From: Candidatus Xenobium occultum
GTDB lineage: Bacteria > Vulcanimicrobiota > Xenobia > Xenobiales > Xenobiaceae
Assembly (NCBI GenBank): GCA_002423485.1
Contig: DIWH01000011.1
Location: forward strand, 72,667 to 136,666
Length of the DNA: 64,000 nt
Direction of reading: 5' to 3'
A model generated the notes under the pieces. That model saw only the letters and a program-made list of their open reading frames with translations. It was not told the DNA's origin and ran no database searches. Shown here piece after piece: positions 1-64,000 of this stretch. Each line of letters starts with the position of its first letter. The stretch's first letter is position 1. The position numbers and the translations under genes are program-made.

Positions 1-1
1 C

Positions 2-646
2 GGCTTTGCCACGGGAACCGCCGGCCTGGGAGCCGGGGGCGAAGACTTCCAGACCCTGCACGCCTTCCTGGATCGCTTCCCCATCCGACTGGAAGTTCCC
101 ACGGCCTCGGGAACCAGCCACGTTCCCGGAGAGCCCAGCAACCTGGACCGGGCCTTCCTGGTGGCCCTGGGACGCGAAGAGGACCGCTTCACCTCAGGGA
201 GGAACTTCCCCGACCCTCCCGAGGAGGATCCTCCCGGGATCAACGACGTGCTTCTGCTGGGAAGGGCTGCGATGCAGGGGTTGCAGGATGGGACCCCGCT
301 CCTCTTCGAGCCCGAGCGCTTGGAGGTCTTCCATCGGCACTTCATGGACATCGCCCGAGGGCTGCAGGCCGATGCCGGCACCCAGGGCGCCCTCCTGGAG
401 CACGAGGGCATCACCTGGACCATCTCGCCCCGGAAGCTGCGCTCGCTGTTCAAGATCGCACTGGCCATGGCCATCCTGCGCGACGAAGAGTTCCTGTCCG
501 GAGAACCGGGAGCAGCCCGGGTCCAGGGCCCGGGGGTCGACGGGCTGGAGGCCTTCAGCGCCATCTGGGACTCTCCAGCAGCCCAGAGGCGACTGCGCAA
601 CCGTCTGGAGTCCACCCTGCGTCGGGCCGAGAAGGACCTGGGCTGA
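2..646 (+). CDS. C-terminal fragment (cut by window edge) of an AAA+ ATPase, MoxR/AAA_5-like
   Basis: Frame 2 is open from the window edge to TGA at 644-646. It contains LHAFLDRFPIRLEVP, resembling the LDRF...YP sensor-2 region of MoxR-type ATPases, followed by a helical lid-like tail. Its stop overlaps the next start (TGATG). Confidence 0.45.
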   Translation, partial: GFATGTAGLGAGGEDFQTLHAFLDRFPIRLEVPTASGTSHVPGEPSNLDRAFLVALGREEDRFTSGRNFPDPPEEDPPGINDVLLLGRAAMQGLQDGTPLLFEPERLEVFHRHFMDIARGLQADAGTQGALLEHEGITWTISPRKLRSLFKIALAMAILRDEEFLSGEPGAARVQGPGVDGLEAFSAIWDSPAAQRRLRNRLESTLRRAEKDLG

Positions 647-2262
647 TGAATCCGTCGGAGGCCCTGGCCCGTTCCCTGGTGGCCGACGCCGCGTGCGCCG
701 GCCTTCCTGGGAGTCCGGCTGCCCTGGACAAGGCCCTGGAGTGGGGGCAGCGAGCGGCCGAGCAGGGGCACGCCCTGCCGTTGCCCCTCCTGCTGGATCT
801 GACCGGGTGGCTGGAGCGTCAGGAGGGGCAGAGCCCCGGTGGGACTGAAGAGCTGGCTCCGCCGGAGCCCGGCCCGGCGGGATTCGACCGCTGGGTCTGG
901 GAGCTGGCCGGCCTGATCCGACACTTCGTCGGCGGCCGCTTGGAGGACCTCAGCCTGTACCAGACTGAGCTCAGCTCCGCCGAACTCAGCCGCCTGGCCA
1001 ACCCCGACCACCCCCGCGCCGGCGAGCCCGACAGCCTGCCCTTCCTGCTGTGGGCTGTGCGACCCGTTCCGGTGGAATCGCACGCTCGCCTGGCGGAAGC
1101 CTGCAGGGTCCTGCGCCGCTCCGAGCCGTTGAAGGCGGACCTGGACCGAGCCTGGCGCGGGCCCCGCCCCCCGGCCGGCGACCCCCGTTGGCGGTGGTGG
1201 GCCGACATGGGCGACGGACCCTCGGGGGACCCCTCGGTTGCAGGCCTGTGGAGCCGCTTCGCCAGCGAAGCCGGAGCCGACTGGCTGCACGAGCGGCTGG
1301 ACCATGTCTCCGCTGAGGTCTACCTGAGAGGCGGGGCGATGAACCCCACCTCGCAGCAGGCCCGGCGCCTCGACTTCCTGCAGCGCCGGCGCAGCGAGGT
1401 CTTCTTCACCCCCATGACCACATGCTATGAAGAGTTGGACCCCTTTCAGGGCGCCATCGCCCTGTCCACCCTGAGCATGGGTGACTACGGGATGTACAAG
1501 ATCGCCAACCGGAGCGCGGTCTGGATCTCCAATCCCCCGTCTGCCCGTCCCTCCCACAAGGTGCACGTGCACCTGACCTGGACGACCCGTTTTGAAGGCC
1601 TCCTGCAGTCCGCCGTCTGGCCGATCCCGGCGGAGGGCTCCGATGAACCTGACCGCCTGGAGGTTCCGGCAGCCTCCCTGCTGCAGGGGATCGTGGCCCT
1701 GGTGGTGGATGACTGGCGCTCGGCCCTGCGCCATCTGCCTGTCCAGTTCCACCTGCATCGCGACGCGGAGGACCAGGAGGGGCTCAACCTGGGCGTCGGC
1801 GGCCCCCGTTGGAGAGGACCCGGGGCCCGGACGGGCCTGCCCCCGGCTCACGTCGTCGCCAGGATCTTCCTGCGCAATTCTCTGGCCGACCTGGCGTCCG
1901 GCGAGGCCGACTGGTCCGTCCCCGCCGGTTCGGCGGACAACTCCTACCACTACTGGTTCGGCTTCATCCTGGCCAACGACCTGCGCAGCCTGGGCTTCCG
2001 TGAATCGCGCGAGTCCGACGGCACCACGCCGGGCTGGGAAGGCCCCCCGGGTCGACTTCCGGATTGCCTGAGCCGTCTGGTCCTGCTGGACCCGGGACTC
2101 GGTGTGGACTGGACGATCCTCGATATCCGACGTGAGCGAAGCGATCTTTTGTCCCCCCGGACCCGCTGCCCTGAACCGGGAGGTGAACCCCACCCCTACC
2201 CTGCCTTGCGAAGAGCGACCCTGGACGTGCTGCTGGAGGCACTGGACCGTCGAATGACCTGA
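646..2262 (+). CDS. hypothetical protein (538 aa), no recognisable motif
   Basis: ATG at 646 overlaps the upstream stop. GC3-rich frame. Followed 20 nt later by the next gene, which has a GGAG-type RBS. Confidence 0.6.
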   Translation: MNPSEALARSLVADAACAGLPGSPAALDKALEWGQRAAEQGHALPLPLLLDLTGWLERQEGQSPGGTEELAPPEPGPAGFDRWVWELAGLIRHFVGGRLEDLSLYQTELSSAELSRLANPDHPRAGEPDSLPFLLWAVRPVPVESHARLAEACRVLRRSEPLKADLDRAWRGPRPPAGDPRWRWWADMGDGPSGDPSVAGLWSRFASEAGADWLHERLDHVSAEVYLRGGAMNPTSQQARRLDFLQRRRSEVFFTPMTTCYEELDPFQGAIALSTLSMGDYGMYKIANRSAVWISNPPSARPSHKVHVHLTWTTRFEGLLQSAVWPIPAEGSDEPDRLEVPAASLLQGIVALVVDDWRSALRHLPVQFHLHRDAEDQEGLNLGVGGPRWRGPGARTGLPPAHVVARIFLRNSLADLASGEADWSVPAGSADNSYHYWFGFILANDLRSLGFRESRESDGTTPGWEGPPGRLPDCLSRLVLLDPGLGVDWTILDIRRERSDLLSPRTRCPEPGGEPHPYPALRRATLDVLLEALDRRMT

Positions 2263-2282
2263 ACCGGGAATCGGAGACGAGC

Positions 2283-4391
2283 ATGCCCACCTACGCGGAA
2301 TTCAAGACCATCAAGGACCTGGTGCTGGGACTGCACGTGTGTTCCGGGCCTCGCGTCCGTTTCCCCGAGCAGTTCCTCCAGGCCTCGGACGGGCGCTGGA
2401 TCGTAGAGATCTCGCCCGAGGATCTGGACCTCAACGAGATCCAGGCCGTCCTGGACTCCCTGGCCCCGTCCGACCCGGGTCGGGTCCGGATTGCCTCGGC
2501 GGCCCCCTCCGGGCTCTCGCGACCCATCGTCTCGGTGCTGGATGGGACGTGGGTCTATCGCGACCCGCAGAAGTCTTCCGGCCTCCCCGTCGACCCCGCG
2601 CTCGAGCCCGGCCTGCATCCCCACCGGGAGGGCGTGCGCTACATCCTGGCTGCCCGGGACGCAGCGGGGGCCCAGCGCCTCCTGGAGAACCTCTCCGAAG
2701 CCCTGGTGACGGGGATCCGGGCCTTTTCCTGGCCCCAGGCCACCGAACCAGCCCCCGGAACACATCGGTTCTGGTTGGTCACCTCCAACGATCCCCCCGT
2801 CCCCTACCACGTCCTGGCGGAGGCGGAGCGGGCCTGGTGGGGGCCCCTCGTCACGCGCCCCTGCCAGGTCTTCGTCCAGTGGCCCTACTCGCTGGACCTG
2901 GCTGCCCGACTCCTGGAGCGAATCCCATGGGGTCCGGAAGGCTCGGTGGTGCTTCTGAACCATCCCCGAGAAGCCGCCGGGGACCCGGCCGTGGTGGTGC
3001 TCGAGCCTCCGGGGCAAGCCCGCGAGTTCAGCCCCCTGATCGACGTGGCCGACCTGAGGCTGCGAGGTGAAATGAGCCAGCCGGCCCGTGGCCAGGCCGT
3101 GCCCCCCGCTGCCGAATTCGAGATCCAGGTCCGCCTGGTCGAGGGAACGGAGCGTTCGACCCGGGCTCGGCGCCTGGCCGATCTCAAGCACGAGATCCGG
3201 GCCCTGCAGTTGGCGCTGGCCAGACTGGAAGGGGAACCGGGCGAGCCTCGCTCCCTGGGCGAGGGCCCGTCGGAACCTCTCTTCCTGTTCGCCGGGGATC
3301 CCCCCAAGGGCCCGGGACAGCCGGCCATGCTCCCCGAACCCCTGCAACGGCTGAACGTGGAATGGACCGACCAGCCCCGCGAGTTGGGACGACTGCGCTA
3401 CCTGCAACTCAGCCCCGGCTCACTACCCAGGCACCTGGTCGCCCCGGACCGGGTGGTCCACGTGCTGACCACCGCGGCCGCATTGGGAGAGCCGGGAGAG
3501 GAACCTGGGGCCGACCTGGTCAGCCTGCGCCTGCGCCACGACCTGGCCGAGGGAGAGGGGCTGACGCGCTTCCACCTGCTTCGGGAGTGGGCACGATTCG
3601 GGCTGCGGATCTTCCTGCCGGCCGGGCAGGCCCTGAGCATCTACCCCGACCTGCCGACCTGCACCACGGCGGCCGACAAGCTGGCCTCGGTGCTGCTGCC
3701 CCAGGACGACGGCGACCGGCAAAACTGGTGCGTGCTCTTCTCGCGCGGGCCAGAAGGAAGGACCCAGGTCTGCCGGGTCCGCGGCCCCTTCCGGCGACTG
3801 GTGGAGGCTTCCGAGTGGAAGTGCCGGCTGGACGTGCCCCTTCCCGAGGACTGGGCCGGACGACTGGAGATGTATGCCGCTGAGCAGGCCGACCAGGTGT
3901 TCCTGGAATCCCTGGAGAGGGCCTTCCGCGACGAGGCCCGGGGACATGCCGTCGAGCACCTCGAGACGCGCCGCCGCGAGCTGGCCGGAGAGCTCCAGCA
4001 GACGCACCTGGCCGACCAGGCCGCCCTGCGGGAACAGGCCGGCACCCTGGAAGCGCGAATCCGAGCCGACCGGGAATGGCTCGACCTGGTCGAGGCCGGA
4101 CGCCAGGAGCTCCGCACCCGGGCCGAAGAGATGGCCCGGGTTCAGGCCGACCTGGAGGGGGCGTGCCGTCGCCTGGAACGCGAACTTGAACTGGCGGAGG
4201 GTCGAGCCCAGGGGCTGCGCGAGGTCGCGACACGGATCCTGGACGGTCTGGAGGGACCGGACGAGACCACCCGCCGGGCTCGCGTCCGCACGGAGGAGCT
4301 GCGTCGCTCGCTGAACGAGCTTCTGACCCGACCGGCGGCGCCCCGCCGACGGGTTCGCGGCTGGAGGAGGTGGCTCGGCCGTGGGCAGTGA
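2283..4391 (+). CDS. hypothetical protein (702 aa) with long C-terminal coiled coil (E/R/L/A-rich heptads, last ~170 aa)
   Basis: ATG 2283 preceded by ggagacgag. Continuous GC3-rich frame. The C-terminal region has low-complexity coiled-coil-like composition. Confidence 0.6.
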   Translation: MPTYAEFKTIKDLVLGLHVCSGPRVRFPEQFLQASDGRWIVEISPEDLDLNEIQAVLDSLAPSDPGRVRIASAAPSGLSRPIVSVLDGTWVYRDPQKSSGLPVDPALEPGLHPHREGVRYILAARDAAGAQRLLENLSEALVTGIRAFSWPQATEPAPGTHRFWLVTSNDPPVPYHVLAEAERAWWGPLVTRPCQVFVQWPYSLDLAARLLERIPWGPEGSVVLLNHPREAAGDPAVVVLEPPGQAREFSPLIDVADLRLRGEMSQPARGQAVPPAAEFEIQVRLVEGTERSTRARRLADLKHEIRALQLALARLEGEPGEPRSLGEGPSEPLFLFAGDPPKGPGQPAMLPEPLQRLNVEWTDQPRELGRLRYLQLSPGSLPRHLVAPDRVVHVLTTAAALGEPGEEPGADLVSLRLRHDLAEGEGLTRFHLLREWARFGLRIFLPAGQALSIYPDLPTCTTAADKLASVLLPQDDGDRQNWCVLFSRGPEGRTQVCRVRGPFRRLVEASEWKCRLDVPLPEDWAGRLEMYAAEQADQVFLESLERAFRDEARGHAVEHLETRRRELAGELQQTHLADQAALREQAGTLEARIRADREWLDLVEAGRQELRTRAEEMARVQADLEGACRRLERELELAEGRAQGLREVATRILDGLEGPDETTRRARVRTEELRRSLNELLTRPAAPRRRVRGWRRWLGRGQ

Positions 4392-4569
4392 GGCTATCGG
4401 CCGGCCGCTCCCGAGAAGGCTCCCGGATCCCCCGGTCGGCCCGGGGGATGACCTGAACCATGCCTTGGAGCGGGTTCGAAACGAGTTTGAAAGCCTCCAG
4501 GCGCGCTGGGAGGTCTTCCAGACGATGCCAGGGGAAGAGGAAGGGTCCGAGGGGAGGAGGACCTCGTGA
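4381..4569 (+). CDS. possible small protein (62 aa), GTG start
   Basis: It fills the 175-nt gap between two coupled genes. GTG 4381 follows a GGAGGAGG-like tract. Its stop forms a GTGA overlap with the giant gene start at 4566. GC3 bias is moderate. Confidence 0.3.
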   Translation: MGSEAIGRPLPRRLPDPPVGPGDDLNHALERVRNEFESLQARWEVFQTMPGEEEGSEGRRTS

Positions 4570-7500
4570 GGCCAGACCCGCGTTCCAGGGCAACGGGCAA
4601 CCCGATCCACGTCCTGCTCCCCGCCCTGCTGGCCCTGGGACTTCCCGTCCTGGGGGTCCTGGCCCTGGCCTTGCTGCCGGTGGACCGATACTGGATCCTG
4701 GGCTACGAAGGCCTGCATTTCTACCGCATCTGGCCCTGGCTGATGGTGGCGGCCGCGGCCTGCATCCCCCTGGCGGGAGCCTGGATCCATTCCCGCCACG
4801 GTCGACCGCTGCACCTGCCCGGGATGGCCACCCTGGCCGTCCTGACCATGCTCCTGATCAGCCTGCGTCTGGCCACCTCCTGGAGCCTGGAATGGCACGC
4901 CGGGATGGTCTGGCTGTCCCTGCTGCCCCTGGCCGGCGCCAGCCTCACCCTCGCCCTGGGCTTCCTGGCCTTCAGCGAAGTCTGGAGGCGGGTCTGCAAC
5001 GGGCCCGTGGTGCGCACCTTGACTGGACGCCTGGGCCCGGGCCGCCTTCCGGCGCTACGGGTCGTGCCCGAGCGTTCGCGTTATGCCCGGGGGCGCCCCT
5101 GGGGCTCCCCACACCGCCTGGCGGTCCTGAACGCCAATTTCCAGCTCACCCTGGCCCGTGTGCACTCGGTGGATTCCCCCTATCCCCCGGACGAGGCGGA
5201 CCTGCGCCGGCTCTTCCGGGCCGGCGGGGCCCTGGTCGAGTGCCTGCTGCGCCGCTGGCCTGAGCAGGGCCCTGGATTCCCCTGGATCCTCGGGCTGCCT
5301 GACCGGGCCCAGCGCAGAGACCTCAACCTCCGGACCCTCCTGGACATGATCGCGGTTGGCCTGGAGAGGCTGCGACCCGCCAACAGCCCTGTGGACCCGA
5401 GCCAGGATGCCCTGGCCACCGAGTTGCGCCAGGTCCTGCCCCAATGGATGGAGGCCCTCGAGGTGCTGGCAGGTCCCCAGGCTCCCGGACTGGCCCTGGT
5501 GCGAAGGCTGGTCCGGGCGGGTCTGGACGGCTCGGCCGCCACGCGCGGGTGCGTCGCCGAGATCGTCGAGGAAGCGCGGAATTCCCAGACGTCGGATGCC
5601 GGGCCGAACCTGTCGGGTTGCTGTCCGGCCCTCTGGCTCCTGGTGGTTCCGGACGAGGTGCCGGGCGAACTGGTCCACGACGTCTGGCGCGAACTCTTCC
5701 AACGGGTCCCAGGCGACGGGGCGGAGTCCGCCCCTCCCCTGGCCTGCGAAATCCTCCAGACGCAGCATCTCTGGCGCCTGGTCGACCGACGCCTGGCCCA
5801 CCTCCCCCCTTTGCAACGCTCTGGCTTGGCGAGGCAGAAGGTGATGTTGGAAGAAACCGCCGGCCGATTGCAGGAGCGGGTGGACCTCCTGATGGGCCAA
5901 CACGGAGAGGCGCGCAACCCGTCGGAGGTGACGGCCCGGGCCGGCGCTGGAGTCCCCTCCTGGCCCTACTGGGAGGTCCGCAGGACCCCGGCCGTCCGAC
6001 GCCTGGTCGGGGGACTGGCGGCCCTGGCGCTCGCGCCGGTCCTGCTGGCCCTCCTGGCCAGCAACCCGTACGTCAGCCCCCTGGGAGCCAATACCATCGA
6101 CCACGTCCAGGATCCCCGTTGGTACCGTCCGACCCTGACGGGGGACTGGTTCGACCTGGCCCACAGCAAGAACTGGCTGGCCCTGGCCTCTCGGGAAGGC
6201 GACCTGACGCTCTTCAACACCCGCAGCCGGCTGCCTCGGGAAGCCAACCTGGAGAGTCCAGCCCGGGACGTAGCCGGCGGCATGCAACCGGGAAGCTTCC
6301 TGGCCATCACCCGCGACCAGGGGGTCGAGGAGGTCACCCCCGGGGCCGGGCCCCTGGGAGCCCGGGTCGACCTGGAGACCTGGCTGCCTGCCCGCGAACG
6401 CTGGGGGTGGCCGGGCCCGGGAGGGTTCGAGGCGCGGGCGGTCCTGGCCAATCTCCTGGATGAACGCGGCTGGCTGCTGGCCGTCCGGGGACGGGGTCTG
6501 GCACGGTATGAGTTCAGGAGCGAGCCGAACGGCCGACGGGTCCGAAGCAGGTCCTGGCAGTATGGCTCCTCACCGCACCTGGATCTGGACCAGGTGGCCC
6601 TGACCCTCCAAGGCGCCTGGTACTCCGAAGGCCAGGGCGGACTGGGGTTCGCAGACCTCGACACCCTCGACCCCGTGGGCACACGCAGCGTCTCGACCCC
6701 CCCGATCCGACGACTGGATGCCAACTTCGACCAGGACTGGGCCAGCGCCACCGACAAGCGCGACGGGCTGTGGCTCTTCGACCCCTCGATCGAGCGCTGG
6801 GCCGGGGCCTTCTTCGGACACGTGGAGCGCAGGACCACCTTGAAGTCCCTGGACTCGGTGCGAGCCGCGCGACTGGATGGAGATCTGGCCTGGCTGGGCG
6901 CCCGGGAGGGCCTCTTCGCCTACGACCTGGTCGGCAGGCGGCTCCACCCGGCTGTTCCCGGGTTCTCCAGCACCGCGCTGGAACCCCGGCCAGGCTCGGA
7001 CGCCGAGACTCCCCGGTCGGTCCTGGCGGGCGGTCCGCTGGGCCTGGTCCGGGTCTCGGCCGGGCCTCAGGACTTCCAGACCCGCAGACTGGACTCGGAG
7101 CCGGTGACCAGCCTGGCCCTGGGAGAGGACTCTTCGACCGCCGCATGGCTGGCCGATGGGAAGAGCCTGAAGGTCCTCAAGGAACCCTTCGGGGAGGGCC
7201 GACCCGCGACCTGGGTGCCTGCAGCCGGGGGACCGCGCATGACCGAGTCTCCGACCGTCCTGGATGCACGGCGGGCCAAGGACGGTTTGCTGCTCCTGAC
7301 CCGGGCGGGGGTCATCTACTATCAGGGGACCGAGCACGCCTACCGGGACGCCTCTCGCACCCGGGTGCCGGCTGTCCCTTCCAAGCGCTTCTCCGAGAGG
7401 ATCGAGACCCTGAAGAGCCTCGACGACGTCGATGTCACCGAGGGGCGCCTGGCCATCCTGGGAGACGGGCGACCCCACCTCCTGCAGGAGGACGCCGAGG

Positions 7501-10500
7501 CCGATGCCCCCCTGTGGCGGGCCCTGGACCCCCTGCGCCTGGGCCGACCGGTGCAGGTGGCCCAGGCAGGGGGCCTGGTCTTTGGCCTGGGCGGCGACGG
7601 GCGACTCTTGCGCTACCAGGAGGCCGAGGTCCAGACCTGCCCGGCCACCCCCGGGGGACTTCCCCGGGGGGACTCGTCGCGCTTCCAAACCCGAGGGGAC
7701 CTGTTCGAGCGAAGCGACGAGACCTGGCGGGTCAGCTTCGTGCACGAGGACCGCCTGTACACCTACGACTCGAAGTCGGGGAGCAGCCGCTCCCAGGCCT
7801 TGGCCAGCCACCTCCGAGGTCGGGTGAGCCAGGTCCGCCTGGTTGGCGAAGATCCCTTCCTGCTGGCGGACCAGCGCGTGTTCACCGATCAAGGGGAACC
7901 ACTCTTCGGATTTGGAAGCCTCCCGTTTGCGCCGACCCAGGTCTCGGCCCTGAGCCCGGGAGCGGACTGGCAGACCGTCCTGGTCGGAGGACCCGAAGGC
8001 CGGGTCCTGCAATACCGCTGGAACGACGCTTCCTGGCGTCCGGTCGGGGGACGGCCTCTCCCCGTCAAGAGCCCCCGGTCGACGGTGGAGGAAGTCCTCC
8101 AGACTCCGGGTGCGGTCCTGACCCGGGCAGAGGGCAGGGTCTTCCGCGGCACTTCCCGGGGTTGGGCGCCCGTCCCCGACTGCCGACGCGCCGCCTTCCC
8201 TCTGGCGGGCCTCTCCGGGTGGGGCCTCTTCCGCGACCACGTCCAACGGATGGACGCCAGGTCCAGTCGACCCGAAGGCCCCTTCTACTGCACCGGGATG
8301 ACCGAGGCCCGCCCTCGCGGCGGATGGCGCGCAGCCTGGCAGGACGAGTCGGGGCTGGTCCTGTTCTCTGAAGAAGGTTCGTATGCCACCTATGATCCGG
8401 ACACCGACTCGTGGAGTTCGGGCAGGCTCCAGGGTCTGAAGGAACTGGACGGCTTCACCCCTTGGAAAGGCGGAATGATGGTCCTGCAAGGGAAGAGCGT
8501 GCATCGCATCGTGCGCGACCCGAATCGCGGCCCGCTCAAACCCGAGCTCTTCGCGACGGCCCCGGGCCCGGCTCGCGGGATATCCCTGGCCAGCACCGGC
8601 TCGAAGCTGCGCATGTCCTACCTGCACGGCGGCGACGTGGTGGTTCGCGAGTGGGAACAGCCCCGGGGCCTGCCGGGTGAAGTCCGCCGCCGGCAGCGCC
8701 CGATTCCCGAAGGATTCGACGCTGCCGACGTGGTGGCGGCCACGCCGGCCGGTCGAGGTGCGCTTTTCTTCGACAGCCGGGGAGCCTGCGCCAGCTACGA
8801 TCCCCTGCTGGGACGTTGGGGACTGCTGCGCCAGGCCCGACCGGGCCAGACGGTCTTCGCCTGGGTCTCCTCCCCGCGGCCGGCCCTGGTCCTGCGCACG
8901 GAAGACAACCGGACCCACACCTTGCGGACCCTGCCGGACCTGACGCTGTCCGAGCGCGTGTACGAAACACCTCCCGAGCAGGTCCTGGAGCGGTTGGAGT
9001 GGGAAGGTTGCACATGGAAGGCCCCAGGCGAGGGGACGCTGCTGGAGACCGAGACGCTGCGGATCACCCGCCAGCAGGGACAGACCCGCTATGAAGCCGG
9101 ACGAGACCGGCAATGGATGCCCCTGCACCTGAAATCCACGGGATTTGCGGAGGACCAGCCCACGACGGTGCTGATGACCTCCAACGGCACCCCCTGGATC
9201 CTGGCGGGAGAAAGGCTCTTCCAGGTTCAGCCCAACGAAGCCTCCAAAGGCCTGGCCTTCACGGGTCGAGTGCTCCCGGGTCCTGTCCAGGCCGCCGGGG
9301 CCCTGGCCCAGGTCGAGATCCGGACGCAAGACCCTGGGGGCCTGGCCCGGTGGACCGAGCCGGAGCCGGGAGCCGCCTTGCAGGCCATCCCTGCCGACTC
9401 CAGCACTCCCCTGGCCCGCTCCACGATAGCCGGACACGAGGTCGAATGGGTGCTGGATCCCGCCCAGAAGGGAATCCCTGCCCAGGTCTCGGTGATTCCC
9501 AGGCATCGGGACGGACGTCCGACCGCCTTCACGGAAGAGGGTCGGCTGGACTTCCAGACCATCCAGGATCTGGCCGTGATGAACGATCGGCTGTTACTGG
9601 CCACCCCGACCGGGGTCGTGGTCCGCGACGCCCAGAGCTTCGCCTTCCGCGAGCTGCATGCCGGCCCGCCGGTCCGGGCCCTGATCCGCGCCTTCGGGCC
9701 CGAACGCCTGCTGGCCCGCCTGGCCGACGGGCGCGTGGTGGACTGGCAGGAGCAGGGGTTGGGAGGCGAGGACCTCCGGGGGACCCCCCAGGGTACCTCC
9801 CGAGTCGAGATGGGCCCCGTCACCTGGAGCCTGCTGATTTCCGGAAAACCCGGGGTCGGCTCGGGACTGGCCCTGACCATGAAGGAATCGCCCGTAGAGT
9901 GGCGACCGAGCCAGGACGGCTGGCTGCCCGAGATGGACCGGGTGGCGCGCCTGGATCGCCTGGCCTCGGCGGAACGGGCCCTGGTCCTGGGAACCGGGGC
10001 CGGCTCCTGGCGACTGGACCCGGACAACCTGCGGGCCTTCGAACCCGTTCCGGCGGTGGAACCCGAGAAGGTCCAGGGAGGCCACGCGGCCCTGGAGGTG
10101 ACTGCCGAAGCCCCGGTCCTGACCCTGCGGGCCCCGGACGACGGGCCGGTCTTCAACCAGGGGAGATTCTACTTCGATGTCGGCGGGGGCCTGCGCGGCC
10201 TGGGCTCTTCCATCTACACGCTGGTGCCGGGACGGGGCCTGGTGGGCCGGGACTCGGCCGCCCCCAACCACATCCTGGGCTACTGGCCACTGGATCGGCA
10301 GATGCCGGACGGACGGCCCGCCCTGGCCGCCGAGGACGGTCGACTCTCCCTGGCCTTCCAATCCTCCTCTCCCTCCCAGCGGACCCGATGGTTGCTGCCC
10401 CCGGAGGAGGGGGCTCGCTGGCGGCGGGATCCGAACCCGAATCGACCCGAGCGGGTCGAGTACGGGCCCGTCACCTGGCGTGGTTGGCGGGACGGACGAA

Positions 10501-11978
10501 GCGGCTTCCAGGCCGTGGTGGCCCACGATGGCCGGGACGAGGTCCTGCGGGAATGGTGGAGCCGGGACCGCTTCGCCTGGGACGACGTGCGCTCCGTGGG
10601 GGTGCTGGGCTCGCACACGGTCGTGGCCCTGACCCCGGCCGGCCTGGTCCTGTGGGACCGGGACTCGGGCTCCTTCCTGGAGGCCGACATGATCCTCCAG
10701 CCGGGCTTGGAGAGGCTCCTACCCGCCCGCCGCCAGGGACGCCGGGCAGGTCTCCTGGCAATGGGACCTTCCGGCCTCTTCCTCCTGAGCGCCGGGGAGT
10801 CGCAGCAACCAGGCCTCACCGTCGCGACAACCTCCGACTACGAACACCAGCCCGGACTGGAGCTGGCACGGGTTGCGGGCGAACCGGAGCCCTTCGTCAC
10901 GCTGGTGGAACGCTGGCGCCGCGGCGACCCCAGAAGGCCCCAGGAAGCGGCCCTGGTCTCGTCGATTCCGGACTTTGAGCCCTCTCATCTCCTCACGGAC
11001 GGTCAGTTCGTCTTCGACCAGGGGCAGGCGGCCTGTCCTGTGGCCAAGGGCCCCCTCTGGGCGGTCCACGCCCCGTCAGGTCCGCGCAGCCTGGTCACCC
11101 TCAACCGACTGCTGGACTCTGCCCGGGACGGCCGACCCCGGTTGCTCCTGACCCGCGTCCTGCCTGCTCCCGCCCGATTCTCGGCCATGCGCTCCCACCC
11201 GGAAGGCTTCCTGGCCCGGGAGGTTCAGGGCAAATGGTGGCTGGCCCGGATCGCGGGGCCCGAAATCCGTTGGAGCCGACTGGAGTCCCTCGACAAGATG
11301 CCGGAACTCCGCGCCGGGGACCAGGTCGCCCTGGACGTGCAGCGCCTTTCCTGGTCCGCCACTCCACGCCACCTGGGAGACCAGGGAGTCGCTCTGAGGG
11401 TCACCCCCCCGGGCTATCCCCTCTTCGCGACCCTGGACCAGAAGACCGTGCTGGCCTTTGACGGGTTGACGTCCATCTCGGCCTTCCCCAAGACCCGCAG
11501 TCTGGCCCTGGGCACCCTGGGCGGCGTCTACACGGTCCCGTTCACCGGAAACGGAAGAGCCGTGCTGACCTTGCAGGATCCCCGGGCCCGGTTCACCTTC
11601 CGCTGGAAACCCTCGGACGAAAGCGATTCGGACTGGTTGGCGGATGTCCGAGAGGTGCGCCATGACCTGGACGGGACGCTGCACGCCCGATTCGCCCACG
11701 GGTTGGAGGTGGCGCGCCAGGGCCAGGACGGGACCTGGACCCGGGCCGAACGGATGCCCGAGGACGAGAATCGGAGCCCCCGCCACCGAATGACGGTGAT
11801 GGGAGGAAGACTGCTGCTGGACGGGCGGGCCCTGGTCACCAGCAACGACCTGCCGGCAGGACGACGAGACCTGGTGGACATCGTGGGCAAAGCCTATGAC
11901 CCCGAGGACAACGCCCTGTGGCTGGCGACCCGGAACCAGGGACTCTTCAAGCTGGTCCTGGACCGCCTGCTGGAATGA
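4566..11978 (+). CDS. giant membrane-anchored repeat protein (2470 aa); 4 N-terminal TM helices, ~330-aa loop, 5th TM helix, then ~1970 aa of W/G/R-rich beta-propeller-like repeats
   Basis: GTG 4566 is 7 nt after AGGAGG (4554-4559). The open frame is uninterrupted and strongly GC3-biased. Hydrophobic stretches lie at residues ~15-150 and ~478-498. Recurrent motifs (DGRL, GLFxYD, LWLATRNQGLFKL) resemble two-component-regulator propeller repeats. Confidence 0.75.
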   Translation: MRPDPRSRATGNPIHVLLPALLALGLPVLGVLALALLPVDRYWILGYEGLHFYRIWPWLMVAAAACIPLAGAWIHSRHGRPLHLPGMATLAVLTMLLISLRLATSWSLEWHAGMVWLSLLPLAGASLTLALGFLAFSEVWRRVCNGPVVRTLTGRLGPGRLPALRVVPERSRYARGRPWGSPHRLAVLNANFQLTLARVHSVDSPYPPDEADLRRLFRAGGALVECLLRRWPEQGPGFPWILGLPDRAQRRDLNLRTLLDMIAVGLERLRPANSPVDPSQDALATELRQVLPQWMEALEVLAGPQAPGLALVRRLVRAGLDGSAATRGCVAEIVEEARNSQTSDAGPNLSGCCPALWLLVVPDEVPGELVHDVWRELFQRVPGDGAESAPPLACEILQTQHLWRLVDRRLAHLPPLQRSGLARQKVMLEETAGRLQERVDLLMGQHGEARNPSEVTARAGAGVPSWPYWEVRRTPAVRRLVGGLAALALAPVLLALLASNPYVSPLGANTIDHVQDPRWYRPTLTGDWFDLAHSKNWLALASREGDLTLFNTRSRLPREANLESPARDVAGGMQPGSFLAITRDQGVEEVTPGAGPLGARVDLETWLPARERWGWPGPGGFEARAVLANLLDERGWLLAVRGRGLARYEFRSEPNGRRVRSRSWQYGSSPHLDLDQVALTLQGAWYSEGQGGLGFADLDTLDPVGTRSVSTPPIRRLDANFDQDWASATDKRDGLWLFDPSIERWAGAFFGHVERRTTLKSLDSVRAARLDGDLAWLGAREGLFAYDLVGRRLHPAVPGFSSTALEPRPGSDAETPRSVLAGGPLGLVRVSAGPQDFQTRRLDSEPVTSLALGEDSSTAAWLADGKSLKVLKEPFGEGRPATWVPAAGGPRMTESPTVLDARRAKDGLLLLTRAGVIYYQGTEHAYRDASRTRVPAVPSKRFSERIETLKSLDDVDVTEGRLAILGDGRPHLLQEDAEADAPLWRALDPLRLGRPVQVAQAGGLVFGLGGDGRLLRYQEAEVQTCPATPGGLPRGDSSRFQTRGDLFERSDETWRVSFVHEDRLYTYDSKSGSSRSQALASHLRGRVSQVRLVGEDPFLLADQRVFTDQGEPLFGFGSLPFAPTQVSALSPGADWQTVLVGGPEGRVLQYRWNDASWRPVGGRPLPVKSPRSTVEEVLQTPGAVLTRAEGRVFRGTSRGWAPVPDCRRAAFPLAGLSGWGLFRDHVQRMDARSSRPEGPFYCTGMTEARPRGGWRAAWQDESGLVLFSEEGSYATYDPDTDSWSSGRLQGLKELDGFTPWKGGMMVLQGKSVHRIVRDPNRGPLKPELFATAPGPARGISLASTGSKLRMSYLHGGDVVVREWEQPRGLPGEVRRRQRPIPEGFDAADVVAATPAGRGALFFDSRGACASYDPLLGRWGLLRQARPGQTVFAWVSSPRPALVLRTEDNRTHTLRTLPDLTLSERVYETPPEQVLERLEWEGCTWKAPGEGTLLETETLRITRQQGQTRYEAGRDRQWMPLHLKSTGFAEDQPTTVLMTSNGTPWILAGERLFQVQPNEASKGLAFTGRVLPGPVQAAGALAQVEIRTQDPGGLARWTEPEPGAALQAIPADSSTPLARSTIAGHEVEWVLDPAQKGIPAQVSVIPRHRDGRPTAFTEEGRLDFQTIQDLAVMNDRLLLATPTGVVVRDAQSFAFRELHAGPPVRALIRAFGPERLLARLADGRVVDWQEQGLGGEDLRGTPQGTSRVEMGPVTWSLLISGKPGVGSGLALTMKESPVEWRPSQDGWLPEMDRVARLDRLASAERALVLGTGAGSWRLDPDNLRAFEPVPAVEPEKVQGGHAALEVTAEAPVLTLRAPDDGPVFNQGRFYFDVGGGLRGLGSSIYTLVPGRGLVGRDSAAPNHILGYWPLDRQMPDGRPALAAEDGRLSLAFQSSSPSQRTRWLLPPEEGARWRRDPNPNRPERVEYGPVTWRGWRDGRSGFQAVVAHDGRDEVLREWWSRDRFAWDDVRSVGVLGSHTVVALTPAGLVLWDRDSGSFLEADMILQPGLERLLPARRQGRRAGLLAMGPSGLFLLSAGESQQPGLTVATTSDYEHQPGLELARVAGEPEPFVTLVERWRRGDPRRPQEAALVSSIPDFEPSHLLTDGQFVFDQGQAACPVAKGPLWAVHAPSGPRSLVTLNRLLDSARDGRPRLLLTRVLPAPARFSAMRSHPEGFLAREVQGKWWLARIAGPEIRWSRLESLDKMPELRAGDQVALDVQRLSWSATPRHLGDQGVALRVTPPGYPLFATLDQKTVLAFDGLTSISAFPKTRSLALGTLGGVYTVPFTGNGRAVLTLQDPRARFTFRWKPSDESDSDWLADVREVRHDLDGTLHARFAHGLEVARQGQDGTWTRAERMPEDENRSPRHRMTVMGGRLLLDGRALVTSNDLPAGRRDLVDIVGKAYDPEDNALWLATRNQGLFKLVLDRLLE

Positions 11979-11988
11979 ACCGCTCGTC

Positions 11989-12849
11989 TCAGCCTCCGGA
12001 AAGGGCTCCCAGGACGCTCCCTTCTGAAGTGCAGGGGCCGACGTCTCCCAGGCCGCTGCCATCGAAGGTGGGAATGAACCGTGCGTCGGCGGACTGCAGG
12101 TCCTGGACCCATCCGTCCAGGTCGGGGAGCCCGTCCAGGTAATCCAGGACCTGCTCATACTCCTCGGAGGTCAGGGTCCGGTTCAGTTCAGGGAAGGCCG
12201 CCAGGTCGCCGACCGGGGTGTACTGGGCCATGATGGACACCGGAGTCCCCGCGGGAAGCGTGGCCAGGAAGTCCAGGGCGGCCAGGGTGTTGGGAAGGTT
12301 CCCGGGCAGCACCAGGTGGCGGACCACCGTGCCCCGCGCCAGCAGGCCCTCCTCGTCGAAGAGAGCCGGCCCCGTGGCCTCTCGCATGGCCTGGATCGCG
12401 GCCCGCGCCGTCTCGGAATAGTCCTCCCGAGCGCTGTAACGCGCGGCCAGGCCGGGCGAGGCGTACTTGAAATCGGGCAGGAAGATGTCGACCCAGGGGG
12501 CGACCCGGGCCACCAGGTCCACGGTTTCGTAGCCGCTGGAGTTCCAGACCACGGGGATGCTGGGGCGAGCCAGGGCCAGGGCCTCCCGGATGGATTCGGC
12601 GAAGTGGGTGGGTGTCACCAGGTTGAGGTTGTGGGCTCCCTGCTCTTCGAGTTCCCGGAAAACCTCGGCCAGGCGAGGAATCTCCAGGTTCCAGCCGCGT
12701 CCTTGGCGACTGATCTCCTGGTTCTGGCAGAAGGCACAGCGCAGGCGACAGCCCGAGAAGAAGACCGTCCCCGACCCCCGGGTCCCGCTCAGGCAGGGTT
12801 CTTCCCAGTGATGCAGGCCGGCCCGGGCGACGCGAACGACCCGGCTCAC
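11989..12849 (-). CDS. PflX-like radical SAM protein (pyruvate formate-lyase activase homologue), N-terminally short
   Basis: HHWEEPCLSGTRGSGTVFFSGCRLRCAFCQN carries the CxxxCxxC radical-SAM motif, and the downstream sequence matches the COG1313/PflX family. Start is taken as GTG 12849, overlapping the upstream TGA (GTGA). The usual Cys-rich N-terminal region of PflX is absent in this frame. Confidence 0.6.
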   Translation of the reverse strand: MSRVVRVARAGLHHWEEPCLSGTRGSGTVFFSGCRLRCAFCQNQEISRQGRGWNLEIPRLAEVFRELEEQGAHNLNLVTPTHFAESIREALALARPSIPVVWNSSGYETVDLVARVAPWVDIFLPDFKYASPGLAARYSAREDYSETARAAIQAMREATGPALFDEEGLLARGTVVRHLVLPGNLPNTLAALDFLATLPAGTPVSIMAQYTPVGDLAAFPELNRTLTSEEYEQVLDYLDGLPDLDGWVQDLQSADARFIPTFDGSGLGDVGPCTSEGSVLGALSGG

Positions 12850-14093
12850 GAGCGCCGCTCTCCAGCCCCCCCCACCAGACAACCCTCCAGCGCCAGGGCC
12901 ATCGCCTCGGCCGTCGGATAGCGCCGGTCGGGATCGCGCTCGGTGGCCGTCAGGCAGACCTGGTCCAGGTTCTCGGGGACTTCGGGCCGCAACCTGCGGG
13001 GCGACATGGGATTGCCGTGGAGGATCTGCGCCAGCATGCCGGTCACCCCCTCGCGCCGCAAAGGCAGGTCCCCCACCAGCATCTCGTACAGAATCAGGCC
13101 CAAGGCGTAGAGGTCCGTGCGGCCGTCCACCAGGTCGGACTCGGTTTGAAGCTGCTCGGGCGCCATGTAGGCGGGAGTGCCCAGGGTGCACCCCGGTTGG
13201 GTCAGGCGAAATGCGGCCTCCAGCAAACGCGAAATCCCGAAATCCACGAGACGAACCCTTCCGCTGGGTTCGATCAACAGGTTGCCCGGCTTGAGATCGC
13301 GATGGACCACCCCCGCCTGATGGACCACCTGGAGAATCCGCGCCACGTCGCGGGCGATGCGGGCCGCGCGAAGAACCGGCAGGGAGGCGAAGGCCAGGAT
13401 CCGGTCCAGATCCCGGCCGGGGACCAGCTCCATGGCCAGGTGGGGAAACGGTTCGGTCTGGAAGTCCCAGACGGGCACGATCTGGGGATGGGCCATGCGC
13501 GCCATGATTCGGGCCTCCTGGCGGAACCGGGCGACGTGGGCCGGCGAGAGCATCTCCTGAGGAAGGACCTTCAGGGCCACCTCCCGCTGCAGGGAGGTGG
13601 CCAACGCGCGGAAGACCTGCCCCATCCCACCTTCGCCCAGGACCTCCAGGATCCGATAGCGTCCCAGGGTCTGGCCAGGAAGCCCCCGGAAGGGCCTGCC
13701 CCCCGAATCCGGGGCCGCCCCCCGGGTGGCGCGCAGGCAGACCTGGATTCGGGCCAGCAGCACGGATGGATCGACCGGCTTGAGCAGGAAATCATCGGCG
13801 CCAGCCTGGAGGAGCTGGACCTCCAGATCGGGCCCGGCCCGCGTCCCCAACACCAGAATCGCCAGGTCCTCCGGGGAGAAGCGGCGGCGCAGACCGCGCA
13901 CTGCGTCCAGAAGGGGATGCAGAGAATCCAGGACGACCAGGTCCACCTGCTCGGCCAGGAGGGTCTCGAGGGTCTGCCCCGCTCCGACAGCCCGCAGGAT
14001 CCCGTATCCCTGGTCCTGGAGACTCTGAACCAGACCCTCCAGGGCCACGGGGTCCTCCCCTGCCAACAAGACACGCCTGGAGTTGCCATCCAT
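12846..14093 (-). CDS. response-regulator receiver domain fused to Ser/Thr protein kinase
   Basis: ATG 14093 gives MDGNSRRVLLAGEDP..., a REC domain with DSLHP and KP motifs, followed by a kinase with VALK, HRDLKPGN, DFG and APE motifs. The ORF-track start at 14279 adds an implausible Pro/Arg-rich leader. Confidence 0.7.
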   Translation of the reverse strand: MDGNSRRVLLAGEDPVALEGLVQSLQDQGYGILRAVGAGQTLETLLAEQVDLVVLDSLHPLLDAVRGLRRRFSPEDLAILVLGTRAGPDLEVQLLQAGADDFLLKPVDPSVLLARIQVCLRATRGAAPDSGGRPFRGLPGQTLGRYRILEVLGEGGMGQVFRALATSLQREVALKVLPQEMLSPAHVARFRQEARIMARMAHPQIVPVWDFQTEPFPHLAMELVPGRDLDRILAFASLPVLRAARIARDVARILQVVHQAGVVHRDLKPGNLLIEPSGRVRLVDFGISRLLEAAFRLTQPGCTLGTPAYMAPEQLQTESDLVDGRTDLYALGLILYEMLVGDLPLRREGVTGMLAQILHGNPMSPRRLRPEVPENLDQVCLTATERDPDRRYPTAEAMALALEGCLVGGAGERRS

Positions 14094-14520
14094 GGGGGTG
14101 CATTTCCACCGCGCCCCTGGAGAGGCCTGCCGAGACGAGGTCACGACTGGCAGCGCGGGTGTCTGCGAATCATGGATCCGGCTAAAAAATGCGCATGCAC
14201 CGGACAACGAGAAGGGTCGCCGGAGCGACCCTGGTGGTGGGCGGGCCTGAGACGGCTGCTTCCGGCCGGACGACTCCATTCTTGTTTCGGGCCGATCGAC
14301 GACAGGCGCTGACGCGTCTCAACTCCCGCCCAGATCATCCTGGCAGAATTGCCGTCGGGGAACATTGCCGGAACGTTGCCGACAGGACAAAGATGCAGAT
14401 GCGCTTTCCTGCCTGGGTGCACATGCAAGAATCTCCCAGGAACGGGTCATGGTCTCGAGGTCTGAAGACCCCTTCGACGGAGCCAATCCGGACTCGCGCC
14501 GACCGGTCCCCTGAGAAATC

Positions 14521-14550
14521 GAAAAGCCCGCCACCTGTGGCGGGCTTTTC
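14521..14550. terminator. palindromic hairpin (gcccgccac ctgt ggcgggc) flanked by A/T runs, usable from either strand; terminates tRNA-Ala transcript
   Basis: Perfect 9-bp stem with a 4-nt loop. On the minus strand it is followed by TTTTC, on the plus strand by TTTTCG. It lies 2 nt downstream of the tRNA-Ala 3' end. Confidence 0.5.
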
Positions 14551-14552
14551 GT

Positions 14553-14628
14553 TGGTGGAGCCAGTCGGACTCGAACCGACGGCCTCCTCCGTGCAAGGGA
14601 GGCGCTCTCCCAGCTGAGCTATGGCCCC
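14553..14628 (-). tRNA. tRNA-Ala(TGC)
   Basis: 76-nt cloverleaf with anticodon loop CTTGCAC, G3:U70 identity pair, T-loop TTCGAGT and encoded CCA. Confidence 0.9.
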
Positions 14629-14698
14629 AGGGTTCACCGGTAAAAACTGCCCCTATAGAAATGGGAGCGGCGGACCGCTCCCACTTCCAAGGCAGTTG

Positions 14699-14775
14699 TG
14701 GTGGGCTTAGCTGGACTCGAACCAGCGACCTCGTCCTTATCAGGGACGCGCTCTAACCACCTGAGCTACAAGCCC
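14699..14775 (-). tRNA. tRNA-Ile(GAT)
   Basis: 77-nt cloverleaf with anticodon loop CTGATAA, T-loop TTCGAGT and encoded CCA. Confidence 0.9.
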
Positions 14776-14790
14776 GTGCCCGAGTTCGGA

Positions 14791-14818
14791 GATTATCACA
14801 GGCCGAAGCCCCTGTCAA
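14791..14818 (-). promoter_or_regulatory. sigma70-type promoter for the tRNA-Ile/tRNA-Ala unit
   Basis: On the minus strand there is a consensus TTGACA (plus-strand tgtcaa at 14813-14818), a 15-17 nt spacer, and GATAAT/TAATCT around 14792-14797. This sits ~16 nt upstream of the mature tRNA-Ile 5' end. Confidence 0.35.
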
Positions 14819-14937
14819 GGAAGATCCGGAATCCGATCCCCGAACGGGTTCCGGATTTCCCTCCCCTGCCGGGTGAGCCATCTCAAGCGCCTGGAGTCCG
14901 GCGCAGGGAGGAGGACCGGCCGCGAGAAGTCTCCCGC

Positions 14938-15561
14938 ATGCCCTTCCAGTCCCAATCCTTCCAGCAGAGGGCCGAAGACTCGGTGGCGGCCATCGAGGCC
15001 GTCAGCCGAGCCGAGGTGGTGGTCGTGGTGGCAGGCCGTTCCGGCAGCTACGCCGACGTCGACCTGCTGTGGGGGATCCTGGCTGGATTGACGACGCTGG
15101 GACTCGTCCTGCACAGCCCCTGGAACTTCCATCCCGACCTGGTGCTGCCGGATGTCGCGCTCTTTGGATGGCTGGCCTGGATGGCCTCACGTCGCCTGGA
15201 CCCCCTCCGCCGGGCGCTGACCTCTCGGAAGCGTCGCTGCGGTCAGGTGGAAGCCGCAGCCCGCCAGGCCTTCATGGAGGAGGGCGTCTCGGCCACCCGG
15301 GAACGCACGGGAGTCTTGGTTTACCTGTCATTGCTGGAACGGGAGGTGGTCCTTCAACCGGATCTGGGTCTGGACGGCCTGGTGCCCCGGGCCGTGTGGA
15401 ACCGGTTCCGGCACGCCCTGCGCGGATGCCGGAAATTGAAGGATCTGGAGGAGTGCTTCTTCCAGGGGATGGCAGATCTGGCCCAGCACCTTCCCCGGCA
15501 TGCCCCGGCCGGCGCCCAGGATCCCGACGAAATCCCCAACACGCCGAGGCTGCGGCTTTGA
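14938..15561 (+). CDS. hypothetical protein (207 aa) with one hydrophobic segment
   Basis: The ORF-track frame 14698..15561 begins inside tRNA-Ile. The plausible start is ATG 14938 (MPFQSQSF...). RBS is weak and the start is uncertain. Confidence 0.4.
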   Translation: MPFQSQSFQQRAEDSVAAIEAVSRAEVVVVVAGRSGSYADVDLLWGILAGLTTLGLVLHSPWNFHPDLVLPDVALFGWLAWMASRRLDPLRRALTSRKRRCGQVEAAARQAFMEEGVSATRERTGVLVYLSLLEREVVLQPDLGLDGLVPRAVWNRFRHALRGCRKLKDLEECFFQGMADLAQHLPRHAPAGAQDPDEIPNTPRLRL

Positions 15562-17045
15562 GGCGGGTCCTGACCGGGGTCCTGATCGGGTCGCTGGCCT
15601 GGGCTTTGGCCGAGGCCGCCTGGGGCCGGGTGGGGGGTGGAGAGACCTTTGGAGGTGGAGGAGCCAGTCCCAGTGGCGGGGGCGGCGACGACGGGGGCGC
15701 CTTCCTGATCTACCTGCTGATCCGGCTGGTCCTCGAATACCCCGCCATCGGGATTCCATTGGCCATCGCCGTGGGAATCGGCTACCTCGTCCTGAAGGCC
15801 GGCTCGGCCCATCAACTGCAAGGGAACCTGTCTTCGCAACAGGCCCGGGACTGGTCCGCCTCGGTGACGCCAGCCCGGCGCTCGGCGCACCAGTTGGAGT
15901 CCCTCCGCAAGGAGGACCCCAACTTCTCAACCCCGCTCTTCCTGGACTTCGTCAACCTGCTGTTCACTCGGGTCCACTCCGAGCGGACCGGAGACCTGGC
16001 CAGCCTGGCGGGCTACCTGGACCCCGGATTGCGACGGAGCCTGGTCGAACAGACGCAGACCGCTCGGGTCACGGAGGTCCAGAACGTCCTGGTCGGCTCG
16101 ATGCGGATCACCGATCTGGAGTTGGGGGCCTCCCAGACCGTCACGGTGGACCTGGAGGCCAACTTCACCGAACTTGCAGCCTCCAGCCCCGCTCCCATCT
16201 ACTCCGTCGAGCGCTGGACCTTCGTCCGACGAGCGGGTGTCCTCTCCAAGGGCCCTGTCGAGATCACCCGACTGGCCTGCCCCAGTTGCGGGAACCCGGC
16301 CGAGTTCCGGGCCGACGGATCGTGTCCGTTCTGCGACCAGGTGGCCTCCACCGGCGCCTGGGCCTGGGTCCTGAAGACCATCGAGGTCCGCAACCGGGTT
16401 CCCCGACCTCGCATGGATCTGCGCCAGGGCGGCCAGGAGGTGGGCACCGAAGAGCCGACCCGCATGCAGCCCGGATTCGACCTGCGCCGCAAGGAGTTCA
16501 TGGTCCGCCACACCGGCTTCTCCTGGCCGGACTTCGAGAATCGGGTCCGTCACGTCTTCACCCGCCTGCAGGAGTCCTGGAGCCAGGGCCGCTGGGAGCT
16601 GGCGCGCCCCTTCGAGACCGACCATCTGTTCTCGAACCACCGCTTCTGGCTGGAGGCTTACGCGCGGGATGGTCTGGCCAACCGGATCCAGGACGTCCGG
16701 ATCGAGCACGTGGTCCCTGTCAAGATCGAAACAGATGCCTGGTTCGACTCATTGACAGTCCGCATCTGGGCCAGCGCCCGAGACTGGACCGAGGAGGTGG
16801 CCACCGGCAAGGTGGTCGCCGGATCCCGCGAGAAGGAGCGCCGTTTCTCGGAGTATTGGACCTTCCTGCGGCGTTCGGGCTTCTCCGCCACCCCGGCCAA
16901 GGATCCCGCCTCCTGCCCGAGCTGCGGAGCCCCGCTGGAGATCACCATGACCGGAATCTGCCCGTACTGCGACAGCAAGATCACCTCGGGGGAATTCGAC
17001 TGGGTGCTGACCCGAATCGAGCAGGACGAGGCCTACGAGGCTTGA
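15558..17045 (+). CDS. membrane protein with N-terminal TM/Gly-rich region and two repeated modules (Tim44-like/SnoaL-like fold candidate), each containing a CPSCG...CP(F/Y)CD zinc ribbon
   Basis: TTG 15558 overlaps the upstream TGA (TTGA). There is an internal duplication: ERWTFVRRAG...CPSCGNPAEF...CPFCDQ...WAWVLKTIE versus EYWTFLRRSG...CPSCGAPLEI...CPYCDS...FDWVLTRIE. Confidence 0.55.
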   Translation: MRRVLTGVLIGSLAWALAEAAWGRVGGGETFGGGGASPSGGGGDDGGAFLIYLLIRLVLEYPAIGIPLAIAVGIGYLVLKAGSAHQLQGNLSSQQARDWSASVTPARRSAHQLESLRKEDPNFSTPLFLDFVNLLFTRVHSERTGDLASLAGYLDPGLRRSLVEQTQTARVTEVQNVLVGSMRITDLELGASQTVTVDLEANFTELAASSPAPIYSVERWTFVRRAGVLSKGPVEITRLACPSCGNPAEFRADGSCPFCDQVASTGAWAWVLKTIEVRNRVPRPRMDLRQGGQEVGTEEPTRMQPGFDLRRKEFMVRHTGFSWPDFENRVRHVFTRLQESWSQGRWELARPFETDHLFSNHRFWLEAYARDGLANRIQDVRIEHVVPVKIETDAWFDSLTVRIWASARDWTEEVATGKVVAGSREKERRFSEYWTFLRRSGFSATPAKDPASCPSCGAPLEITMTGICPYCDSKITSGEFDWVLTRIEQDEAYEA

Positions 17046-17203
17046 GTCGGGCGGCGGCGGTTCACATCCTGGCAACACTCTTGTAACAAGTGGTTCGGAA
17101 CCTGAATCCGCGCTCTGTGGTAACATGAACGGGGTGCATGGACTTCAGACGAAGCCCATGCATACCGCCCGAACTTTGTCAGTCACGATGAAAGGGGAAC
17201 GCG

Positions 17204-17578
17204 ATGCCAGAGGACCATCGGGATAAAATCGAGCAGATCCGGGCCCGTCGTGGTCGCGACAACGTCCAGATCGGCTACAACCCGTATGACCCGCAGCAGC
17301 AGGTCGGTGGCACTGCGCCTACGGGCGTCCAGGCCATCGGGACCGAGAGCGAAGGCGCCCCCCTCCTGGGAGCCGACTTCAAGAGCCCCTGGCTCCGCGA
17401 CCGGGTCACCCTGAGCCTGGACGGTCAGATCGCCATGATCGAGCAGCGGGCCCACGGCCGCACCTCCATCGCCGATCTGGGCTACAGCAACCGGATCCCC
17501 ATCCTGCCGCTCCGGCCAGGAATGTTCGTGAAGATCGAGCCGCCGGGGACCTACCGCCTGGTCTACAACAACCGCTGA
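17204..17578 (+). CDS. hypothetical protein (124 aa)
   Basis: ATG 17204 is preceded by aaaggggaa. Compact ORF with GC3 bias. Confidence 0.5.
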   Translation: MPEDHRDKIEQIRARRGRDNVQIGYNPYDPQQQVGGTAPTGVQAIGTESEGAPLLGADFKSPWLRDRVTLSLDGQIAMIEQRAHGRTSIADLGYSNRIPILPLRPGMFVKIEPPGTYRLVYNNR

Positions 17579-17584
17579 GCCGGA

Positions 17585-19567
17585 ATGACTGAGCCTGCCG
17601 GCCCGCTCCGTGCGGAGCGGGCTTTTGGCGTTTGGGCAAGCCTGGGGTGGCTCTTGAGCCTCCTGGTCCTCTTGTCTGCCGTTCCAGCCCGCGCCGAAGG
17701 CCCTCCCCCGCCGCACGTCCTGCCCTCCCCCACCCACACCTCTTCCACCCCTCGCGGCTCCTCCACCTGTCAGACCACCCGCGCGGTCCTGTGGGCTGCC
17801 CGGGGGGATCTCGAGAAGGCCCGCCTCGCGTTGGCCAGGCTGCCGGACGGTCCCCGGACCGACCTAGCCCGGGGACTTCTGGCCGAGCTCGAGGGGCGCC
17901 GTCAGGAAGCCGCACGCCTGTATCGCCGCGCGGAACGCGCGCTGCCAGCCGAGGCGGCCTTCCGGCTGGGGAACCTGGCCATGCTGGAGGGCAAGCCGAC
18001 CCAAGCCGTCGGGCACTTCCACCGCGCGCTGAGATACTCACCCGACCACGCCCTGGCCCACTATCACCTGGCGCTGGCGCTGGAATCGCGGGGCCGCGCC
18101 GAAGAGGCCCTGCCCCACCTGGACCGTGCCCTGGAGTTGGACCCGCCCCAGACCCAGCAACTGGTGCGTGCCGTGACCCGGGGGCGCTACGCGGCCCTGG
18201 AGGTCACGCCCGTGAACCTGCTGCGCTCCCGGGCCCTTCTGGCCCGAGGTCGCCTGAAGCTGGCCCTGGGCCGGCCGGGTGCCGGCGAAGACCTGCAGGC
18301 CTCACCCGATCTGGCCGCAGGCGAAGCGGGTGAGTCGCTCTTCCTCCTGGGGCAGGAGGCCCTCTCCCGCGGAGACGTGGGTGAGGCCGCCTTGTGGCTT
18401 CAGGCCTGCCTGGAGGCCTCGCTGGAACCCACGGGGATTCCGGCCGACCTGGCGGTCTGGGGACCAGGAGCCATCCTGGTCCGGCAACCCGATGGGCGCC
18501 TCGAACCGGTCCGCAGCCTGCGCCTGGGCGTGAACCCCCCGGGCTGGCTGGTCGACCAGGGTGGAGGAGCCTTCGGCATCCGGCTTCCCGCAGGCTCCTA
18601 CGACCTGCAGGTCGACCGGGATGGAACGGTCCGAGTCTGGCAACCGGAAGCGGCCTTGCCGCGAGCCGTGGGCCAACTTCCCCTGACCGGCGACCAGGTC
18701 CACGTCCTCTCCGGCTTCCGTGAGCGGGATCCGCGCGCCCGGTTGGCTTGGGATCTCCTGCACAGCCTGGGCTCGGATACCGAGAACCTGGTCCGTCTCC
18801 TCCCCTTCCTGACCTCCTCCGACCAGGTCGCCTTGCTGGCTCCCATGGCCGAAGGTCCGATGGCCCCCCTGGCCCAGGCCCGTCTGGCTGCGCTCTACTT
18901 CAGCCGCTTCCAGACCAGTCGCCGCCTGGAGGACCTGCAGGAAGCCCGGCGCCGCTGGCAATCCCTGCGCCGAAGCCACCCCGACCTGCAGTTCCCCGCG
19001 CTCAACCTGGCCACCATCGCCTTGCTGGACCGCCAGTTCGACGAGGCCACGGCGCTTCTGACCGGGCTTCGCGACGCCCACTCCGCCCGAACCCTGCCAG
19101 ACACCCTGCTGGTCCAGTTGCTGATGGCCCTGGGAGAATGGGATGCGGCCCTGCAGGCGGTTGAGGAGGCCAGGAAGCGGACGCCCAACGGGGCCTTCCC
19201 CCTCCTGGCCAGGGTCGAGATCATGGCGGCCCGAGGCCAGACCTCCCAGGCCCTTTCAGAGACCGAAGCCCTGCTGGCGGACCTTCCTGACCTCATCGAG
19301 GCCCGTTACCTCCTGGTGAGGCTTCTGGGCCGCTCGGGAAACGTGGTGCGTCAGCAAGCCGAGTTGGAGGACCTCCTGGAGATGGACCCGGCACCCTACC
19401 GGGCCCTGCGAATGCTCGGCTCGCTCCTGGACCGCCTGGGCCAGGCCCCCCAGGCCCTGGACCTCTACCGCCGCTATCTGGCCACCCCGGAGGCCCTGGT
19501 CTACGAAACCGAGGAGTGGGTCGCCATCGAGGTCCGGGTCCGCGAGCTGCACGAGCCTCCCCGCTGA
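17585..19567 (+). CDS. secreted TPR-repeat protein (660 aa)
   Basis: N-terminal signal peptide ...LLSLLVLLSAVPARAEG, then multiple TPR-like units (ALAHYHLALALESRGRAEEALPHLDRALELDP). Confidence 0.7.
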   Translation: MTEPAGPLRAERAFGVWASLGWLLSLLVLLSAVPARAEGPPPPHVLPSPTHTSSTPRGSSTCQTTRAVLWAARGDLEKARLALARLPDGPRTDLARGLLAELEGRRQEAARLYRRAERALPAEAAFRLGNLAMLEGKPTQAVGHFHRALRYSPDHALAHYHLALALESRGRAEEALPHLDRALELDPPQTQQLVRAVTRGRYAALEVTPVNLLRSRALLARGRLKLALGRPGAGEDLQASPDLAAGEAGESLFLLGQEALSRGDVGEAALWLQACLEASLEPTGIPADLAVWGPGAILVRQPDGRLEPVRSLRLGVNPPGWLVDQGGGAFGIRLPAGSYDLQVDRDGTVRVWQPEAALPRAVGQLPLTGDQVHVLSGFRERDPRARLAWDLLHSLGSDTENLVRLLPFLTSSDQVALLAPMAEGPMAPLAQARLAALYFSRFQTSRRLEDLQEARRRWQSLRRSHPDLQFPALNLATIALLDRQFDEATALLTGLRDAHSARTLPDTLLVQLLMALGEWDAALQAVEEARKRTPNGAFPLLARVEIMAARGQTSQALSETEALLADLPDLIEARYLLVRLLGRSGNVVRQQAELEDLLEMDPAPYRALRMLGSLLDRLGQAPQALDLYRRYLATPEALVYETEEWVAIEVRVRELHEPPR

Positions 19568-19734
19568 CCCTGGCCACAAGAGGTTGAAATCCATCCACAG
19601 GCCCCTGTGGAAACCTGCTGCAACCCCCCATCAGACCGGAGATCGGCCCTGGCACGCCTCGGCCCCCACCTGTGGATAACCACAACATCTCGAGATCGAA
19701 ACAAAATACAGCACAAGATCTTGCGCCTCCTGGG

Positions 19735-19763
19735 TTGACACCCAGCCCTCCTGGTGGCAGAAT
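19735..19763 (+). promoter_or_regulatory. sigma70-type promoter upstream of nrdJ
   Basis: Consensus TTGACA (19735-19740), a 17-nt spacer, and TGg-CAGAAT extended -10 (19755-19763). Two AT-rich 10-bp perfect palindromes lie immediately upstream. Confidence 0.35.
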
Positions 19764-19846
19764 TTTTCAAGTCCGATCCTCGTCCGGCGACCCTGTCGCC
19801 TGGTCCCGAAACGATCGGACCCGCAACTGATCGGAGGGCCACTTTC

Positions 19847-22363
19847 GTGCACAAGCCGTCAAACGGGAGCATCCTGGACCGACTCCCCCTGCTGGGCAAC
19901 AACAACCTCTCGCCCCTGGGCGAAAAGATCTTCCTGGATCGCTACGCCCTGAAGGACGGCTCCAAGAGCACGCTTCAGACCGACGACCTGGTGGTGGCCC
20001 TGGTCGACTCGGCCACGGGTCAGCGCGAGATCGGAACCGCGCAAGCCTTCAACGAGGGGAACGTGCAGGTCGTCCTGCGCGACGGAACCACCCTGGAGTT
20101 GCCCCTCGAGCACGTGGACAAACCCGTCGAGTTGACGGTCGAGCAGATGATGGACCGTGCAGCCCGGGGAGCCGCCGCCGTCGAGACCAGCGATCCCGAG
20201 CGCCAGAAGTGGTCCGAAAACTTCCGCTGGCTTCTGGACTCATGGAAGTTCGTGCCGGGTGGGCGAATCCTGACGGCCTGTGGCACCGACCAGAACCTGA
20301 CCTTCTACAACTGCTACGTGGTCCCCAGCCCGGGAGACTCCCGCGACGGCATCATCGAGACCCTCTCGCAGATGGCGGAGATCATGAGCCGAGGAGGTGG
20401 AGTGGGCATCAACCTGTCCACCCTGCGGCCCCGATACGCCTACGTCCGCGGCGTGAACGGACGTTCCTCCGGTTCGGTCTCCTGGGGTGGCCTGTTCAGC
20501 TTCGTGACGGGCCTGATCGAACAAGGAGGCTCGCGTCGGGGCGCCCTGATGCTGATCCTGAACATCTGGCACCCGGACATCCTGGAGTTCATCCGCTCGA
20601 AGAGGGAAGCCGGCAAGATCTCCAACGCCAACATCTCGGTGGGAATCACCGACCGCTTCATGCAGGCCGTAGAGGAGGATCTGGACTGGGACCTGGTCTT
20701 CCCCGACACCACCGACATCCGGTATGCCGAACACTGGAGCGGGGACCTGGAAGCCTGGCAGGCCATGGGTGGCGCCGTGGTGACCCACAAGACGGTCAAG
20801 GCCCGCGAGATCTGGAATGGCATCATCGAGAGCGCCTGGGCGTCAGCCGAGCCAGGCCTGTGGTTCGTAGACCGCTGCAACAAAGAGGCCAACTCCTGGT
20901 ACTACCCTGAGGGCCGACTGGTCTGCACCAACCCTTGTGGCGAGCAACCCCTGCCGGCCTGGGCGGTGTGCAACCTGGGGCACGTGAACCTCTCGCGAAT
21001 GGTGCACGAAGGTGAAGTCGATTGGGACACCCTGGGACGCACGGTCCGCTATGCCGTGCGCTTCCTGGACAACGTGATCGACGCCACCCCCTACTTCTTT
21101 GACCAGAACGCCCGCCAGCAAAAGGATGAGCGCCGGGTGGGCCTGGGCACCATCGGCCTGGCCGAGATGCTGATCCGCCTGGGCATCCGATATGGCTCCT
21201 CCGAGTCGGAGGACTTCATCGAGAGGCTGTATGAGTTCATCGCCACCCAGGCCTATGAAGCCTCCAGCGATCTGGCCGCGGAGAAGGGGGCCTTCCCCCG
21301 CTTCAACGCCGAGAAACTGCTGCAAAGCGGTTTCATGCAGCGCATGCCCGAGCCGGTCCGCCAGCGGGTGGCGGACCAAGGTCTGCGCAACGTCACCTTG
21401 CTGACCCAGGCTCCCACCGGAACCGTGGGCACCATGGTTGGCACCTCCACCGGAATCGAACCCTTCTACTTCTGGTCCTACCTGCGCAAGAGCCGCCTGG
21501 GAGTTCACGAAGAGAAGGTCGGCGTGGTCGAGGAGTTCCAGCAGGCCCATCCCGGCCAGCCCCTTCCAGAGTACTTCGTCAACGCCATGGACCTGGCCCC
21601 GGAAGAACACGTCCGAGTCCAGGCTGCCACCCAGCGCTGGGTGGACTCGGCGATCTCCAAGACCTGCAACGTGCCCTCCAGCTACACCGTGGAGCAGACC
21701 CGCGAGCTGTATGAGTTGATGTACCGCCTGGGCTGCAAGGGAGGCACGATCTATCGCGACAAGTCTCGCGACGAGCAGGTCCTGCACGTCCAGGAGGCCC
21801 CCACGCCAGCCCCCAAGCCGGCGGAGGCTTCCAAACCCAAGGTTCGTCCCCGGCCCTACAAGCGTCGTGGCGTGACCGTCTCCAAGGCCACTCCGGCCGG
21901 AACCGCCCACATCGTGATGAACGATGACGACGACGGGCGACCCTTCGAGCTCTTCATCGAGATCGGCAAGGGTGGCAGTGACATCAAGGCCATGGCGGAG
22001 GCCCTGGGCCGGCTGGCCTCGCTGGTCTTGAGGGTGAGCTCTCCCTTGAGCCCCAAGGAACGAGTCCAGGAGATCGTCAAGCAACTGGGCGGGATCGGGG
22101 GACCGCGCTCGACCGGATTCGGAAAGACCCGAGTGCGCTCGTTGCCGGACGCTCTGTCCCAGGCGCTGGAAGAGAACTACCTGGGCGCCGAAGAAGAGTT
22201 GGACGTGGCGACTCCGGCCTACCGGAAGGAAGTCCTGGGCGAGACCCGGGACTCGTTGGGCCTGGAGGCCTTTGCCGACCTCTGCCCGGAGTGCGGCAAC
22301 ACCAGCTTCGTCTACACCGAAGGGTGCACAACCTGCTATTCCTGCGGACACTCGGAGTGCTGA
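19847..22363 (+). CDS. nrdJ: ribonucleotide reductase class II (adenosylcobalamin-dependent), NrdJ
   Basis: Class II RNR hallmark TNPCGEQPL. Conserved N-terminal core and C-terminal zinc ribbon (CPECG...CTTCYSCGHSEC). GTG 19847 sits 8 nt after GGAGGG. The ORF-track start GTG 19754 lies inside the predicted promoter. Confidence 0.85.
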   Translation: MHKPSNGSILDRLPLLGNNNLSPLGEKIFLDRYALKDGSKSTLQTDDLVVALVDSATGQREIGTAQAFNEGNVQVVLRDGTTLELPLEHVDKPVELTVEQMMDRAARGAAAVETSDPERQKWSENFRWLLDSWKFVPGGRILTACGTDQNLTFYNCYVVPSPGDSRDGIIETLSQMAEIMSRGGGVGINLSTLRPRYAYVRGVNGRSSGSVSWGGLFSFVTGLIEQGGSRRGALMLILNIWHPDILEFIRSKREAGKISNANISVGITDRFMQAVEEDLDWDLVFPDTTDIRYAEHWSGDLEAWQAMGGAVVTHKTVKAREIWNGIIESAWASAEPGLWFVDRCNKEANSWYYPEGRLVCTNPCGEQPLPAWAVCNLGHVNLSRMVHEGEVDWDTLGRTVRYAVRFLDNVIDATPYFFDQNARQQKDERRVGLGTIGLAEMLIRLGIRYGSSESEDFIERLYEFIATQAYEASSDLAAEKGAFPRFNAEKLLQSGFMQRMPEPVRQRVADQGLRNVTLLTQAPTGTVGTMVGTSTGIEPFYFWSYLRKSRLGVHEEKVGVVEEFQQAHPGQPLPEYFVNAMDLAPEEHVRVQAATQRWVDSAISKTCNVPSSYTVEQTRELYELMYRLGCKGGTIYRDKSRDEQVLHVQEAPTPAPKPAEASKPKVRPRPYKRRGVTVSKATPAGTAHIVMNDDDDGRPFELFIEIGKGGSDIKAMAEALGRLASLVLRVSSPLSPKERVQEIVKQLGGIGGPRSTGFGKTRVRSLPDALSQALEENYLGAEEELDVATPAYRKEVLGETRDSLGLEAFADLCPECGNTSFVYTEGCTTCYSCGHSEC

Positions 22364-22493
22364 GCGAATCGCCCTCCTGGCGCCCCGGACGACTGGGTCC
22401 GAGCGCCAGGGGCGGCCTGTGTCCTGGCTTACAGACCGGGAACGCCGCTCCGGGGCAGGATCGGATCATCGGATCCTGGCCCGGAGCAGCGTC

Positions 22494-22853
22494 ATGAACC
22501 CTGAGCGCCTCAAGATCCTGCTGGTGGAGGACGACGAGAGCCTCCGGGAACTCTTCGTCCTGGTCCTGGAGCGGATCGGAGAGGTCCAAGCCTTCTCCCG
22601 AGCCGTTCAGGCCCTGCCCCATCTCGACCGGGCCGACATCCTGGTGACGGATCTGGCCCTGCCGGGGATGACGGGCCTGGACCTGCTCGACTATCTGAAG
22701 TCCATCGGTTCGTCGCTCCCGGCGCTGGTCATCACGGCCCATGAAGGCTGTCCGATGATGGACGAGGTTCTTCGCCGGGGAATCCCCATCCTCAAGAAGC
22801 CTTTCCGCCTGCACACGCTGCTCTCGATGGTCCAGAAGCTGCCGGTGGCTTGA
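22494..22853 (+). CDS. single-domain response regulator (CheY-like receiver)
   Basis: ATG 22494 gives MNPERLKILLVEDDESLRELF... with the acid pocket, phospho-acceptor Asp (VTDLALPGMTG) and KKP motif. The upstream part of the ORF-track frame is Pro/Arg-rich filler. Confidence 0.7.
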   Translation: MNPERLKILLVEDDESLRELFVLVLERIGEVQAFSRAVQALPHLDRADILVTDLALPGMTGLDLLDYLKSIGSSLPALVITAHEGCPMMDEVLRRGIPILKKPFRLHTLLSMVQKLPVA

Positions 22854-22861
22854 AGCCCGGG

Positions 22862-24286
22862 TCAGCCCGCGACCGCGGCTGAACTCGGTTCGGGCTCCAG
22901 CTCGAGACCTGAGGGCGGCAAGGCAACCAGGCGGTCGATGCGAAGCCCGTCCAGGGCCTCGACCCGGAAGCGGAAGCCTTCCACTTCGACGGTGTCGCCC
23001 ACCTCGGGTTTGCGACCCAGACGGCTGAAGACGACCCCACCGATGGTGTCGTTGTAGGAGTCCTGGAGGTCGACGCCCAGGCGCTCGCCGACCTCCTCGG
23101 TCAACAACAGACCCGAGAGCCGATACGATCCATCGGGCAACCCTTCGAGGTCTGGAGGTTCTTGGGCTTCGACCACGTCATGCATCTCACCGACGATGCG
23201 CTCCAGGATGCTTCCCCACGTCGCGATGCCGTCGGTGCCCCCATACTCATCCAGGATCAGGACCATCCTGGCCCCGTCCTGCCTCATACGGGCCAGCAAC
23301 TGAGCCACCGGAAGACTGTGGGGCACGCTGGTGATGGGGCGGATGAGCGAGGAAATCGGCAGGTCCAGGCACGCCTTGGGATTCGGCCCCTGGATGGCGG
23401 CCAGAAGCTCGCGGACGTGGACCACCCCCACGATGTCGTCGAGATTCTCTCGGAACACGGGGAAGCGGTCGAAACCCTCCTGCGCTGCCACAACCAGGAA
23501 ATCCCTCAGGCGCGAATCGTGTGGGACGCAGACCGCTTCGGTCCGCGGGACCATCACCTGTCCGGCCACCAGGTCGCAACACGAGAAGATCCGCCCGATC
23601 ATCTCCTTCTCGATGGGGTCCAACAGGCCCGCCTCCTCGCGGGCCGCCAACAACATCTTGATCTCCTCTTCACTGTGGACCGTCGAGACGGCGTCGCGGG
23701 GAGCGACCTTCAGCATGCGGACCAGGCTCGAAGAGGCCTGCGAGAGCAGGCGAATGAAGGGTTTGAAGAGCACCAGGAAGAGCTCCGTGGGGGCCGCCAC
23801 CCACAGGGCCGTGCGCTCCGGGTGATGCAGGGCCAGGATCTTGGGAGACTGTTCGCCGACGACGATGTGCAGGGTGGTGACCAGCGTGAAGGCCACCGCG
23901 AACGCCAGCGAGTGGGCGGCGGCCGCCGACCAGGACCCCAGGCTCTGGAAGAAGGGAAGGAAGAGAGCGGCCAGGGCCGGCTCGGCCAACCACCCCAGGC
24001 CCAGACTGGCCATCGTGATCCCCAACTGAGCGGCGGCGACGAAATCCTCCAGATGGTCCAATCCGCGCTTGACGGCGGAAGCCCCGCGGTGCCCTTCCCG
24101 GACCATTTGCTCGATCCGGGTTCGCCGAACCGTGGCCAGGGCGAATTCCGAAGCAACGAAGAAACCGTTGACCAGGACCAGGAAAGCCACGCCCAGCAGG
24201 CGCAGGCCGATATTCAGAGGGTCGTCATCCATCAATCGGGAGGTGTCCCAATGCTGCCATGATTTTCCATTCTTCCCCTGTGGCAA
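22862..24286 (-). CDS. CNNM/CorC-HlyC family protein (DUF21 TM domain + CBS pair + CorC_HlyC transporter-associated domain)
   Basis: Four TM helices at the N-terminus, two CBS motifs, and a C-terminal CorC_HlyC-like region. Start is either 24286 or 24232 (MDDDPL...). Confidence 0.8.
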   Translation of the reverse strand: MPQGKNGKSWQHWDTSRLMDDDPLNIGLRLLGVAFLVLVNGFFVASEFALATVRRTRIEQMVREGHRGASAVKRGLDHLEDFVAAAQLGITMASLGLGWLAEPALAALFLPFFQSLGSWSAAAAHSLAFAVAFTLVTTLHIVVGEQSPKILALHHPERTALWVAAPTELFLVLFKPFIRLLSQASSSLVRMLKVAPRDAVSTVHSEEEIKMLLAAREEAGLLDPIEKEMIGRIFSCCDLVAGQVMVPRTEAVCVPHDSRLRDFLVVAAQEGFDRFPVFRENLDDIVGVVHVRELLAAIQGPNPKACLDLPISSLIRPITSVPHSLPVAQLLARMRQDGARMVLILDEYGGTDGIATWGSILERIVGEMHDVVEAQEPPDLEGLPDGSYRLSGLLLTEEVGERLGVDLQDSYNDTIGGVVFSRLGRKPEVGDTVEVEGFRFRVEALDGLRIDRLVALPPSGLELEPEPSSAAVAG

Positions 24287-24508
24287 GGATAGCCAGGGCC
24301 AGAGCAGCTGTCAACGTCGAGCCTCACCCGGATTTCTGCAGGGAGATGTCATTCGAGGCAAGATTCCACCTGAGGGGAGCCTCCTTCATCAGGAATGCCG
24401 GGAGCCGCTGTGGGGTTTCGCGCATTGCCCTCCCCTGCCGGACCGCCGGAGAGGCCGGAAACCGGGCGTCTGCCGATGGAGCGGACGTCCTGGAATCCGA
24501 AAGGACTC

Positions 24509-24537
24509 TTGACACCGCGGGTCCGGGAACGTAAAAT
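24509..24537 (+). promoter_or_regulatory. sigma70-type promoter driving tRNA(CAT)
   Basis: Consensus TTGACA (24509-24514), an exact 17-nt spacer, and TAAAAT (24532-24537). The tRNA 5' end is 13 nt downstream. Confidence 0.45.
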
Positions 24538-24549
24538 CACCCTCGTCCC

Positions 24550-24624
24550 GGCGGGGTAGCTCAGAGGTAGAGCAGGGGACTCATAAGCCCTTGGTCGCGA
24601 GTTCGACTCTCGCCCCCGCCACCA
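24550..24624 (+). tRNA. tRNA with anticodon CAT; features favour tRNA-Ile2 (lysidine-modified) over elongator Met; not initiator (G1-C72 paired)
   Basis: 75-nt cloverleaf with anticodon loop CTCATAA. It shares a G27-U43 wobble pair and variable loop TGGTC with E. coli ileX-type tRNAs. Encoded CCA. Confidence 0.85.
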
Positions 24625-24630
24625 AGCAAA

Positions 24631-24658
24631 CCCCTGGGAAACCGGGGGTTTCTTGTTT
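24631..24658 (+). terminator. intrinsic terminator after tRNA(CAT)
   Basis: 7-bp stem cccctgg/ccggggg (one U-G pair) with a GAAA tetraloop, followed by TTTCTTGTTT. Confidence 0.4.
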
Positions 24659-24706
24659 GGGCGCGGCGAACCGGCCTCTCTCGACCCCGCCGTGCAGGAG
24701 GTTCCC

Positions 24707-26197
24707 ATGACCCGAGCCGCCTCAGGACTCGAAGACCAGCGGGAGCCCCAGGCCCCCAACCAGCAGGTGCCGCCGCAACGCCCGGCGCTGAGCCCCCTGG
24801 CCGACCGGGTCCGACGACACCTGCAGCAGACCTCCCTGATTCCCGCGGGCTCACGCTGCCTGGTGGCTCTCTCGGGTGGTGGGGACTCGGTCGCCCTGCT
24901 CCTGCTGCTGGTTGAACTCCGGACGCTGCTGGGCCTCTCCCTGTCCGCCGCGCACCTTGACCACGGACTGCGCCAGGGTTCCCGCGCCGACAGGGATTTC
25001 GTGCGGAGCCTGTGCCGTCGACTGGGCGTCCCGCTCACCTGCGCCCGAGCCGACATCCGATCCCTGGCCCGCTCCCGAAACCTCTCGGTCGAGGCAGCGG
25101 GCAGGAAGGCCCGCTACAGCTTCCTCCGCCGCGTCGCCCTCCGCTTGGGATGCCAGGTGGTCCTGACCGCGCACACCGCGGACGACCAGGCCGAGACGGT
25201 CCTCTTGCGCCTGGTCTCGGGGACTGGCCTGCGAGGCCTGGCAGGGATCCAGTCGCACCGCCGGGACGGTGTGGTCCGCCCCCTTCTGCCCTTCACGCGT
25301 CAGGAACTGCGCGACTGGTTGCACGCAGCGGGTCAGCCCTGGCAGGAAGACCCGACCAATCAGGTGGCCGACGCACCCAGGACCCGGATTCGACTGTTGC
25401 TGATGCCCATGCTGAAGGAATGGAACCCGAGGATTCTGCAAGCCCTGGGCCGGTTGGCCCGACAGGCTCGGGAGGACGAGACCTGCCTGGCGGGCCTGGC
25501 CCGGCCCCTGCTGCGCTCGGCCCGTCGCCAGCCGGGCGCCCTGGTCCTGAGCCTGCCGAAGCTTCAACGCCTGGATCCCCCGGTGCGCTGGCGCGCCCTG
25601 CGCCGCGCCCTGGCCCGCCTGGGTTGTCGGTTGGAGGCCCGACACCGCGATCTCTTGGAGGACCTGCTGGCTGGCCCCTCGGGGCGGGATCTGGACCTTC
25701 CCGGAGGACGAAGGGCCCGACGACGCGGCCAGGAACTTCACCTGGAAGCCCTCCCTGCCGTCCCCCCAGAGCCCCCTCCCCCGGCTGCCCTCTCGTGTCA
25801 ACCGGGCCAGGTGGAGCTCCCGAGATGGAACCTCCGCCTGGAGATGTTCCCCTGCGACGAAGCAGCCCCCCCCGCTCCCTGGGAGGTCTGGCTGGATCCC
25901 GAGCTCCTGGACGGCCCCCTGGAGGTGCGCTCCCGACGTCCCGGCGACCGATTCCGCCCGGCCGGCGGAACAGGCCAGACGACGCTGAAGAAGTATCTCC
26001 ACGCGCTCGGACTTCCCAAGGAAGACCGGGACCAGATTCCCCTGCTGTGCCATCAGGACCGAGTGGTCTGGGTCATCGGGCATCGCGCTGACCAGGATTT
26101 CCTGGCCACTCCCAAGACCCGACGGGTCCTGAGGCTCCGGGCCACTCCCCTCCTGACAGGAGCCCGTGCCGGGCCGCCGAAGGGCAGCCTGCCATGA
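24707..26197 (+). CDS. tilS: tRNA(Ile)-lysidine synthetase TilS
   Basis: PP-loop SGGGDS with N-terminal ATP-PPase fold motifs. ATG 24707 sits 6 nt after AGGAGG. The ORF-track TTG 24653 lies within the terminator T-tract. Confidence 0.8.
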   Translation: MTRAASGLEDQREPQAPNQQVPPQRPALSPLADRVRRHLQQTSLIPAGSRCLVALSGGGDSVALLLLLVELRTLLGLSLSAAHLDHGLRQGSRADRDFVRSLCRRLGVPLTCARADIRSLARSRNLSVEAAGRKARYSFLRRVALRLGCQVVLTAHTADDQAETVLLRLVSGTGLRGLAGIQSHRRDGVVRPLLPFTRQELRDWLHAAGQPWQEDPTNQVADAPRTRIRLLLMPMLKEWNPRILQALGRLARQAREDETCLAGLARPLLRSARRQPGALVLSLPKLQRLDPPVRWRALRRALARLGCRLEARHRDLLEDLLAGPSGRDLDLPGGRRARRRGQELHLEALPAVPPEPPPPAALSCQPGQVELPRWNLRLEMFPCDEAAPPAPWEVWLDPELLDGPLEVRSRRPGDRFRPAGGTGQTTLKKYLHALGLPKEDRDQIPLLCHQDRVVWVIGHRADQDFLATPKTRRVLRLRATPLLTGARAGPPKGSLP

Positions 26198-26721
26198 CGA
26201 CCCTCCAAACTGCCCCTGGTCCGGTCATCCTTCCCCGAGAGCGGATCCAGGAACGGGTTCGTGAACTGGCGGCCGAAATCAGCCGGGACTACCAGGGGCG
26301 CCCGCTTCACCTGCTGGCGGTCCTGCGAGGGGCTCTTCCCTTCCTGAGCGACCTCTCGCGAAACCTCACTCTGGACGTCTCTTTCGACTTCCTGGCCGTG
26401 ACTCGAGACGGACCCGAGGGCCACGTCCAACTGATCAAGGACCTCGACCAACCCGTCGAGGGGCGGGAAGTCCTGCTGGTGGAGGACATCGTCAACGAGG
26501 GCACCACCCTGAAGTATCTCCTGAAGACCCTGGAACTGCGCCGTCCCGCTGGGGTGCGGGTCTGCACCATGTTCGACCGCCCCTCGCGCCGCAAGGCCGA
26601 CGTCCAGGCCGACTACCTCGGCCTGGTCCTGGACGACCGGTTCGTGGTCGGATACGGCCTGGACTACCAGCAGCACTACCGGAACCTTCCGGACCTGGCG
26701 GAGTTCACCGTTCCCGACTGA
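26194..26721 (+). CDS. hpt: hypoxanthine phosphoribosyltransferase
   Basis: PRPP-binding motif VLLVEDIVNEGTTL. ATGA overlap with the tilS stop. The tilS-hpt-ftsH order is conserved. Confidence 0.85.
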   Translation: MTTLQTAPGPVILPRERIQERVRELAAEISRDYQGRPLHLLAVLRGALPFLSDLSRNLTLDVSFDFLAVTRDGPEGHVQLIKDLDQPVEGREVLLVEDIVNEGTTLKYLLKTLELRRPAGVRVCTMFDRPSRRKADVQADYLGLVLDDRFVVGYGLDYQQHYRNLPDLAEFTVPD

Positions 26722-26985
26722 GCACGGCGTCTCGTCTCCAGACTCCGACCAGACCTGAATCCGCCGCCTGCGTTGTCCCGCCTCCGGGTGCCATGCTATG
26801 ATGGCACTGCCCGACTCGCGAGGCCCCCCCACCCCCCCTGACCGGAGTCCTCCCGGCGGGGAGGTTTGTTGTTCTCCAGCCCCCGTCAGGCAGGGGTCCC
26901 GCGCTTCGGATGGAAGCCCCTGCCCCGAACATCCTGGTGTGCCGCCTGGACAAGGCAGCACGGTGTTGAAGAGAGGTACTTTCGG

Positions 26986-28899
26986 TTGCCAAAGCCACTG
27001 CGACAGTTGATGTTGATCATCGCCCTGAGCGTGGCTGTGCTCATGGTCCTCAACGCCGTGCAGTCCCATTCTCCGGCCCAGGAACTCAAGTACAGCGACT
27101 TCGTCCAGGCCGTCCGCGACGGCCGAATCGCCACGGCCACGCTCAAGGGAGACCAGATCACCGGCACCTTCAGCAAGCCCGAGGCCGGCAAGCCCGAAAG
27201 CTTCAAGACCACCTTCCGCCGTGAAGTCAAGCCGGCTCCCGAAGAGGTGCTGCTGGAGAACAATGTCGCCACCGAGGTCAAGCAGGACAAGGGGATCGAG
27301 TGGTGGGTCGTGATCCTGCAAGGCCTTCCCTTCATCCTGGTCTTCCTGTTCTTCATGCTGATCATGCGTCAGGCTTCCGGTTCGGGAAACCAGGCCTTTG
27401 CCTTCGGCCGCTCCAAGCACAAACTGGTCTCGGACAACCGGGTCAAGGTCACCTTCGAGGATGTCGCCGGGGTGGAAGAGGCCAAGGAAGAGCTGGCCGA
27501 GGTGGTCGACTACCTGAAGTTCCCCAAGAAATACCAGAGCCTGGGTGCCCGCATCCCCAAGGGCGTGCTGCTGCTTGGCGCTCCGGGCACAGGCAAGACC
27601 CTCCTGGGGCGCGCCGTTGCCGGCGAGGCCGGGGTGCCCTTCTTCTACATCAGCGGTTCAGACTTCGTCGAAATGTTCGTCGGAGTCGGGGCCTCGCGCG
27701 TCCGAGATCTCTTCGAACAAGCCAAGAAGTCCGCCCCCTGCATCGTGTTCGTCGATGAGATCGACGCCGTGGGACGCCAGCGCGGAGCCGGCCTGGGAGG
27801 TGGGCACGACGAGCGCGAGCAGACCCTGAACCAATTGCTGGTTGAGATGGACGGCTTCGACTCCTCTCCGGCCACCCCGGCGGTGATCGTCCTGGCCGCC
27901 ACCAACCGGCCTGACGTCCTGGATCCAGCTCTGCTGCGGCCGGGCCGCTTCGACCGTCAGGTGGTGGTCGACAAACCCGACATCGCAGGGCGCCTGGCCA
28001 TCCTGAAGGTGCACAGCCGGGGCAAGCCCCTGGGAGCCGACATCAACCTTCACGATCTGGCCCAGCGCACGCCCGGCTTCTCGGGAGCGGATCTGGAGAA
28101 CCTGCTGAATGAAGCTGCCCTGTTGGCGGCCCGGGTGGGCAAGGACCGGATCGAGATGGACGACTGCACCGAGGCCATCGACCGGGTGTTGATGGGGCCC
28201 GAGCGCAAGAGTCGGGTGATCTCCGAGAGGGAGCGGGAGGTGACAGCCTACCACGAAGGCGGCCACGCCCTGGTGGCCCGGGCCATTCCCGAGGCCGATC
28301 CGGTCCGCAAGATCACCATCCTTCCGCGTGGGGTGACGCTGGGGGTCACGTCCCTGGTCCCCGACGAGGATCGCTACAACATGACCCGATCCGAACTCAT
28401 GGCCAACATTGCGGTCTTCATGGGCGGCCGGGTGGCGGAGGAGATCGTCTTCGACGAGATCTCCACCGGGGCTTCCAACGACATCGAGCGGGCCACCGAA
28501 CTGGCCCGGGACATGGTCTGCCGCTACGGCATGAGCCCCACCGTGGGCCCGCTGCACTTCGGACGCAAGCCGAGCAAGGTCTTCCTGGGCCGGGACATCG
28601 TCGAGAACCGCAACTTCTCGGAGGCGACCTCGCGCACCATCGACGCCGAGGTCCACCGCCTGGTCGCCGATTCCTATGAGAGGGCTCGCGCCATCCTGAC
28701 CGAGAATCGCGACCAGCTTGACATGCTGTCCCAGATGCTGATGGAGAAGGAGGTCATCGAGGCCTCCGAGTTGGAGGACATGCTGGGTCCGGCTGCCCGG
28801 GATGCCGAGAACGGACGCTCCGCACACCCCGTGATCACCGTGGAGGAAACCAACCTGGGCACCGACTGGCTGGGCAGCTCCCCCACCGAGCGGGTTTGA
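26986..28899 (+). CDS. ftsH: ATP-dependent zinc metalloprotease FtsH
   Basis: Two N-terminal TM helices, AAA Walker A GAPGTGKT, Walker B, SRH, and the protease HEGGHAL motif. Start is taken as TTG 26986, 9 nt after GAGAGG; an alternative is ATG 27010. The ORF-track start at 26866 adds a non-FtsH leader. Confidence 0.85.
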
Positions 28900-29822
28900 C
28901 CGCCCCCCGTGGTGACCGGCTCTTCCTGACCCGGTTCGCCGGGCTGTCGATCGCGGCCGCCGTGGCCACGATGGCTTTGAAGCTCGGGGCCTGGCAGGTC
29001 ACCGGTTCGGTGGGCCTGCTTTCGGATGCCCTGGAGTCCCTGGTCAACCTGGCTGCTGCCCTGCTGGCGCTGGGAGTCCTCGTCGTGGCCGCCCGACCTC
29101 CCGACGAGGGGCATCAGTTTGGCCACGAGAAGGCCGAATTCTTCGCCAGCGGAGCGGAGGGAGCCCTGATCCTGGTGGCCTCCGCCGCCATCGCGGTCCC
29201 GGCCTGGAACCGGCTTCAGGCCCCCCAACCCGTCGAAGAGATCGGCCTGGGCCTGGGGATCTCGGTGCTGGCCGCCCTGGTCAACCTGGGGGTTGCCCTG
29301 GTCCTGCGTCAGGCCGGGCGGCGCCACCGTTCAGCTGTCCTGGAGGCCGATGCCCAGCACCTCATGACCGATGTCTGGACCTCGGTGGGCGTGGTCCTCG
29401 GAGTCGCCGCGGTGGCCTGGACCGGATGGCTGATCCTGGACCCGCTCATCGCCCTCCTGGTGGCCGTGCAGATCCTGCACACCGGAGCAAACTTGATCCG
29501 CAAGGCGATCCACGGCTTGATGGACCCGGCCCTGCCTCTGGAAGAACGCAAGGCCCTCGAGGCAATCCTGGACCGGACCTTGCCAGAAGGGACCCAGTAC
29601 CACGCCCTGCTCACGCGTCAAGCCGGCCCCCGTCGCTTTGCCTCGGTCCACATCCTGGTTCCGGGCAGCTGGACCGTCCAGAAGGGGCACCATCTCCTCG
29701 AAGAAGTGGAAGAGGCGATGCGTGCGGCCTTGCCGGGGCTGGTCCTGGTCACCCACCTCGAGCCGCTCGAAGACCCCGTCTCCTTCGCCGACCAGGAGGT
29801 CTTCGGCAACCCTCTGGCCTGA
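28896..29822 (+). CDS. cation diffusion facilitator (CDF) family metal efflux transporter
   Basis: Six TM helices with conserved HxxxD-type sites (LSDALESL...), an H-rich loop, and a C-terminal cytoplasmic domain. TTG 28896 overlaps the ftsH TGA (TTGA). Confidence 0.8.
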
Positions 29823-29887
29823 AGGACCCGGCCGCCCCAGCGTCATTCCGCCGGAGACCAGATCATCCTTGGTCGAGGAGGCGGACC

Positions 29888-30580
29888 TCACCGCTCTTCA
29901 GGTCGTAGACGGCTCCGACGATCTTGAGGGTCCCCTTCTCCACCGCCGGGGCCAGGATGGGGTAGGACTGCTTCAAGCGATCCACTGCCACCCGGACATT
30001 CATGTCGGTAGCGGCCTCCAGGGAATTGCCGCCCTGGGCCTTCGACTTGCGGGCGGCGGGGCGGATGGTGTCTACCAGGTGCTCGATGGAGCCCGGCAGG
30101 TCCCCGCCCCCCGGCGATGGTCTTCAAGGCTGCGTTGACCGCGCCACAACTGCTATGCCCCAAGACCATGATGAGTGGCGCCCCCAGGACAGCGTGGGAA
30201 AACTCCAGGCTGCCGATCACGTTGTGACCGGACAGGCCCACCGTGTTCCCCGCCACCCGCACCACGAACAGGTCTCCCAACCCCTGGTCGAAGAGGATCT
30301 CGACGGGCACCCGGCTATCCGCGCAGGCCAGGATGGAGGCGAAGGGGTGCTGAGCGGAAGCCACCCCCAGTCGCCGCGTGGCGCCACGGCCGCCACCGCC
30401 GGTCTTCTGCTCCTCGACGAACCGGACGTTGCCCTCCACCAGGGCCTTCAGCGCTGCGTCCGGCGTGCGCTTCACAGAAGCCCCACCCTGGGCGACGGCT
30501 GGCCTCGCCCCCGAGACGACGGCCGCGCCCATGGCGGCGGCCAGGCCCATCTTCAACAACTCGCGACGACTCTGGTCCAT
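29888..30580 (-). CDS. beta-class carbonic anhydrase with Tat signal peptide
   Basis: N-terminal twin-arginine motif SRRELLKMGL. Zinc-ligand motifs CADSRVP and HSSCGAV. Confidence 0.8.
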   Translation of the reverse strand: MDQSRRELLKMGLAAAMGAAVVSGARPAVAQGGASVKRTPDAALKALVEGNVRFVEEQKTGGGGRGATRRLGVASAQHPFASILACADSRVPVEILFDQGLGDLFVVRVAGNTVGLSGHNVIGSLEFSHAVLGAPLIMVLGHSSCGAVNAALKTIAGGRGPAGLHRAPGRHHPPRRPQVEGPGRQFPGGRYRHECPGGSGSLEAVLPHPGPGGGEGDPQDRRSRLRPEER

Positions 30581-30725
30581 GATTGGCGCCCCTCTCTAAT
30601 GTCCGGGGCCAACGCAACCTTCCACAGGCGGGACAGCCGCCCGGCCCCACCCGTTTCCGCGACGGAGCGACGAAAAACACCCGCATCTGCCTTCACGCCA
30701 AGGAGCGTCTGGCCTCTGCCTTCTT

Positions 30726-30892
30726 GTTCCCGAATCGCTTTCCGAATCAAACACCAAGACACGCCGTCAACCCCCTGGAAGCGCCTCCCCTCCCCCTCTC
30801 CCCCATCCAAGTCGAAAGCCCCGTCGCGGCGGGGCTTTCCTTGTTGGTGCGGGAGGAGGGATTCGAACCCTCATGCCTTGCGGCGCAGGATT
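30726..30892. repeat. attL-like direct repeat containing a 48-nt tRNA-Leu 3' fragment (30845-30892, minus strand)
   Basis: Identical to 34388-34554 except for 4 substitutions. It includes the tRNA 3' half plus 119 bp of downstream flank with a hairpin. Confidence 0.7.
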
Positions 30893-32056
30893 CAAGACTT
30901 CCTCCCAGCACAGATACCTCGTGACGACCCGTATATTTTCTTCCACCGTCCGGACACTTTCCGAAATAATTTCCGATTCGGCCCAGGGCCTCCCTCAAAA
31001 GAGGGGTGGAAAAGTGGGCGTAGCGGTCCGTCATCTCGGGCGACTCGTGGCGGGCCAGCTCCTGGATCGTCTCACGGGGCACCCCGGCCATCCGCAGCCA
31101 GGTGCAGAAGGTGTGACGCAGGTCATGGAAGTGCAGCCCTTCGACTCCGGCCTTCCGGCAGAGCCCCTGGAATCTCTTGGTGACCGCGTTCGGAGCCCGG
31201 CCAGGGAAGACCCTCTCCCCCTTCTGGGGTGCTGAGGGCCGGACATGCGACAAGACCTCGACGGCCCGGGGATGCAGAGGCAACCACTCGTCCTCGTGCC
31301 GCTTCGAGGCGCGCACCCGAAACAGGCCTCGCGCCAGGTCCAGGTCCCTCCACTCAAGCCGACACAGTTCCGCCCGCCTCAACCCCGTCAGCAGCGCCAC
31401 CTCGATCATCCTCCAGAAATCCGGGTCGCATCGTTCACGGAGGCGATCCAGCTCGCCATCCTGGAGGAATCGCCTGCGCTTGTTGTTCTCGCGCAGCAGC
31501 GTGTTGCGTGGGACGGGCTGGTGCCGGGTCACCTGGTCGCGCTCGGCGAGATTGAAGAGACGACGCAGCATGGCCAGGCGGCGGTTGATGCTGGCGGGCT
31601 TGAAGGGGGTCCCGTAGCGGTCAGGGTCTTCGCCTTCGCCCGCATCCATGCGCGGATGTCCCCAGGCTGAATGCTGAGGACCCGTCGGTCTTCCCCCAGG
31701 GCCTCGAGCCACTCGGCGGCATACTGAGCGTAGTTCGGGCCGATGCCCTCCAGGGATACCATCTCGTCACTGAAGAGGCCCCACAGCCGCCCCAGGGTCA
31801 TCCCCTCATCGGGCGGAGCGGTCACACCCATCCTCTCCCCCATCTTGGCCCGCTCGTCAGCCAGTCGCTGGCGATGCAGTTCGGCCAGCGCGGCGTCCTT
31901 CGAGATGCCCACTGCCCGCTTGATGTCCCGCCTCTTTCCCGTGGCGTCCACCTCCGAGGTCCGAACCCCGTAGACCCGGATCCCGTCTTCCCTGTCCGCG
32001 AAAATCAGGCCGCGAGGGCCCTTCGGGACAGACCTCCACATGAAAGCCACTGGCAC
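30747..32056 (-). pseudogene. tyrosine recombinase/integrase, split by a frameshift
   Basis: The N-terminal part (frame of 31529..32056) carries integrase arm/core-binding-like sequence. The C-terminal part (frame of 30747..31712) carries the catalytic HDLRHTF...TDRYAH motif. The frames switch around 31601-31630, at a G5/C5 homopolymer. The 3' end reads into attL. Confidence 0.6.
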
Positions 32057-32152
32057 CTCCTGCAGGGGCCCGACCCGGAGCGGCGAACCTGCAGGGTGTC
32101 AGCACCTGCGGCGCCTGGGCTCCGGCCCGGGCGTTCGTGTTTGGAGGAAAGA

Positions 32153-32593
32153 TCACGCCGTCTTTTGGAAGCTGACCTCCAACACGCGACCGAAAGCCCG
32201 GGCGACCCTCTCCAGGGTGGACACCGTAGCGTTGCACTTCTCGGGGTCCTCCCAGCGCTGATAGGTCGAGAAGCTGACGCCCATCCTGGCCGCCGCCTGC
32301 TGCATCGTGAGGCCCGCCTTCTGGCGCTCGGAACGCACCATCAGGGCGACCTCTAGTCGCGCATCGGGATAGACCCACTCCCACCCCGCAGGAAGGCGGC
32401 CCTGCGTAGGAGCATCCAGTTCCTCTCCCGCGTCGATGCGCACCAGAAGCATTGTGGTCACGAGGTCGCCAGCCATTCGGCGCGCTTCCTCCAGCGTGTC
32501 GCCCTGGGTCATCTGGCCTCCGGCGATGTCCGGAACCTCAGCCAGCCACCAGTCATCCTCTTGGAAATACCTGACCTTGTAGCGCAACCTCAT
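32153..32593 (-). CDS. hicB: HicB-family antitoxin (RNase H-like fold + C-terminal HTH)
   Basis: Start MRLRYKVRYFQEDDWWLAEVPDIAGGQMTQGDTLEEA (typical HicB N-terminus). C-terminal helix-turn-helix TMQQAAARMGVSFSTYQRWE. ATGA overlap with the hicA stop. Confidence 0.7.
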   Translation of the reverse strand: MRLRYKVRYFQEDDWWLAEVPDIAGGQMTQGDTLEEARRMAGDLVTTMLLVRIDAGEELDAPTQGRLPAGWEWVYPDARLEVALMVRSERQKAGLTMQQAAARMGVSFSTYQRWEDPEKCNATVSTLERVARAFGRVLEVSFQKTA

Positions 32594-32778
32594 GGTCCAT
32601 CCTCCTCCGCCTTCCGGTCCTTCTGTTGCCACTGCCGGATGATGCCGGGGCGAATCTCCGTGTGCCGAGGGACCGCGAAGGTCTGCCGATGCCGCCCGTA
32701 AACATCGTGGTCGCCGCCGTGCCGGACGAATGACCACCCGGCGGCCTCGACCATCTTCAGGAACTCACGGCGCTTCAT
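32590..32778 (-). CDS. hicA: HicA-family mRNA interferase toxin
   Basis: MKRREFLKMVEAAGWSFVRHGGDHDVYGRHRQTFAVPRH... is the dsRBD-like HicA pattern. ATG 32778 is taken as the start because the predicted promoter -10 overlaps the ORF-track GTG 32793. Confidence 0.65.
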   Translation of the reverse strand: MKRREFLKMVEAAGWSFVRHGGDHDVYGRHRQTFAVPRHTEIRPGIIRQWQQKDRKAEEDGP

Positions 32779-32793
32779 CGACTTCACAGGCAC

Positions 32794-32822
32794 ACAATAA
32801 CGCTTTACTGCGTTCTTGTCAA
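32794..32822 (-). promoter_or_regulatory. sigma70-type promoter of hicAB with flanking 8-bp direct repeats (aacgcttt x2, candidate operator)
   Basis: On the minus strand there is TTGACA (plus-strand tgtcaa 32817-32822), a 17-nt spacer, and TATTGT (32794-32799). The repeats lie at 32799-32806 and 32821-32828. This is a locally AT-rich patch. Confidence 0.35.
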
Positions 32823-33156
32823 CGCTTTTATGCTGTGATTGGCATCATACCCTACGCCTCGCCCCATGCGGCCAGCCAGTCCCCGAACCAGCCCCTGACG
32901 CGTCTCGGCTCAGGGCCCTGGCGTCGCAGCATCTCCCGACTCAGGGCCCCGCAAGCGCAACAGGTATTTCGCGTCTGTCAGCTTGTTCTGCTCGCGGATG
33001 AACTGCCGCGAGGCTTGATGGTCGCAGCGTAGGCTCTCCAACTCGCGCCGCATCGAGGCCAGGGCCTCCGCCATCTCCGCCTGTCGCTCGTCGGCGCGGG
33101 TCTGGGACTGGTGGACCACGACGGCCCGCACCCGACTGGAGCCCGGCGCCTCGGTC

Positions 33157-33942
33157 GTGGTGCTCATGACCCGCTGGCATGACGACGACCTGGCCGGGCG
33201 CATCCTGCGCAACGCCCAGGAGTCTGGAGACGGCTGGGAGGTCCTGAACCTGCCCGCCCTGGCCGAGGAGGGAGACCCCCTGGGCCGGGAGCCCGGCGAG
33301 GCCCTCTGGCCAGAGCGCTACGACGTGGAGGCCCTGCAGGAAACCCGGCGCGAGGTGGGAGAGCGAACCTGGTCGGCGCTCTATCAGCAGCGCCCGACCG
33401 TGGACGAGGGCGGCTATTTCCAGCGCTCCTGGTGGCGCTACTACACGCGGCCCCCTGTGCGATTCGAAGAGGTCCTGCAGTCCTGGGACATGGCCTTCAA
33501 AGGCACGACCTCGAGCGACTACGTGGTGGGGCAGATCTGGGGCAGGAAGGGTGCTGACCGTTACCTGCTGGACCAGGTCCGTGGGCGATGGGACTTCCCG
33601 CGCACCCTGGATGCCGTGCGGGAACTGTCCTTCCGCTGGCCTGACGCCCGCACCAAGCTGGTTGAGGACAAGGCGAACGGCAGCGCGGTCATCGACACCC
33701 TCCGCCGCGAGATGCAGGGCCTGGTGGCCGTCGAGCCCGAGGGCGGGAAGGTGGCCAGGGCGGCCGCCGTCTCGCACCAGGTGGAGGGCGGCAACGTCTG
33801 GCTGCCAGCCCGGAGCATCGCCCCCGACGGAACGCCGGTCCTGGACCCCTGGGTGCGCGACCTGGTCGAGGAGGCGGCGGCCTTCCCGACCGGGGTGAAT
33901 GACGACCAGGTGGATGCCATGACGCACTGCCGTTTTTTTTAA
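33157..33942 (+). pseudogene. phage terminase large subunit, C-terminal nuclease half only (ATPase domain missing)
   Basis: LMTRWHDDDLAGRIL...ALWPERY...YQQRP...EDKANGSAVIDTL...EGGNVWLP...FPTGVNDDQVDAMT matches the terminase_6C/RNaseH-like domain. The upstream in-frame sequence is unrelated. The gene ends CRFF* inside a T8 run. Confidence 0.6.
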
Positions 33943-34213
33943 CCAGCCAGTCGAGCTCGACCTTCAACTGCCCGACCTCCTGGTAGAGGCGAGCGATCAA
34001 GGCCTCCCGTGCCGCCTCAACCCTGGAGGCCGACGCCGGGTTGGCAAAGACCTGTGCCAGCCCCTCAGCCGCCGTCTTCTTCCACTGGCTAACCTGCACT
34101 GGGTGAACCTCGACGTCAGCCGCGATCTCGTTGACGGTTCGCCGCTCCTTGAGGGCCTCGAGCGCCACCCTTGCTTTGAACTCCGCCGTGTGCTTCCTGC
34201 GCGTCTTGTCCAT
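33919..34213 (-). mobile_element. IS3-family transposase OrfA remnant (HTH + leucine zipper) truncated at its A-run frameshift site; no OrfB
   Basis: MDKTRRKHTAEFKARVALEALKERRTVNEIAADVEVHPVQVSQWKK...LKVELDWLVKK is classic IS3 OrfA. It ends at the A8 slippery run (33933-33940). Beyond that point the sequence is antisense to the terminase fragment. Confidence 0.6.
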
Positions 34214-34387
34214 TGCCGGCCATCCTTTCGTTGTTCACAGGCCGGTCATGATAGTGTTAGCTAAACACCGTGTCTAGTTTTCTGGGGCCACTATAATCGT
34301 GTCCGGGGTCATGAGACTCCGGGCCTGACCCACGACCATCACCTGACCACAGAGCCCCTCTCCCCTGACCGGGAGGGGGGCTTTCCG

Positions 34388-34554
34388 GTTCCCGAATCGC
34401 TTTCCGAATCAAACACCAAAACACGCCGTCAAACCCCTGGAAGCGCCTCCCCTCCTCCTCTCCCCCATCCAAGTCGAAAGCCCCGTCGCGGCGGGGCTTT
34501 CATTGTTGGTGCGGGAGGAGGGATTCGAACCCTCATGCCTTGCGGCGCAGGATT
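34388..34554. repeat. attR-like direct repeat overlapping the 3' part of the intact tRNA-Leu
   Basis: Partner of the 30726-30892 repeat. Confidence 0.7.
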
Positions 34555-34590
34555 TTAAGTCCCGTGCGTCTGCCGTTTCGCCACTCCCGC
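34507..34590 (-). tRNA. tRNA-Leu(TAA), type II with long variable arm
   Basis: 84-nt cloverleaf with anticodon loop CTTAAAA, long variable arm, T-loop TTCGAAT and encoded CCA. Confidence 0.9.
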
Positions 34591-34604
34591 GAACTCCAGA
34601 CGGC

Positions 34605-36158
34605 TCAGACGGCCGCCGAGGTCTTGCCTCGGTGAAAGACGCAGTTCCTGCCGGCCCGTTTGGCGCGATACAACTGTTCGTCGACATGGGCCAGCAGCTC
34701 CTCGTGGGTGTTGCCATCGTCGGGCATGCTGGCCACCCCGGCGCTGACCGTCAGGCCCAGTTGCCCGGCGCAGAAGGGGTGAGCCGCGACGCTGGCGCGG
34801 ACCCTTTCAGCCACGACCAGGGCGCCTTGCAGGTCGGTCTCGGGCAGCAGGATCATGAACTCCTCGCCCCCATAGCGGGACACCACATCGATGTCGCGGC
34901 GACTCCCCGCCACGAGCACCGAGGCGAGCTCGCGCAGGACCTGATCGCCCACCAGATGACCACGCGTGTCGTTGACCTGCTTGAAGAAATCGGCATCGAA
35001 CATGATCAACGAGACGGGGAAGCCGTAGCGACGCCCCCGCTTGGTCTCCTCCATCGCCCTCTGGCGCAGGTAATGGCTCATGTAGAGGCCCGTGGTGGAA
35101 TCGTGGATGGCCAGGTCGTACAGGTGCGCATTGGAGATGGCGTTGGAGGCCAGGGGCGCGAGGGTGGAGAGGAACTCGCGGTCCCGATCGGCGTAGGCCT
35201 CGCCGGTGTACTTCCGCCCCACGGCTAGAAGCCCCATGAAACGATCCTTGTAGGTCAGCGGCGCGAAATGCAGCAGTCCGTGCGAGTCCAACCGACGGGA
35301 CAGGTCTGGCAGGACCTGGAGCACAGCGGGATCCCGGGTGGAGACGAGCGGGGCGGTGTGCCCCTCAAAGCCGCGAATCCAATCCAGGAAAGCCTCACTC
35401 AGCAGGACCTCGAACTCTGGAGAGCCTTCCTGGCCAAGGAACTTGCCCATGCGAGTCCGCAGGACCCCGTCGCCCTCCAGGTGCAGGCAGATCAGCGCCG
35501 ACTCTGCGGTCATGATCTCGCAGACCATGTCGCAGATCAGCTTGAGCAGATCCTCCAGCTCCAGGACCGACCCCAGGACCCGGGCCACATGGTTGATGGT
35601 GTAGAGTCGAAATTCGCGCCGGGCCAATTCACGATTGGCCTCCGCCAGATTGTCCGCCAGCCCCCGCCAACCCATGACCCGGGCCAAGGTTTCGCAGAAT
35701 CCTGCCAGGACCTGGCGCTCAGACTCCGAGAACGGCTCTTGCCCTGGCTCCCGAGCCAGGGCCAGGGCGCCAGAGCGCCCTTTGCCGTCGAGATTCACCA
35801 CCGCGCAGGCCAGACTGAGAGAGCGGACGGCCTCTCCAGACTTCTTGGAGTCCAATGTCTGGCTTGCCAGAGCCAGGACTTCCGGGAAGACGGTGCGCAG
35901 CATTCCCGGATCACCGACCTGGGCTCGACAGTCCAAGCCCGCCCCCCCGTCGGAAGGCGTGAAGAACCAGCCGGCCTGAGCCTGGAGGGCCAGGATGAGC
36001 CCCCCCAGGGTCTCGGCAAGATCGCCGTCAGACATCGCCCCCTGGCTGAGGCGACCGAGGACCGAGACCAGATCCAGAAGCCGAGCGTGGCCCCCCTGCC
36101 GAGTGTTCACCGGGCGCCTTTCAATGGGATAACGAACCTTCCCTACCTCCCGGCCCAA
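34605..36158 (-). CDS. GAF-GAF-GGDEF diguanylate cyclase
   Basis: C-terminal GGDEF domain with an intact RYGGEEF active site and RxxD-like I-site region. Two GAF-like sensor domains upstream. The start is probably internal, since 36158 abuts a divergent gene. Confidence 0.75.
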   Translation of the reverse strand: MGREVGKVRYPIERRPVNTRQGGHARLLDLVSVLGRLSQGAMSDGDLAETLGGLILALQAQAGWFFTPSDGGAGLDCRAQVGDPGMLRTVFPEVLALASQTLDSKKSGEAVRSLSLACAVVNLDGKGRSGALALAREPGQEPFSESERQVLAGFCETLARVMGWRGLADNLAEANRELARREFRLYTINHVARVLGSVLELEDLLKLICDMVCEIMTAESALICLHLEGDGVLRTRMGKFLGQEGSPEFEVLLSEAFLDWIRGFEGHTAPLVSTRDPAVLQVLPDLSRRLDSHGLLHFAPLTYKDRFMGLLAVGRKYTGEAYADRDREFLSTLAPLASNAISNAHLYDLAIHDSTTGLYMSHYLRQRAMEETKRGRRYGFPVSLIMFDADFFKQVNDTRGHLVGDQVLRELASVLVAGSRRDIDVVSRYGGEEFMILLPETDLQGALVVAERVRASVAAHPFCAGQLGLTVSAGVASMPDDGNTHEELLAHVDEQLYRAKRAGRNCVFHRGKTSAAV

Positions 36159-36159
36159 A

Positions 36160-37401
36160 ATGACTCGAGTGACCCATGCTCAGATGAGGGATCCAGACTG
36201 CAGCAGGTCAGCTACCAGGATGGACATGGAGGGGGCAGATCGACGTGCGAATGAAAGAGCGAATCCAGGATGCATTCCTGCCCCCGAAATCGCCCTGAAG
36301 ATCGAAGAGAGAATGCCAGGAGATGTGACGGACAGCGGGAAAGCCCCTCCCCTCATGAGCCAGGAACCGATGAATGCAAACGCTTGGCTGCAACGAGCCT
36401 GCGAGGAAGAAGAGCAGGATCGGACACACGCTGCCCTGACCGCCGTGGACGAGGCCCTGAGCCTGAGTCCCATCCTGGCAGAGGCCTGGAGACTGAAGGC
36501 CAGCCTGCTCCTGGACATGGACCGCACCCAGGAGGCTCTCCAGACGCTGGAGCAGGCGACCTCCACCCTCCCCCAGGACCCGGGGTGCTGGTTCGAGCGG
36601 GGTGCCGCTCTGGTGGAGGAAGACCCGGCAACGGCCGCGGACTGCTTCACCCGGGTTCAGCAACTGGCTCCCGACTTTCCGCGGGTGACCGCCAACCTGG
36701 GGATCGCCCTGTTGAAGGCAGGCCGCTTCGAGGAGGCCGTCCGGGCCCTGGAAGCGGCTGTGACCCGATCACCCGAGGAAGCCCACCTGTGGAGCCATCT
36801 GGGCGAAGCCGCCCTGGCCGTGCACCGCTGTCGACAGGCCCTGGACAGCTTCGATCGGGCCTTGGCATTGACACCGGACGACTACGTGATCCTGGGCAAC
36901 CGGGCCCTGGCCCTGTGCCACCTGTCCCGACCCGAGCCGGCCCTGGCCTGCCTGGAGCGAGCTTTGGAGTTGGCCCCCCAGGAAGCCAGGCTCTGGGCCA
37001 TCCGAGGTCTGCTCATGGAGCAGGCGATGCATCCCGACGAGGCCCTGGCCGCCTTTGACCGTTCCCTGGACCTGGACCCTCGGGATCCGGACACCTGGAG
37101 CCACAAGGCCCAACACCTCCTGGGCAGGGGCCGGACCGAAGAAGCTGTCCGCTGCCGTCGGCAGGCCCTGATGCTGAGCGGACGCCTGAAGGTTTGGGGC
37201 CTGTGCCTGCTGGACGAAGCGAACAGCCCGGTCCCCGGGACGGAACTGAGATGTGAGACGGACCTGCCCCCCGAGGCGATTGCCCACCGATACCTCGCGG
37301 ACCTGGCGGGTCAAGGGCACCAGGTGGATCAGGACGGCCTGGTGGACGGCCGATTCCGGGCGGCACTCTGGGAAATGTCGCCTGAAGAGCTCCCGACCTG
37401 A
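36160..37401 (+). CDS. TPR-repeat protein
   Basis: Multiple TPR units (AWRLKASLLLDMDRTQEALQTLEQA..., ANLGIALLKAGRFEEAVRALEAAV...). The start is uncertain; internal Met codons at 36223 and 36355 are candidates. Confidence 0.6.
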   Translation: MTRVTHAQMRDPDCSRSATRMDMEGADRRANERANPGCIPAPEIALKIEERMPGDVTDSGKAPPLMSQEPMNANAWLQRACEEEEQDRTHAALTAVDEALSLSPILAEAWRLKASLLLDMDRTQEALQTLEQATSTLPQDPGCWFERGAALVEEDPATAADCFTRVQQLAPDFPRVTANLGIALLKAGRFEEAVRALEAAVTRSPEEAHLWSHLGEAALAVHRCRQALDSFDRALALTPDDYVILGNRALALCHLSRPEPALACLERALELAPQEARLWAIRGLLMEQAMHPDEALAAFDRSLDLDPRDPDTWSHKAQHLLGRGRTEEAVRCRRQALMLSGRLKVWGLCLLDEANSPVPGTELRCETDLPPEAIAHRYLADLAGQGHQVDQDGLVDGRFRAALWEMSPEELPT

Positions 37402-37409
37402 AGACCAGC

Positions 37410-38369
37410 TCAGTTGAACTCGTCGGGGTCGGTGAAGGGCCGAGCCAGGGTCTGGCACAGGCGCTGAAGGAAACCTCCCTCCTCTTTGAGGGGACGCAGT
37501 CGGCGTGGAGAGAGCGCCTTGAGGTGGGCCAGCATGTCCTTCATCTCAAGATAGCGCTGAGTCGGGTCGACATCGGTGGCCACTTTCACGATGCCGGCGA
37601 AATCCTCGCTGATCGCCGGATTGACCTGCGTGCACGGAGCAAAGACGCCCGGCTGGACGGTCGGGTCGTGGCCGGTCACCATCTGGTGCATCAGGACGCC
37701 CAAGGCATACACATCATTGGACCGGCCGATGACGGCCTCTGAACCGCACTGCTCGGGTGGTGCATAACCTCGAGTCCCCAGCCTGGGTTCCTCGGGTGAG
37801 CGAGGGGCCAGGAGCCGACCCAGGCCGAAATCCGTCAGGATGACATCGCCTCGCTGGGTCAACAAGACGTTATTGGGGTTGAGATCGGCGAAATAGAGCG
37901 GTGGCCGGTAGTTGTGCATCCAATCCAGGATGACGGCCGTCTTGACGGCCACATCGATGGCCTGGGATTCCAGGAAAGGCCTGTTCCGCATCGACATCAC
38001 TTCGCCCAGCCGATGCCCCGGGACGTAGTCGAAGACCACGTACTCGGCCCCGTTCTCGAAGAAATAATCCTTCAGGGTTGTCAAGCCGGGGTGCTGGACC
38101 TCGACGTAGGGAGCCGCAACCTTCCGAAAGTAGTCCATGACCTCCCGATGCGCATCCGAGCCCTGACCGCCCTCCGCCCGAACCTCCTTGATGGCGTACT
38201 TGCGCTCGGAGCTGTGCAGGGAGACGGCCAGATACAGATTGCTGTAGTCATAGCACTCCAGCATCTTCACCAGCTTGTATTCTCCCTGGAGGATCGGCTT
38301 GCGCTCGGGCTCCATCGTCATGCCTCCCTGCGATGATGTTCGTTGGCCATCTTCATGTTTCGGATTCAT
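37410..38369 (-). CDS. protein kinase-like protein with degenerate catalytic loop (probable pseudokinase/atypical kinase)
   Basis: YAIKEV (beta3 Lys) and DFG are present, but HRDLKPxN is replaced by FADLNPNN and there is no Gly-rich loop. Noticeably lower GC than its neighbours. Confidence 0.65.
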   Translation of the reverse strand: MNPKHEDGQRTSSQGGMTMEPERKPILQGEYKLVKMLECYDYSNLYLAVSLHSSERKYAIKEVRAEGGQGSDAHREVMDYFRKVAAPYVEVQHPGLTTLKDYFFENGAEYVVFDYVPGHRLGEVMSMRNRPFLESQAIDVAVKTAVILDWMHNYRPPLYFADLNPNNVLLTQRGDVILTDFGLGRLLAPRSPEEPRLGTRGYAPPEQCGSEAVIGRSNDVYALGVLMHQMVTGHDPTVQPGVFAPCTQVNPAISEDFAGIVKVATDVDPTQRYLEMKDMLAHLKALSPRRLRPLKEEGGFLQRLCQTLARPFTDPDEFN

Positions 38370-38454
38370 CGGGTTGCTCCGGGTTCATTCGTTCAAGAGG
38401 GGGTACTCCCCCTTCCAGCGGACCGCGAGGCCCCCCCACAGGTCGAGCCGTGGG

Positions 38455-39099
38455 TCAGGGCTCCTCGAGCGGTGGTCCCTCGCCCGAGAAGTCCGACCAC
38501 GAAGCGGCCAGTTCCAGGAGTCGGACGACCCCGATGGTCCTCTCCCAATCCAGGAAACCTTCCAGCCCCTGCTGGTAGACCGGGCCCGACTGTCGGCGAA
38601 TGCGGTCGGCGATTCGCAGATACCCGGTCTGGCGGGCCACCACGTGGGCCACCCAGGAAGCAAACCCCTCGCTGAACCTCTCGCTGAGTTGCCTGGCCCG
38701 GACATTGTGGAAGTCCTGCCAGGCATGCCCGTATTCGTGGGCCAGCACGACCAGGGCTTCGGGACGGCGCAGCCAGCGCCCCAAGCGAATCTCACTCCCT
38801 CGGCAGGTGGCCAGGGCCACGTCTCCGCCCTCCAGGCGCAAATCCTCGGCGGCAGCCATCCGAACCGACGGCAGCGGGTCCAGTCGCATCCCTGGACCCG
38901 CTTTGCGGACAAGAAGGAAGACCACATAGTCCAGAAGCTCCCGGGCCGACTCGTCGTCCAGGGGTTTATTGCAATTGCACTCACCTGACAGGTTGTGCCC
39001 GTCGCAGTCACAATTCGGAGTTACCGGCAGTCCGGAAGCCCCCAGCGGCCCGACCAGAAGAAACAAACAGGCCAGGGTCCCCAGCGTCACCGTCCTCAA
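38455..39099 (-). CDS. putative secreted zinc metallopeptidase (HEYGHAW motif), paralogue of the upstream gene
   Basis: TTG 39099 is 7 nt after GAGGA and overlaps the upstream TGA (TTGA). Signal peptide, then LVVLAHEYGHAWQ...SERFSEGFASWVAHVV. Confidence 0.55.
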   Translation of the reverse strand: MRTVTLGTLACLFLLVGPLGASGLPVTPNCDCDGHNLSGECNCNKPLDDESARELLDYVVFLLVRKAGPGMRLDPLPSVRMAAAEDLRLEGGDVALATCRGSEIRLGRWLRRPEALVVLAHEYGHAWQDFHNVRARQLSERFSEGFASWVAHVVARQTGYLRIADRIRRQSGPVYQQGLEGFLDWERTIGVVRLLELAASWSDFSGEGPPLEEP

Positions 39100-40013
39100 A
39101 AATCGGTCCTCGTCCGAGCCAGGCTCAAGGCCGCGGCGGTACCCGTCCCCCTTTCGATCTGCAAGAAGCGGCGAAGCCCCTCTGCGTAGGGTCCCGACTT
39201 CTCGGCCAGCAGCCGGTCGCACTCCGCCTGCCGGCCGAGATGCTGATTGACATTGAAGGCCACCCACTCGGCGAACCCCTCACGCATCCGGCTGCTGCAT
39301 TCCAGATAGCGGGAATTCTGCTCGCTGTGCCAGGCGTGGGCATATTCGTGGGCGGCCACGGTCAGAAGCCTCTCCCGCGGCAGACCGCTGATGAAATAGA
39401 CCGTGTAGCGACGACTGAAGCCTTGGACCTGCAGATGGAAAAGCCCCAGAACGTCGCTGCCCGCCTGGGAGCGGCGCCCAAGAAGGCGCCTCAGGGCGGC
39501 TCCATCCACGACCCGGACCACATCGACGGGATGTTCCAGGCGCATCTGCGCCCCCATGGCCGCGACCACGACCTGCTCGGCCTGATGCAGAATCGCTTCG
39601 GCCGGACTGGTGGTCAGCACCGCCTGCCGGAGGTGATCCGCGCACAAGGCCCGTCCGTCGGACAGACGCCGGCCGGACGGACCCGCGGGCAGGCCACAGA
39701 CGAAACAGGCCGGGTAGCGCTCGTGGCAGGCTCGACACACGGTATACCGGGAATCCAGAACCACGTAGGCCCCGACGACCAGGGCCCCGCACGTGACGCA
39801 ACGGGGGCCGAGGCGCTCGTAGTCGGCGGGGCAGAGCTGTCGACCATCGGGCAGGCGGTAATAGGTTCCCACCAACGGTTTGCCGCAGGCAGAACAGGTT
39901 GGCTGGGCCTGGGAGGGTGCGACCAGGAAGACAAGGAGCACGAGCGCCAGGAGGAGACGAAAGGTTGCGACGGCCCACCACTCCTTGTGCGGACGAGCCC
40001 TTCCTTGGTCCAA
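39096..40013 (-). CDS. putative zinc metallopeptidase (HEYAHAW motif) with TM segment and Cys-rich zinc-ribbon region
   Basis: TTG 40013 is 9 nt after GGAGGAAGG. The N-terminal region is hydrophobic, followed by CSACG...CPADY...CVTCG...CRACHERYPACFVCG, then LLTVAAHEYAHAWH...REGFAEWVAFNV. Confidence 0.55.
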   Translation of the reverse strand: MDQGRARPHKEWWAVATFRLLLALVLLVFLVAPSQAQPTCSACGKPLVGTYYRLPDGRQLCPADYERLGPRCVTCGALVVGAYVVLDSRYTVCRACHERYPACFVCGLPAGPSGRRLSDGRALCADHLRQAVLTTSPAEAILHQAEQVVVAAMGAQMRLEHPVDVVRVVDGAALRRLLGRRSQAGSDVLGLFHLQVQGFSRRYTVYFISGLPRERLLTVAAHEYAHAWHSEQNSRYLECSSRMREGFAEWVAFNVNQHLGRQAECDRLLAEKSGPYAEGLRRFLQIERGTGTAAALSLARTRTDF

Positions 40014-40092
40014 GTTCAGCACCCTTCCTCCACTTCCACGCGGACCGACCTGGCCGGCCCTGGGGACGCAGGGAGGCGGTCGGGGTGGAACT

Positions 40093-40875
40093 TCACCTGG
40101 AACGCGCCCGACTTCGGGCCGCCAGGTAGGCGCGGTATTCAGAATAGATGGTGTGCACGTAGTAACGGGTCTCGGCGTACGGAGGCACGCCCCCGTATTC
40201 CATGACGGCGCCCGGGCCTGCGTTGTATGCGGCCAGGGCCAGGCGAACATCCTTGAAGCGGCGCAACTGGTTGGCGATGTAGCGCACCCCACCGCCCACG
40301 TTCTGGTCCGGGTCGAAGGGGTCCGAGACTCCCAGGCCGACTGCGGTCCCGGGCATCAACTGCATCAAGCCCTGGGCTCCGACTGGAGAGACGGCCTGAG
40401 GATTGAAGTTGGATTCATGACGAATCACCAACTCCACCAACAGGGGGTCGACGTTGTGGGTCCGGGCGTGGCGGAGGATGATCTCGTTGAGATCGACCCG
40501 GGCCAGGCGGCGAACCATCTGGCCAGAGGCATCGCGAACCCAGGCCAGACAAGAGACGGGCCGCGGGGGCCTCTTGCCAGCGTCGAAGGTGCTGAACGCG
40601 AACTCTCGGGGCACCGCTCCCGTGGCCGCTGGAGTCCCCGCAGGCAGTTCCTGGAAGGTGCGAGGTCGGATGACCGGCCGCGAGTTTCGCAAGATGCTGC
40701 CTTCCTGGCGGATCTCGCGCCGGAAGGTGGCAGCCCCACTGTTGGTGTACACGGTCTGGGGCTTTCCGTCCACCTGTCGCGTCTCAGCCCAGGTGGCCTC
40801 GGCGCGGGCGGGGCCCGACGCCGCAAGAATTCCCACCACAGCCAGGAGCGCAGCAGCCCGCGCAAGAAGAGTCAT
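40093..40875 (-). CDS. lytic transglycosylase (SLT domain) with signal peptide
   Basis: MTLLARAAALLAVVGILAASGPARAEA signal peptide. SLT catalytic region ...VIRHESNFNPQAVSPVGAQGLMQLMP...AAYNAGPG. Confidence 0.75.
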   Translation of the reverse strand: MTLLARAAALLAVVGILAASGPARAEATWAETRQVDGKPQTVYTNSGAATFRREIRQEGSILRNSRPVIRPRTFQELPAGTPAATGAVPREFAFSTFDAGKRPPRPVSCLAWVRDASGQMVRRLARVDLNEIILRHARTHNVDPLLVELVIRHESNFNPQAVSPVGAQGLMQLMPGTAVGLGVSDPFDPDQNVGGGVRYIANQLRRFKDVRLALAAYNAGPGAVMEYGGVPPYAETRYYVHTIYSEYRAYLAARSRARSR

Positions 40876-41004
40876 CGCCTCGGCTCCCTCCGGACCCGGC
40901 TTCCGCCCAGGTCCCAGATCGATCGACATTGTTTCTTGGCTGTAGAGAGCCGGGTTCCTTCTCGGAAGGGGTCGATAATACCTCAGAAGCCCAGGAGGCA
41001 GCAC

Positions 41005-41868
41005 TTGGCTGAACACAATGGTCTTGAGAGGCCGTGTCCCCGATGCGAAGGCTCCGGCCGCTGCGTCGACTGTTCGGGGACCGGCCAGGCGGTCTGCCCG
41101 GGATGTCAGGGGCAGGGCAGCCGGACATCTCCACGCGGGATGGAGTCCACCTGTCGAATCTGCAACGGCCTTGGGACGATTGCCTGCCCCGAGGAGTGCC
41201 CCTCCTGCAACGGCACGGGCCGCATCAGTCCCAGTTTCCAGAAGGAAATCCACCAGAAGTACACAGTCAGCTTCTCCAACTACTCGCCTCTGGCCCACGC
41301 GGTGACCGGACTGACCGCGTTGACGGTCGCGGTCTATCTGCTCGCCCCACCGGATTTCACGCCGTTGCTCCCGCCACCGTTGCCCACGCTGCTCTGGTCG
41401 GCCCTGCGCAACCACGCCAATGTCCTGGACACCTTCGAGCTGTGGCGTTTCCTGACACCGGTCCTGCTTCACGCCGGTTGGTGGCACCTGCTGGCCAACA
41501 TGTATTTCCTGGTGAACATGGGCCCGCCGCTGGAGGGCGTCCTGGGCACGCGCCGCTTCCTGTTGCTCTATGTCCTGGCCGCTTTGGGGGGCAACATCCT
41601 GTCCTGGGCCTTCAACCCGGTCCCCGGGGTGGGGGCCTCCACGGCGCTCTTCGGAGTCGGGGCCGCCTACGTCGGCTTGTCCTGGCGCTGGCGCCTGTTC
41701 GAGGAGGCCGGGGCACGCCGGATTGGCATCGTCTTGAGCCTCCTGCTGGTGCTGGGTTTCGCCCTGTCCGATGTGTTCGGAATTCCGCTGGACAACTGGG
41801 GACACCTGGGCGGCGGCCTGGTCGGACTGGCCTTCACCGCCCTGGGGACCCGCCCCCGCGGACACTGA
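41005..41868 (+). CDS. rhomboid-family intramembrane serine protease with N-terminal 4x CxxC zinc-ribbon domain
   Basis: TTG 41005 is 6 nt after AGGAGG. CPRCEGSGRCVDC...CPGCQG...CRICNG...CPEECPSCNG, then 6 TM helices with GASTALFG (catalytic Ser) and WGHLGG (catalytic His). Confidence 0.7.
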   Translation: MAEHNGLERPCPRCEGSGRCVDCSGTGQAVCPGCQGQGSRTSPRGMESTCRICNGLGTIACPEECPSCNGTGRISPSFQKEIHQKYTVSFSNYSPLAHAVTGLTALTVAVYLLAPPDFTPLLPPPLPTLLWSALRNHANVLDTFELWRFLTPVLLHAGWWHLLANMYFLVNMGPPLEGVLGTRRFLLLYVLAALGGNILSWAFNPVPGVGASTALFGVGAAYVGLSWRWRLFEEAGARRIGIVLSLLLVLGFALSDVFGIPLDNWGHLGGGLVGLAFTALGTRPRGH

Positions 41869-41972
41869 GTCCCGGAAGGGGGCAACTTTCCCCACCTCGA
41901 AGCGCATGATTGGCAAGAACCGCCGGGAGACAACCGCCCAGGGGGGCCCGCTCCCGGTTGATGGGAGGTATC

Positions 41973-42986
41973 ATGTCGAGAAGAAGACTCCTCTTTCTTG
42001 GAATGCTGGTGGGCCTGTTCTTGATTGTTGCGCCGGATGGGGCCCGGGCCAGCGAGCAGGAAGAACTGGCACAGAACATGCCGGTGGCCATCGTGTCCCA
42101 GGTCCTGGGTCAGGCCCAGGTGAAGAACGTGAACGGCGACTGGCGCCCTCTGTACCTGCTGGAACTTCTCCGGCCGGAAGACCATCTCCAGACGGCGGAC
42201 GACGGCAAGGTCGTGGTCCTGTTCTTCTTTGACAACCACCTGGAGGTCCTCGACCCGACCGGTCAGGCCAAGGTTGCCTTCAAGAACCTTCAGTCCGACA
42301 CCGGCCCCGTGCGCCGGGCCGAGACCAGGAACCGAAGCCGCGGACAAATCGAGATTCCCTACATGTTGCTGCGCCGACTGCGCGTGGCCGACTTCACGCA
42401 GGCAGACGAACCCGGGGCCTACGAGAAGGAGGAAGTCTTCCTCTCGGCCTGGGTGAAGGCCACCACCTCCCCCCCGGTCTTCTACTGCAAAGACCTCCAG
42501 TTGCCCAAGTACCGATTCCAGTTCTTCAACGAATGGGACGAATTCCTGTACGAAGGGACTTCGACCGAGCCGAGATTCAAGTTCCCCTTCCAGGGCCCGG
42601 TCCAATTGACCCGCAACAGCCTGTACTACTGGCAGGTCCTGGGGCCCGACGACTCGATCGTGGTCCGCAAATACCCCTTCCGCGTCCTGACCCAACCGCT
42701 GGCCCAGCTCGTCGAGCGCAGTGAGAAGAGATTCGAGGCTCTCAAGAAGGCCAACGGCTCGACCAGCATCGACGAGACGGACATGTTCCTGCTGTACAAC
42801 ACCCAGGGTCTGGTGGACAAGAACCTTCACCTGCTGCAGGAGATGTCGCGAAAGGACCCCGAGAATCCCCTGCTCTACCGGGCCCTGGTGCGCGCCTACC
42901 TGACCCGAGGTTGCCCGGCCCATGCCCGGGAGGCATTGGACAGGGAAACCGCCCTGGGTTCCCAGGATCCCATCGAGAAGCTCTGA
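41973..42986 (+). CDS. secreted hypothetical protein (337 aa)
   Basis: ATG 41973 is 5 nt after GGGAGG. Signal peptide MSRRRLLFLGMLVGLFLIVAPDGARA. Lower GC than surroundings. Confidence 0.5.
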   Translation: MSRRRLLFLGMLVGLFLIVAPDGARASEQEELAQNMPVAIVSQVLGQAQVKNVNGDWRPLYLLELLRPEDHLQTADDGKVVVLFFFDNHLEVLDPTGQAKVAFKNLQSDTGPVRRAETRNRSRGQIEIPYMLLRRLRVADFTQADEPGAYEKEEVFLSAWVKATTSPPVFYCKDLQLPKYRFQFFNEWDEFLYEGTSTEPRFKFPFQGPVQLTRNSLYYWQVLGPDDSIVVRKYPFRVLTQPLAQLVERSEKRFEALKKANGSTSIDETDMFLLYNTQGLVDKNLHLLQEMSRKDPENPLLYRALVRAYLTRGCPAHAREALDRETALGSQDPIEKL

Positions 42987-42996
42987 GAGGACCGAG

Positions 42997-43443
42997 ATGA
43001 CCGCCCCCACCTCCAACAACGAGACGGTCCGGAAGCGCATCCTGGATTTCCTCCAACGCGTCGACCGCCTGGATGAACCTGGGGCCATCCTGGGGGGGGA
43101 CGGTCTTCCCGAGACCACCGTGTTCGAGTGTGTGGCCCAGACCTGGCCGGGTCGCCAGGTGGTCCACCTCGACTCTTCCTTCCCCTTGGAGCCAGAGAGG
43201 ATCCGACAGTCGATCCGGGACTCGTTTGTCCCCGGCCGGGTGCTCCTGATGACGCTGACCCATCGGGCCGGCCGAGACCTGTTCCGCTTCCTCGAGCAGC
43301 TCCTCGTGGAGGGGACCCTGGAGGTCCAGGCCGGGCAAGAGTGGACCCGAGTGCACCCCCCTGAACACTGGCGCCTGGTCATCCACTCGCGGCCAGGGCG
43401 CTTCCCCTTGGATGAGGCGGTGAGTTCCCGACTCGCCCTGTAG
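42997..43443 (+). CDS. hypothetical protein (148 aa)
   Basis: ATG 42997 follows GAGAGGA. The ORF-track start at 42922 adds a Pro/Arg-rich leader. Confidence 0.45.
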   Translation: MTAPTSNNETVRKRILDFLQRVDRLDEPGAILGGDGLPETTVFECVAQTWPGRQVVHLDSSFPLEPERIRQSIRDSFVPGRVLLMTLTHRAGRDLFRFLEQLLVEGTLEVQAGQEWTRVHPPEHWRLVIHSRPGRFPLDEAVSSRLAL

Positions 43444-43550
43444 TCGGATCCACCCCGATGGGAATCGAGAAGGTGCGCCGGTCGGCGCACCTTCTCACAT
43501 GAAGCAGACCTCTGGTCCTCGCCAGGTTGGGCCCGGCAGCAGGCGTGGTC

Positions 43551-45782
43551 TCAGGACTCGATCTGCTCGCGCAGCACCTCGGCCAATCGCGCGGGGAGCT
43601 TGGAGACCCGGTCCACCAGAACGGCCTCCGGATACACGTTCTCGACGTGCTCCATCCCAGAGTCGATCCCGACGCCGATGGCGTTGATGCCCAATTCCTT
43701 GGCGCGCGCCAATTCGGCTTTGAGCTGGTCCTCTTTGCCCTGGCCGTCGGTGATCACGATCATGATCTTGCGCTTGTCGGGGTCGCCCTTCCGGAGCATC
43801 TCGATGGCCGACTTCACGGCGTCCGAGTCGTTGGTCCCGCTCGAGGGGCTGCTCTCGATATCGGCCAGCATCGAGTTCCGCGAGTCCAGGGTGAACTTCT
43901 CGGCGAGATCCTTGTGGACTTTCGGGGTATCCGAGAAGCCGAGCAGACCGAAGCTGATGTCCAACTGGTCCAGCGCCTCCACGGCCAGGACCAGGGCCTG
44001 CACCGCATTGCGCCACTTGTTGTCGCCCTTCATGGAACCCGACTCGTCCAGAACGAACACGAACTCATAGCCGCGCTCGGTGGGGTTGTTCCGGCGCAAC
44101 CAGATATTGGGGTCGAACTCTCCGGTCCGCTCGTATCGGGCCTCCGCCTGCATCGCCGAGCGCATGTCCAGCTTTCGTCCCGAGGCGAAGGTCTGGCGCT
44201 GGAACTTGGGCCGGGTGTTCTCGGCCAGGAAGTTCTTCAACTCGCCCGCCAGCTCATCGGCGTAGGGGGCCACCGGACCGTGGTAACGGTCGTAGTCGGA
44301 CTTCAGGCCCTCGTACATCGACTCCATATCCTGCTTCATGCGGATCAGGTCCTCCAGATCCGGCAGGTCGATCTCCGAAGTCCCCCGTCCATCCGGGCTC
44401 CCGTTCTGGTCGCCAGACGGATTGGGGTCGCCTCCGGTCTGGTTTCCGGTCTGGTTTCCGGTCTGGTTTCCGGTCTGGCCCTGGTTGGCCTGACCGCCCT
44501 GCTGAGGCTGGCCAGGATCCTGGCCCGGCTGGGGGGCCGGTCGACCCTGTTGAGCCTGGTCGGACTTCTGGCCTGGCTGAGCCTCACCGCCACGCTTGAG
44601 GTCTCCCTGTCGGGACTCCAGCTTGTCGTTGAGCTCGCGATCCATCTCGCCGAGCACCTTCTCGGCCAGATCGCGGGCCTCTTCTGGAGTGAGGTCGGGC
44701 ATGTCCTGGGGACTGCCAGATCCCGATGGAGCGGACTGACCCGGCTGGCCGGTCTGCCCCGACGGACCGGATTGCCCCGACTGACCACCCTGGCTCTGCT
44801 GCCCCTGCTGACCTTGGAGGGCCTGGGAAAGGTTGTCGACGTCGTTCTGGATCAGCTCTTTGTAGACCGGCCAGATCTTGTTCTTGACGATGTCATAGGA
44901 CTGTTGGGCCTGCTGATCGACCTCCGCCGGGGCAAGGTCGGTCTTCAGGACGTCGCGCTTGAGGCGGATCGCCTCGCGATAGTCGCTGCGGGTCTGGTCC
45001 AGGGCCTGGTGGACCTGGGGATCGACGATGTCGGGGTCGCGCTGCCCATTGGTATACCAGTCGTAGATGACCCCGAAGCCGTACTGCATGTGCTTGGGTT
45101 GCTGCATGCCCGACTTCTCGACCACACGCCGGGCCTGGTCCGGGTTGACCCGGCCCTGGGAGGCCTCGACCAGCTTCTGGGCCATCTGCTCGCGCATTTC
45201 CGAGCGCCCTTTGAAGAGGTCCTCGTCATAGATGACCTTGAAGTAGTCCTTGGCCCCGGCATAACGCGAAATCGTGACGTTGTTGACCCGGGGATCCTCG
45301 ACGGCATTGTTCAGGAAGAGGAAGGGCTCGTTGCCCATCATCTCCTTCTCGACCAGCCAACGGGAGTACAGGCGATGAGACCCTTCGTGAAGCACGACCC
45401 CGATCCCGTAGTCCGCCGGTTTGCCCTGCAGGTCCTCCAGGCGGTAGGTGATGGTGTTGCTGGTGAAGTCGTAGGCCCAGCCAGCCCCTTCCTTCACCTG
45501 CATCTTGAAGTCGCCGCCCACCGAGCGACCGATGGATTCGATCCGATGCAACCGCTGGCGTAATTCACGCTCGAGGGCCTTGTCGCGGGTGGGGTCCGAG
45601 GCTGCGGGTGCCTGCACCGGCGCGCCCTGTGCCGGCGGTGGCGAGGCCGTCCTGGCCAGGCGGGCGTCCCCCCCCAGCTCCACGCGATCCTGGGGCGGGG
45701 CCTGGTCCGTGCCCTGGGCCTTGGACAAGGTGGCTCGGCGCACCTCGAGGGGCGCCACGTCCACTCGGCGGATCTCAGTCAT
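43551..45782 (-). CDS. vWA-domain protein with N-terminal HExxH metallopeptidase-like domain (DUF2201/COG3864-like) and long Q/G/P-rich linker
   Basis: N-terminal IGVVLHEGSHRLY (HExxH). C-terminal FVFVLDESGSMKG (MIDAS DxSxS) ... IMIVITDGQ. A low-complexity linker separates the two domains. Located downstream of the AAA gene. Confidence 0.7.
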   Translation of the reverse strand: MTEIRRVDVAPLEVRRATLSKAQGTDQAPPQDRVELGGDARLARTASPPPAQGAPVQAPAASDPTRDKALERELRQRLHRIESIGRSVGGDFKMQVKEGAGWAYDFTSNTITYRLEDLQGKPADYGIGVVLHEGSHRLYSRWLVEKEMMGNEPFLFLNNAVEDPRVNNVTISRYAGAKDYFKVIYDEDLFKGRSEMREQMAQKLVEASQGRVNPDQARRVVEKSGMQQPKHMQYGFGVIYDWYTNGQRDPDIVDPQVHQALDQTRSDYREAIRLKRDVLKTDLAPAEVDQQAQQSYDIVKNKIWPVYKELIQNDVDNLSQALQGQQGQQSQGGQSGQSGPSGQTGQPGQSAPSGSGSPQDMPDLTPEEARDLAEKVLGEMDRELNDKLESRQGDLKRGGEAQPGQKSDQAQQGRPAPQPGQDPGQPQQGGQANQGQTGNQTGNQTGNQTGGDPNPSGDQNGSPDGRGTSEIDLPDLEDLIRMKQDMESMYEGLKSDYDRYHGPVAPYADELAGELKNFLAENTRPKFQRQTFASGRKLDMRSAMQAEARYERTGEFDPNIWLRRNNPTERGYEFVFVLDESGSMKGDNKWRNAVQALVLAVEALDQLDISFGLLGFSDTPKVHKDLAEKFTLDSRNSMLADIESSPSSGTNDSDAVKSAIEMLRKGDPDKRKIMIVITDGQGKEDQLKAELARAKELGINAIGVGIDSGMEHVENVYPEAVLVDRVSKLPARLAEVLREQIES
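44434..44479. repeat. 12-bp tandem repeat (ccggtctggttt x3.8) inside the vWA gene linker, encoding (TGNQ)n on the coding strand
   Basis: Three perfect copies and one partial copy. In-frame, so copy-number change would alter linker length without a frameshift. Confidence 0.6.
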
Positions 45783-45855
45783 CGTTTGAGGCTCCTTGTA
45801 TGACCATCCGGGAGAACACCGCCCGGATCAGGGCAACTGCCCGGGCGGGAGGGGC

Positions 45856-48066
45856 TCAGAGCTGCTCGGCAAACGAGCGGGCCAGCGCCTCGACGTTCTT
45901 GCGCTCGTCCTCGTCGCTGATGGCGTCCATGTAGACGTGCATGGCCCCGTCCACGAAGGTCTGCTTGTTGTCGGCGGCCTCGGGGCCGAAGACCTTCATG
46001 AACTTCGAGAAGGCCTTCAGGTCGCGCAGGGTGTAAACGAACCCATCCTTCCGGGCGGAGGCCAGGTCCCCGCTTTCGACCTTCGAACGGATGTCGTAGT
46101 GGAACTTGACCATCTGCTCGGCGATCTTGTCGCCCCCCTCCACCTTCTTCATCCAGCCGGCCACGATGGTCGTCGTCTCGCCGACATCGGTCAGCTCGGG
46201 GAACCACTGCTCGGTGAAGCGGTTGCGCATGGCCAGGGAGAGGTCGCGCCGGCCCGCGTACTGGGACGTGGCCGGGTTCATGGTGGCGAAGACCCGGAAA
46301 TTCGGATCCGCCTCGACCTTCTCGCCGTTGTGCTCGGTCAGCACGATGGCACGGTCGTCGTCCAGAAGCGAATTGAGACGCTCGAGGATGGAGGGCTCGG
46401 CCAGGTTGATCTCGTCGAGGACCACCCAGTCGCCATTCTTCATGGCGGTGATCAGGGTGCCGTCCCGCCAGGTGTACTCGCCCGGCTTGGGTCTGCCGGT
46501 GGTCGGGTCCGTGGCCGGAACGTAGCCGCCGATCAACTCGGAGGTGTCCGTCTGCAAGCTGAGGTTGAAGCGGTGCAGGTTCCGGTTGTCCAGGTGGGCC
46601 AGATAGCGCACGTAGGACGTCTTGCCGGAAGCCGTCGGGCCGACCAGCAGGACCGGCTCGTCCAGGGCCGCCGACTTGGCCAGGCGCGTCAGCTTCTGCA
46701 CCGTGGAGGGCGTGTTGAAGAGCCGAGCCGACTCGTCGGGGACCAGCGTCCCTCCCTCGCCTTTGTCCAGGACCGCCTCGCCAATACGGACCTGCTGGGG
46801 CTGTTCCTCGACCGTGATGTCGAGATCGCGGGTCGGGGGCTCGTTGGCTTTGCCGAAGGTCAGGGCCAGGACGTCATCCACCACCTGGCGATCGTCGTCG
46901 TTGATGAAGCGAGCCTGGTAGACCTCTCGAGCCTCCTTCCAGAGGATCTGTTCGGTGCTCAACCCGGAGGTGGCGAACTTCTCGACCCGCTTGTTCCACT
47001 TCAAGACGTCCCGCAGCGTGAAGGGATAGGGGCCACCCTTCTTGCCGATCTGGCGGTGCTCGGACATGTCCGCCATCTGCTTGTGGAACATGACCATCTG
47101 AAGGACGGTCTTCTCGGGCAGCTTGGACTTGGCCTGGATGATCTCGACCATCTCCTCAGGCTTCATGCCCTCGACCCAGGTCTTGTGGAAGCGGTTCATC
47201 ATCGCCGCCGAGAGCTCTTTGCGACCCGCGTAGGAGGCCGGGTTCATGGTCGCAAAGATTCGGGTACTCTCGTCAGCTCGGACAATCTCGGGGCCCTTGT
47301 CGCCGGCGCCCTTCTCGGTCAGGACCAGGAAACGGTCGTCGTCCAGCAGCGAGTTGAGCCGCTCGAGGATGGCCGGTTCGGCCAGGTTGATCTCGTCGAA
47401 GAGGATCCACTGCCCCTGCTTGAGGGCCTCGACCACCACGCCGTCGTGCCACTCCGGGCGGCCATCCTGCCCCGGCTTGTAGCCCCCGACGATCTCGACC
47501 ACATCGGTCATGTCGTTGAGGTTGATCCGGCGCAGCTCGTTGTTGGTCAGATGGGCCAGGTACTTGACCAGCGACGTCTTGCCTGCTCCGGTGGGGCCGG
47601 TCATGAGGACGTTTTCGTTCAGCTTGACCGAGCGGGCCAGCTTCTCGAGGTTCTTGACCGTGGTCGGGGTGTGGATCAACCTCGACCTCTCGTCGGGAAC
47701 CCAGGAGTGGGCCTTGGAAGCGGACGGCGCCTCCTGGGACGTGGTCGCGCTGGCCTGGGCCACCGGGACGCCAGGCTCATCCACAGGCTGAGCCGGAGGC
47801 TCTTCCAGGAAGAGGGTCTCGGGCACTCCCTGCGACCGCGGTGGCGCGGAAGCGCCGGCCGGCACACTCGCCTGTGCCGCCTGCGAGCCGGCAGCGGAAA
47901 TCGCCGGGGCGGCTGCTGAGCCAGGGCTGACATGACCGGCAGCGGGGTTCAACTGGACCGAGTCCTGGGCGCTGGGAACCGATATTCCGGGTTCCGGGGC
48001 CACCCGGCGGGCGCCGGGAAGCGGCGTCTGCGCGCTCTGACCGGGCTGAACCTTGATGCTGTCCAT
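45856..48066 (-). CDS. tandem AAA_5 (MoxR/dynein-related) ATPase, two complete AAA modules
   Basis: Two Walker A motifs (GPTGAGKTS, GPTASGKTS). Two Walker B motifs (ILFDEINLAEP, VVLDEINLAEP). Duplicated ILERLNSLLDDDR and TMNPA motifs. ATG 48066 is 6 nt after GGGAGGA. Confidence 0.8.
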   Translation of the reverse strand: MDSIKVQPGQSAQTPLPGARRVAPEPGISVPSAQDSVQLNPAAGHVSPGSAAAPAISAAGSQAAQASVPAGASAPPRSQGVPETLFLEEPPAQPVDEPGVPVAQASATTSQEAPSASKAHSWVPDERSRLIHTPTTVKNLEKLARSVKLNENVLMTGPTGAGKTSLVKYLAHLTNNELRRINLNDMTDVVEIVGGYKPGQDGRPEWHDGVVVEALKQGQWILFDEINLAEPAILERLNSLLDDDRFLVLTEKGAGDKGPEIVRADESTRIFATMNPASYAGRKELSAAMMNRFHKTWVEGMKPEEMVEIIQAKSKLPEKTVLQMVMFHKQMADMSEHRQIGKKGGPYPFTLRDVLKWNKRVEKFATSGLSTEQILWKEAREVYQARFINDDDRQVVDDVLALTFGKANEPPTRDLDITVEEQPQQVRIGEAVLDKGEGGTLVPDESARLFNTPSTVQKLTRLAKSAALDEPVLLVGPTASGKTSYVRYLAHLDNRNLHRFNLSLQTDTSELIGGYVPATDPTTGRPKPGEYTWRDGTLITAMKNGDWVVLDEINLAEPSILERLNSLLDDDRAIVLTEHNGEKVEADPNFRVFATMNPATSQYAGRRDLSLAMRNRFTEQWFPELTDVGETTTIVAGWMKKVEGGDKIAEQMVKFHYDIRSKVESGDLASARKDGFVYTLRDLKAFSKFMKVFGPEAADNKQTFVDGAMHVYMDAISDEDERKNVEALARSFAEQL

Positions 48067-48234
48067 GTGAGTCCTCCCTGGAAGACCTGCCGGGAGCCCG
48101 GAATCCTGTCGACGAAATCCAGAAGGCAGACCGGCATGGTTGGGCCTGTTTGATCCTTCCAAAGATAGCCTTCCCGTCTCCCAACCGTCCAATGCCAGGA
48201 TGATAACATCCCGACAGGTCAGGAGTTCCCCGAA

Positions 48235-49032
48235 TCAGGGCGTCTGGGGCGCGGGAGGGGTCTCTGGCCCGGCTGAGGGTACAGGGCCAGCGGTTCCGGC
48301 GGGGGCGACCGGGCTGACAGGCGCCGCCACGCCTTCGGACCCTGCCGCAGGGGCTTCCGGAGCCGCTCCGATCCCAGTCGCCAACCCGGCCAGAATCTGC
48401 TCGACGGCTCGTCCCATCAGATGGAAGCCGGTGGGGGGACGACCAAAGCGAACCGTGGAGGCGATGCGGGAAAATTCCGCGATCTCGGCGGCCAGGTTCG
48501 GGCCCTCCGGTGCGGTCCCCAGCATCACGAAGCCTCGGGCGGGGCCTTCCTGAGTGGCGGGACGAGTGAAGAACCACGCGCGACAGGCCACGTTTCGCCC
48601 CTCCTCCTGCCGTGAGAAGCCCAGCCACGGACCCACCGAATCCTCCCCCTCCTCAGGGGTGCCGACCAGGGTTCCGGTGCTGCGCAGTTCGGCCAGTTGC
48701 CTCTGTCGGAACACGGCCGGACTGAGGTCCTGCTCGAGGTCCTGGACGGTCAGCACCAGGTTCTCGCGGAAGCCCCCGCTCTCCGGGGTCAATGGCTTGA
48801 AGGCCACGACCACCGCTCGGTCGATGCCCCGGCGCAGCTCCCAGTAGCGATCCTCGCCGCCGGGCTTCTCGGCCAGGGAGATCAGGGGGACGCTGAAGGA
48901 GATCCCCTCTCCGTAGAAGCGGCCGATCTGCCCGCTGTGGTGGGTTGCCTGGGGTGCGGCGCAACCCGAAGCACCGAAGAGGGCAAGCCCGGCGAGCAAC
49001 ATGAAAAGGTTCCGGATGGTGGCTGAACGCAT
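48235..49032 (-). CDS. lipoprotein, function unknown
   Basis: Signal peptide with lipobox LFGASGC. Followed 168 nt later by the AAA gene on the same strand. Confidence 0.55.
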   Translation of the reverse strand: MRSATIRNLFMLLAGLALFGASGCAAPQATHHSGQIGRFYGEGISFSVPLISLAEKPGGEDRYWELRRGIDRAVVVAFKPLTPESGGFRENLVLTVQDLEQDLSPAVFRQRQLAELRSTGTLVGTPEEGEDSVGPWLGFSRQEEGRNVACRAWFFTRPATQEGPARGFVMLGTAPEGPNLAAEIAEFSRIASTVRFGRPPTGFHLMGRAVEQILAGLATGIGAAPEAPAAGSEGVAAPVSPVAPAGTAGPVPSAGPETPPAPQTP

Positions 49033-49115
49033 CGGGGCGCGTTCGGGGCTTCCCGTCCTGGTCCTTCCCGCAGCGTCCTGTTCCTCCGGCGCCCGATCCC
49101 CAAAGACCAGTCGCC

Positions 49116-49988
49116 TCAGGGTCTGGGGTTTCGAGATCGATGCCGACGACGTCGGGAAAGCAGGAGGCGTGCCAGCCAGTGCCGAGTCTGCCGGGTCCGT
49201 GCCTCCAGCGCCTCCCTCATCACGGCAGCCGACTCCGGGCGCCGCGCGGGGTCCACGTCGAGGCAGCGGCTCAACAGGTCCTCCATCTCCAAGGAAAGCG
49301 CCGGATTGAACTCCCGCGCCGGTGGGAAGGCAAAGCCAAAGGGCTGAGGATCCCGGGCCGTGAGGAGCTCGAAGAGGGTGGCGCCGAGCGCGTACAGATC
49401 CGAGCGGGTCTCGGCGCGGCCCTGGTACTGCTCGGGCGGCGCGTATCCCGGCGTCCCGTAGGCCGTGGTGTCCCCGGGTCGGCCTGGACGCATCGGACGC
49501 GCGATTCCGAAGTCCACCAGCTTCAGTGGACCACGGACCGAGACCATCACGTTCGACGGCTTGAGATCGCGGTAGACCACCGGCGGTCTCAGGCCGTGCA
49601 GGTAGCCCAGGACCTCGCAGATCTGCACCCCCCAGGAGGCCACCAGGGCTTCTTCCAGAGGTTCGGCACGGCTGCGCAGGACGTCCGCCAGGGTCGGCCC
49701 TTCGACCCTCTCCATCACCAGGAATTCGCGACCATCCTGGGTGAACCGGTGCAGGACCCGAGGCAGCGATGGATGGCGCAGGCGAAGCAGGATGCCGGCC
49801 TCCCGCTCGAAGAGCTCGAGGGCTTCGGGCCGGTCTGCCGGACAGATGGCCCGGAAGTCCAACTCCTTGACGGCCCAGACACGCCCTCGCTCGCGCGTGT
49901 CTCGGGCCAGCCAGACCCGACTCGAAGCGCCCTCCCCCAGAAGGCGTTCGACCCGATAGCGCCCCGCCAGCAGGATGCCTGGTTCCAC
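49116..49988 (-). CDS. Ser/Thr protein kinase (catalytic domain only)
   Basis: GTG 49988 starts immediately after the ABC gene TAG. AVKEL, YRDLKPSNVMV, VDFGIA and APE motifs are all intact. Confidence 0.7.
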   Translation of the reverse strand: MEPGILLAGRYRVERLLGEGASSRVWLARDTRERGRVWAVKELDFRAICPADRPEALELFEREAGILLRLRHPSLPRVLHRFTQDGREFLVMERVEGPTLADVLRSRAEPLEEALVASWGVQICEVLGYLHGLRPPVVYRDLKPSNVMVSVRGPLKLVDFGIARPMRPGRPGDTTAYGTPGYAPPEQYQGRAETRSDLYALGATLFELLTARDPQPFGFAFPPAREFNPALSLEMEDLLSRCLDVDPARRPESAAVMREALEARTRQTRHWLARLLLSRRRRHRSRNPRP

Positions 49989-49990
49989 GC

Positions 49991-51076
49991 CTACTCCAGG
50001 TCGATCCCCTCGGTCATGCGGAGGTAGACCTCCTGGAGATCCCAGGCCTCGTCCGCGAAGCTGACCACGGGGAAGCCCTTCTCGAAGAGCAAGCGGTTCA
50101 GCTTCGCCAGTTCCCTGTCCTCCCCGGCGAACTCCAGGACCAGTTGTTCCTCCTGCCAGGCGACCGAACGGACGCCGGGAGTTCCCTCCAGAAAGAGCCG
50201 ACACTCCTCTCCCCTCTCCAGCAGCCGGACCCGCACCCTGCGGGTCCCACGCAACCGGGAGACCACCTGACGGGTCTCGCCGAAGAGCAGGAGCTGCCCT
50301 TTGGCGAGAATCCCGACCTTGTTGCAGAAATCAGCCAGGTCCGAGAGGATGTGGGAGGAGACGATCAGGGTCTTGCCCCTCTTCTGCAGCCCCTTGAGGA
50401 TGTCGGCCAGTTCGACCCGCGCCCGAGGATCCAGACCGGCTGCGGGTTCGTCCAGAAGGAACAGGGCGGGATCGTGCATCAGCAGACGAGCCAGACCCAG
50501 GCGCTGCTTCTGCCCCCGAGAGAGGCCTTCCACCGGATTCTCGGCCAGGCGGGTCAACCGGGTGGTCTCCAAGGCCTCGGCGATCACGAAGTCCCGATGA
50601 TGGGCGGGCACCTTGTAGGCGCGGGCGAAGAACTCGAGGTATTCCCGAACCAGGAGATCGTCGTAGACGCCCAGGAAATCGGGCATGAACCCGACCCGGG
50701 CGCGCACCTCGGCCACCTGTTTCAACGAGAAGCCGGCGATGCGGGCCTCCCCGGCATCGGGGGCCAGGACGGTGGCCAACATCCGCAGGGTCGTCGTCTT
50801 GCCTGCCCCGTTGGGGCCCAGGAAGCCGAAGATGTCCCCAGGGTAGAGCTTCAAGGACAATTCGTTGACGGCCAGGGTCGAACCGTAGCTCTTGGTCAGC
50901 CCCCGGACCTCCAGGACCGGCTCCACTCCGGGCGAGGGCTCCTCCAACGTGCGCGGGTGGGGGTCGGGACCGGGTGCAGACCAGCGCGGGACCGAGTCTT
51001 CCTCGGGGCGCGGGGTTCGGACGGGGCCGGCGCCTTCGGGCTCGAGGTGGCGGGTCTGGGGATCGATCTGGCTCAT
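49991..51076 (-). CDS. ABC transporter ATP-binding protein with Pro-rich N-terminal extension; no adjacent permease
   Basis: Walker A GPNGAGKTT, signature LSRGQKQRL, Walker B LFLLDEP. ATG 51076 overlaps the upstream TGA (ATGA). Confidence 0.75.
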   Translation of the reverse strand: MSQIDPQTRHLEPEGAGPVRTPRPEEDSVPRWSAPGPDPHPRTLEEPSPGVEPVLEVRGLTKSYGSTLAVNELSLKLYPGDIFGFLGPNGAGKTTTLRMLATVLAPDAGEARIAGFSLKQVAEVRARVGFMPDFLGVYDDLLVREYLEFFARAYKVPAHHRDFVIAEALETTRLTRLAENPVEGLSRGQKQRLGLARLLMHDPALFLLDEPAAGLDPRARVELADILKGLQKRGKTLIVSSHILSDLADFCNKVGILAKGQLLLFGETRQVVSRLRGTRRVRVRLLERGEECRLFLEGTPGVRSVAWQEEQLVLEFAGEDRELAKLNRLLFEKGFPVVSFADEAWDLQEVYLRMTEGIDLE

Positions 51077-52158
51077 GGCTCGGGGCTTCGACGGCCCCCA
51101 CTCGCCTTCCCCTGGCTTTGCGACGACGCCCATTCCAGGCGCTCCAGAAAGCCTCGAGGATCGCGGTGGAAGGCCCCCTCCGGCAGGTCTCCCCGGGCCA
51201 GGGCCGTCAGGGTTTCCGCCAGGAAACGGTTCACGGGAGCTTCCAGCCCCAGCCGGGCGGCCTCGAGGGCGATGGCACCGTTCATCCACTCCACCTCCGT
51301 CCTGGCGCGACCCGCCCGCAGGTCCAGCAGCAGGGAGGGAGGCTTGTCTCCCCGGCCTGACGCCATTCTCGGTGCCAGCAGGGGAAAAGCCAGTGCCTCC
51401 GGCAACCAGCGAACGGCACGGGCCAGCAGTCGCACCGGATAGCCCGGAAGGTCGACCACGGCCAGGCCCCTCCGGCGCATCACCCGCAGGGCCTCACGCA
51501 GCGCCTGCAACTCGACTCGGAAGAGATCCCGCTCGGCCAGGAGTTGTCGGCAGGACAGGTCCAGGATGGCGCAGGAAGCGTTGGCGACCATGTTCAGCAG
51601 CAGCTTGGACCACTTCATGGCGGCTGCGTCGGCCAACACGGCGACGGGAACCCCCTGGGCTGCCAGGCGCGCAGGGAGGTCTCCTGGGATCTCCCCCCGC
51701 GCCAGGGGAGCCAGGGCCAGGCCTCCCCGTGACCCGGGGCGCAGGACCCCCGGATCCGGGCAGGCCACCGCGCGGGTCACCGAGCCCACGAAGGTCCTGG
51801 CCTTCCCGAAACAGGCCGCCACCTGGTCCTCGGTGCCGAGTCCATTCTGGATGGCCAGGACGCGGGTGGGGTTCAACCCGGCCTGCTGCGCCTGGGCCAG
51901 GGCGGCCTCGACTGCGAAGGTCTTGACGGCCAGGACCAGCCACTCGAACCGTCGCTGCTCCTGAGGGAGGTCCTCCAGGCTGGCGATGGCCCGGACCGGG
52001 AGATTCTCCTGGGCACCCTCCACCTCCAGGCCACGCACGCGCAGGACTTCCAGATGAGGAGGTCGGGCCAGGAGGGTGACCTCGGTCCCGGAGCATGCCA
52101 GAAGGCCACCGAGCCACTGCCCGATGGCCCCCGCTCCCAGGACCAGGACCCTGGACAC
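51073..52158 (-). CDS. 2-dehydropantoate 2-reductase family (ApbA/PanE-like)
   Basis: N-terminal Rossmann motif VLVLGAGAIGQWLGG and the ApbA-family C-terminal domain. Confidence 0.7.
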   Translation of the reverse strand: MSRVLVLGAGAIGQWLGGLLACSGTEVTLLARPPHLEVLRVRGLEVEGAQENLPVRAIASLEDLPQEQRRFEWLVLAVKTFAVEAALAQAQQAGLNPTRVLAIQNGLGTEDQVAACFGKARTFVGSVTRAVACPDPGVLRPGSRGGLALAPLARGEIPGDLPARLAAQGVPVAVLADAAAMKWSKLLLNMVANASCAILDLSCRQLLAERDLFRVELQALREALRVMRRRGLAVVDLPGYPVRLLARAVRWLPEALAFPLLAPRMASGRGDKPPSLLLDLRAGRARTEVEWMNGAIALEAARLGLEAPVNRFLAETLTALARGDLPEGAFHRDPRGFLERLEWASSQSQGKASGGRRSPEP

Positions 52159-52164
52159 GGGTTC

Positions 52165-52722
52165 CTAGACCCGCCGCAGGTACTGTCCGGTCCGGGTGTC
52201 GATCTGCAGCTTGGTTCCGACCTCGATGAAGAGCGGCACATTGACGACCGCTCCGGTCTCGAGGGTGGCAGCCTTGGTGGCACCGGTGGCCGTGTCTCCC
52301 TTGTAGCCGGGCTCGGTGTCGGTGACCACCAGCTCCACGAAATTGGGGACCTCGATCCCGATGGGAGTGACGTCGTGGAAGGAGACCTCCACCTCGGTCC
52401 CATCCTTCAACCACTGAACGTTGTCGCCCAGGAGGGCCTTCTCGACGGGCACGTCTTCGTAGGACTCCAGGTCCATGAAGTGATAATGGTCCTCCTCGAT
52501 GTAGGTGAACTGCATCTTGCGGCGTTCGATATGGGCCCGCTGCAGTTTTTCGCCGCCCCGGAAGGTCTTCTCGACGGTGTAGCCAGTCTTGATGTTCCGA
52601 AACTTGGTCCGGACGAAGGCTGCGCCCTTTCCGGGCTTGACGTGGAGGAACTCGACGACCTGGAACAGGTCTCCATCAATCTCCACGGTCATCCCCGTGC
52701 GAAAATCGTTCACCGAGATCAT
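52165..52722 (-). CDS. efp: elongation factor P
   Basis: MISVNDFRTGMTVEIDGDLFQVVEFLHVKPGKGAAFVRTKFRN... with the KPGKG loop. ATG 52722 is 5 nt after GGAGGG. Confidence 0.9.
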   Translation of the reverse strand: MISVNDFRTGMTVEIDGDLFQVVEFLHVKPGKGAAFVRTKFRNIKTGYTVEKTFRGGEKLQRAHIERRKMQFTYIEEDHYHFMDLESYEDVPVEKALLGDNVQWLKDGTEVEVSFHDVTPIGIEVPNFVELVVTDTEPGYKGDTATGATKAATLETGAVVNVPLFIEVGTKLQIDTRTGQYLRRV

Positions 52723-52938
52723 GAGACCCTCCGCTAGAGCTCCGGTTCCTGACCAGGGGCCAGGAACCGGGTTGAATTCGATTCGGGCCCGTTCGCGCAC
52801 ATGCCCGCAAACCCTCCAACTTCGGAGAGTTCCCTGCAGACTCCGGGCGGGGCCGGTATCCCCCTTCCCGAAATCCCTTCCCAGGATCGGGAAGAGGGCC
52901 CTGGGGACAGGACCCTCTTGATTCCGGACCTGGTCGTC

Positions 52939-53985
52939 CTAGTTCTTCTGGTAGTCCAGATCGACCGTGACGGTGGGGATGCCGCGGGGCATCGCGTTGC
53001 CCTCCGAGTGGACCCAGAAGGCCTCGAGGTTCCACACCCCGTCCACTTCCAGGGCCCCGTCCCGGTAGTAGACCCGCTGCCGGTTCCAGACCGAGCCGTC
53101 CGGGCCGCGCAGGGTCACCTGGGCGCTGATTCCGCTGGCAGGGGCCTCCCCGTTGTTCTGGACGCGGGCGGTGCAGCGGACCATCCCGGTGAAGTAGTCG
53201 GGCACCGCCAGGGGATTGATCACGATCAGCAGGGCCTCTGGGGGAGGCTTGGGTGCTTCGGGCTCTGCAGGCGCTTCAGGAGCAGCGGGAGGAGCCGGGG
53301 TCGCCACCGGAGCCGGTGAAGGTGAAGGTGCAGCCGGAGCCGGACGCGCAGCAGGCCGGGCATCCATCTCGCTGGGGAAGGCTCCTTCGCCCCCCTCAAC
53401 GGTGTCCGCCGTGGGTTCCTGCCCCTCTGCGGCAGCCTTGGCTGCCTCGGCCTCCTCACGCGCCTTGCGCTCTGCCTGGATGGCTTCGCGTCGCTTGTTC
53501 CAGGCCTCCTGGATGGCCTGCTCATGAGCCGCGTTGGCGGAGGCGATTTCAGCAGCAGCCTGACGATCCGAGGCTGTGATGGGACGGCCAGCCACCACGT
53601 CGAGAATCTCGGTCTCCGGCGTGTACAGGACATTGAAGCCCATCAGGTCGGCCACCGGGCGCAGCGGAACCCAGATCTCGTTCCCGCGATCCAATCCTTC
53701 GACGATGAGGGAACGCTGACCTGATCGCAGCAGGAACGTCTTCTCGGTCACCGGAGTTCCCTGGCCGCGACCCGGGGTCACGACCAGCGACCCATCCTCC
53801 TGGGCCAGCCAGTCAACCTTCAGTGCCTGAAGGAACCTCTCGACAGGAACATAGACGGTGCCCCCGATATTGACTCGATCCGGGAACGGCCGATTGCGGA
53901 CATACAGGGTCTGTGCGTCCGCAGCCAGGGCCAGCAGCATGACCGCAGCCAGGAAGCCAGCCAGGGCTGGAAGTCGGAACCTCAT
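52939..53985 (-). CDS. secreted protein with coiled-coil and Pro/Ala-rich linker
   Basis: ATG 53985 follows AGGGGG. Signal peptide MRFRLPALAGFLAAVMLLALAADA. The central region is EAAK-like helical, then PAPAAPSPSPAP. Confidence 0.5.
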   Translation of the reverse strand: MRFRLPALAGFLAAVMLLALAADAQTLYVRNRPFPDRVNIGGTVYVPVERFLQALKVDWLAQEDGSLVVTPGRGQGTPVTEKTFLLRSGQRSLIVEGLDRGNEIWVPLRPVADLMGFNVLYTPETEILDVVAGRPITASDRQAAAEIASANAAHEQAIQEAWNKRREAIQAERKAREEAEAAKAAAEGQEPTADTVEGGEGAFPSEMDARPAARPAPAAPSPSPAPVATPAPPAAPEAPAEPEAPKPPPEALLIVINPLAVPDYFTGMVRCTARVQNNGEAPASGISAQVTLRGPDGSVWNRQRVYYRDGALEVDGVWNLEAFWVHSEGNAMPRGIPTVTVDLDYQKN

Positions 53986-54083
53986 GGAGCAGAACCCCCT
54001 TCGACGGGTTGGAAATCGTGCCAGATGTTCTCGTTCCTGAACAGACTTCCTGCGCGGGCCCGGTCGGCTGCCCCGGCCTTCCC

Positions 54084-55007
54084 TCATGGGCAGTCCGGCA
54101 ATTCCAACTCCAGGCCTTCCCAGGCTCCCAGGATCTGGGGTGGAGCCTCGTAGCCGGAAACCCGTTCCCGACACGACTCGAGCATCCCATCCAGGAACTC
54201 GTCCTCATGGTCGGGATCGTGATGGAACATGACGTAACGACGGACCTCGGCCGCCAGGGCCACGTCCGTGGCGAAGTCGCATGGGCTGTGCCCCCACCCC
54301 CGGCGTGAGACATACTCCTCGGGGGTGTACATGGAATCCTGGATATACAGGTCTGCCCCACGGGCAAAAGAAACCAGGCGGGCGTTCTCCCGATGAAGGA
54401 TGGCCTCCCGCATGGCGGACCGGTCCCGGAGCAGACGTCCCGAATCCCGACGGTCCACGCGCAGCAGCCTGCCCAGGTGGGGCTCCACGTCGGTGCAGTG
54501 GACCAGGACCTGGCCATCAGCCTCGATCCGATAGCCCAGACACAGCACGGTGTGGTTCAAGAACTGGGTGGTGATGCGGACGTCGCCGATCCGGAACCTT
54601 TCCTCAACCAGTTCGCGGAACTGAAGCTGGCCGGTCATCGACTCGAGGTGGTAGGGAGCATTGGTGAAGGCCAGTTGGCCTTCCAGCAGATCCCGGATCG
54701 AGCGCTTGGGCTCCTTGGGGGCCCAGACGCAGACCCGATTCCCTGGTTCGTGGGCCGGACCGAAGAAGGGCAGCCCCTGGATGTGGTCCCAGTGGGTGTG
54801 CGTGAGCAGGATGTGGGCCTGGAGAGGCCGGGGCTCCGTGTCCTGCAGGTGGCGGCCCAGTGGGAAGAGGCCGGACCCTGCATCCAGGATCAACAACGTC
54901 CCGTCCGCAGTACGGACCTCGACGCACAGGGTGTTGCCCCCATAGTGCACGGTGCCCGGCCCCGGCGTCGGAATCGAGCCTCGAGTGCCCCAGAACCGGA
55001 CCTTCAC
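54084..55007 (-). CDS. MBL-fold metallo-hydrolase
   Basis: HTHWDH zinc-binding motif with surrounding beta-lactamase-fold signatures. Confidence 0.7.
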   Translation of the reverse strand: MKVRFWGTRGSIPTPGPGTVHYGGNTLCVEVRTADGTLLILDAGSGLFPLGRHLQDTEPRPLQAHILLTHTHWDHIQGLPFFGPAHEPGNRVCVWAPKEPKRSIRDLLEGQLAFTNAPYHLESMTGQLQFRELVEERFRIGDVRITTQFLNHTVLCLGYRIEADGQVLVHCTDVEPHLGRLLRVDRRDSGRLLRDRSAMREAILHRENARLVSFARGADLYIQDSMYTPEEYVSRRGWGHSPCDFATDVALAAEVRRYVMFHHDPDHEDEFLDGMLESCRERVSGYEAPPQILGAWEGLELELPDCP

Positions 55008-55077
55008 GAAGGGGTTCCTCCCCGCGAATGGAGTCGAGCCCCCCCCTGGTGGAGTCCGTCGAGCCCAGAGGACGGAC

Positions 55078-56490
55078 TCACAGGAAGCGCAGGCGGGTGT
55101 TGCCTGCCTGGAGCTCGTCGCCTCGATGCAGCTCCACCTTTCGGCTCAGGCGATGCCGGTTCACCCAGGTCCCGTTGGTCGAATTCAAATCCTCCACCCA
55201 ATAGGTCCCCTCCTCCAGGAAGAGACGCGCGTGGGAGTGGGAGACCGCCGTATCCTGAGGCAGCACGAGGTCGCCCTCCTCCCGACCGATGAGCACGGGC
55301 TGCCCCGTCAGGACCAGGTCGAGGCCCTCCTCCTCCGAGAACAACCGCCACTGCCCAGGAGTGACCGGCGGCAGGGCGGGAGGCGGCGTGGGGGTGGACT
55401 GAACAGGGGGATCGACGTGTCGTGGGGCTTCCTCGGCAGTGACCTCGCGAGTCTTCGGCGAGACGGAAGCGACCGCAGAAGAGGTCCCCTTCTGCACGCC
55501 CAGGCGTTCCAGGAGAGGAAGATGGTCCGGGGACTCTGCCCGGACAGCCTGGAACTCCTGCTCGGCATCCCGAGTCCATCCCTCCTGGGCCAGGGCCTCG
55601 CCCAGGGAATAGCGCAAATCGAGCCGCAGAAGCGGATCCAGGCCCTGGCGCCCAAGAGCCTTGCGGTACAGTTCGGTGGCCGTCAAAGTATCGCCCAGGC
55701 CCTCACAGGCCTTCCCCAGCAGAAGCAGATCGGCCACGTGAATGTTCGAGTCGGGCAGGAAGTCCTTCAAGTCGTCCACGGCCTGGCGGAACTCACCCGC
55801 CTCCAGGTGGAAGACGCCTTTGAAGAACAGGGCCATGGGCTCGGCCGGCATGACTCCCAACAGTTGGGCCAGGGTCGCCAGGCCGTCATCCGGACGGCCG
55901 CTGGCCCTCTGGGCCAGGGCCAGAAGGAGGTTGAGGCCCAGAAGATCCGCCCCCATGCTGAAGAAGGAGGTCCGGGTCAGGGGCAGGGTCATCCTGAAGG
56001 AAGGGAGATACCTGCGGATCTTCTGCCCCAGTCCCTGCTGGCACAGGAGGGCCTTCTGGAAGGTGCGCACCGCCTGGACCGGATTCCCAGTCTCGCTCTC
56101 CAGGCAGCCCATCAGGAGGTAGGCGTCGGTGAACTGGGCGTCCCGCGCCACCGCGTCCCGCAAGCGTTCCAGGGCGGCTGGAAGGTTCCCCAGCACCAGA
56201 TCCGAGCAGGCCTGCACGAAGGCACGCTCCGCCCGGGACATGGTCAGGTTCTTGACCATCCCCACCCCAAAGCGGGCCCCGTGCTGAGGTTCAAAGATCT
56301 CCAGGACGGGGCACAGCCCCTTCCCAGGCAGGATGGAGGGGCGACGCCAGTACAGACCACTGTCGGTCCCTGCCGAGCCGTCCTCACGCCCCTTGAACAG
56401 GCCCGAGACCTCTCCGATCCCCTTGCCGGCCAGCTTGCCGGCCAGCCCGAGGCCACCCTTCAAGCTGCCCAGGATGTCGGACTGTTCCAT
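55078..56490 (-). CDS. TPR-repeat protein with C-terminal FHA domain
   Basis: The C-terminus (GQPVLIGREEGDLVLPQDTAVSHSHARLF...NSTNGTWVN) matches the FHA fold signature (G-R...S-xx-H...N-G). TPR units upstream. Confidence 0.7.
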   Translation of the reverse strand: MEQSDILGSLKGGLGLAGKLAGKGIGEVSGLFKGREDGSAGTDSGLYWRRPSILPGKGLCPVLEIFEPQHGARFGVGMVKNLTMSRAERAFVQACSDLVLGNLPAALERLRDAVARDAQFTDAYLLMGCLESETGNPVQAVRTFQKALLCQQGLGQKIRRYLPSFRMTLPLTRTSFFSMGADLLGLNLLLALAQRASGRPDDGLATLAQLLGVMPAEPMALFFKGVFHLEAGEFRQAVDDLKDFLPDSNIHVADLLLLGKACEGLGDTLTATELYRKALGRQGLDPLLRLDLRYSLGEALAQEGWTRDAEQEFQAVRAESPDHLPLLERLGVQKGTSSAVASVSPKTREVTAEEAPRHVDPPVQSTPTPPPALPPVTPGQWRLFSEEEGLDLVLTGQPVLIGREEGDLVLPQDTAVSHSHARLFLEEGTYWVEDLNSTNGTWVNRHRLSRKVELHRGDELQAGNTRLRFL

Positions 56491-56525
56491 CTGGTGCCTC
56501 CTGGTGGGCCGATGCCCTCGAGAAC

Positions 56526-57254
56526 TCAGACGAGGAAGACCATCTCGGTCTTGCCCAGGCGCAGCCGGTCCCCCTCGCGGATCTCGGCCTGGACCCCGGA
56601 GGTCAGGCGGTTCCCGTTCAGGAAGGAGCCGTTGGAGGAACCCACGTCCTCATAGAGGAGCCTCCCCTCCTGGCGAACGATGCGGCCGTGCCGGCGCGAG
56701 ACGTAGGACTCGGTGTCGGCCTCGGTCAGGTCGACCTCGGGGAAGATCGAGTCGGCCGGAGACCGGCGCCCCAGGGCCACGACGTCGCGGTCCAACGGGA
56801 ACTCGCCTCCCCCGTCCACCAGCGAGAGCCGGGGGCGGGCCGAGATCGTCGGTGCGGGCGTTTCGGCTGCGACGGGGACCGGAACCACCGGGAGCGGAGG
56901 CGCGGCCTCGGCCCGAGCGGCCGTCAGGCTGGCTCCGCAGTCCTCGCAATAGGCCTCATAGGAGGGATTCTCGGCCCCGCAAGCGGCGCAGCGGACAGTG
57001 CCCGAGACGGCCTCGACGGTGGGGATCGGAGCAGGTGGGGCTGCCTGCGGCAGCGGAGCGGGGACAGGCTCGGGCACGGGGGCGGGAAGAGAGGCCGGAG
57101 CAGGCTGGGGAGCGGCAAGCGGCACCGCCGGCGCCTCCTGGGTGACGGCGGGCATGCCCTGGGGAAGCCGAGCTCCGCAATCCTCGCAGTAGGCGGAACC
57201 TTCGAGATTCTCCGAACCGCAGACACTGCACTTCATGGACGTTCTCCTTTTCAC
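56526..57254 (-). CDS. double zinc-ribbon + FHA domain protein
   Basis: CSVCGSEN...CEDCG and CAACGAEN...CEDCG ribbons with a Pro/Ala-rich linker. The C-terminal FHA (...VALGRRSPAD...SRRHGRI...SSNGSFLN). Confidence 0.7.
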   Translation of the reverse strand: MKRRTSMKCSVCGSENLEGSAYCEDCGARLPQGMPAVTQEAPAVPLAAPQPAPASLPAPVPEPVPAPLPQAAPPAPIPTVEAVSGTVRCAACGAENPSYEAYCEDCGASLTAARAEAAPPLPVVPVPVAAETPAPTISARPRLSLVDGGGEFPLDRDVVALGRRSPADSIFPEVDLTEADTESYVSRRHGRIVRQEGRLLYEDVGSSNGSFLNGNRLTSGVQAEIREGDRLRLGKTEMVFLV

Positions 57255-57287
57255 ATCGCGTTGAGGCCGCGTCGAAGCGGCCGGAAT

Positions 57288-58592
57288 TCATTCCTGCCCG
57301 ACGACCGGCGCGCGCATCGCCTCGAGGGGCGGGACCGTGTCCAGCAACTGGGTCAACTTGCGGGTTCCGTACTCCAGCTTCTTGGTTCCGGCCGAGGTGG
57401 CGGCGGCGCCCTGCTCGATCCGAGTCGCCTCGGCCAGGGCCTGGTCGGCCAGGTCCTTCTGACCCTGCTGGAGGAGTTGGGTGGCCGCCGAGCGCAGCAA
57501 CTGGGTCGCCTTGGACCGGTCTCCAGCCTGGGCCAGTTCCAGCGCCCGCGTCTGCTGGCGGAAGACGCTGACCGCATCGATGACCTGCATCACCCGCGGG
57601 GTAACCCTCGAGGCCTGGTTGGGATCCGAGGTATAGGCAATCGTGATGTCCGAGGAGACCGTCGAGCTGGGGGCAGGCTGTCCCGGCATGTCGTAGGAGA
57701 GGGAAGCCTGGGCGATCCGGTAGGTCCCGGACTGGCGCGAAGGAAGGACCAGCTCGAAGAGCAGCGACTGGGTCTCCTCCTTCTGCAGATCCGTCAAACG
57801 GATGCTGCAGGTGCGGTCGATGACGGGCACGGCCCCCAGGTCGTTGATCAGCGGCTTGACCTTGTAGGCCCTGCGGACGTTCACATCCTTGGCCAGCTTG
57901 AGGCGGATCTCGGGGTTCCGGACCACCACGTTCTGGACCCCTCGCAGCTCACCTTCGAAGATGGAGGGGATGTCCCGAGGCATGTCGATGTAGTAGGAGG
58001 TTCCTCGACACGAGTTGGCGATATCCAGAAGGAGCTTCTCGTTGAAATCGTCGCCGACCCCGATGGTCGAAACCGAGATGCCCTCCTCGGTCGCCAGGAT
58101 GCACTTCTCCTTGCAGCGCGCCTCGTGAAGCGTCAGTCCGTCGGTCAGGAGGATGATGTGGTTCATCCGGTCGCGCGAGAAGTTGCGTCGAACCTCCTCC
58201 ACCGCCGCGTTGATCCCGTGCAGCATCTCGGTCCCGGACCCCACGTCGATCTGGTCGATCTTGCGGACCATCTGCCGCGCCGAGTTCTTGTCGTAGATCT
58301 GGCTGGACGGAATCAACACTCGGGCCTTGTCGGCGAAGGCGATCAAGGCACACAGGTCGTTGGGACGCAACTGCTCGATCACGTGGCTGACCGCATTGAT
58401 CACGTAATCGAGCTTCTGCGCGGCGTACATCGAGCCGCTCTTGTCCAGAACGATGGCCAGGTTCAAGGCCGCGGGACCGCTGCCGATCTCGGGCCCGGGC
58501 CGGACATCCGCCAGCAGGTACACGAGCTTGCTCTCGCTGGTGGTCATCACGGCCTGATAGCTCAGGTAGGTTACGAGATTGACTTCGGCCAC
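57288..58592 (-). CDS. vWA-domain protein
   Basis: LAIVLDKSGSM (MIDAS) ... ILLTDGL. GTG 58592 is 6 nt after GGAGGAA. Confidence 0.65.
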   Translation of the reverse strand: MAEVNLVTYLSYQAVMTTSESKLVYLLADVRPGPEIGSGPAALNLAIVLDKSGSMYAAQKLDYVINAVSHVIEQLRPNDLCALIAFADKARVLIPSSQIYDKNSARQMVRKIDQIDVGSGTEMLHGINAAVEEVRRNFSRDRMNHIILLTDGLTLHEARCKEKCILATEEGISVSTIGVGDDFNEKLLLDIANSCRGTSYYIDMPRDIPSIFEGELRGVQNVVVRNPEIRLKLAKDVNVRRAYKVKPLINDLGAVPVIDRTCSIRLTDLQKEETQSLLFELVLPSRQSGTYRIAQASLSYDMPGQPAPSSTVSSDITIAYTSDPNQASRVTPRVMQVIDAVSVFRQQTRALELAQAGDRSKATQLLRSAATQLLQQGQKDLADQALAEATRIEQGAAATSAGTKKLEYGTRKLTQLLDTVPPLEAMRAPVVGQE

Positions 58593-58676
58593 GTCGTTTC
58601 CTCCACTATGGTTGGGACCCCAGAAATGAGGGCCTGCACTCGCCCCGGGGTGGCTCCGGAGGCGCACTCTTCCCGT

Positions 58677-60452
58677 TCAATCGGGCCGACTCCTCGTGGG
58701 TTCGGATGAAGCGGGACGGCGCACCACCGCCAGCGTCGCGTTGTCATCTGCGCCGCGCTGCAGGCAGGTCGCCACCAGGCGCTCGCACAGAGCCGCTGGC
58801 GCGGGTGCCCCCTGGAAGAACTCCAGCAATTCCTCGTCGCTGTAGTACTCCCAGATTCCATCCGAACAGACCAGCAGATACTCCCCGGGAGCCAGGCGCC
58901 GCTCATACAGATCCACCTCGACCTCGGGGTTGGTTCCCAGGGCCCGGTAGATCACGCTGCGTCGGGGAGAGCGACGAGCCTCTTCACGGGTCAGGTGCCC
59001 CATCTGCACCAGGCTGCCCACCAGTGAGTGGTCGGTGGTGACCTGATCAAGCTCGGAGCCGATCCGGAAGGCCCTGGTATCCCCCACATGGGCAAAGACC
59101 GCCAGATCCCCCTCCAAGAGCACCGCCGTCATGGTGCAGCCCATTCCCTGACGCGATGGGTCCAGGCTGGCATATTGGTAGATGGTCCGATTGGCCCGTT
59201 CCAGTGCACGCTTGAGGATCAGGCCATTGCGCTGGGCGGGGTCCCCAGGCAGCAGCAGCGAGGTCTCCAGGCCGACCTGGCAGGTCAAGAAGCGCTCGAC
59301 GATCTCGTGGGCCAGGGCCCGGATGGCCAGGGACGCCGCCTTGTCCCCCTCGGCCTCTCCTCCCATCCCATCCGCGACCACCACCAGGTGGGCCTGCATC
59401 GGAACATCCCGCTCACAAGCCCCAAGTCGACACTCCAGCCAGGCATCCTGGTTGATCCGGCGGACCAGGCCGATATGGGACTTCGTGGCCACTTCGAACC
59501 CCAGGTCGGCCCCGGAACCCTCAGGCGGCGACCCCGGCGATTCCGAGTCACTTGGGGGTTCATCGCCCAGGTGCTCGCGCGCCTGTTCCAAGGCCTCACG
59601 CATCTGGGCAGCGGACTCAAAACGGCGATCGGGCTTGCGCTCGACGGCTTGGAGGATGACTTCGACCACGGGTCCGGCCCCGGGCACCTGGGGGCGCGGA
59701 AAGAAGAAGAAGCTCTCGCGGGCTTCCAGGTTCATCCGCTCAGCGGTCAACGCCGAGTACAGGACCGCACCCAGGCTGTAGAGATCCGAGCGACGGTCGG
59801 GAACCCCTCCTTCCATGCCGTAGGCCTCGGGCGAAGAGTACCCCTGGATCACCGAATACTCCTCCCAGGGTTCCTCCAGGCGGCGGGCCCGCTCACAGCG
59901 GACCAGCAAGGGCGCCCCCTCGGAGCCGATCCAGATGGCCTCCGGGCTCAGTCCCCCGTGGAGCCATCCGGCCTGGTGCAAAGCCTCCAGCGCCCCCAGC
60001 AGGGCCTCGCCCAGTCGGGCCACCTGTTCGGCGGGCAGGGCGCCGCCGGCCAGGTGCTGCTGAAGGGATTCCAGACCGGGCCAGGGCCCGATCAGGTAAC
60101 CCCGACCTTCGTGCTCCAGGCGCTCGACAGGGAGCCAGAGGGTCTCGTGCTGAACGGCGGTCAGCAGGTCCCATTGCCGGGACCAGGCCGGGCCGGCGTC
60201 TGGGAATTCCAGAACCAGGACGCGATCCTCACCCGATTCCAGGGGATGGGCCTCATAGAGGTGGACTCCCCCGCCTGTTTCAACCACCCGCTCGATCACG
60301 TACCGATCCGCGATCTTCTGACCGGGGTCCAGCGGAGACCCGGGCTGCACATCGGCCGCCTCGGGCTCCCCCTCCACCTGCAGAAAGGCTCCGCACTCAT
60401 CGCAGAATCGGGAGTCGGCCGGGTTCTCACAGGCACAGGATGGACAGAGCAT
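58677..60452 (-). CDS. zinc-ribbon + pseudokinase + PP2C-type Ser/Thr phosphatase fusion
   Basis: ATG 60452 is 5 nt after GAGGAGG. N-terminal CPSCACEN...CDECG. The kinase-like domain lacks VAIK and the HRD Asp (HGGLSPEA). The C-terminal PPM carries metal-binding motifs VADGMGG, GDTRAF, CSDGIW and GADDNATLAVV. Confidence 0.7.
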   Translation of the reverse strand: MLCPSCACENPADSRFCDECGAFLQVEGEPEAADVQPGSPLDPGQKIADRYVIERVVETGGGVHLYEAHPLESGEDRVLVLEFPDAGPAWSRQWDLLTAVQHETLWLPVERLEHEGRGYLIGPWPGLESLQQHLAGGALPAEQVARLGEALLGALEALHQAGWLHGGLSPEAIWIGSEGAPLLVRCERARRLEEPWEEYSVIQGYSSPEAYGMEGGVPDRRSDLYSLGAVLYSALTAERMNLEARESFFFFPRPQVPGAGPVVEVILQAVERKPDRRFESAAQMREALEQAREHLGDEPPSDSESPGSPPEGSGADLGFEVATKSHIGLVRRINQDAWLECRLGACERDVPMQAHLVVVADGMGGEAEGDKAASLAIRALAHEIVERFLTCQVGLETSLLLPGDPAQRNGLILKRALERANRTIYQYASLDPSRQGMGCTMTAVLLEGDLAVFAHVGDTRAFRIGSELDQVTTDHSLVGSLVQMGHLTREEARRSPRRSVIYRALGTNPEVEVDLYERRLAPGEYLLVCSDGIWEYYSDEELLEFFQGAPAPAALCERLVATCLQRGADDNATLAVVRRPASSEPTRSRPD

Positions 60453-60475
60453 GGGACCTCCTCGAAAAGTGCGGA

Positions 60476-61867
60476 TCACCGGGCGGTGAGCCCGGACCGG
60501 GTCACCCAGAACCACAAGGCCCAGCCCCCCGTGCTGGAGACCAGGCTCAAGAGACTGGCCGAAATCACGAAAATCCAGAGGGGAGCGCGCTCGTGGCGCG
60601 GGGTTGAAAACAGGATCACCCAAAGCAGACCCGCTGTCACCAACCCCGCCCCGGGCACGATGGCCCCCAGGGTCAACAGGAAGGCCAGGGGCATCGCCCA
60701 GCAGCCCACCCGAGCCGGCTCGACCTCGACCTCCAGGCCCAGACGCTCGCTGCCGAGGCCGCTCTCGTAGAGAAGAGAACCGGTGTGGCGTCCCCCCATG
60801 CCCAGGCGCGCCGTCTGAACCGTGACCTCCAGGGGAACATCCCGGCCCTGGACCTTCCCCGGAGAGACCTGAATCCAGGGGTCGCTGGCCTTCACGGTGC
60901 CGTCCACCGCACCGCGCAGCAGGACCTGCGAGCGGACCGTCGCTCCGTGGCGATGGCGCCCCAGCTCCAGACGCTCGGGTTCGAACCGGTTGAAGGGAGG
61001 TGGCGGCAGAGGGCCTGTCCGGAGACGCTCGGGAAGCTTGGCAAAGGCCTCGGGGAGGTGGCGCATCTCCTCCAGGGCGCGACGAAAGGCTGCTGCGTCG
61101 GGGAACCGGTCCTCGGGAGAAAGGGCCACGGCGCGGGCCACGATGGCCTCCAAGGCCTCGGGCACCTCGGGATTCAGGGTCCGCAAGGGGGCGAAGCGGA
61201 AGGGTTCCTGCGAAGGGTCCACCCCGCTCAGGGCTTCATGGAGGGTGGCGCCAAGTGCATACAGATCCGTGCGGGCATCTGACTGTCCGCGCCCGTACTG
61301 TTCGGGAGCTGCGTAGCCCGGAGTGCCCAGGGCCCTGGTATCCGAGGTCTTGCCGCTCTGGAAGAAGCGGGCGATGCCGAAGTCGATCAGGCGGGCCGTT
61401 CCGTCCGGCGAGAGGATCACGTTGGCGGGCTTGAGGTCTCGAAAGATCACTGGCCGAGGGTGTCCGTGCAGGTATTCCAGGACCTCGGCAATCTGCACCG
61501 CCACGTCCAAGGCCTCACCGACCGAAAGCCGCCCCCGCTTCCGAAGGACGCGCTCGAGGGTTTCTCCGTCGACAAAGTCCATGACCAGGTACTGCCTGCC
61601 AGCCTCGATGAAGGAATCGGTGATCCGGGGCAGATTCACGTGCTTGAGCTGGGAGAGAAGCTCTGCCTCGGACTTGAAGGCTTCCAGGGCCTCGGCGCGT
61701 TCAGCCGGGTCGCTGAAGGTGTCGGTCATCTCCTTGATGGCCCAGGACTGCCGGGGCAGCCGGGAATCGCTGACCAGGTAGACGGCACCCATCCCGCCCT
61801 CGCCCAGGATCCGCTCCACCCTGTAGCGGCCTGAGAGAACCTGTCCGACTCCCAGCCTGGCTGTCAT
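60476..61867 (-). CDS. Ser/Thr protein kinase with C-terminal membrane anchor (2-3 TM helices)
   Basis: ATG 61867. WAIKEM, FRDLKPANVIL, IDFGIARF and APEQ motifs intact. The C-terminus has hydrophobic helices LAFLLTLGAIVPGAGLVTAGLLWVILF and IFVISASLLSLVSS. Confidence 0.75.
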   Translation of the reverse strand: MTARLGVGQVLSGRYRVERILGEGGMGAVYLVSDSRLPRQSWAIKEMTDTFSDPAERAEALEAFKSEAELLSQLKHVNLPRITDSFIEAGRQYLVMDFVDGETLERVLRKRGRLSVGEALDVAVQIAEVLEYLHGHPRPVIFRDLKPANVILSPDGTARLIDFGIARFFQSGKTSDTRALGTPGYAAPEQYGRGQSDARTDLYALGATLHEALSGVDPSQEPFRFAPLRTLNPEVPEALEAIVARAVALSPEDRFPDAAAFRRALEEMRHLPEAFAKLPERLRTGPLPPPPFNRFEPERLELGRHRHGATVRSQVLLRGAVDGTVKASDPWIQVSPGKVQGRDVPLEVTVQTARLGMGGRHTGSLLYESGLGSERLGLEVEVEPARVGCWAMPLAFLLTLGAIVPGAGLVTAGLLWVILFSTPRHERAPLWIFVISASLLSLVSSTGGWALWFWVTRSGLTAR

Positions 61868-62039
61868 CCTGCTTGGACCCCTCTCCTGGACCCGCTGACT
61901 CCCGCGATTCGGGGCCATCCCGGCCTGCAGACCGGAGAAGGTAGCTTCCGCCTGAAGCCCGGGGCTCCTCCAAAGAAGGATCTAGGGGCCCGGTCGGAAA
62001 CCTCTCGGCGATGCTCGGTCGAGGTTTCCGACCGGGTTC

Positions 62040-62783
62040 CTAGACGCAGAACCCGACCCAGGACAGCAGGGCCAGGCTCGCCAGCAGGCCACGGCTCATG
62101 GCGACCAGGACGGCCCGGGTGCGGTCGTGCACACCCAGCTTCCGGAAGATGTTCTTCAAGTGGTTGGCGACGGTGAATTCGCTGATCGAGAGCCTCTGGG
62201 CCACCTCGCGATTGGAGCCTCCCTCCTGGATCCCGCGCAGCACCTGCACCTCCCGCGTCGAGAGCAGACTCGACGTCGATTGCGGTGCGTTCTGGGTGGA
62301 GAGGGCGGACAGACCATCGGCCGAACCGCTCGGGTTCTGCGTCAGGACCTCCAACAGGCGCTTGCCCAGGAAGGCTTCCAGGAGGCTTCCCTCCCGGCGG
62401 ACCCGGCGAAGGCTGTCCACGAGTTCCCTGGGTCCCAGCTCTTTGGGCAGATAGGCACAGGCCCCTGCCTGGACGGCCTCCAGAATTGAAGACAAATCAC
62501 CTTGCCCCGTCAACAGGACAACCTGGACCTCCGGGAATCTCTGCAGGACCCGACGGCACAATTCAGTCCCGCTCATCTGGGGGAGGACCAGGTCCAAGAG
62601 CATCAGGTCCGGACGAGCCTCATCCAGAAGGTCCAGGGCCTCCTCTGCACTGCCGACCTGGGCCACGACCTGGAAGTCCCCAGCCCTCTCGACCATCAGG
62701 ACCAGGCCTTCCCTCAACAGCTCATAGTCCTCAACCACCATGACCCGCACCGGCGGGTCGGGGAAACCGGATTCTTGACTCAC
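62040..62783 (-). CDS. two-component response regulator, NarL/LuxR family (REC + HTH_LuxR)
   Basis: REC motifs VMVVEDYEL...LLDLVLPQMSG...KEL, and a C-terminal LuxR HTH ...REVAQRLSISEFTVANHLKNIFRKLGV. Confidence 0.8.
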   Translation of the reverse strand: MSQESGFPDPPVRVMVVEDYELLREGLVLMVERAGDFQVVAQVGSAEEALDLLDEARPDLMLLDLVLPQMSGTELCRRVLQRFPEVQVVLLTGQGDLSSILEAVQAGACAYLPKELGPRELVDSLRRVRREGSLLEAFLGKRLLEVLTQNPSGSADGLSALSTQNAPQSTSSLLSTREVQVLRGIQEGGSNREVAQRLSISEFTVANHLKNIFRKLGVHDRTRAVLVAMSRGLLASLALLSWVGFCV

Positions 62784-62953
62784 TCAGCCGACCTTCCCTC
62801 TAGAACACGTTTCTGGAGCCCTCCCCCGTACCGTGAAGGACGTTCTACGGATTCGTCCAGCAATCCTGGAATTCAGGAGAGAAGGCGGAGTGGGAAGGGT
62901 GCTTGGACTTCCTGAAGGTGTCCGGTGAATCTTTTCGATGGGGACCCGACGGT

Positions 62954-63922
62954 TCAATGCAGCAACTCGCGGTCCAGCCTCCGCAGACAGGCCTCGACGG
63001 TCCGGCCCACGGCCTCCAGGCTGGAGGCGCTGACCTTGTCCAGGGTGTCCTGGGGGGTATGCCAATAGGAAGGCACGACCCCTTCCGGCGAGGTGGCGAA
63101 ACCGATCACGTTGAGTGCCGGAATGCCGGCCATGAGGAAGGGGACGTGATCATCCTCCACGCCCTGCTCAGGACCCGAAAAGAGCCGAGAATGGCCCAGG
63201 CGGGCCGCCTCCTCTCGAAGTCGGGCGCGCAGTTGGGGGTGGGAGTTGACCTCGTCGGTCACCTTCAGGTTGCGGTCACCGACCATGTCCAGGATGAAGA
63301 CGGCGGAGACCTTCCGGGCCAGGCCATTCTCGACCCAGGAGTCGACCAGGTGGGTGCTTCCGTACAGGCTGTCGTCCGGGCCCCATTCCACCAGGGCCTC
63401 CTCGCCGTCAAAGAAGGCCAGGGTCAGGGTGTGGCGCAGACGGTTTGAGTGAAAGACCCGAGCCAATTCCAGCAAGGCCGCCACACCGGAAGCACCATCG
63501 TTGGCTCCCAGGAACTCGAATTCCTCGAAGCGCTTGGTGTCCGCGTGGGCCCCCAGGACAAGCCTCCGCTCCGAGGCCCCCGGAAGGGTGGCCACCAGGT
63601 TGACCATGGGAACGGGCCCCAGGGGGGTCCGGGGCGTGAAGGGCTGCTCTTGAACCTGGAAGCCCAAGGCTTCCAGCTCGGTTCGCAGCCAGGAACGCAG
63701 GCGTCCGGAGGCCTCGCTTCCTGGGGGTCGGGGTCCCATCGAGACCTGGGTCCGCACGTGATCCAAAGCCCGCTCTCCCGAGAAACCCTCTTCAGGCTCC
63801 CCTCCCCGGCACCCGATCCCCATGGCCAGCATCACGACAATCCCCACGACAAGCTTGAACCTGGGCACAAACTCAGCTCTTCGCGCCGCCTGCTTCTCGA
63901 CCTTCACGCAACGAAGTGCCAC
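62954..63922 (-). CDS. M28-family zinc aminopeptidase-like protein, probable lipoprotein
   Basis: M28 metal-ligand context ...GANDGASGVAALLELARVF...FDGEE...; N-terminal hydrophobic signal ending MGIGC. Confidence 0.7.
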   Translation of the reverse strand: MALRCVKVEKQAARRAEFVPRFKLVVGIVVMLAMGIGCRGGEPEEGFSGERALDHVRTQVSMGPRPPGSEASGRLRSWLRTELEALGFQVQEQPFTPRTPLGPVPMVNLVATLPGASERRLVLGAHADTKRFEEFEFLGANDGASGVAALLELARVFHSNRLRHTLTLAFFDGEEALVEWGPDDSLYGSTHLVDSWVENGLARKVSAVFILDMVGDRNLKVTDEVNSHPQLRARLREEAARLGHSRLFSGPEQGVEDDHVPFLMAGIPALNVIGFATSPEGVVPSYWHTPQDTLDKVSASSLEAVGRTVEACLRRLDRELLH

Positions 63923-64000
63923 AGGTTCAGTTCCTGGGACGTCCCAGAACTTGAAGAGTGACAGCGCATGCGTTGGCCGCGACGCGCTCGTTGCCCCGCG

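Follow-up and report, generated by a model that had tools for sequence, protein, structure and literature searches.

Five adjacent genes on the minus strand of the window (the whole 64,000-nucleotide stretch of Candidatus Xenobium occultum DNA that was analysed) form a genuine conserved threonine-phosphorylation cassette. We consider it fairly probable that the core of this cassette works in the cytoplasm as an ArnA/ArnB-type phospho-switch, served by a dedicated writer and by an eraser tethered through a pseudokinase. Judged from sequence and predicted structure, its vWA scaffold corresponds in bacteria to archaeal ArnB and its zinc ribbon-FHA reader to ArnA.

All six open reading frames of the region lie on one strand, as the original prediction had it, namely the minus strand, and their named domains were identified with Pfam. 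From high to low coordinates, with corrected starts, the intergenic gaps from the response regulator to the TPR-FHA gene are 172, 23, 84, 51 and 35 nt. The short gaps that had been proposed were therefore found within the five-gene cassette (23-84 nt, with Shine-Dalgarno motifs), but not between the response regulator and the kinase. The GAGGAGG ribosome-binding site (60457..60463, minus strand) lies 4 nt ahead of the ATG at 60452, and Shine-Dalgarno-like motifs precede the genes of the vWA (GGAGGA), zinc ribbon-FHA (AAGGAG) and TPR-FHA (AGGAGG) proteins. Three starts were revised by alignment with relatives: the vWA start was moved to the GTG at 58592 (listed frame 58667..57288), giving a product of 434 aa, the zinc ribbon-FHA start was moved to the ATG at 57236 (listed frame 57254..56526), and the true kinase start is probably the ATG at 61867 (listed frame 61918..60476).

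The gene order kinase, zinc ribbon-pseudokinase-PP2C, vWA, zinc ribbon-FHA and TPR-FHA is kept in eight divergent loci (L003, L004, L005, L010, L012, L014, L015 and the P0038 contig), which the names of encoded proteins and the MAG titles point to as Vulcanimicrobiota/Eremiobacterota. Across these loci the identity to the window proteins is 43-73% for the pseudokinase-PP2C and 57-90% for the vWA protein. Since the order recurs in loci of such divergent protein sequence, the association is more than chance. The deepest conserved unit is the pair of vWA and zinc ribbon-FHA genes, which was also found in Chloroflexota, Nitrospiria, Deinococcus (D. radiodurans) and cyanobacteria (Tolypothrix), usually with a long PP2C and at least one Ser/Thr kinase; the TPR-FHA protein was found only in Vulcanimicrobiota-type loci. 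The recurring order and the persistence of the pair in distant phyla support the ArnA/ArnB-type switch. Against it, the halves of the cassette are separable, since L001/L002 and L006 carry the pseudokinase-PP2C with no vWA or FHA genes within 10 kb, and L011 carries the vWA and FHA genes without kinase or phosphatase. In largely the same lineages identity is much higher for the vWA protein (65-75%) than for the phosphatase (42-48%), the pattern to be expected if the vWA protein is a hub that contacts many others. The surroundings of the cassette are syntenic and of housekeeping type (EF-P, KPR, FtsH, RNR), and the genes directly flanking it vary between loci. The NarL/LuxR-type response regulator upstream (62040..62783, minus strand; Pfam REC and GerE), which had been counted as a member, adjoins the cassette in L004 and L010 alone, which are close relatives, and its position is taken by unrelated genes in L003, L005, L012, L014 and L015; hence it is not part of the core.

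[quoted passage not shown] Its MIDAS residues D50, S52, S54, T121 and D151 are invariant, and its AF2 model has a pLDDT of 89.4 and a pTM of 0.85. Foldseek ranked 4fx5, an uncharacterised bacterial vWA structure, first (TM 0.76), followed by 8s05_A of the ArnAB complex (TM 0.65/0.73, E 2e-25), 5a8j and then Sec23/24; the ArnAB complex and the ArnB paralogue match the model over all three domains. The sequence profile of the scaffold also matches 8s05_A at 3.3e-20. Identity to ArnB is 15-17%, and the second HMMER domain, outside the vWA domain, has an i-E of 120. Since similarity in sequence is weak beyond the vWA domain, the link to ArnB rests mainly on fold, architecture and gene pairing.

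The C-terminal tail of the scaffold (57342..57389, minus strand) reads G-T403-KKLEY-G-T410-RKL-T414-QLL and contains three TxxL motifs, all three threonines carrying a leucine at +3. The tail is nearly invariant across 40 sequences, the most distant at 37% identity; homologues in Chloroflexota and Nitrospiria have it too, and those in Deinococcus and Tolypothrix have variants of it. TxxL is the classic FHA ligand, and the three motifs are candidate phospho-acceptor and FHA docking sites. The aligned position in ArnB reads ETTRRI...TRKI, and the tail echoes the phosphorylated C-terminus of ArnB. In the AF2 model T403, T410 and T414 are located in helices, so that a conformational change would be needed for access by a kinase or an FHA domain, which counts against the switch.

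By Pfam, the ArnA-like reader (56526..57236, minus strand) has two zinc ribbons and an FHA domain, the latter with conserved GR, SRRH and SSNG motifs; a Pro/Ala-rich linker joins them. The best PDB matches of its family profile are ArnA 5a8i_A (5.3e-17) and 8s05_C (1.2e-16); the next-best FHA structure is at 4e-11, leaving ArnA with an E-value about a million-fold better. The second reader or adaptor (55078..56490, minus strand) has TPR repeats and an FHA domain (Pfam), preceded by a Gly-rich motif at the N-terminus. Conservation extends to its GR, SxxH and TNG motifs and, in eight orthologues, to the N-terminal motif L.GGLGLAGKL.GK.

The proposed writer is a Hanks-type Ser/Thr kinase (60476..61918, minus strand; Pfam Pkinase 2.3e-40) with complete catalytic motifs (AIKE, FRDLKPAN, DFG and APE). 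The catalytic domain is followed by a beta-rich middle domain and a C-terminal hydrophobic anchor, and both of these regions are conserved in ten orthologues. The anchor (60506..60709, minus strand) appears to hold about three hydrophobic helices when the orthologue alignment is read by eye, in agreement with the earlier proposal of a true kinase anchored at its C-terminus. Pfam identified neither a sizeable extracellular domain nor PASTA repeats in the kinase.

The proposed eraser (58677..60452, minus strand; Pfam and NCBIfam) is a 591-aa fusion of a zinc ribbon, a pseudokinase and PP2C, with an AF2 model of pLDDT 85.5. At E<=1e-5, 329 homologue clusters were found, and about 115 of the 120 listed 90%-identity clusters cover at least 90% of the query. 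The N-terminal ribbon CPSC...CDEC (60381..60452, minus strand; Pfam Zn_Ribbon_1/DZR) has nearly invariant C3, C6, C17 and C20, and it shares the pattern CxxCxxEN(x5)[FY]C[ED][DE]CGAxL with both ribbons of the FHA protein. The PP2C domain (residues 319-580; 58713..59498, minus strand; NCBIfam Stp1_PP2C, 204 bits) resembles PstP in the model (TM 0.87). Its metal-binding motifs NQD, DGMGG, GDTR, SDG and DDN are intact in alignment with PstP and tPphA, and are invariant across the family. With the key motifs of the FHA, kinase and PP2C domains all retained, the parts appear competent, which argues for a switch.

The kinase-like domain between ribbon and phosphatase (residues 45-295; 59568..60320, minus strand) has a kinase fold resembling PknB (TM about 0.8) and a weak Pfam Pkinase match of 27 bits, under the cutoff. 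The loss of the VAIK lysine and the HRD aspartate, noticed at the outset, extends to the alphaC glutamate, the catalytic-loop asparagine and the DFG aspartate. Compared with the two true kinases of the window, VAIK is replaced by VLVL, the alphaC Glu by Gln, HRDLKPxN by HGGLSPEA and DFG by RCE, and the Gly-rich loop is degenerate, while SPE, DLYSLG and the subdomain XI Arg are still present. All 42 aligned family members lack at least two catalytic residues; HRD is kept only in P0102 and P0116, and Lys only in P0116, although many members have Asp at the DFG position (D-x-[FW]-E-R). Conservation is concentrated in the P+1 loop (V..G.S.PE.YG), at the alphaF Asp and at R277, and no conserved Thr was found in the pseudokinase in the family alignment. 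The N-lobe is the least conserved folded part (1 of 81 positions at least 90% conserved), and in Chloroflexota and Deinococcus relatives the kinase-like domain has shrunk to fragments. Since the pseudokinase state is family-wide and the conserved residues lie in the P+1/APE segment, these findings support a switch with a pseudokinase eraser. It is a reasonable idea, as first put forward, that the pseudokinase may serve as a docking module.

Domain content, the state of the catalytic residues, predicted folds, homology to ArnA/ArnB, conservation of the threonine tail and gene order were obtained directly, and from these we infer every interaction, the phosphorylation sites and the output as follows. 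The three-domain vWA protein would serve as the scaffold, on which the zinc ribbon-FHA protein would dock through its ribbon or ribbons, like the ArnA zinc finger on ArnB. The membrane-anchored kinase would phosphorylate T403, T410 and T414 in the C-terminal helices, and the FHA domains of both readers would clamp onto the phosphothreonines. The loose complex may then become tight or oligomeric, with the TPR platform recruiting a client. The zinc ribbon-pseudokinase-PP2C protein would reset the switch: its ribbon, of the same type as those of the reader, probably gives access to the same scaffold, and its dead kinase domain, in which the C-lobe segment for substrate binding (P+1/APE) is retained, probably positions either the kinase or the threonine tail beside the active PP2C site.

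It is unlikely that the cassette instead controls secretion or cell-wall and division machinery by threonine phosphorylation, like PpkA/PppA/Fha1 of T6SS or FhaA/FhaB/PstP/PknB of actinobacteria. The FHA domains have sub-threshold matches to the NCBIfam models FhaB/FipA and TagH, the PP2C is similar to PstP and PppA, a vWA domain is also present in PpkA (PMC1262709), and in L003 and the P0038 contig the cassette is followed at 3-6 kb by SLT, rhomboid and PASTA genes. However, no T6SS, rodA, pbpA or ftsW genes were found in the window neighbourhood or any related locus, which agrees with the original prediction that secretion-system genes are absent, and the flanking genes change between loci. 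The kinase carries neither PASTA repeats nor any other extracellular domain, and the vWA domain belongs to a cytoplasmic protein of its own, made up of three domains, which in structure is closest to 4fx5 and ArnB rather than to PpkA. The likeness to secretion and cell-wall modules that had been suggested thus gave way to that with ArnB/ArnA, to which the vWA and zinc ribbon-FHA proteins are nearer by sequence and fold.

Quite unlikely, too, is a TerY-P-type triad for anti-phage or stress defence, with the FHA proteins as accessories. According to PMC11090510, such a triad is a vWA protein, PP2C and Ser/Thr kinase (Anantharaman et al. 2012; Gao et al. 2020), a definition that the composition of the cassette fits, and Kaur et al. 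2020 described actinobacterial sets of a kinase (with zinc ribbon, beta-rich domain or TM), PP2C and standalone vWA. Related versions were found on cyanobacterial and Deinococcus secondary replicons, one adjoining a TnsA-type gene, and an NTase/HEPN pair is inserted in one relative. The TerY-P triad, like the cassette, includes a zinc ribbon, but has it at the kinase C-terminus, whereas the cassette has ribbons on phosphatase and reader, FHA readers, and no ter or defence context; its kinase has neither C-terminal zinc ribbon nor OB fold, and the cassette includes no nuclease or other effector. In PADLOC the kinases match the PD-T4-6 models, as any Hanks kinase would, the phosphatase matches only kinase models and PDC-M21C, the zinc ribbon-FHA protein has one sub-threshold zinc-ribbon match, and the vWA and TPR-FHA proteins have none, though TerY-P models may or may not be in the copy used. 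The Pfam vWA-TerF-like match is 24 bits against a cutoff of 29.4, and neither Pfam nor PADLOC marks the vWA protein as TerY-like. Housekeeping synteny, recurrence in many MAGs with Vulcanimicrobiota/Eremiobacterota names and the highly conserved vWA protein are unlike patchy, fast-evolving defence genes.

Some pseudokinases without the motifs still bind ATP or catalyse. A kinase-like domain that binds nucleotide or has atypical catalysis, making the fusion a bifunctional kinase/phosphatase, is nevertheless very doubtful. The exceptional P0102 and P0116 and the Asp at the DFG position favour it, and Pseudomonas and Deinococcus have fusions of PP2C to active kinases; in the window, however, all five catalytic residues are replaced in addition to the degenerate loop, and the poorly conserved N-lobe and fragmentary domains elsewhere suggest that catalysis was lost early. 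That the genes are mere neighbours is extremely improbable: the halves occur separately in L001, L006 and L011, but order and orientation are kept across loci at about 45% protein identity with changing flanks, the gaps are 23-84 nt with SD motifs, and the classes are complementary (writer, eraser, two readers and Thr-tailed scaffold).

The ArnA/ArnB-type switch can be compared with its namesake, the archaellum-repression module of Sulfolobus acidocaldarius (5a8i, 5a8j, 8s05), which is likewise an adjacent gene pair. Like the cassette scaffold, ArnB consists of vWA, beta-sandwich and helical bundle, with an intact MIDAS and a Thr-rich basic C-terminus, and ArnA has an FHA domain at its C-terminus and a single zinc finger at its N-terminus, where the cassette reader has two ribbons. 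ArnA is the best solved-structure relative of the reader family, and ArnB, behind 4fx5, is the second-best of the vWA protein. ArnA/ArnB are under the control of Hanks-type kinases and of a Ser/Thr phosphatase, as proposed for the cassette. The cassette differs in being bacterial, in encoding kinase and phosphatase itself, and in its extra TPR-FHA protein; its eraser is a PP2C fused to a pseudokinase, whereas that of Sulfolobus is PP2A. Sulfolobus has neither pseudokinase nor TPR-FHA protein, which counts against the comparison. To our knowledge, no archaellum is to be expected in a bacterium. The phosphorylated C-terminal helical domain of ArnB binds the FHA domain of ArnA, and the ArnA zinc finger binds ArnB on its beta-sandwich and C-terminal domains (PMC6509490, PMC12852372).

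The Sec23/Sec24 COPII core shares with the cassette a vWA trunk, beta-barrel, helical domain and zinc finger (Foldseek TM about 0.5-0.56 over 450-500 columns for the vWA protein). The depositors of 8s05 titled it 'an archaeal ortholog of the Sec23/24 core motif', and the resemblance is discussed in PMC12852372. The zinc ribbon of the cassette is on a separate protein; the likeness is one of architecture only and implies neither a gelsolin domain nor a coat function.

Bacillus RsbU consists of an N-terminal kinase-recruitment domain and PP2C, and in RsbU as in plant KAPP the non-catalytic module ahead of PP2C selects the kinase or substrate. KAPP is composed of KI-FHA and PP2C (bioRxiv 10.64898/2026.01.23.701218). 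The cassette phosphatase has the same arrangement, but its module is a full kinase fold without catalysis plus a zinc ribbon. Another bacterial PknB-like pseudokinase within a kinase/FHA circuit is that of mycobacterial MviN, fused to a lipid II flippase-like membrane protein; Gee et al. in 2012 are said to have found that it is itself the phospho-ligand of the FhaA FHA domain, whereas the cassette pseudokinase has no conserved Thr.

The cassette as a whole parallels the DRA0331-DRA0334 operon of Deinococcus radiodurans, which encodes a vWA protein, a Ser/Thr kinase, a zinc ribbon...FHA protein and a PP2C that is about 615 aa long, including an extended N-terminal region. Its order is vWA, kinase, FHA and PP2C, unlike the cassette; its kinase has an N-terminal zinc ribbon, and it has no TPR-FHA protein. 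The vWA proteins align over 96% of their length at 24% identity, and that of D. radiodurans has a TxKxL-type C-terminal tail. Its phosphatase extension was called 'KI-FHA' by the authors (bioRxiv 10.64898/2026.01.23.701218), whereas it gave no Pfam FHA match, and residues 228-322 match the pseudokinase C-lobe profile (i-E 3e-5, Z set to 1000). The kinase DRA0332 has three C-terminal TM helices, and the FHA protein and long PP2C act antagonistically on kinase phosphorylation (bioRxiv 10.64898/2026.01.23.701218). This related operon thus provides a functional precedent that supports the ArnA/ArnB-type switch.

Six open reading frames with third-position GC contents of 0.79-0.88 lie on the minus strand between 55078 and 62783. 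Pfam assigned to them a response regulator with REC and GerE/LuxR domains (62783..62040), a Hanks-type Ser/Thr kinase (STK, 61918..60476), a fusion of a zinc ribbon, a weak Pkinase match and a PP2C phosphatase (60452..58677), a vWA protein of 434 aa (58592..57288), a protein with two zinc ribbons and an FHA domain (ZnR-FHA, 57236..56526) and a protein with TPR and FHA domains (TPR-FHA, 56490..55078). The domain calls of the original prediction were thus accurate for all six genes, including the two FHA readers and the vWA protein. Three gene starts were revised by aligning relatives: a GTG at 58592 for the vWA gene, whose relatives begin with MAEVNL, an ATG at 57236 for ZnR-FHA, and probably 61867 for the kinase. 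With these starts, the gap between regulator and kinase is 172 nt, and the following gaps are 23, 84, 51 and 35 nt. Clear Shine-Dalgarno motifs precede four of the five downstream genes, and the GAGGAGG proposed ahead of the ATG at 60452 is present. The predicted short gaps hold within the five genes from the kinase onward (23-84 nt), but not between regulator and kinase. A promoter and terminator scan was uninformative for operon structure, as it returned no promoter-like sites, and terminator-like hits fell within coding regions at chance rate. The C-terminus of the kinase consists of a beta-rich domain and hydrophobic helices, in agreement with the predicted C-terminal transmembrane anchor. 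The N-terminus of TPR-FHA (56400-56490, minus strand) carries a Gly-rich motif, L.GGLGLAGKL.GK...EV, kept in 8 of 8 orthologues, which could be an amphipathic or docking segment.

The order kinase, fusion, vWA, ZnR-FHA, TPR-FHA was found in the related loci L003, L004 and L005 and on the contig of the search relative P0038, where the fusion is 45%, 73%, 43% and 48% identical to the window protein, respectively, and the flanking genes vary. Loci L001 and L002 have the kinase and fusion only, and L006 has the fusion alone. GTDB species genomes were then scanned with the vWA alignment, and 80 loci surveyed by phmmer were divided into three groups. In Group A, the vWA protein is at least 57% identical and the MAG titles name Vulcanimicrobiota or Xenobia, or carry labels that are apparently inconsistent. 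The five-gene order recurs there in L010, L012, L014 and L015; L008 is without TPR-FHA, and L011 is without the kinase and the fusion. In Group B (vWA 34-43% identical; Chloroflexota and Nitrospiria), a long zinc ribbon-PP2C gene is followed by vWA and ZnR-FHA, with at least one kinase. The ZnR-FHA gene adjoins the vWA gene in every Group A and B locus whose contig reaches beyond vWA, and this pair is the deepest conserved unit. The cluster had been proposed to comprise six genes; since the LuxR regulator adjoins the cassette only in L004 and L010, it is a neighbour rather than a conserved member, and the cassette comprises five. An MBL-fold gene downstream (54084-55007) adjoins only in L004 and was likewise rejected as a member. 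Group C loci (L026-L089) were rejected as relatives because their vWA proteins are only 25-32% identical and they are without FHA, PP2C and STK, which marks a different vWA family; they come from many phyla, and a response-regulator gene often lies 1.5-2.5 kb downstream on the same strand.

Some individual loci deserve mention. In L010, the closest relative of the genome scan (vWA 90% identical), pseudokinase and PP2C lie in two overlapping frames (L010:3557-5324), a frameshift through assembly error or a pseudogene. Near-identical cassette proteins in L010, L015 and P0008/P0127 appear under Burkholderiales, Selenomonadaceae and Nitrosotenuis MAG labels, and these are probably mis-binned or mislabelled Vulcanimicrobiota contigs. 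In the Anaerolineaceae locus L009 (same contig as L018), a Pol-beta nucleotidyltransferase/HEPN pair lies between the vWA and FHA genes (L009:3170-4075).

The kinase-like domain of the fusion (591 aa) was aligned to the window's two true kinases. The VAIK Lys is lost (VLVL), the alphaC Glu is replaced by Gln, HRDLKPxN reads HGGLSPEA and DFG reads RCE, while the domain retains SPE (APE), DLYSLG in alphaF and the Arg of subdomain XI. The original prediction had noted the loss of the VAIK Lys and the HRD Asp, which is correct; the alphaC Glu, the catalytic-loop Asn and the DFG Asp are gone as well, so that five catalytic residues are missing, and the possibility that all of them are intact on alignment was checked and is not the case. 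By residue loss, the domain is a predicted pseudokinase without phosphotransfer. At least two catalytic residues are missing in 42 of 42 aligned family members (HRD is kept in two, and the Lys also in one of these). Since the catalytic loss is conserved across the family, the pseudokinase call is correct and describes a stable family feature.

An AlphaFold model of the fusion, built on 42 family sequences (pLDDT 85.5), shows a full kinase fold at residues 45-295 with high pLDDT, a disordered linker at 299-315 and then the PP2C domain. In Foldseek searches, the kinase-like part matched PknB with a TM score of ~0.8 at 24% identity, and the PP2C part matched PstP with a TM score of 0.87. The PP2C metal-binding motifs NQD, DGMGG, GDTR, SDG and DDN are intact when aligned with PstP and tPphA, and they are invariant in the family (D336, D361, G362, D531, G532, D570 and N571). 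With the metal-binding Asp residues of PP2C/PPM motifs 1, 2, 8 and 11 in place, the phosphatase is predicted to be active. Nearly every pseudokinase position that at least 90% of members conserve belongs to the C-lobe, and these positions concentrate where the activation segment ends (V..G.S.PE.YG), at the alphaF Asp and at Arg277; in the N-lobe, 1 of 81 positions reaches this level. A conserved pseudokinase Thr acting as an FHA ligand, as in the MviN model, was ruled out, because no conserved Thr was found in the family alignment.

The fusion family contains 329 clusters (90% identity) at E<=1e-5, and among the 120 clusters listed about 115 align over at least 90% of the fusion query; the named relatives are mostly labelled Eremiobacterota, Xenobia, Vulcanimicrobiota or Bruticola. 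When 1.84 billion representatives were searched with the pseudokinase domain by itself, only 6 scored E<=1e-30 and the other results were dominated by ordinary kinases, which points to a small, divergent family. Its best matches beyond its own family (P0241 and similar) are proteins of ~900-2400 aa with 2-4 kinase-like stretches each. No description of a bacterial pseudokinase-PP2C fusion was found in literature searches; a fusion of PP2C with an active kinase, arranged in reverse order, was noted in 2005. The window protein is a clear, deeply conserved bacterial case of a pseudokinase joined to its opposing enzyme.

Possible traces of the same extension were found on other phosphatases. D. 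radiodurans chromosome II encodes a vWA protein (460 aa), an STK with a zinc ribbon (524 aa), a zinc ribbon...FHA protein and a PP2C (616 aa), which are DRA0331-0334 of a 2026 preprint; it describes three transmembrane helices on the DRA kinase and FHA/PP2C antagonism on kinases, and labels the phosphatase extension KI-FHA (bioRxiv 10.64898/2026.01.23.701218). Pfam gave no FHA domain in the extension of DRA0334. The window-type pseudokinase profile matched DRA0334 (L090:11123-12973) at residues 228-322, from the catalytic loop to alphaF, with an i-E of 3e-5 at Z = 1000. That segment has recognisable stretches resembling the catalytic loop, APE and alphaF. A Tolypothrix PP2C of 616 aa aligns with the window fusion from the SPE motif through PP2C (388 columns, 27% identity), and Pkinase matches it weakly. 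PRK14559, a 'serine/threonine phosphatase' model, was confined to the PP2C portion in the proteins of the window, Tolypothrix, Deinococcus and Chloroflexia. The partner PP2Cs of Chloroflexota (L017:8009-9811, L019:3381-5216, L023:5347-7017 and L009:109-1677) retain only an N-lobe-like segment, 'PGTVxxxRYxxxxxL...Y.A.D', interrupted by a second CxxC...CxxC ribbon, and this segment may be a decayed kinase domain. In these proteins (520-610 aa), the segment is preceded by an N-terminal ribbon and a linker that is long, acidic and disordered. The alignments modestly suggest one ancestral kinase-PP2C fusion that decayed to varying degrees in different lineages.

Among solved structures, the best sequence matches of the vWA protein were 8s05_A, 5a8j and then 4fx5, and its family profile matched 8s05_A at 3.3e-20. 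[quoted passage not shown] Foldseek ranked 4fx5 from Catenulispora first (TM 0.76/0.78) and 8s05_A second (TM 0.65/0.73, E 2e-25), followed by 5a8j (TM 0.61/0.70) and Sec23/24. Entry 8s05 is titled 'ArnAB complex, an archaeal ortholog of the Sec23/24 core motif', and 5a8j is the ArnB paralogue vWA2 of Sulfolobus. The MIDAS (DxSxS...T...D) is intact, with D50, S52, S54, T121 and D151 invariant in 40 vWA sequences. The ZnR-FHA family profile matched ArnA at 5.3e-17 (5a8i_A) and 1.2e-16 (8s05_C), compared with 4e-11 for the next best FHA structure. ZnR-FHA has N-terminal zinc ribbons and a C-terminal FHA domain with GR, SRRH and NG motifs, and the GR, SxxH and NG motifs are retained in both cassette FHA domains.

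The C-terminal tail of the vWA protein, G-T403-K-K-L-E-Y-G-T410-R-K-L-T414-Q-L-L, varies hardly at all among 40 sequences with identities as low as 37%. A Leu stands at +3 of each of T403, T410 and T414, giving three TxxL motifs, and FHA domains read the +3 position relative to Thr. These threonines are candidate phosphosites for FHA binding and a possible sequence correlate of the phosphothreonines of ArnB. Homologues from Chloroflexota and Nitrospiria share the tail motif, the vWA proteins of Deinococcus and Tolypothrix finish with related T-x-K-x-[LVI] repeats, and HMMER aligned the tail region with the ETTRRI...TRKI (TRRI/TRKI) repeats of 8s05_A. In lineages where identity of the fusion phosphatase is only 42-48%, that of the vWA protein is 65-75%, consistent with a hub on which many constraints act. 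The pattern CxxCxxEN(x5)[FY]C[ED][DE]CGAxL, read off the sequences, is common to the phosphatase ribbon and both ribbons of ZnR-FHA, and an N-terminal ribbon also occurs on kinases of Deinococcus, Tolypothrix and L009. From the ArnA-ArnB structure, we infer that the ribbon may act as a handle through which each enzyme or reader reaches the scaffold.

Homology and conservation motivate well a proposed circuit, in which the kinase would write on the three TxxL threonines of the vWA scaffold tail, the two FHA proteins would read the phosphorylated threonines, and the PP2C, guided by its ribbon and pseudokinase, would erase the phosphorylation.

The surroundings gave no functional clue, as the flanks change between loci and chromosomal housekeeping genes (EF-P, ketopantoate reductase, ABC ATPase, FtsH, TilS and ribonucleotide reductase) lie around the window cassette. 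Scanning of the window ORFs revealed no genes for secretion, division or defence, and the predicted absence of secretion-system genes was borne out. Three further Hanks-type kinases are on the minus strand (12846-14279, 37410-38369 and 49116-50204); the last keeps its synteny in L004, and in L001 it is found close to the pair of kinase and fusion. A 778-aa ATPase (AAA_5 and midasin-lid) and, after it, a 743-aa protein that ends in a vWA/CoxE-like domain (43551-48192, minus strand) form a MoxR-type ATPase and vWA pair ~7 kb from the cassette. Three consecutive plus-strand ORFs of 538, 702 and 2470 aa (646-11978) show GC3 values like those of coding sequence, and Pfam matched none of them at 1e-5.

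The cassette shares the composition of the TerY-P triad, with vWA, PP2C and STK encoded together; Kaur et al. reported similar kinase/PP2C/vWA sets in actinobacteria. The assignment fails on the vWA subfamily, which scored 24.0 bits against the TerY/TerF-like model PF10138 (cutoff 29.4), and on kinase architecture: PMC11090510 defines the TerY-P kinase by a C-terminal zinc ribbon or OB fold, whereas the cassette kinase ends in its beta-rich domain and hydrophobic helices. The PADLOC copy used, in which TerY-P models are unconfirmed, gave no hit for vWA and TPR-FHA. The original prediction had likened the set to threonine-phosphorylation modules of secretion and cell-wall machines. This likeness is weaker than that to ArnA/ArnB. 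Both the T6SS (PpkA/PppA/Fha1/TagH) and the actinobacterial FhaA-FhaB-PstP-RodA-PbpA-PknA-PknB readings fail on linked genes and domain content. T6SS core genes were absent from the window ORFs scanned and the related loci, the vWA is a separate protein whereas that of the PpkA pathway is fused to the kinase, and TagH scored 39-43 bits (cutoff 120). Neither rodA nor pbpA is in the cluster, Pfam gave no PASTA hit on the kinase, and NCBIfam PknB_PASTA_kin and FhaB scored 212 bits (cutoff 450) and 43-69 bits (cutoff 125); no NCBIfam model reached its cutoff for any cassette protein. A defence assignment was rejected, as the PADLOC scan matched only generic kinase models, with one sub-threshold zinc-ribbon match for ZnR-FHA.

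For most bacterial Hanks-kinase circuits, only a kinase and a phosphatase are known, and not their wiring. Here, a proposed writer, eraser, two readers and scaffold with a three-threonine candidate docking tail are in one conserved cassette, which makes the proposed circuit directly testable. The cassette recurs in many MAGs placed by title or protein names in Vulcanimicrobiota/Eremiobacterota, and the process it controls, once found, would inform the basic biology of these little-studied bacteria. It also joins three separate literatures, on archaeal ArnAB motility, the Deinococcus DRA0331-0334 stress operon and vWA/PP2C/kinase triads. As a tentative and rather improbable joint reading, ArnAB would represent a single, archaeal branch of an ancient switch shared across prokaryotes, whose core architecture resembles Sec23/24 and on whose vWA scaffold the reader (FHA), the eraser (PP2C) and, in other lineages, the writer (STK) alternate through the ribbon as common handle. 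In the same reading, the Vulcanimicrobiota eraser captured a kinase copy and kept only the substrate-binding lobe, through which the phosphatase would find the TxxL tail that the writer uses, or the kinase itself, and the Deinococcus (annotated KI-FHA), cyanobacterial and Chloroflexota PP2C extensions would be decayed remnants of that kinase domain.

The closest characterised relative of the cassette is ArnA/ArnB, followed by the Deinococcus operon. [quoted passage not shown] The same authors mention bacterial proteins with the ArnB architecture; in those of their papers that were searched, they describe no bacterial pair like ArnA/ArnB accompanied by a kinase and a phosphatase. DRA0331-0334 resembles the cassette in its vWA protein, membrane-anchored STK, zinc ribbon/FHA protein and ~600-aa PP2C with a long N-terminal extension, but the gene order differs and the vWA proteins share 24% identity across 96% of the query. 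Archaellum repression is the function of ArnA/ArnB as defined in an archaeon, and the bacterial pair is likened to ArnA/ArnB on sequence and fold: a three-domain vWA protein with an intact MIDAS, and an adjacent zinc-finger and FHA partner with the phosphothreonine-binding residues.
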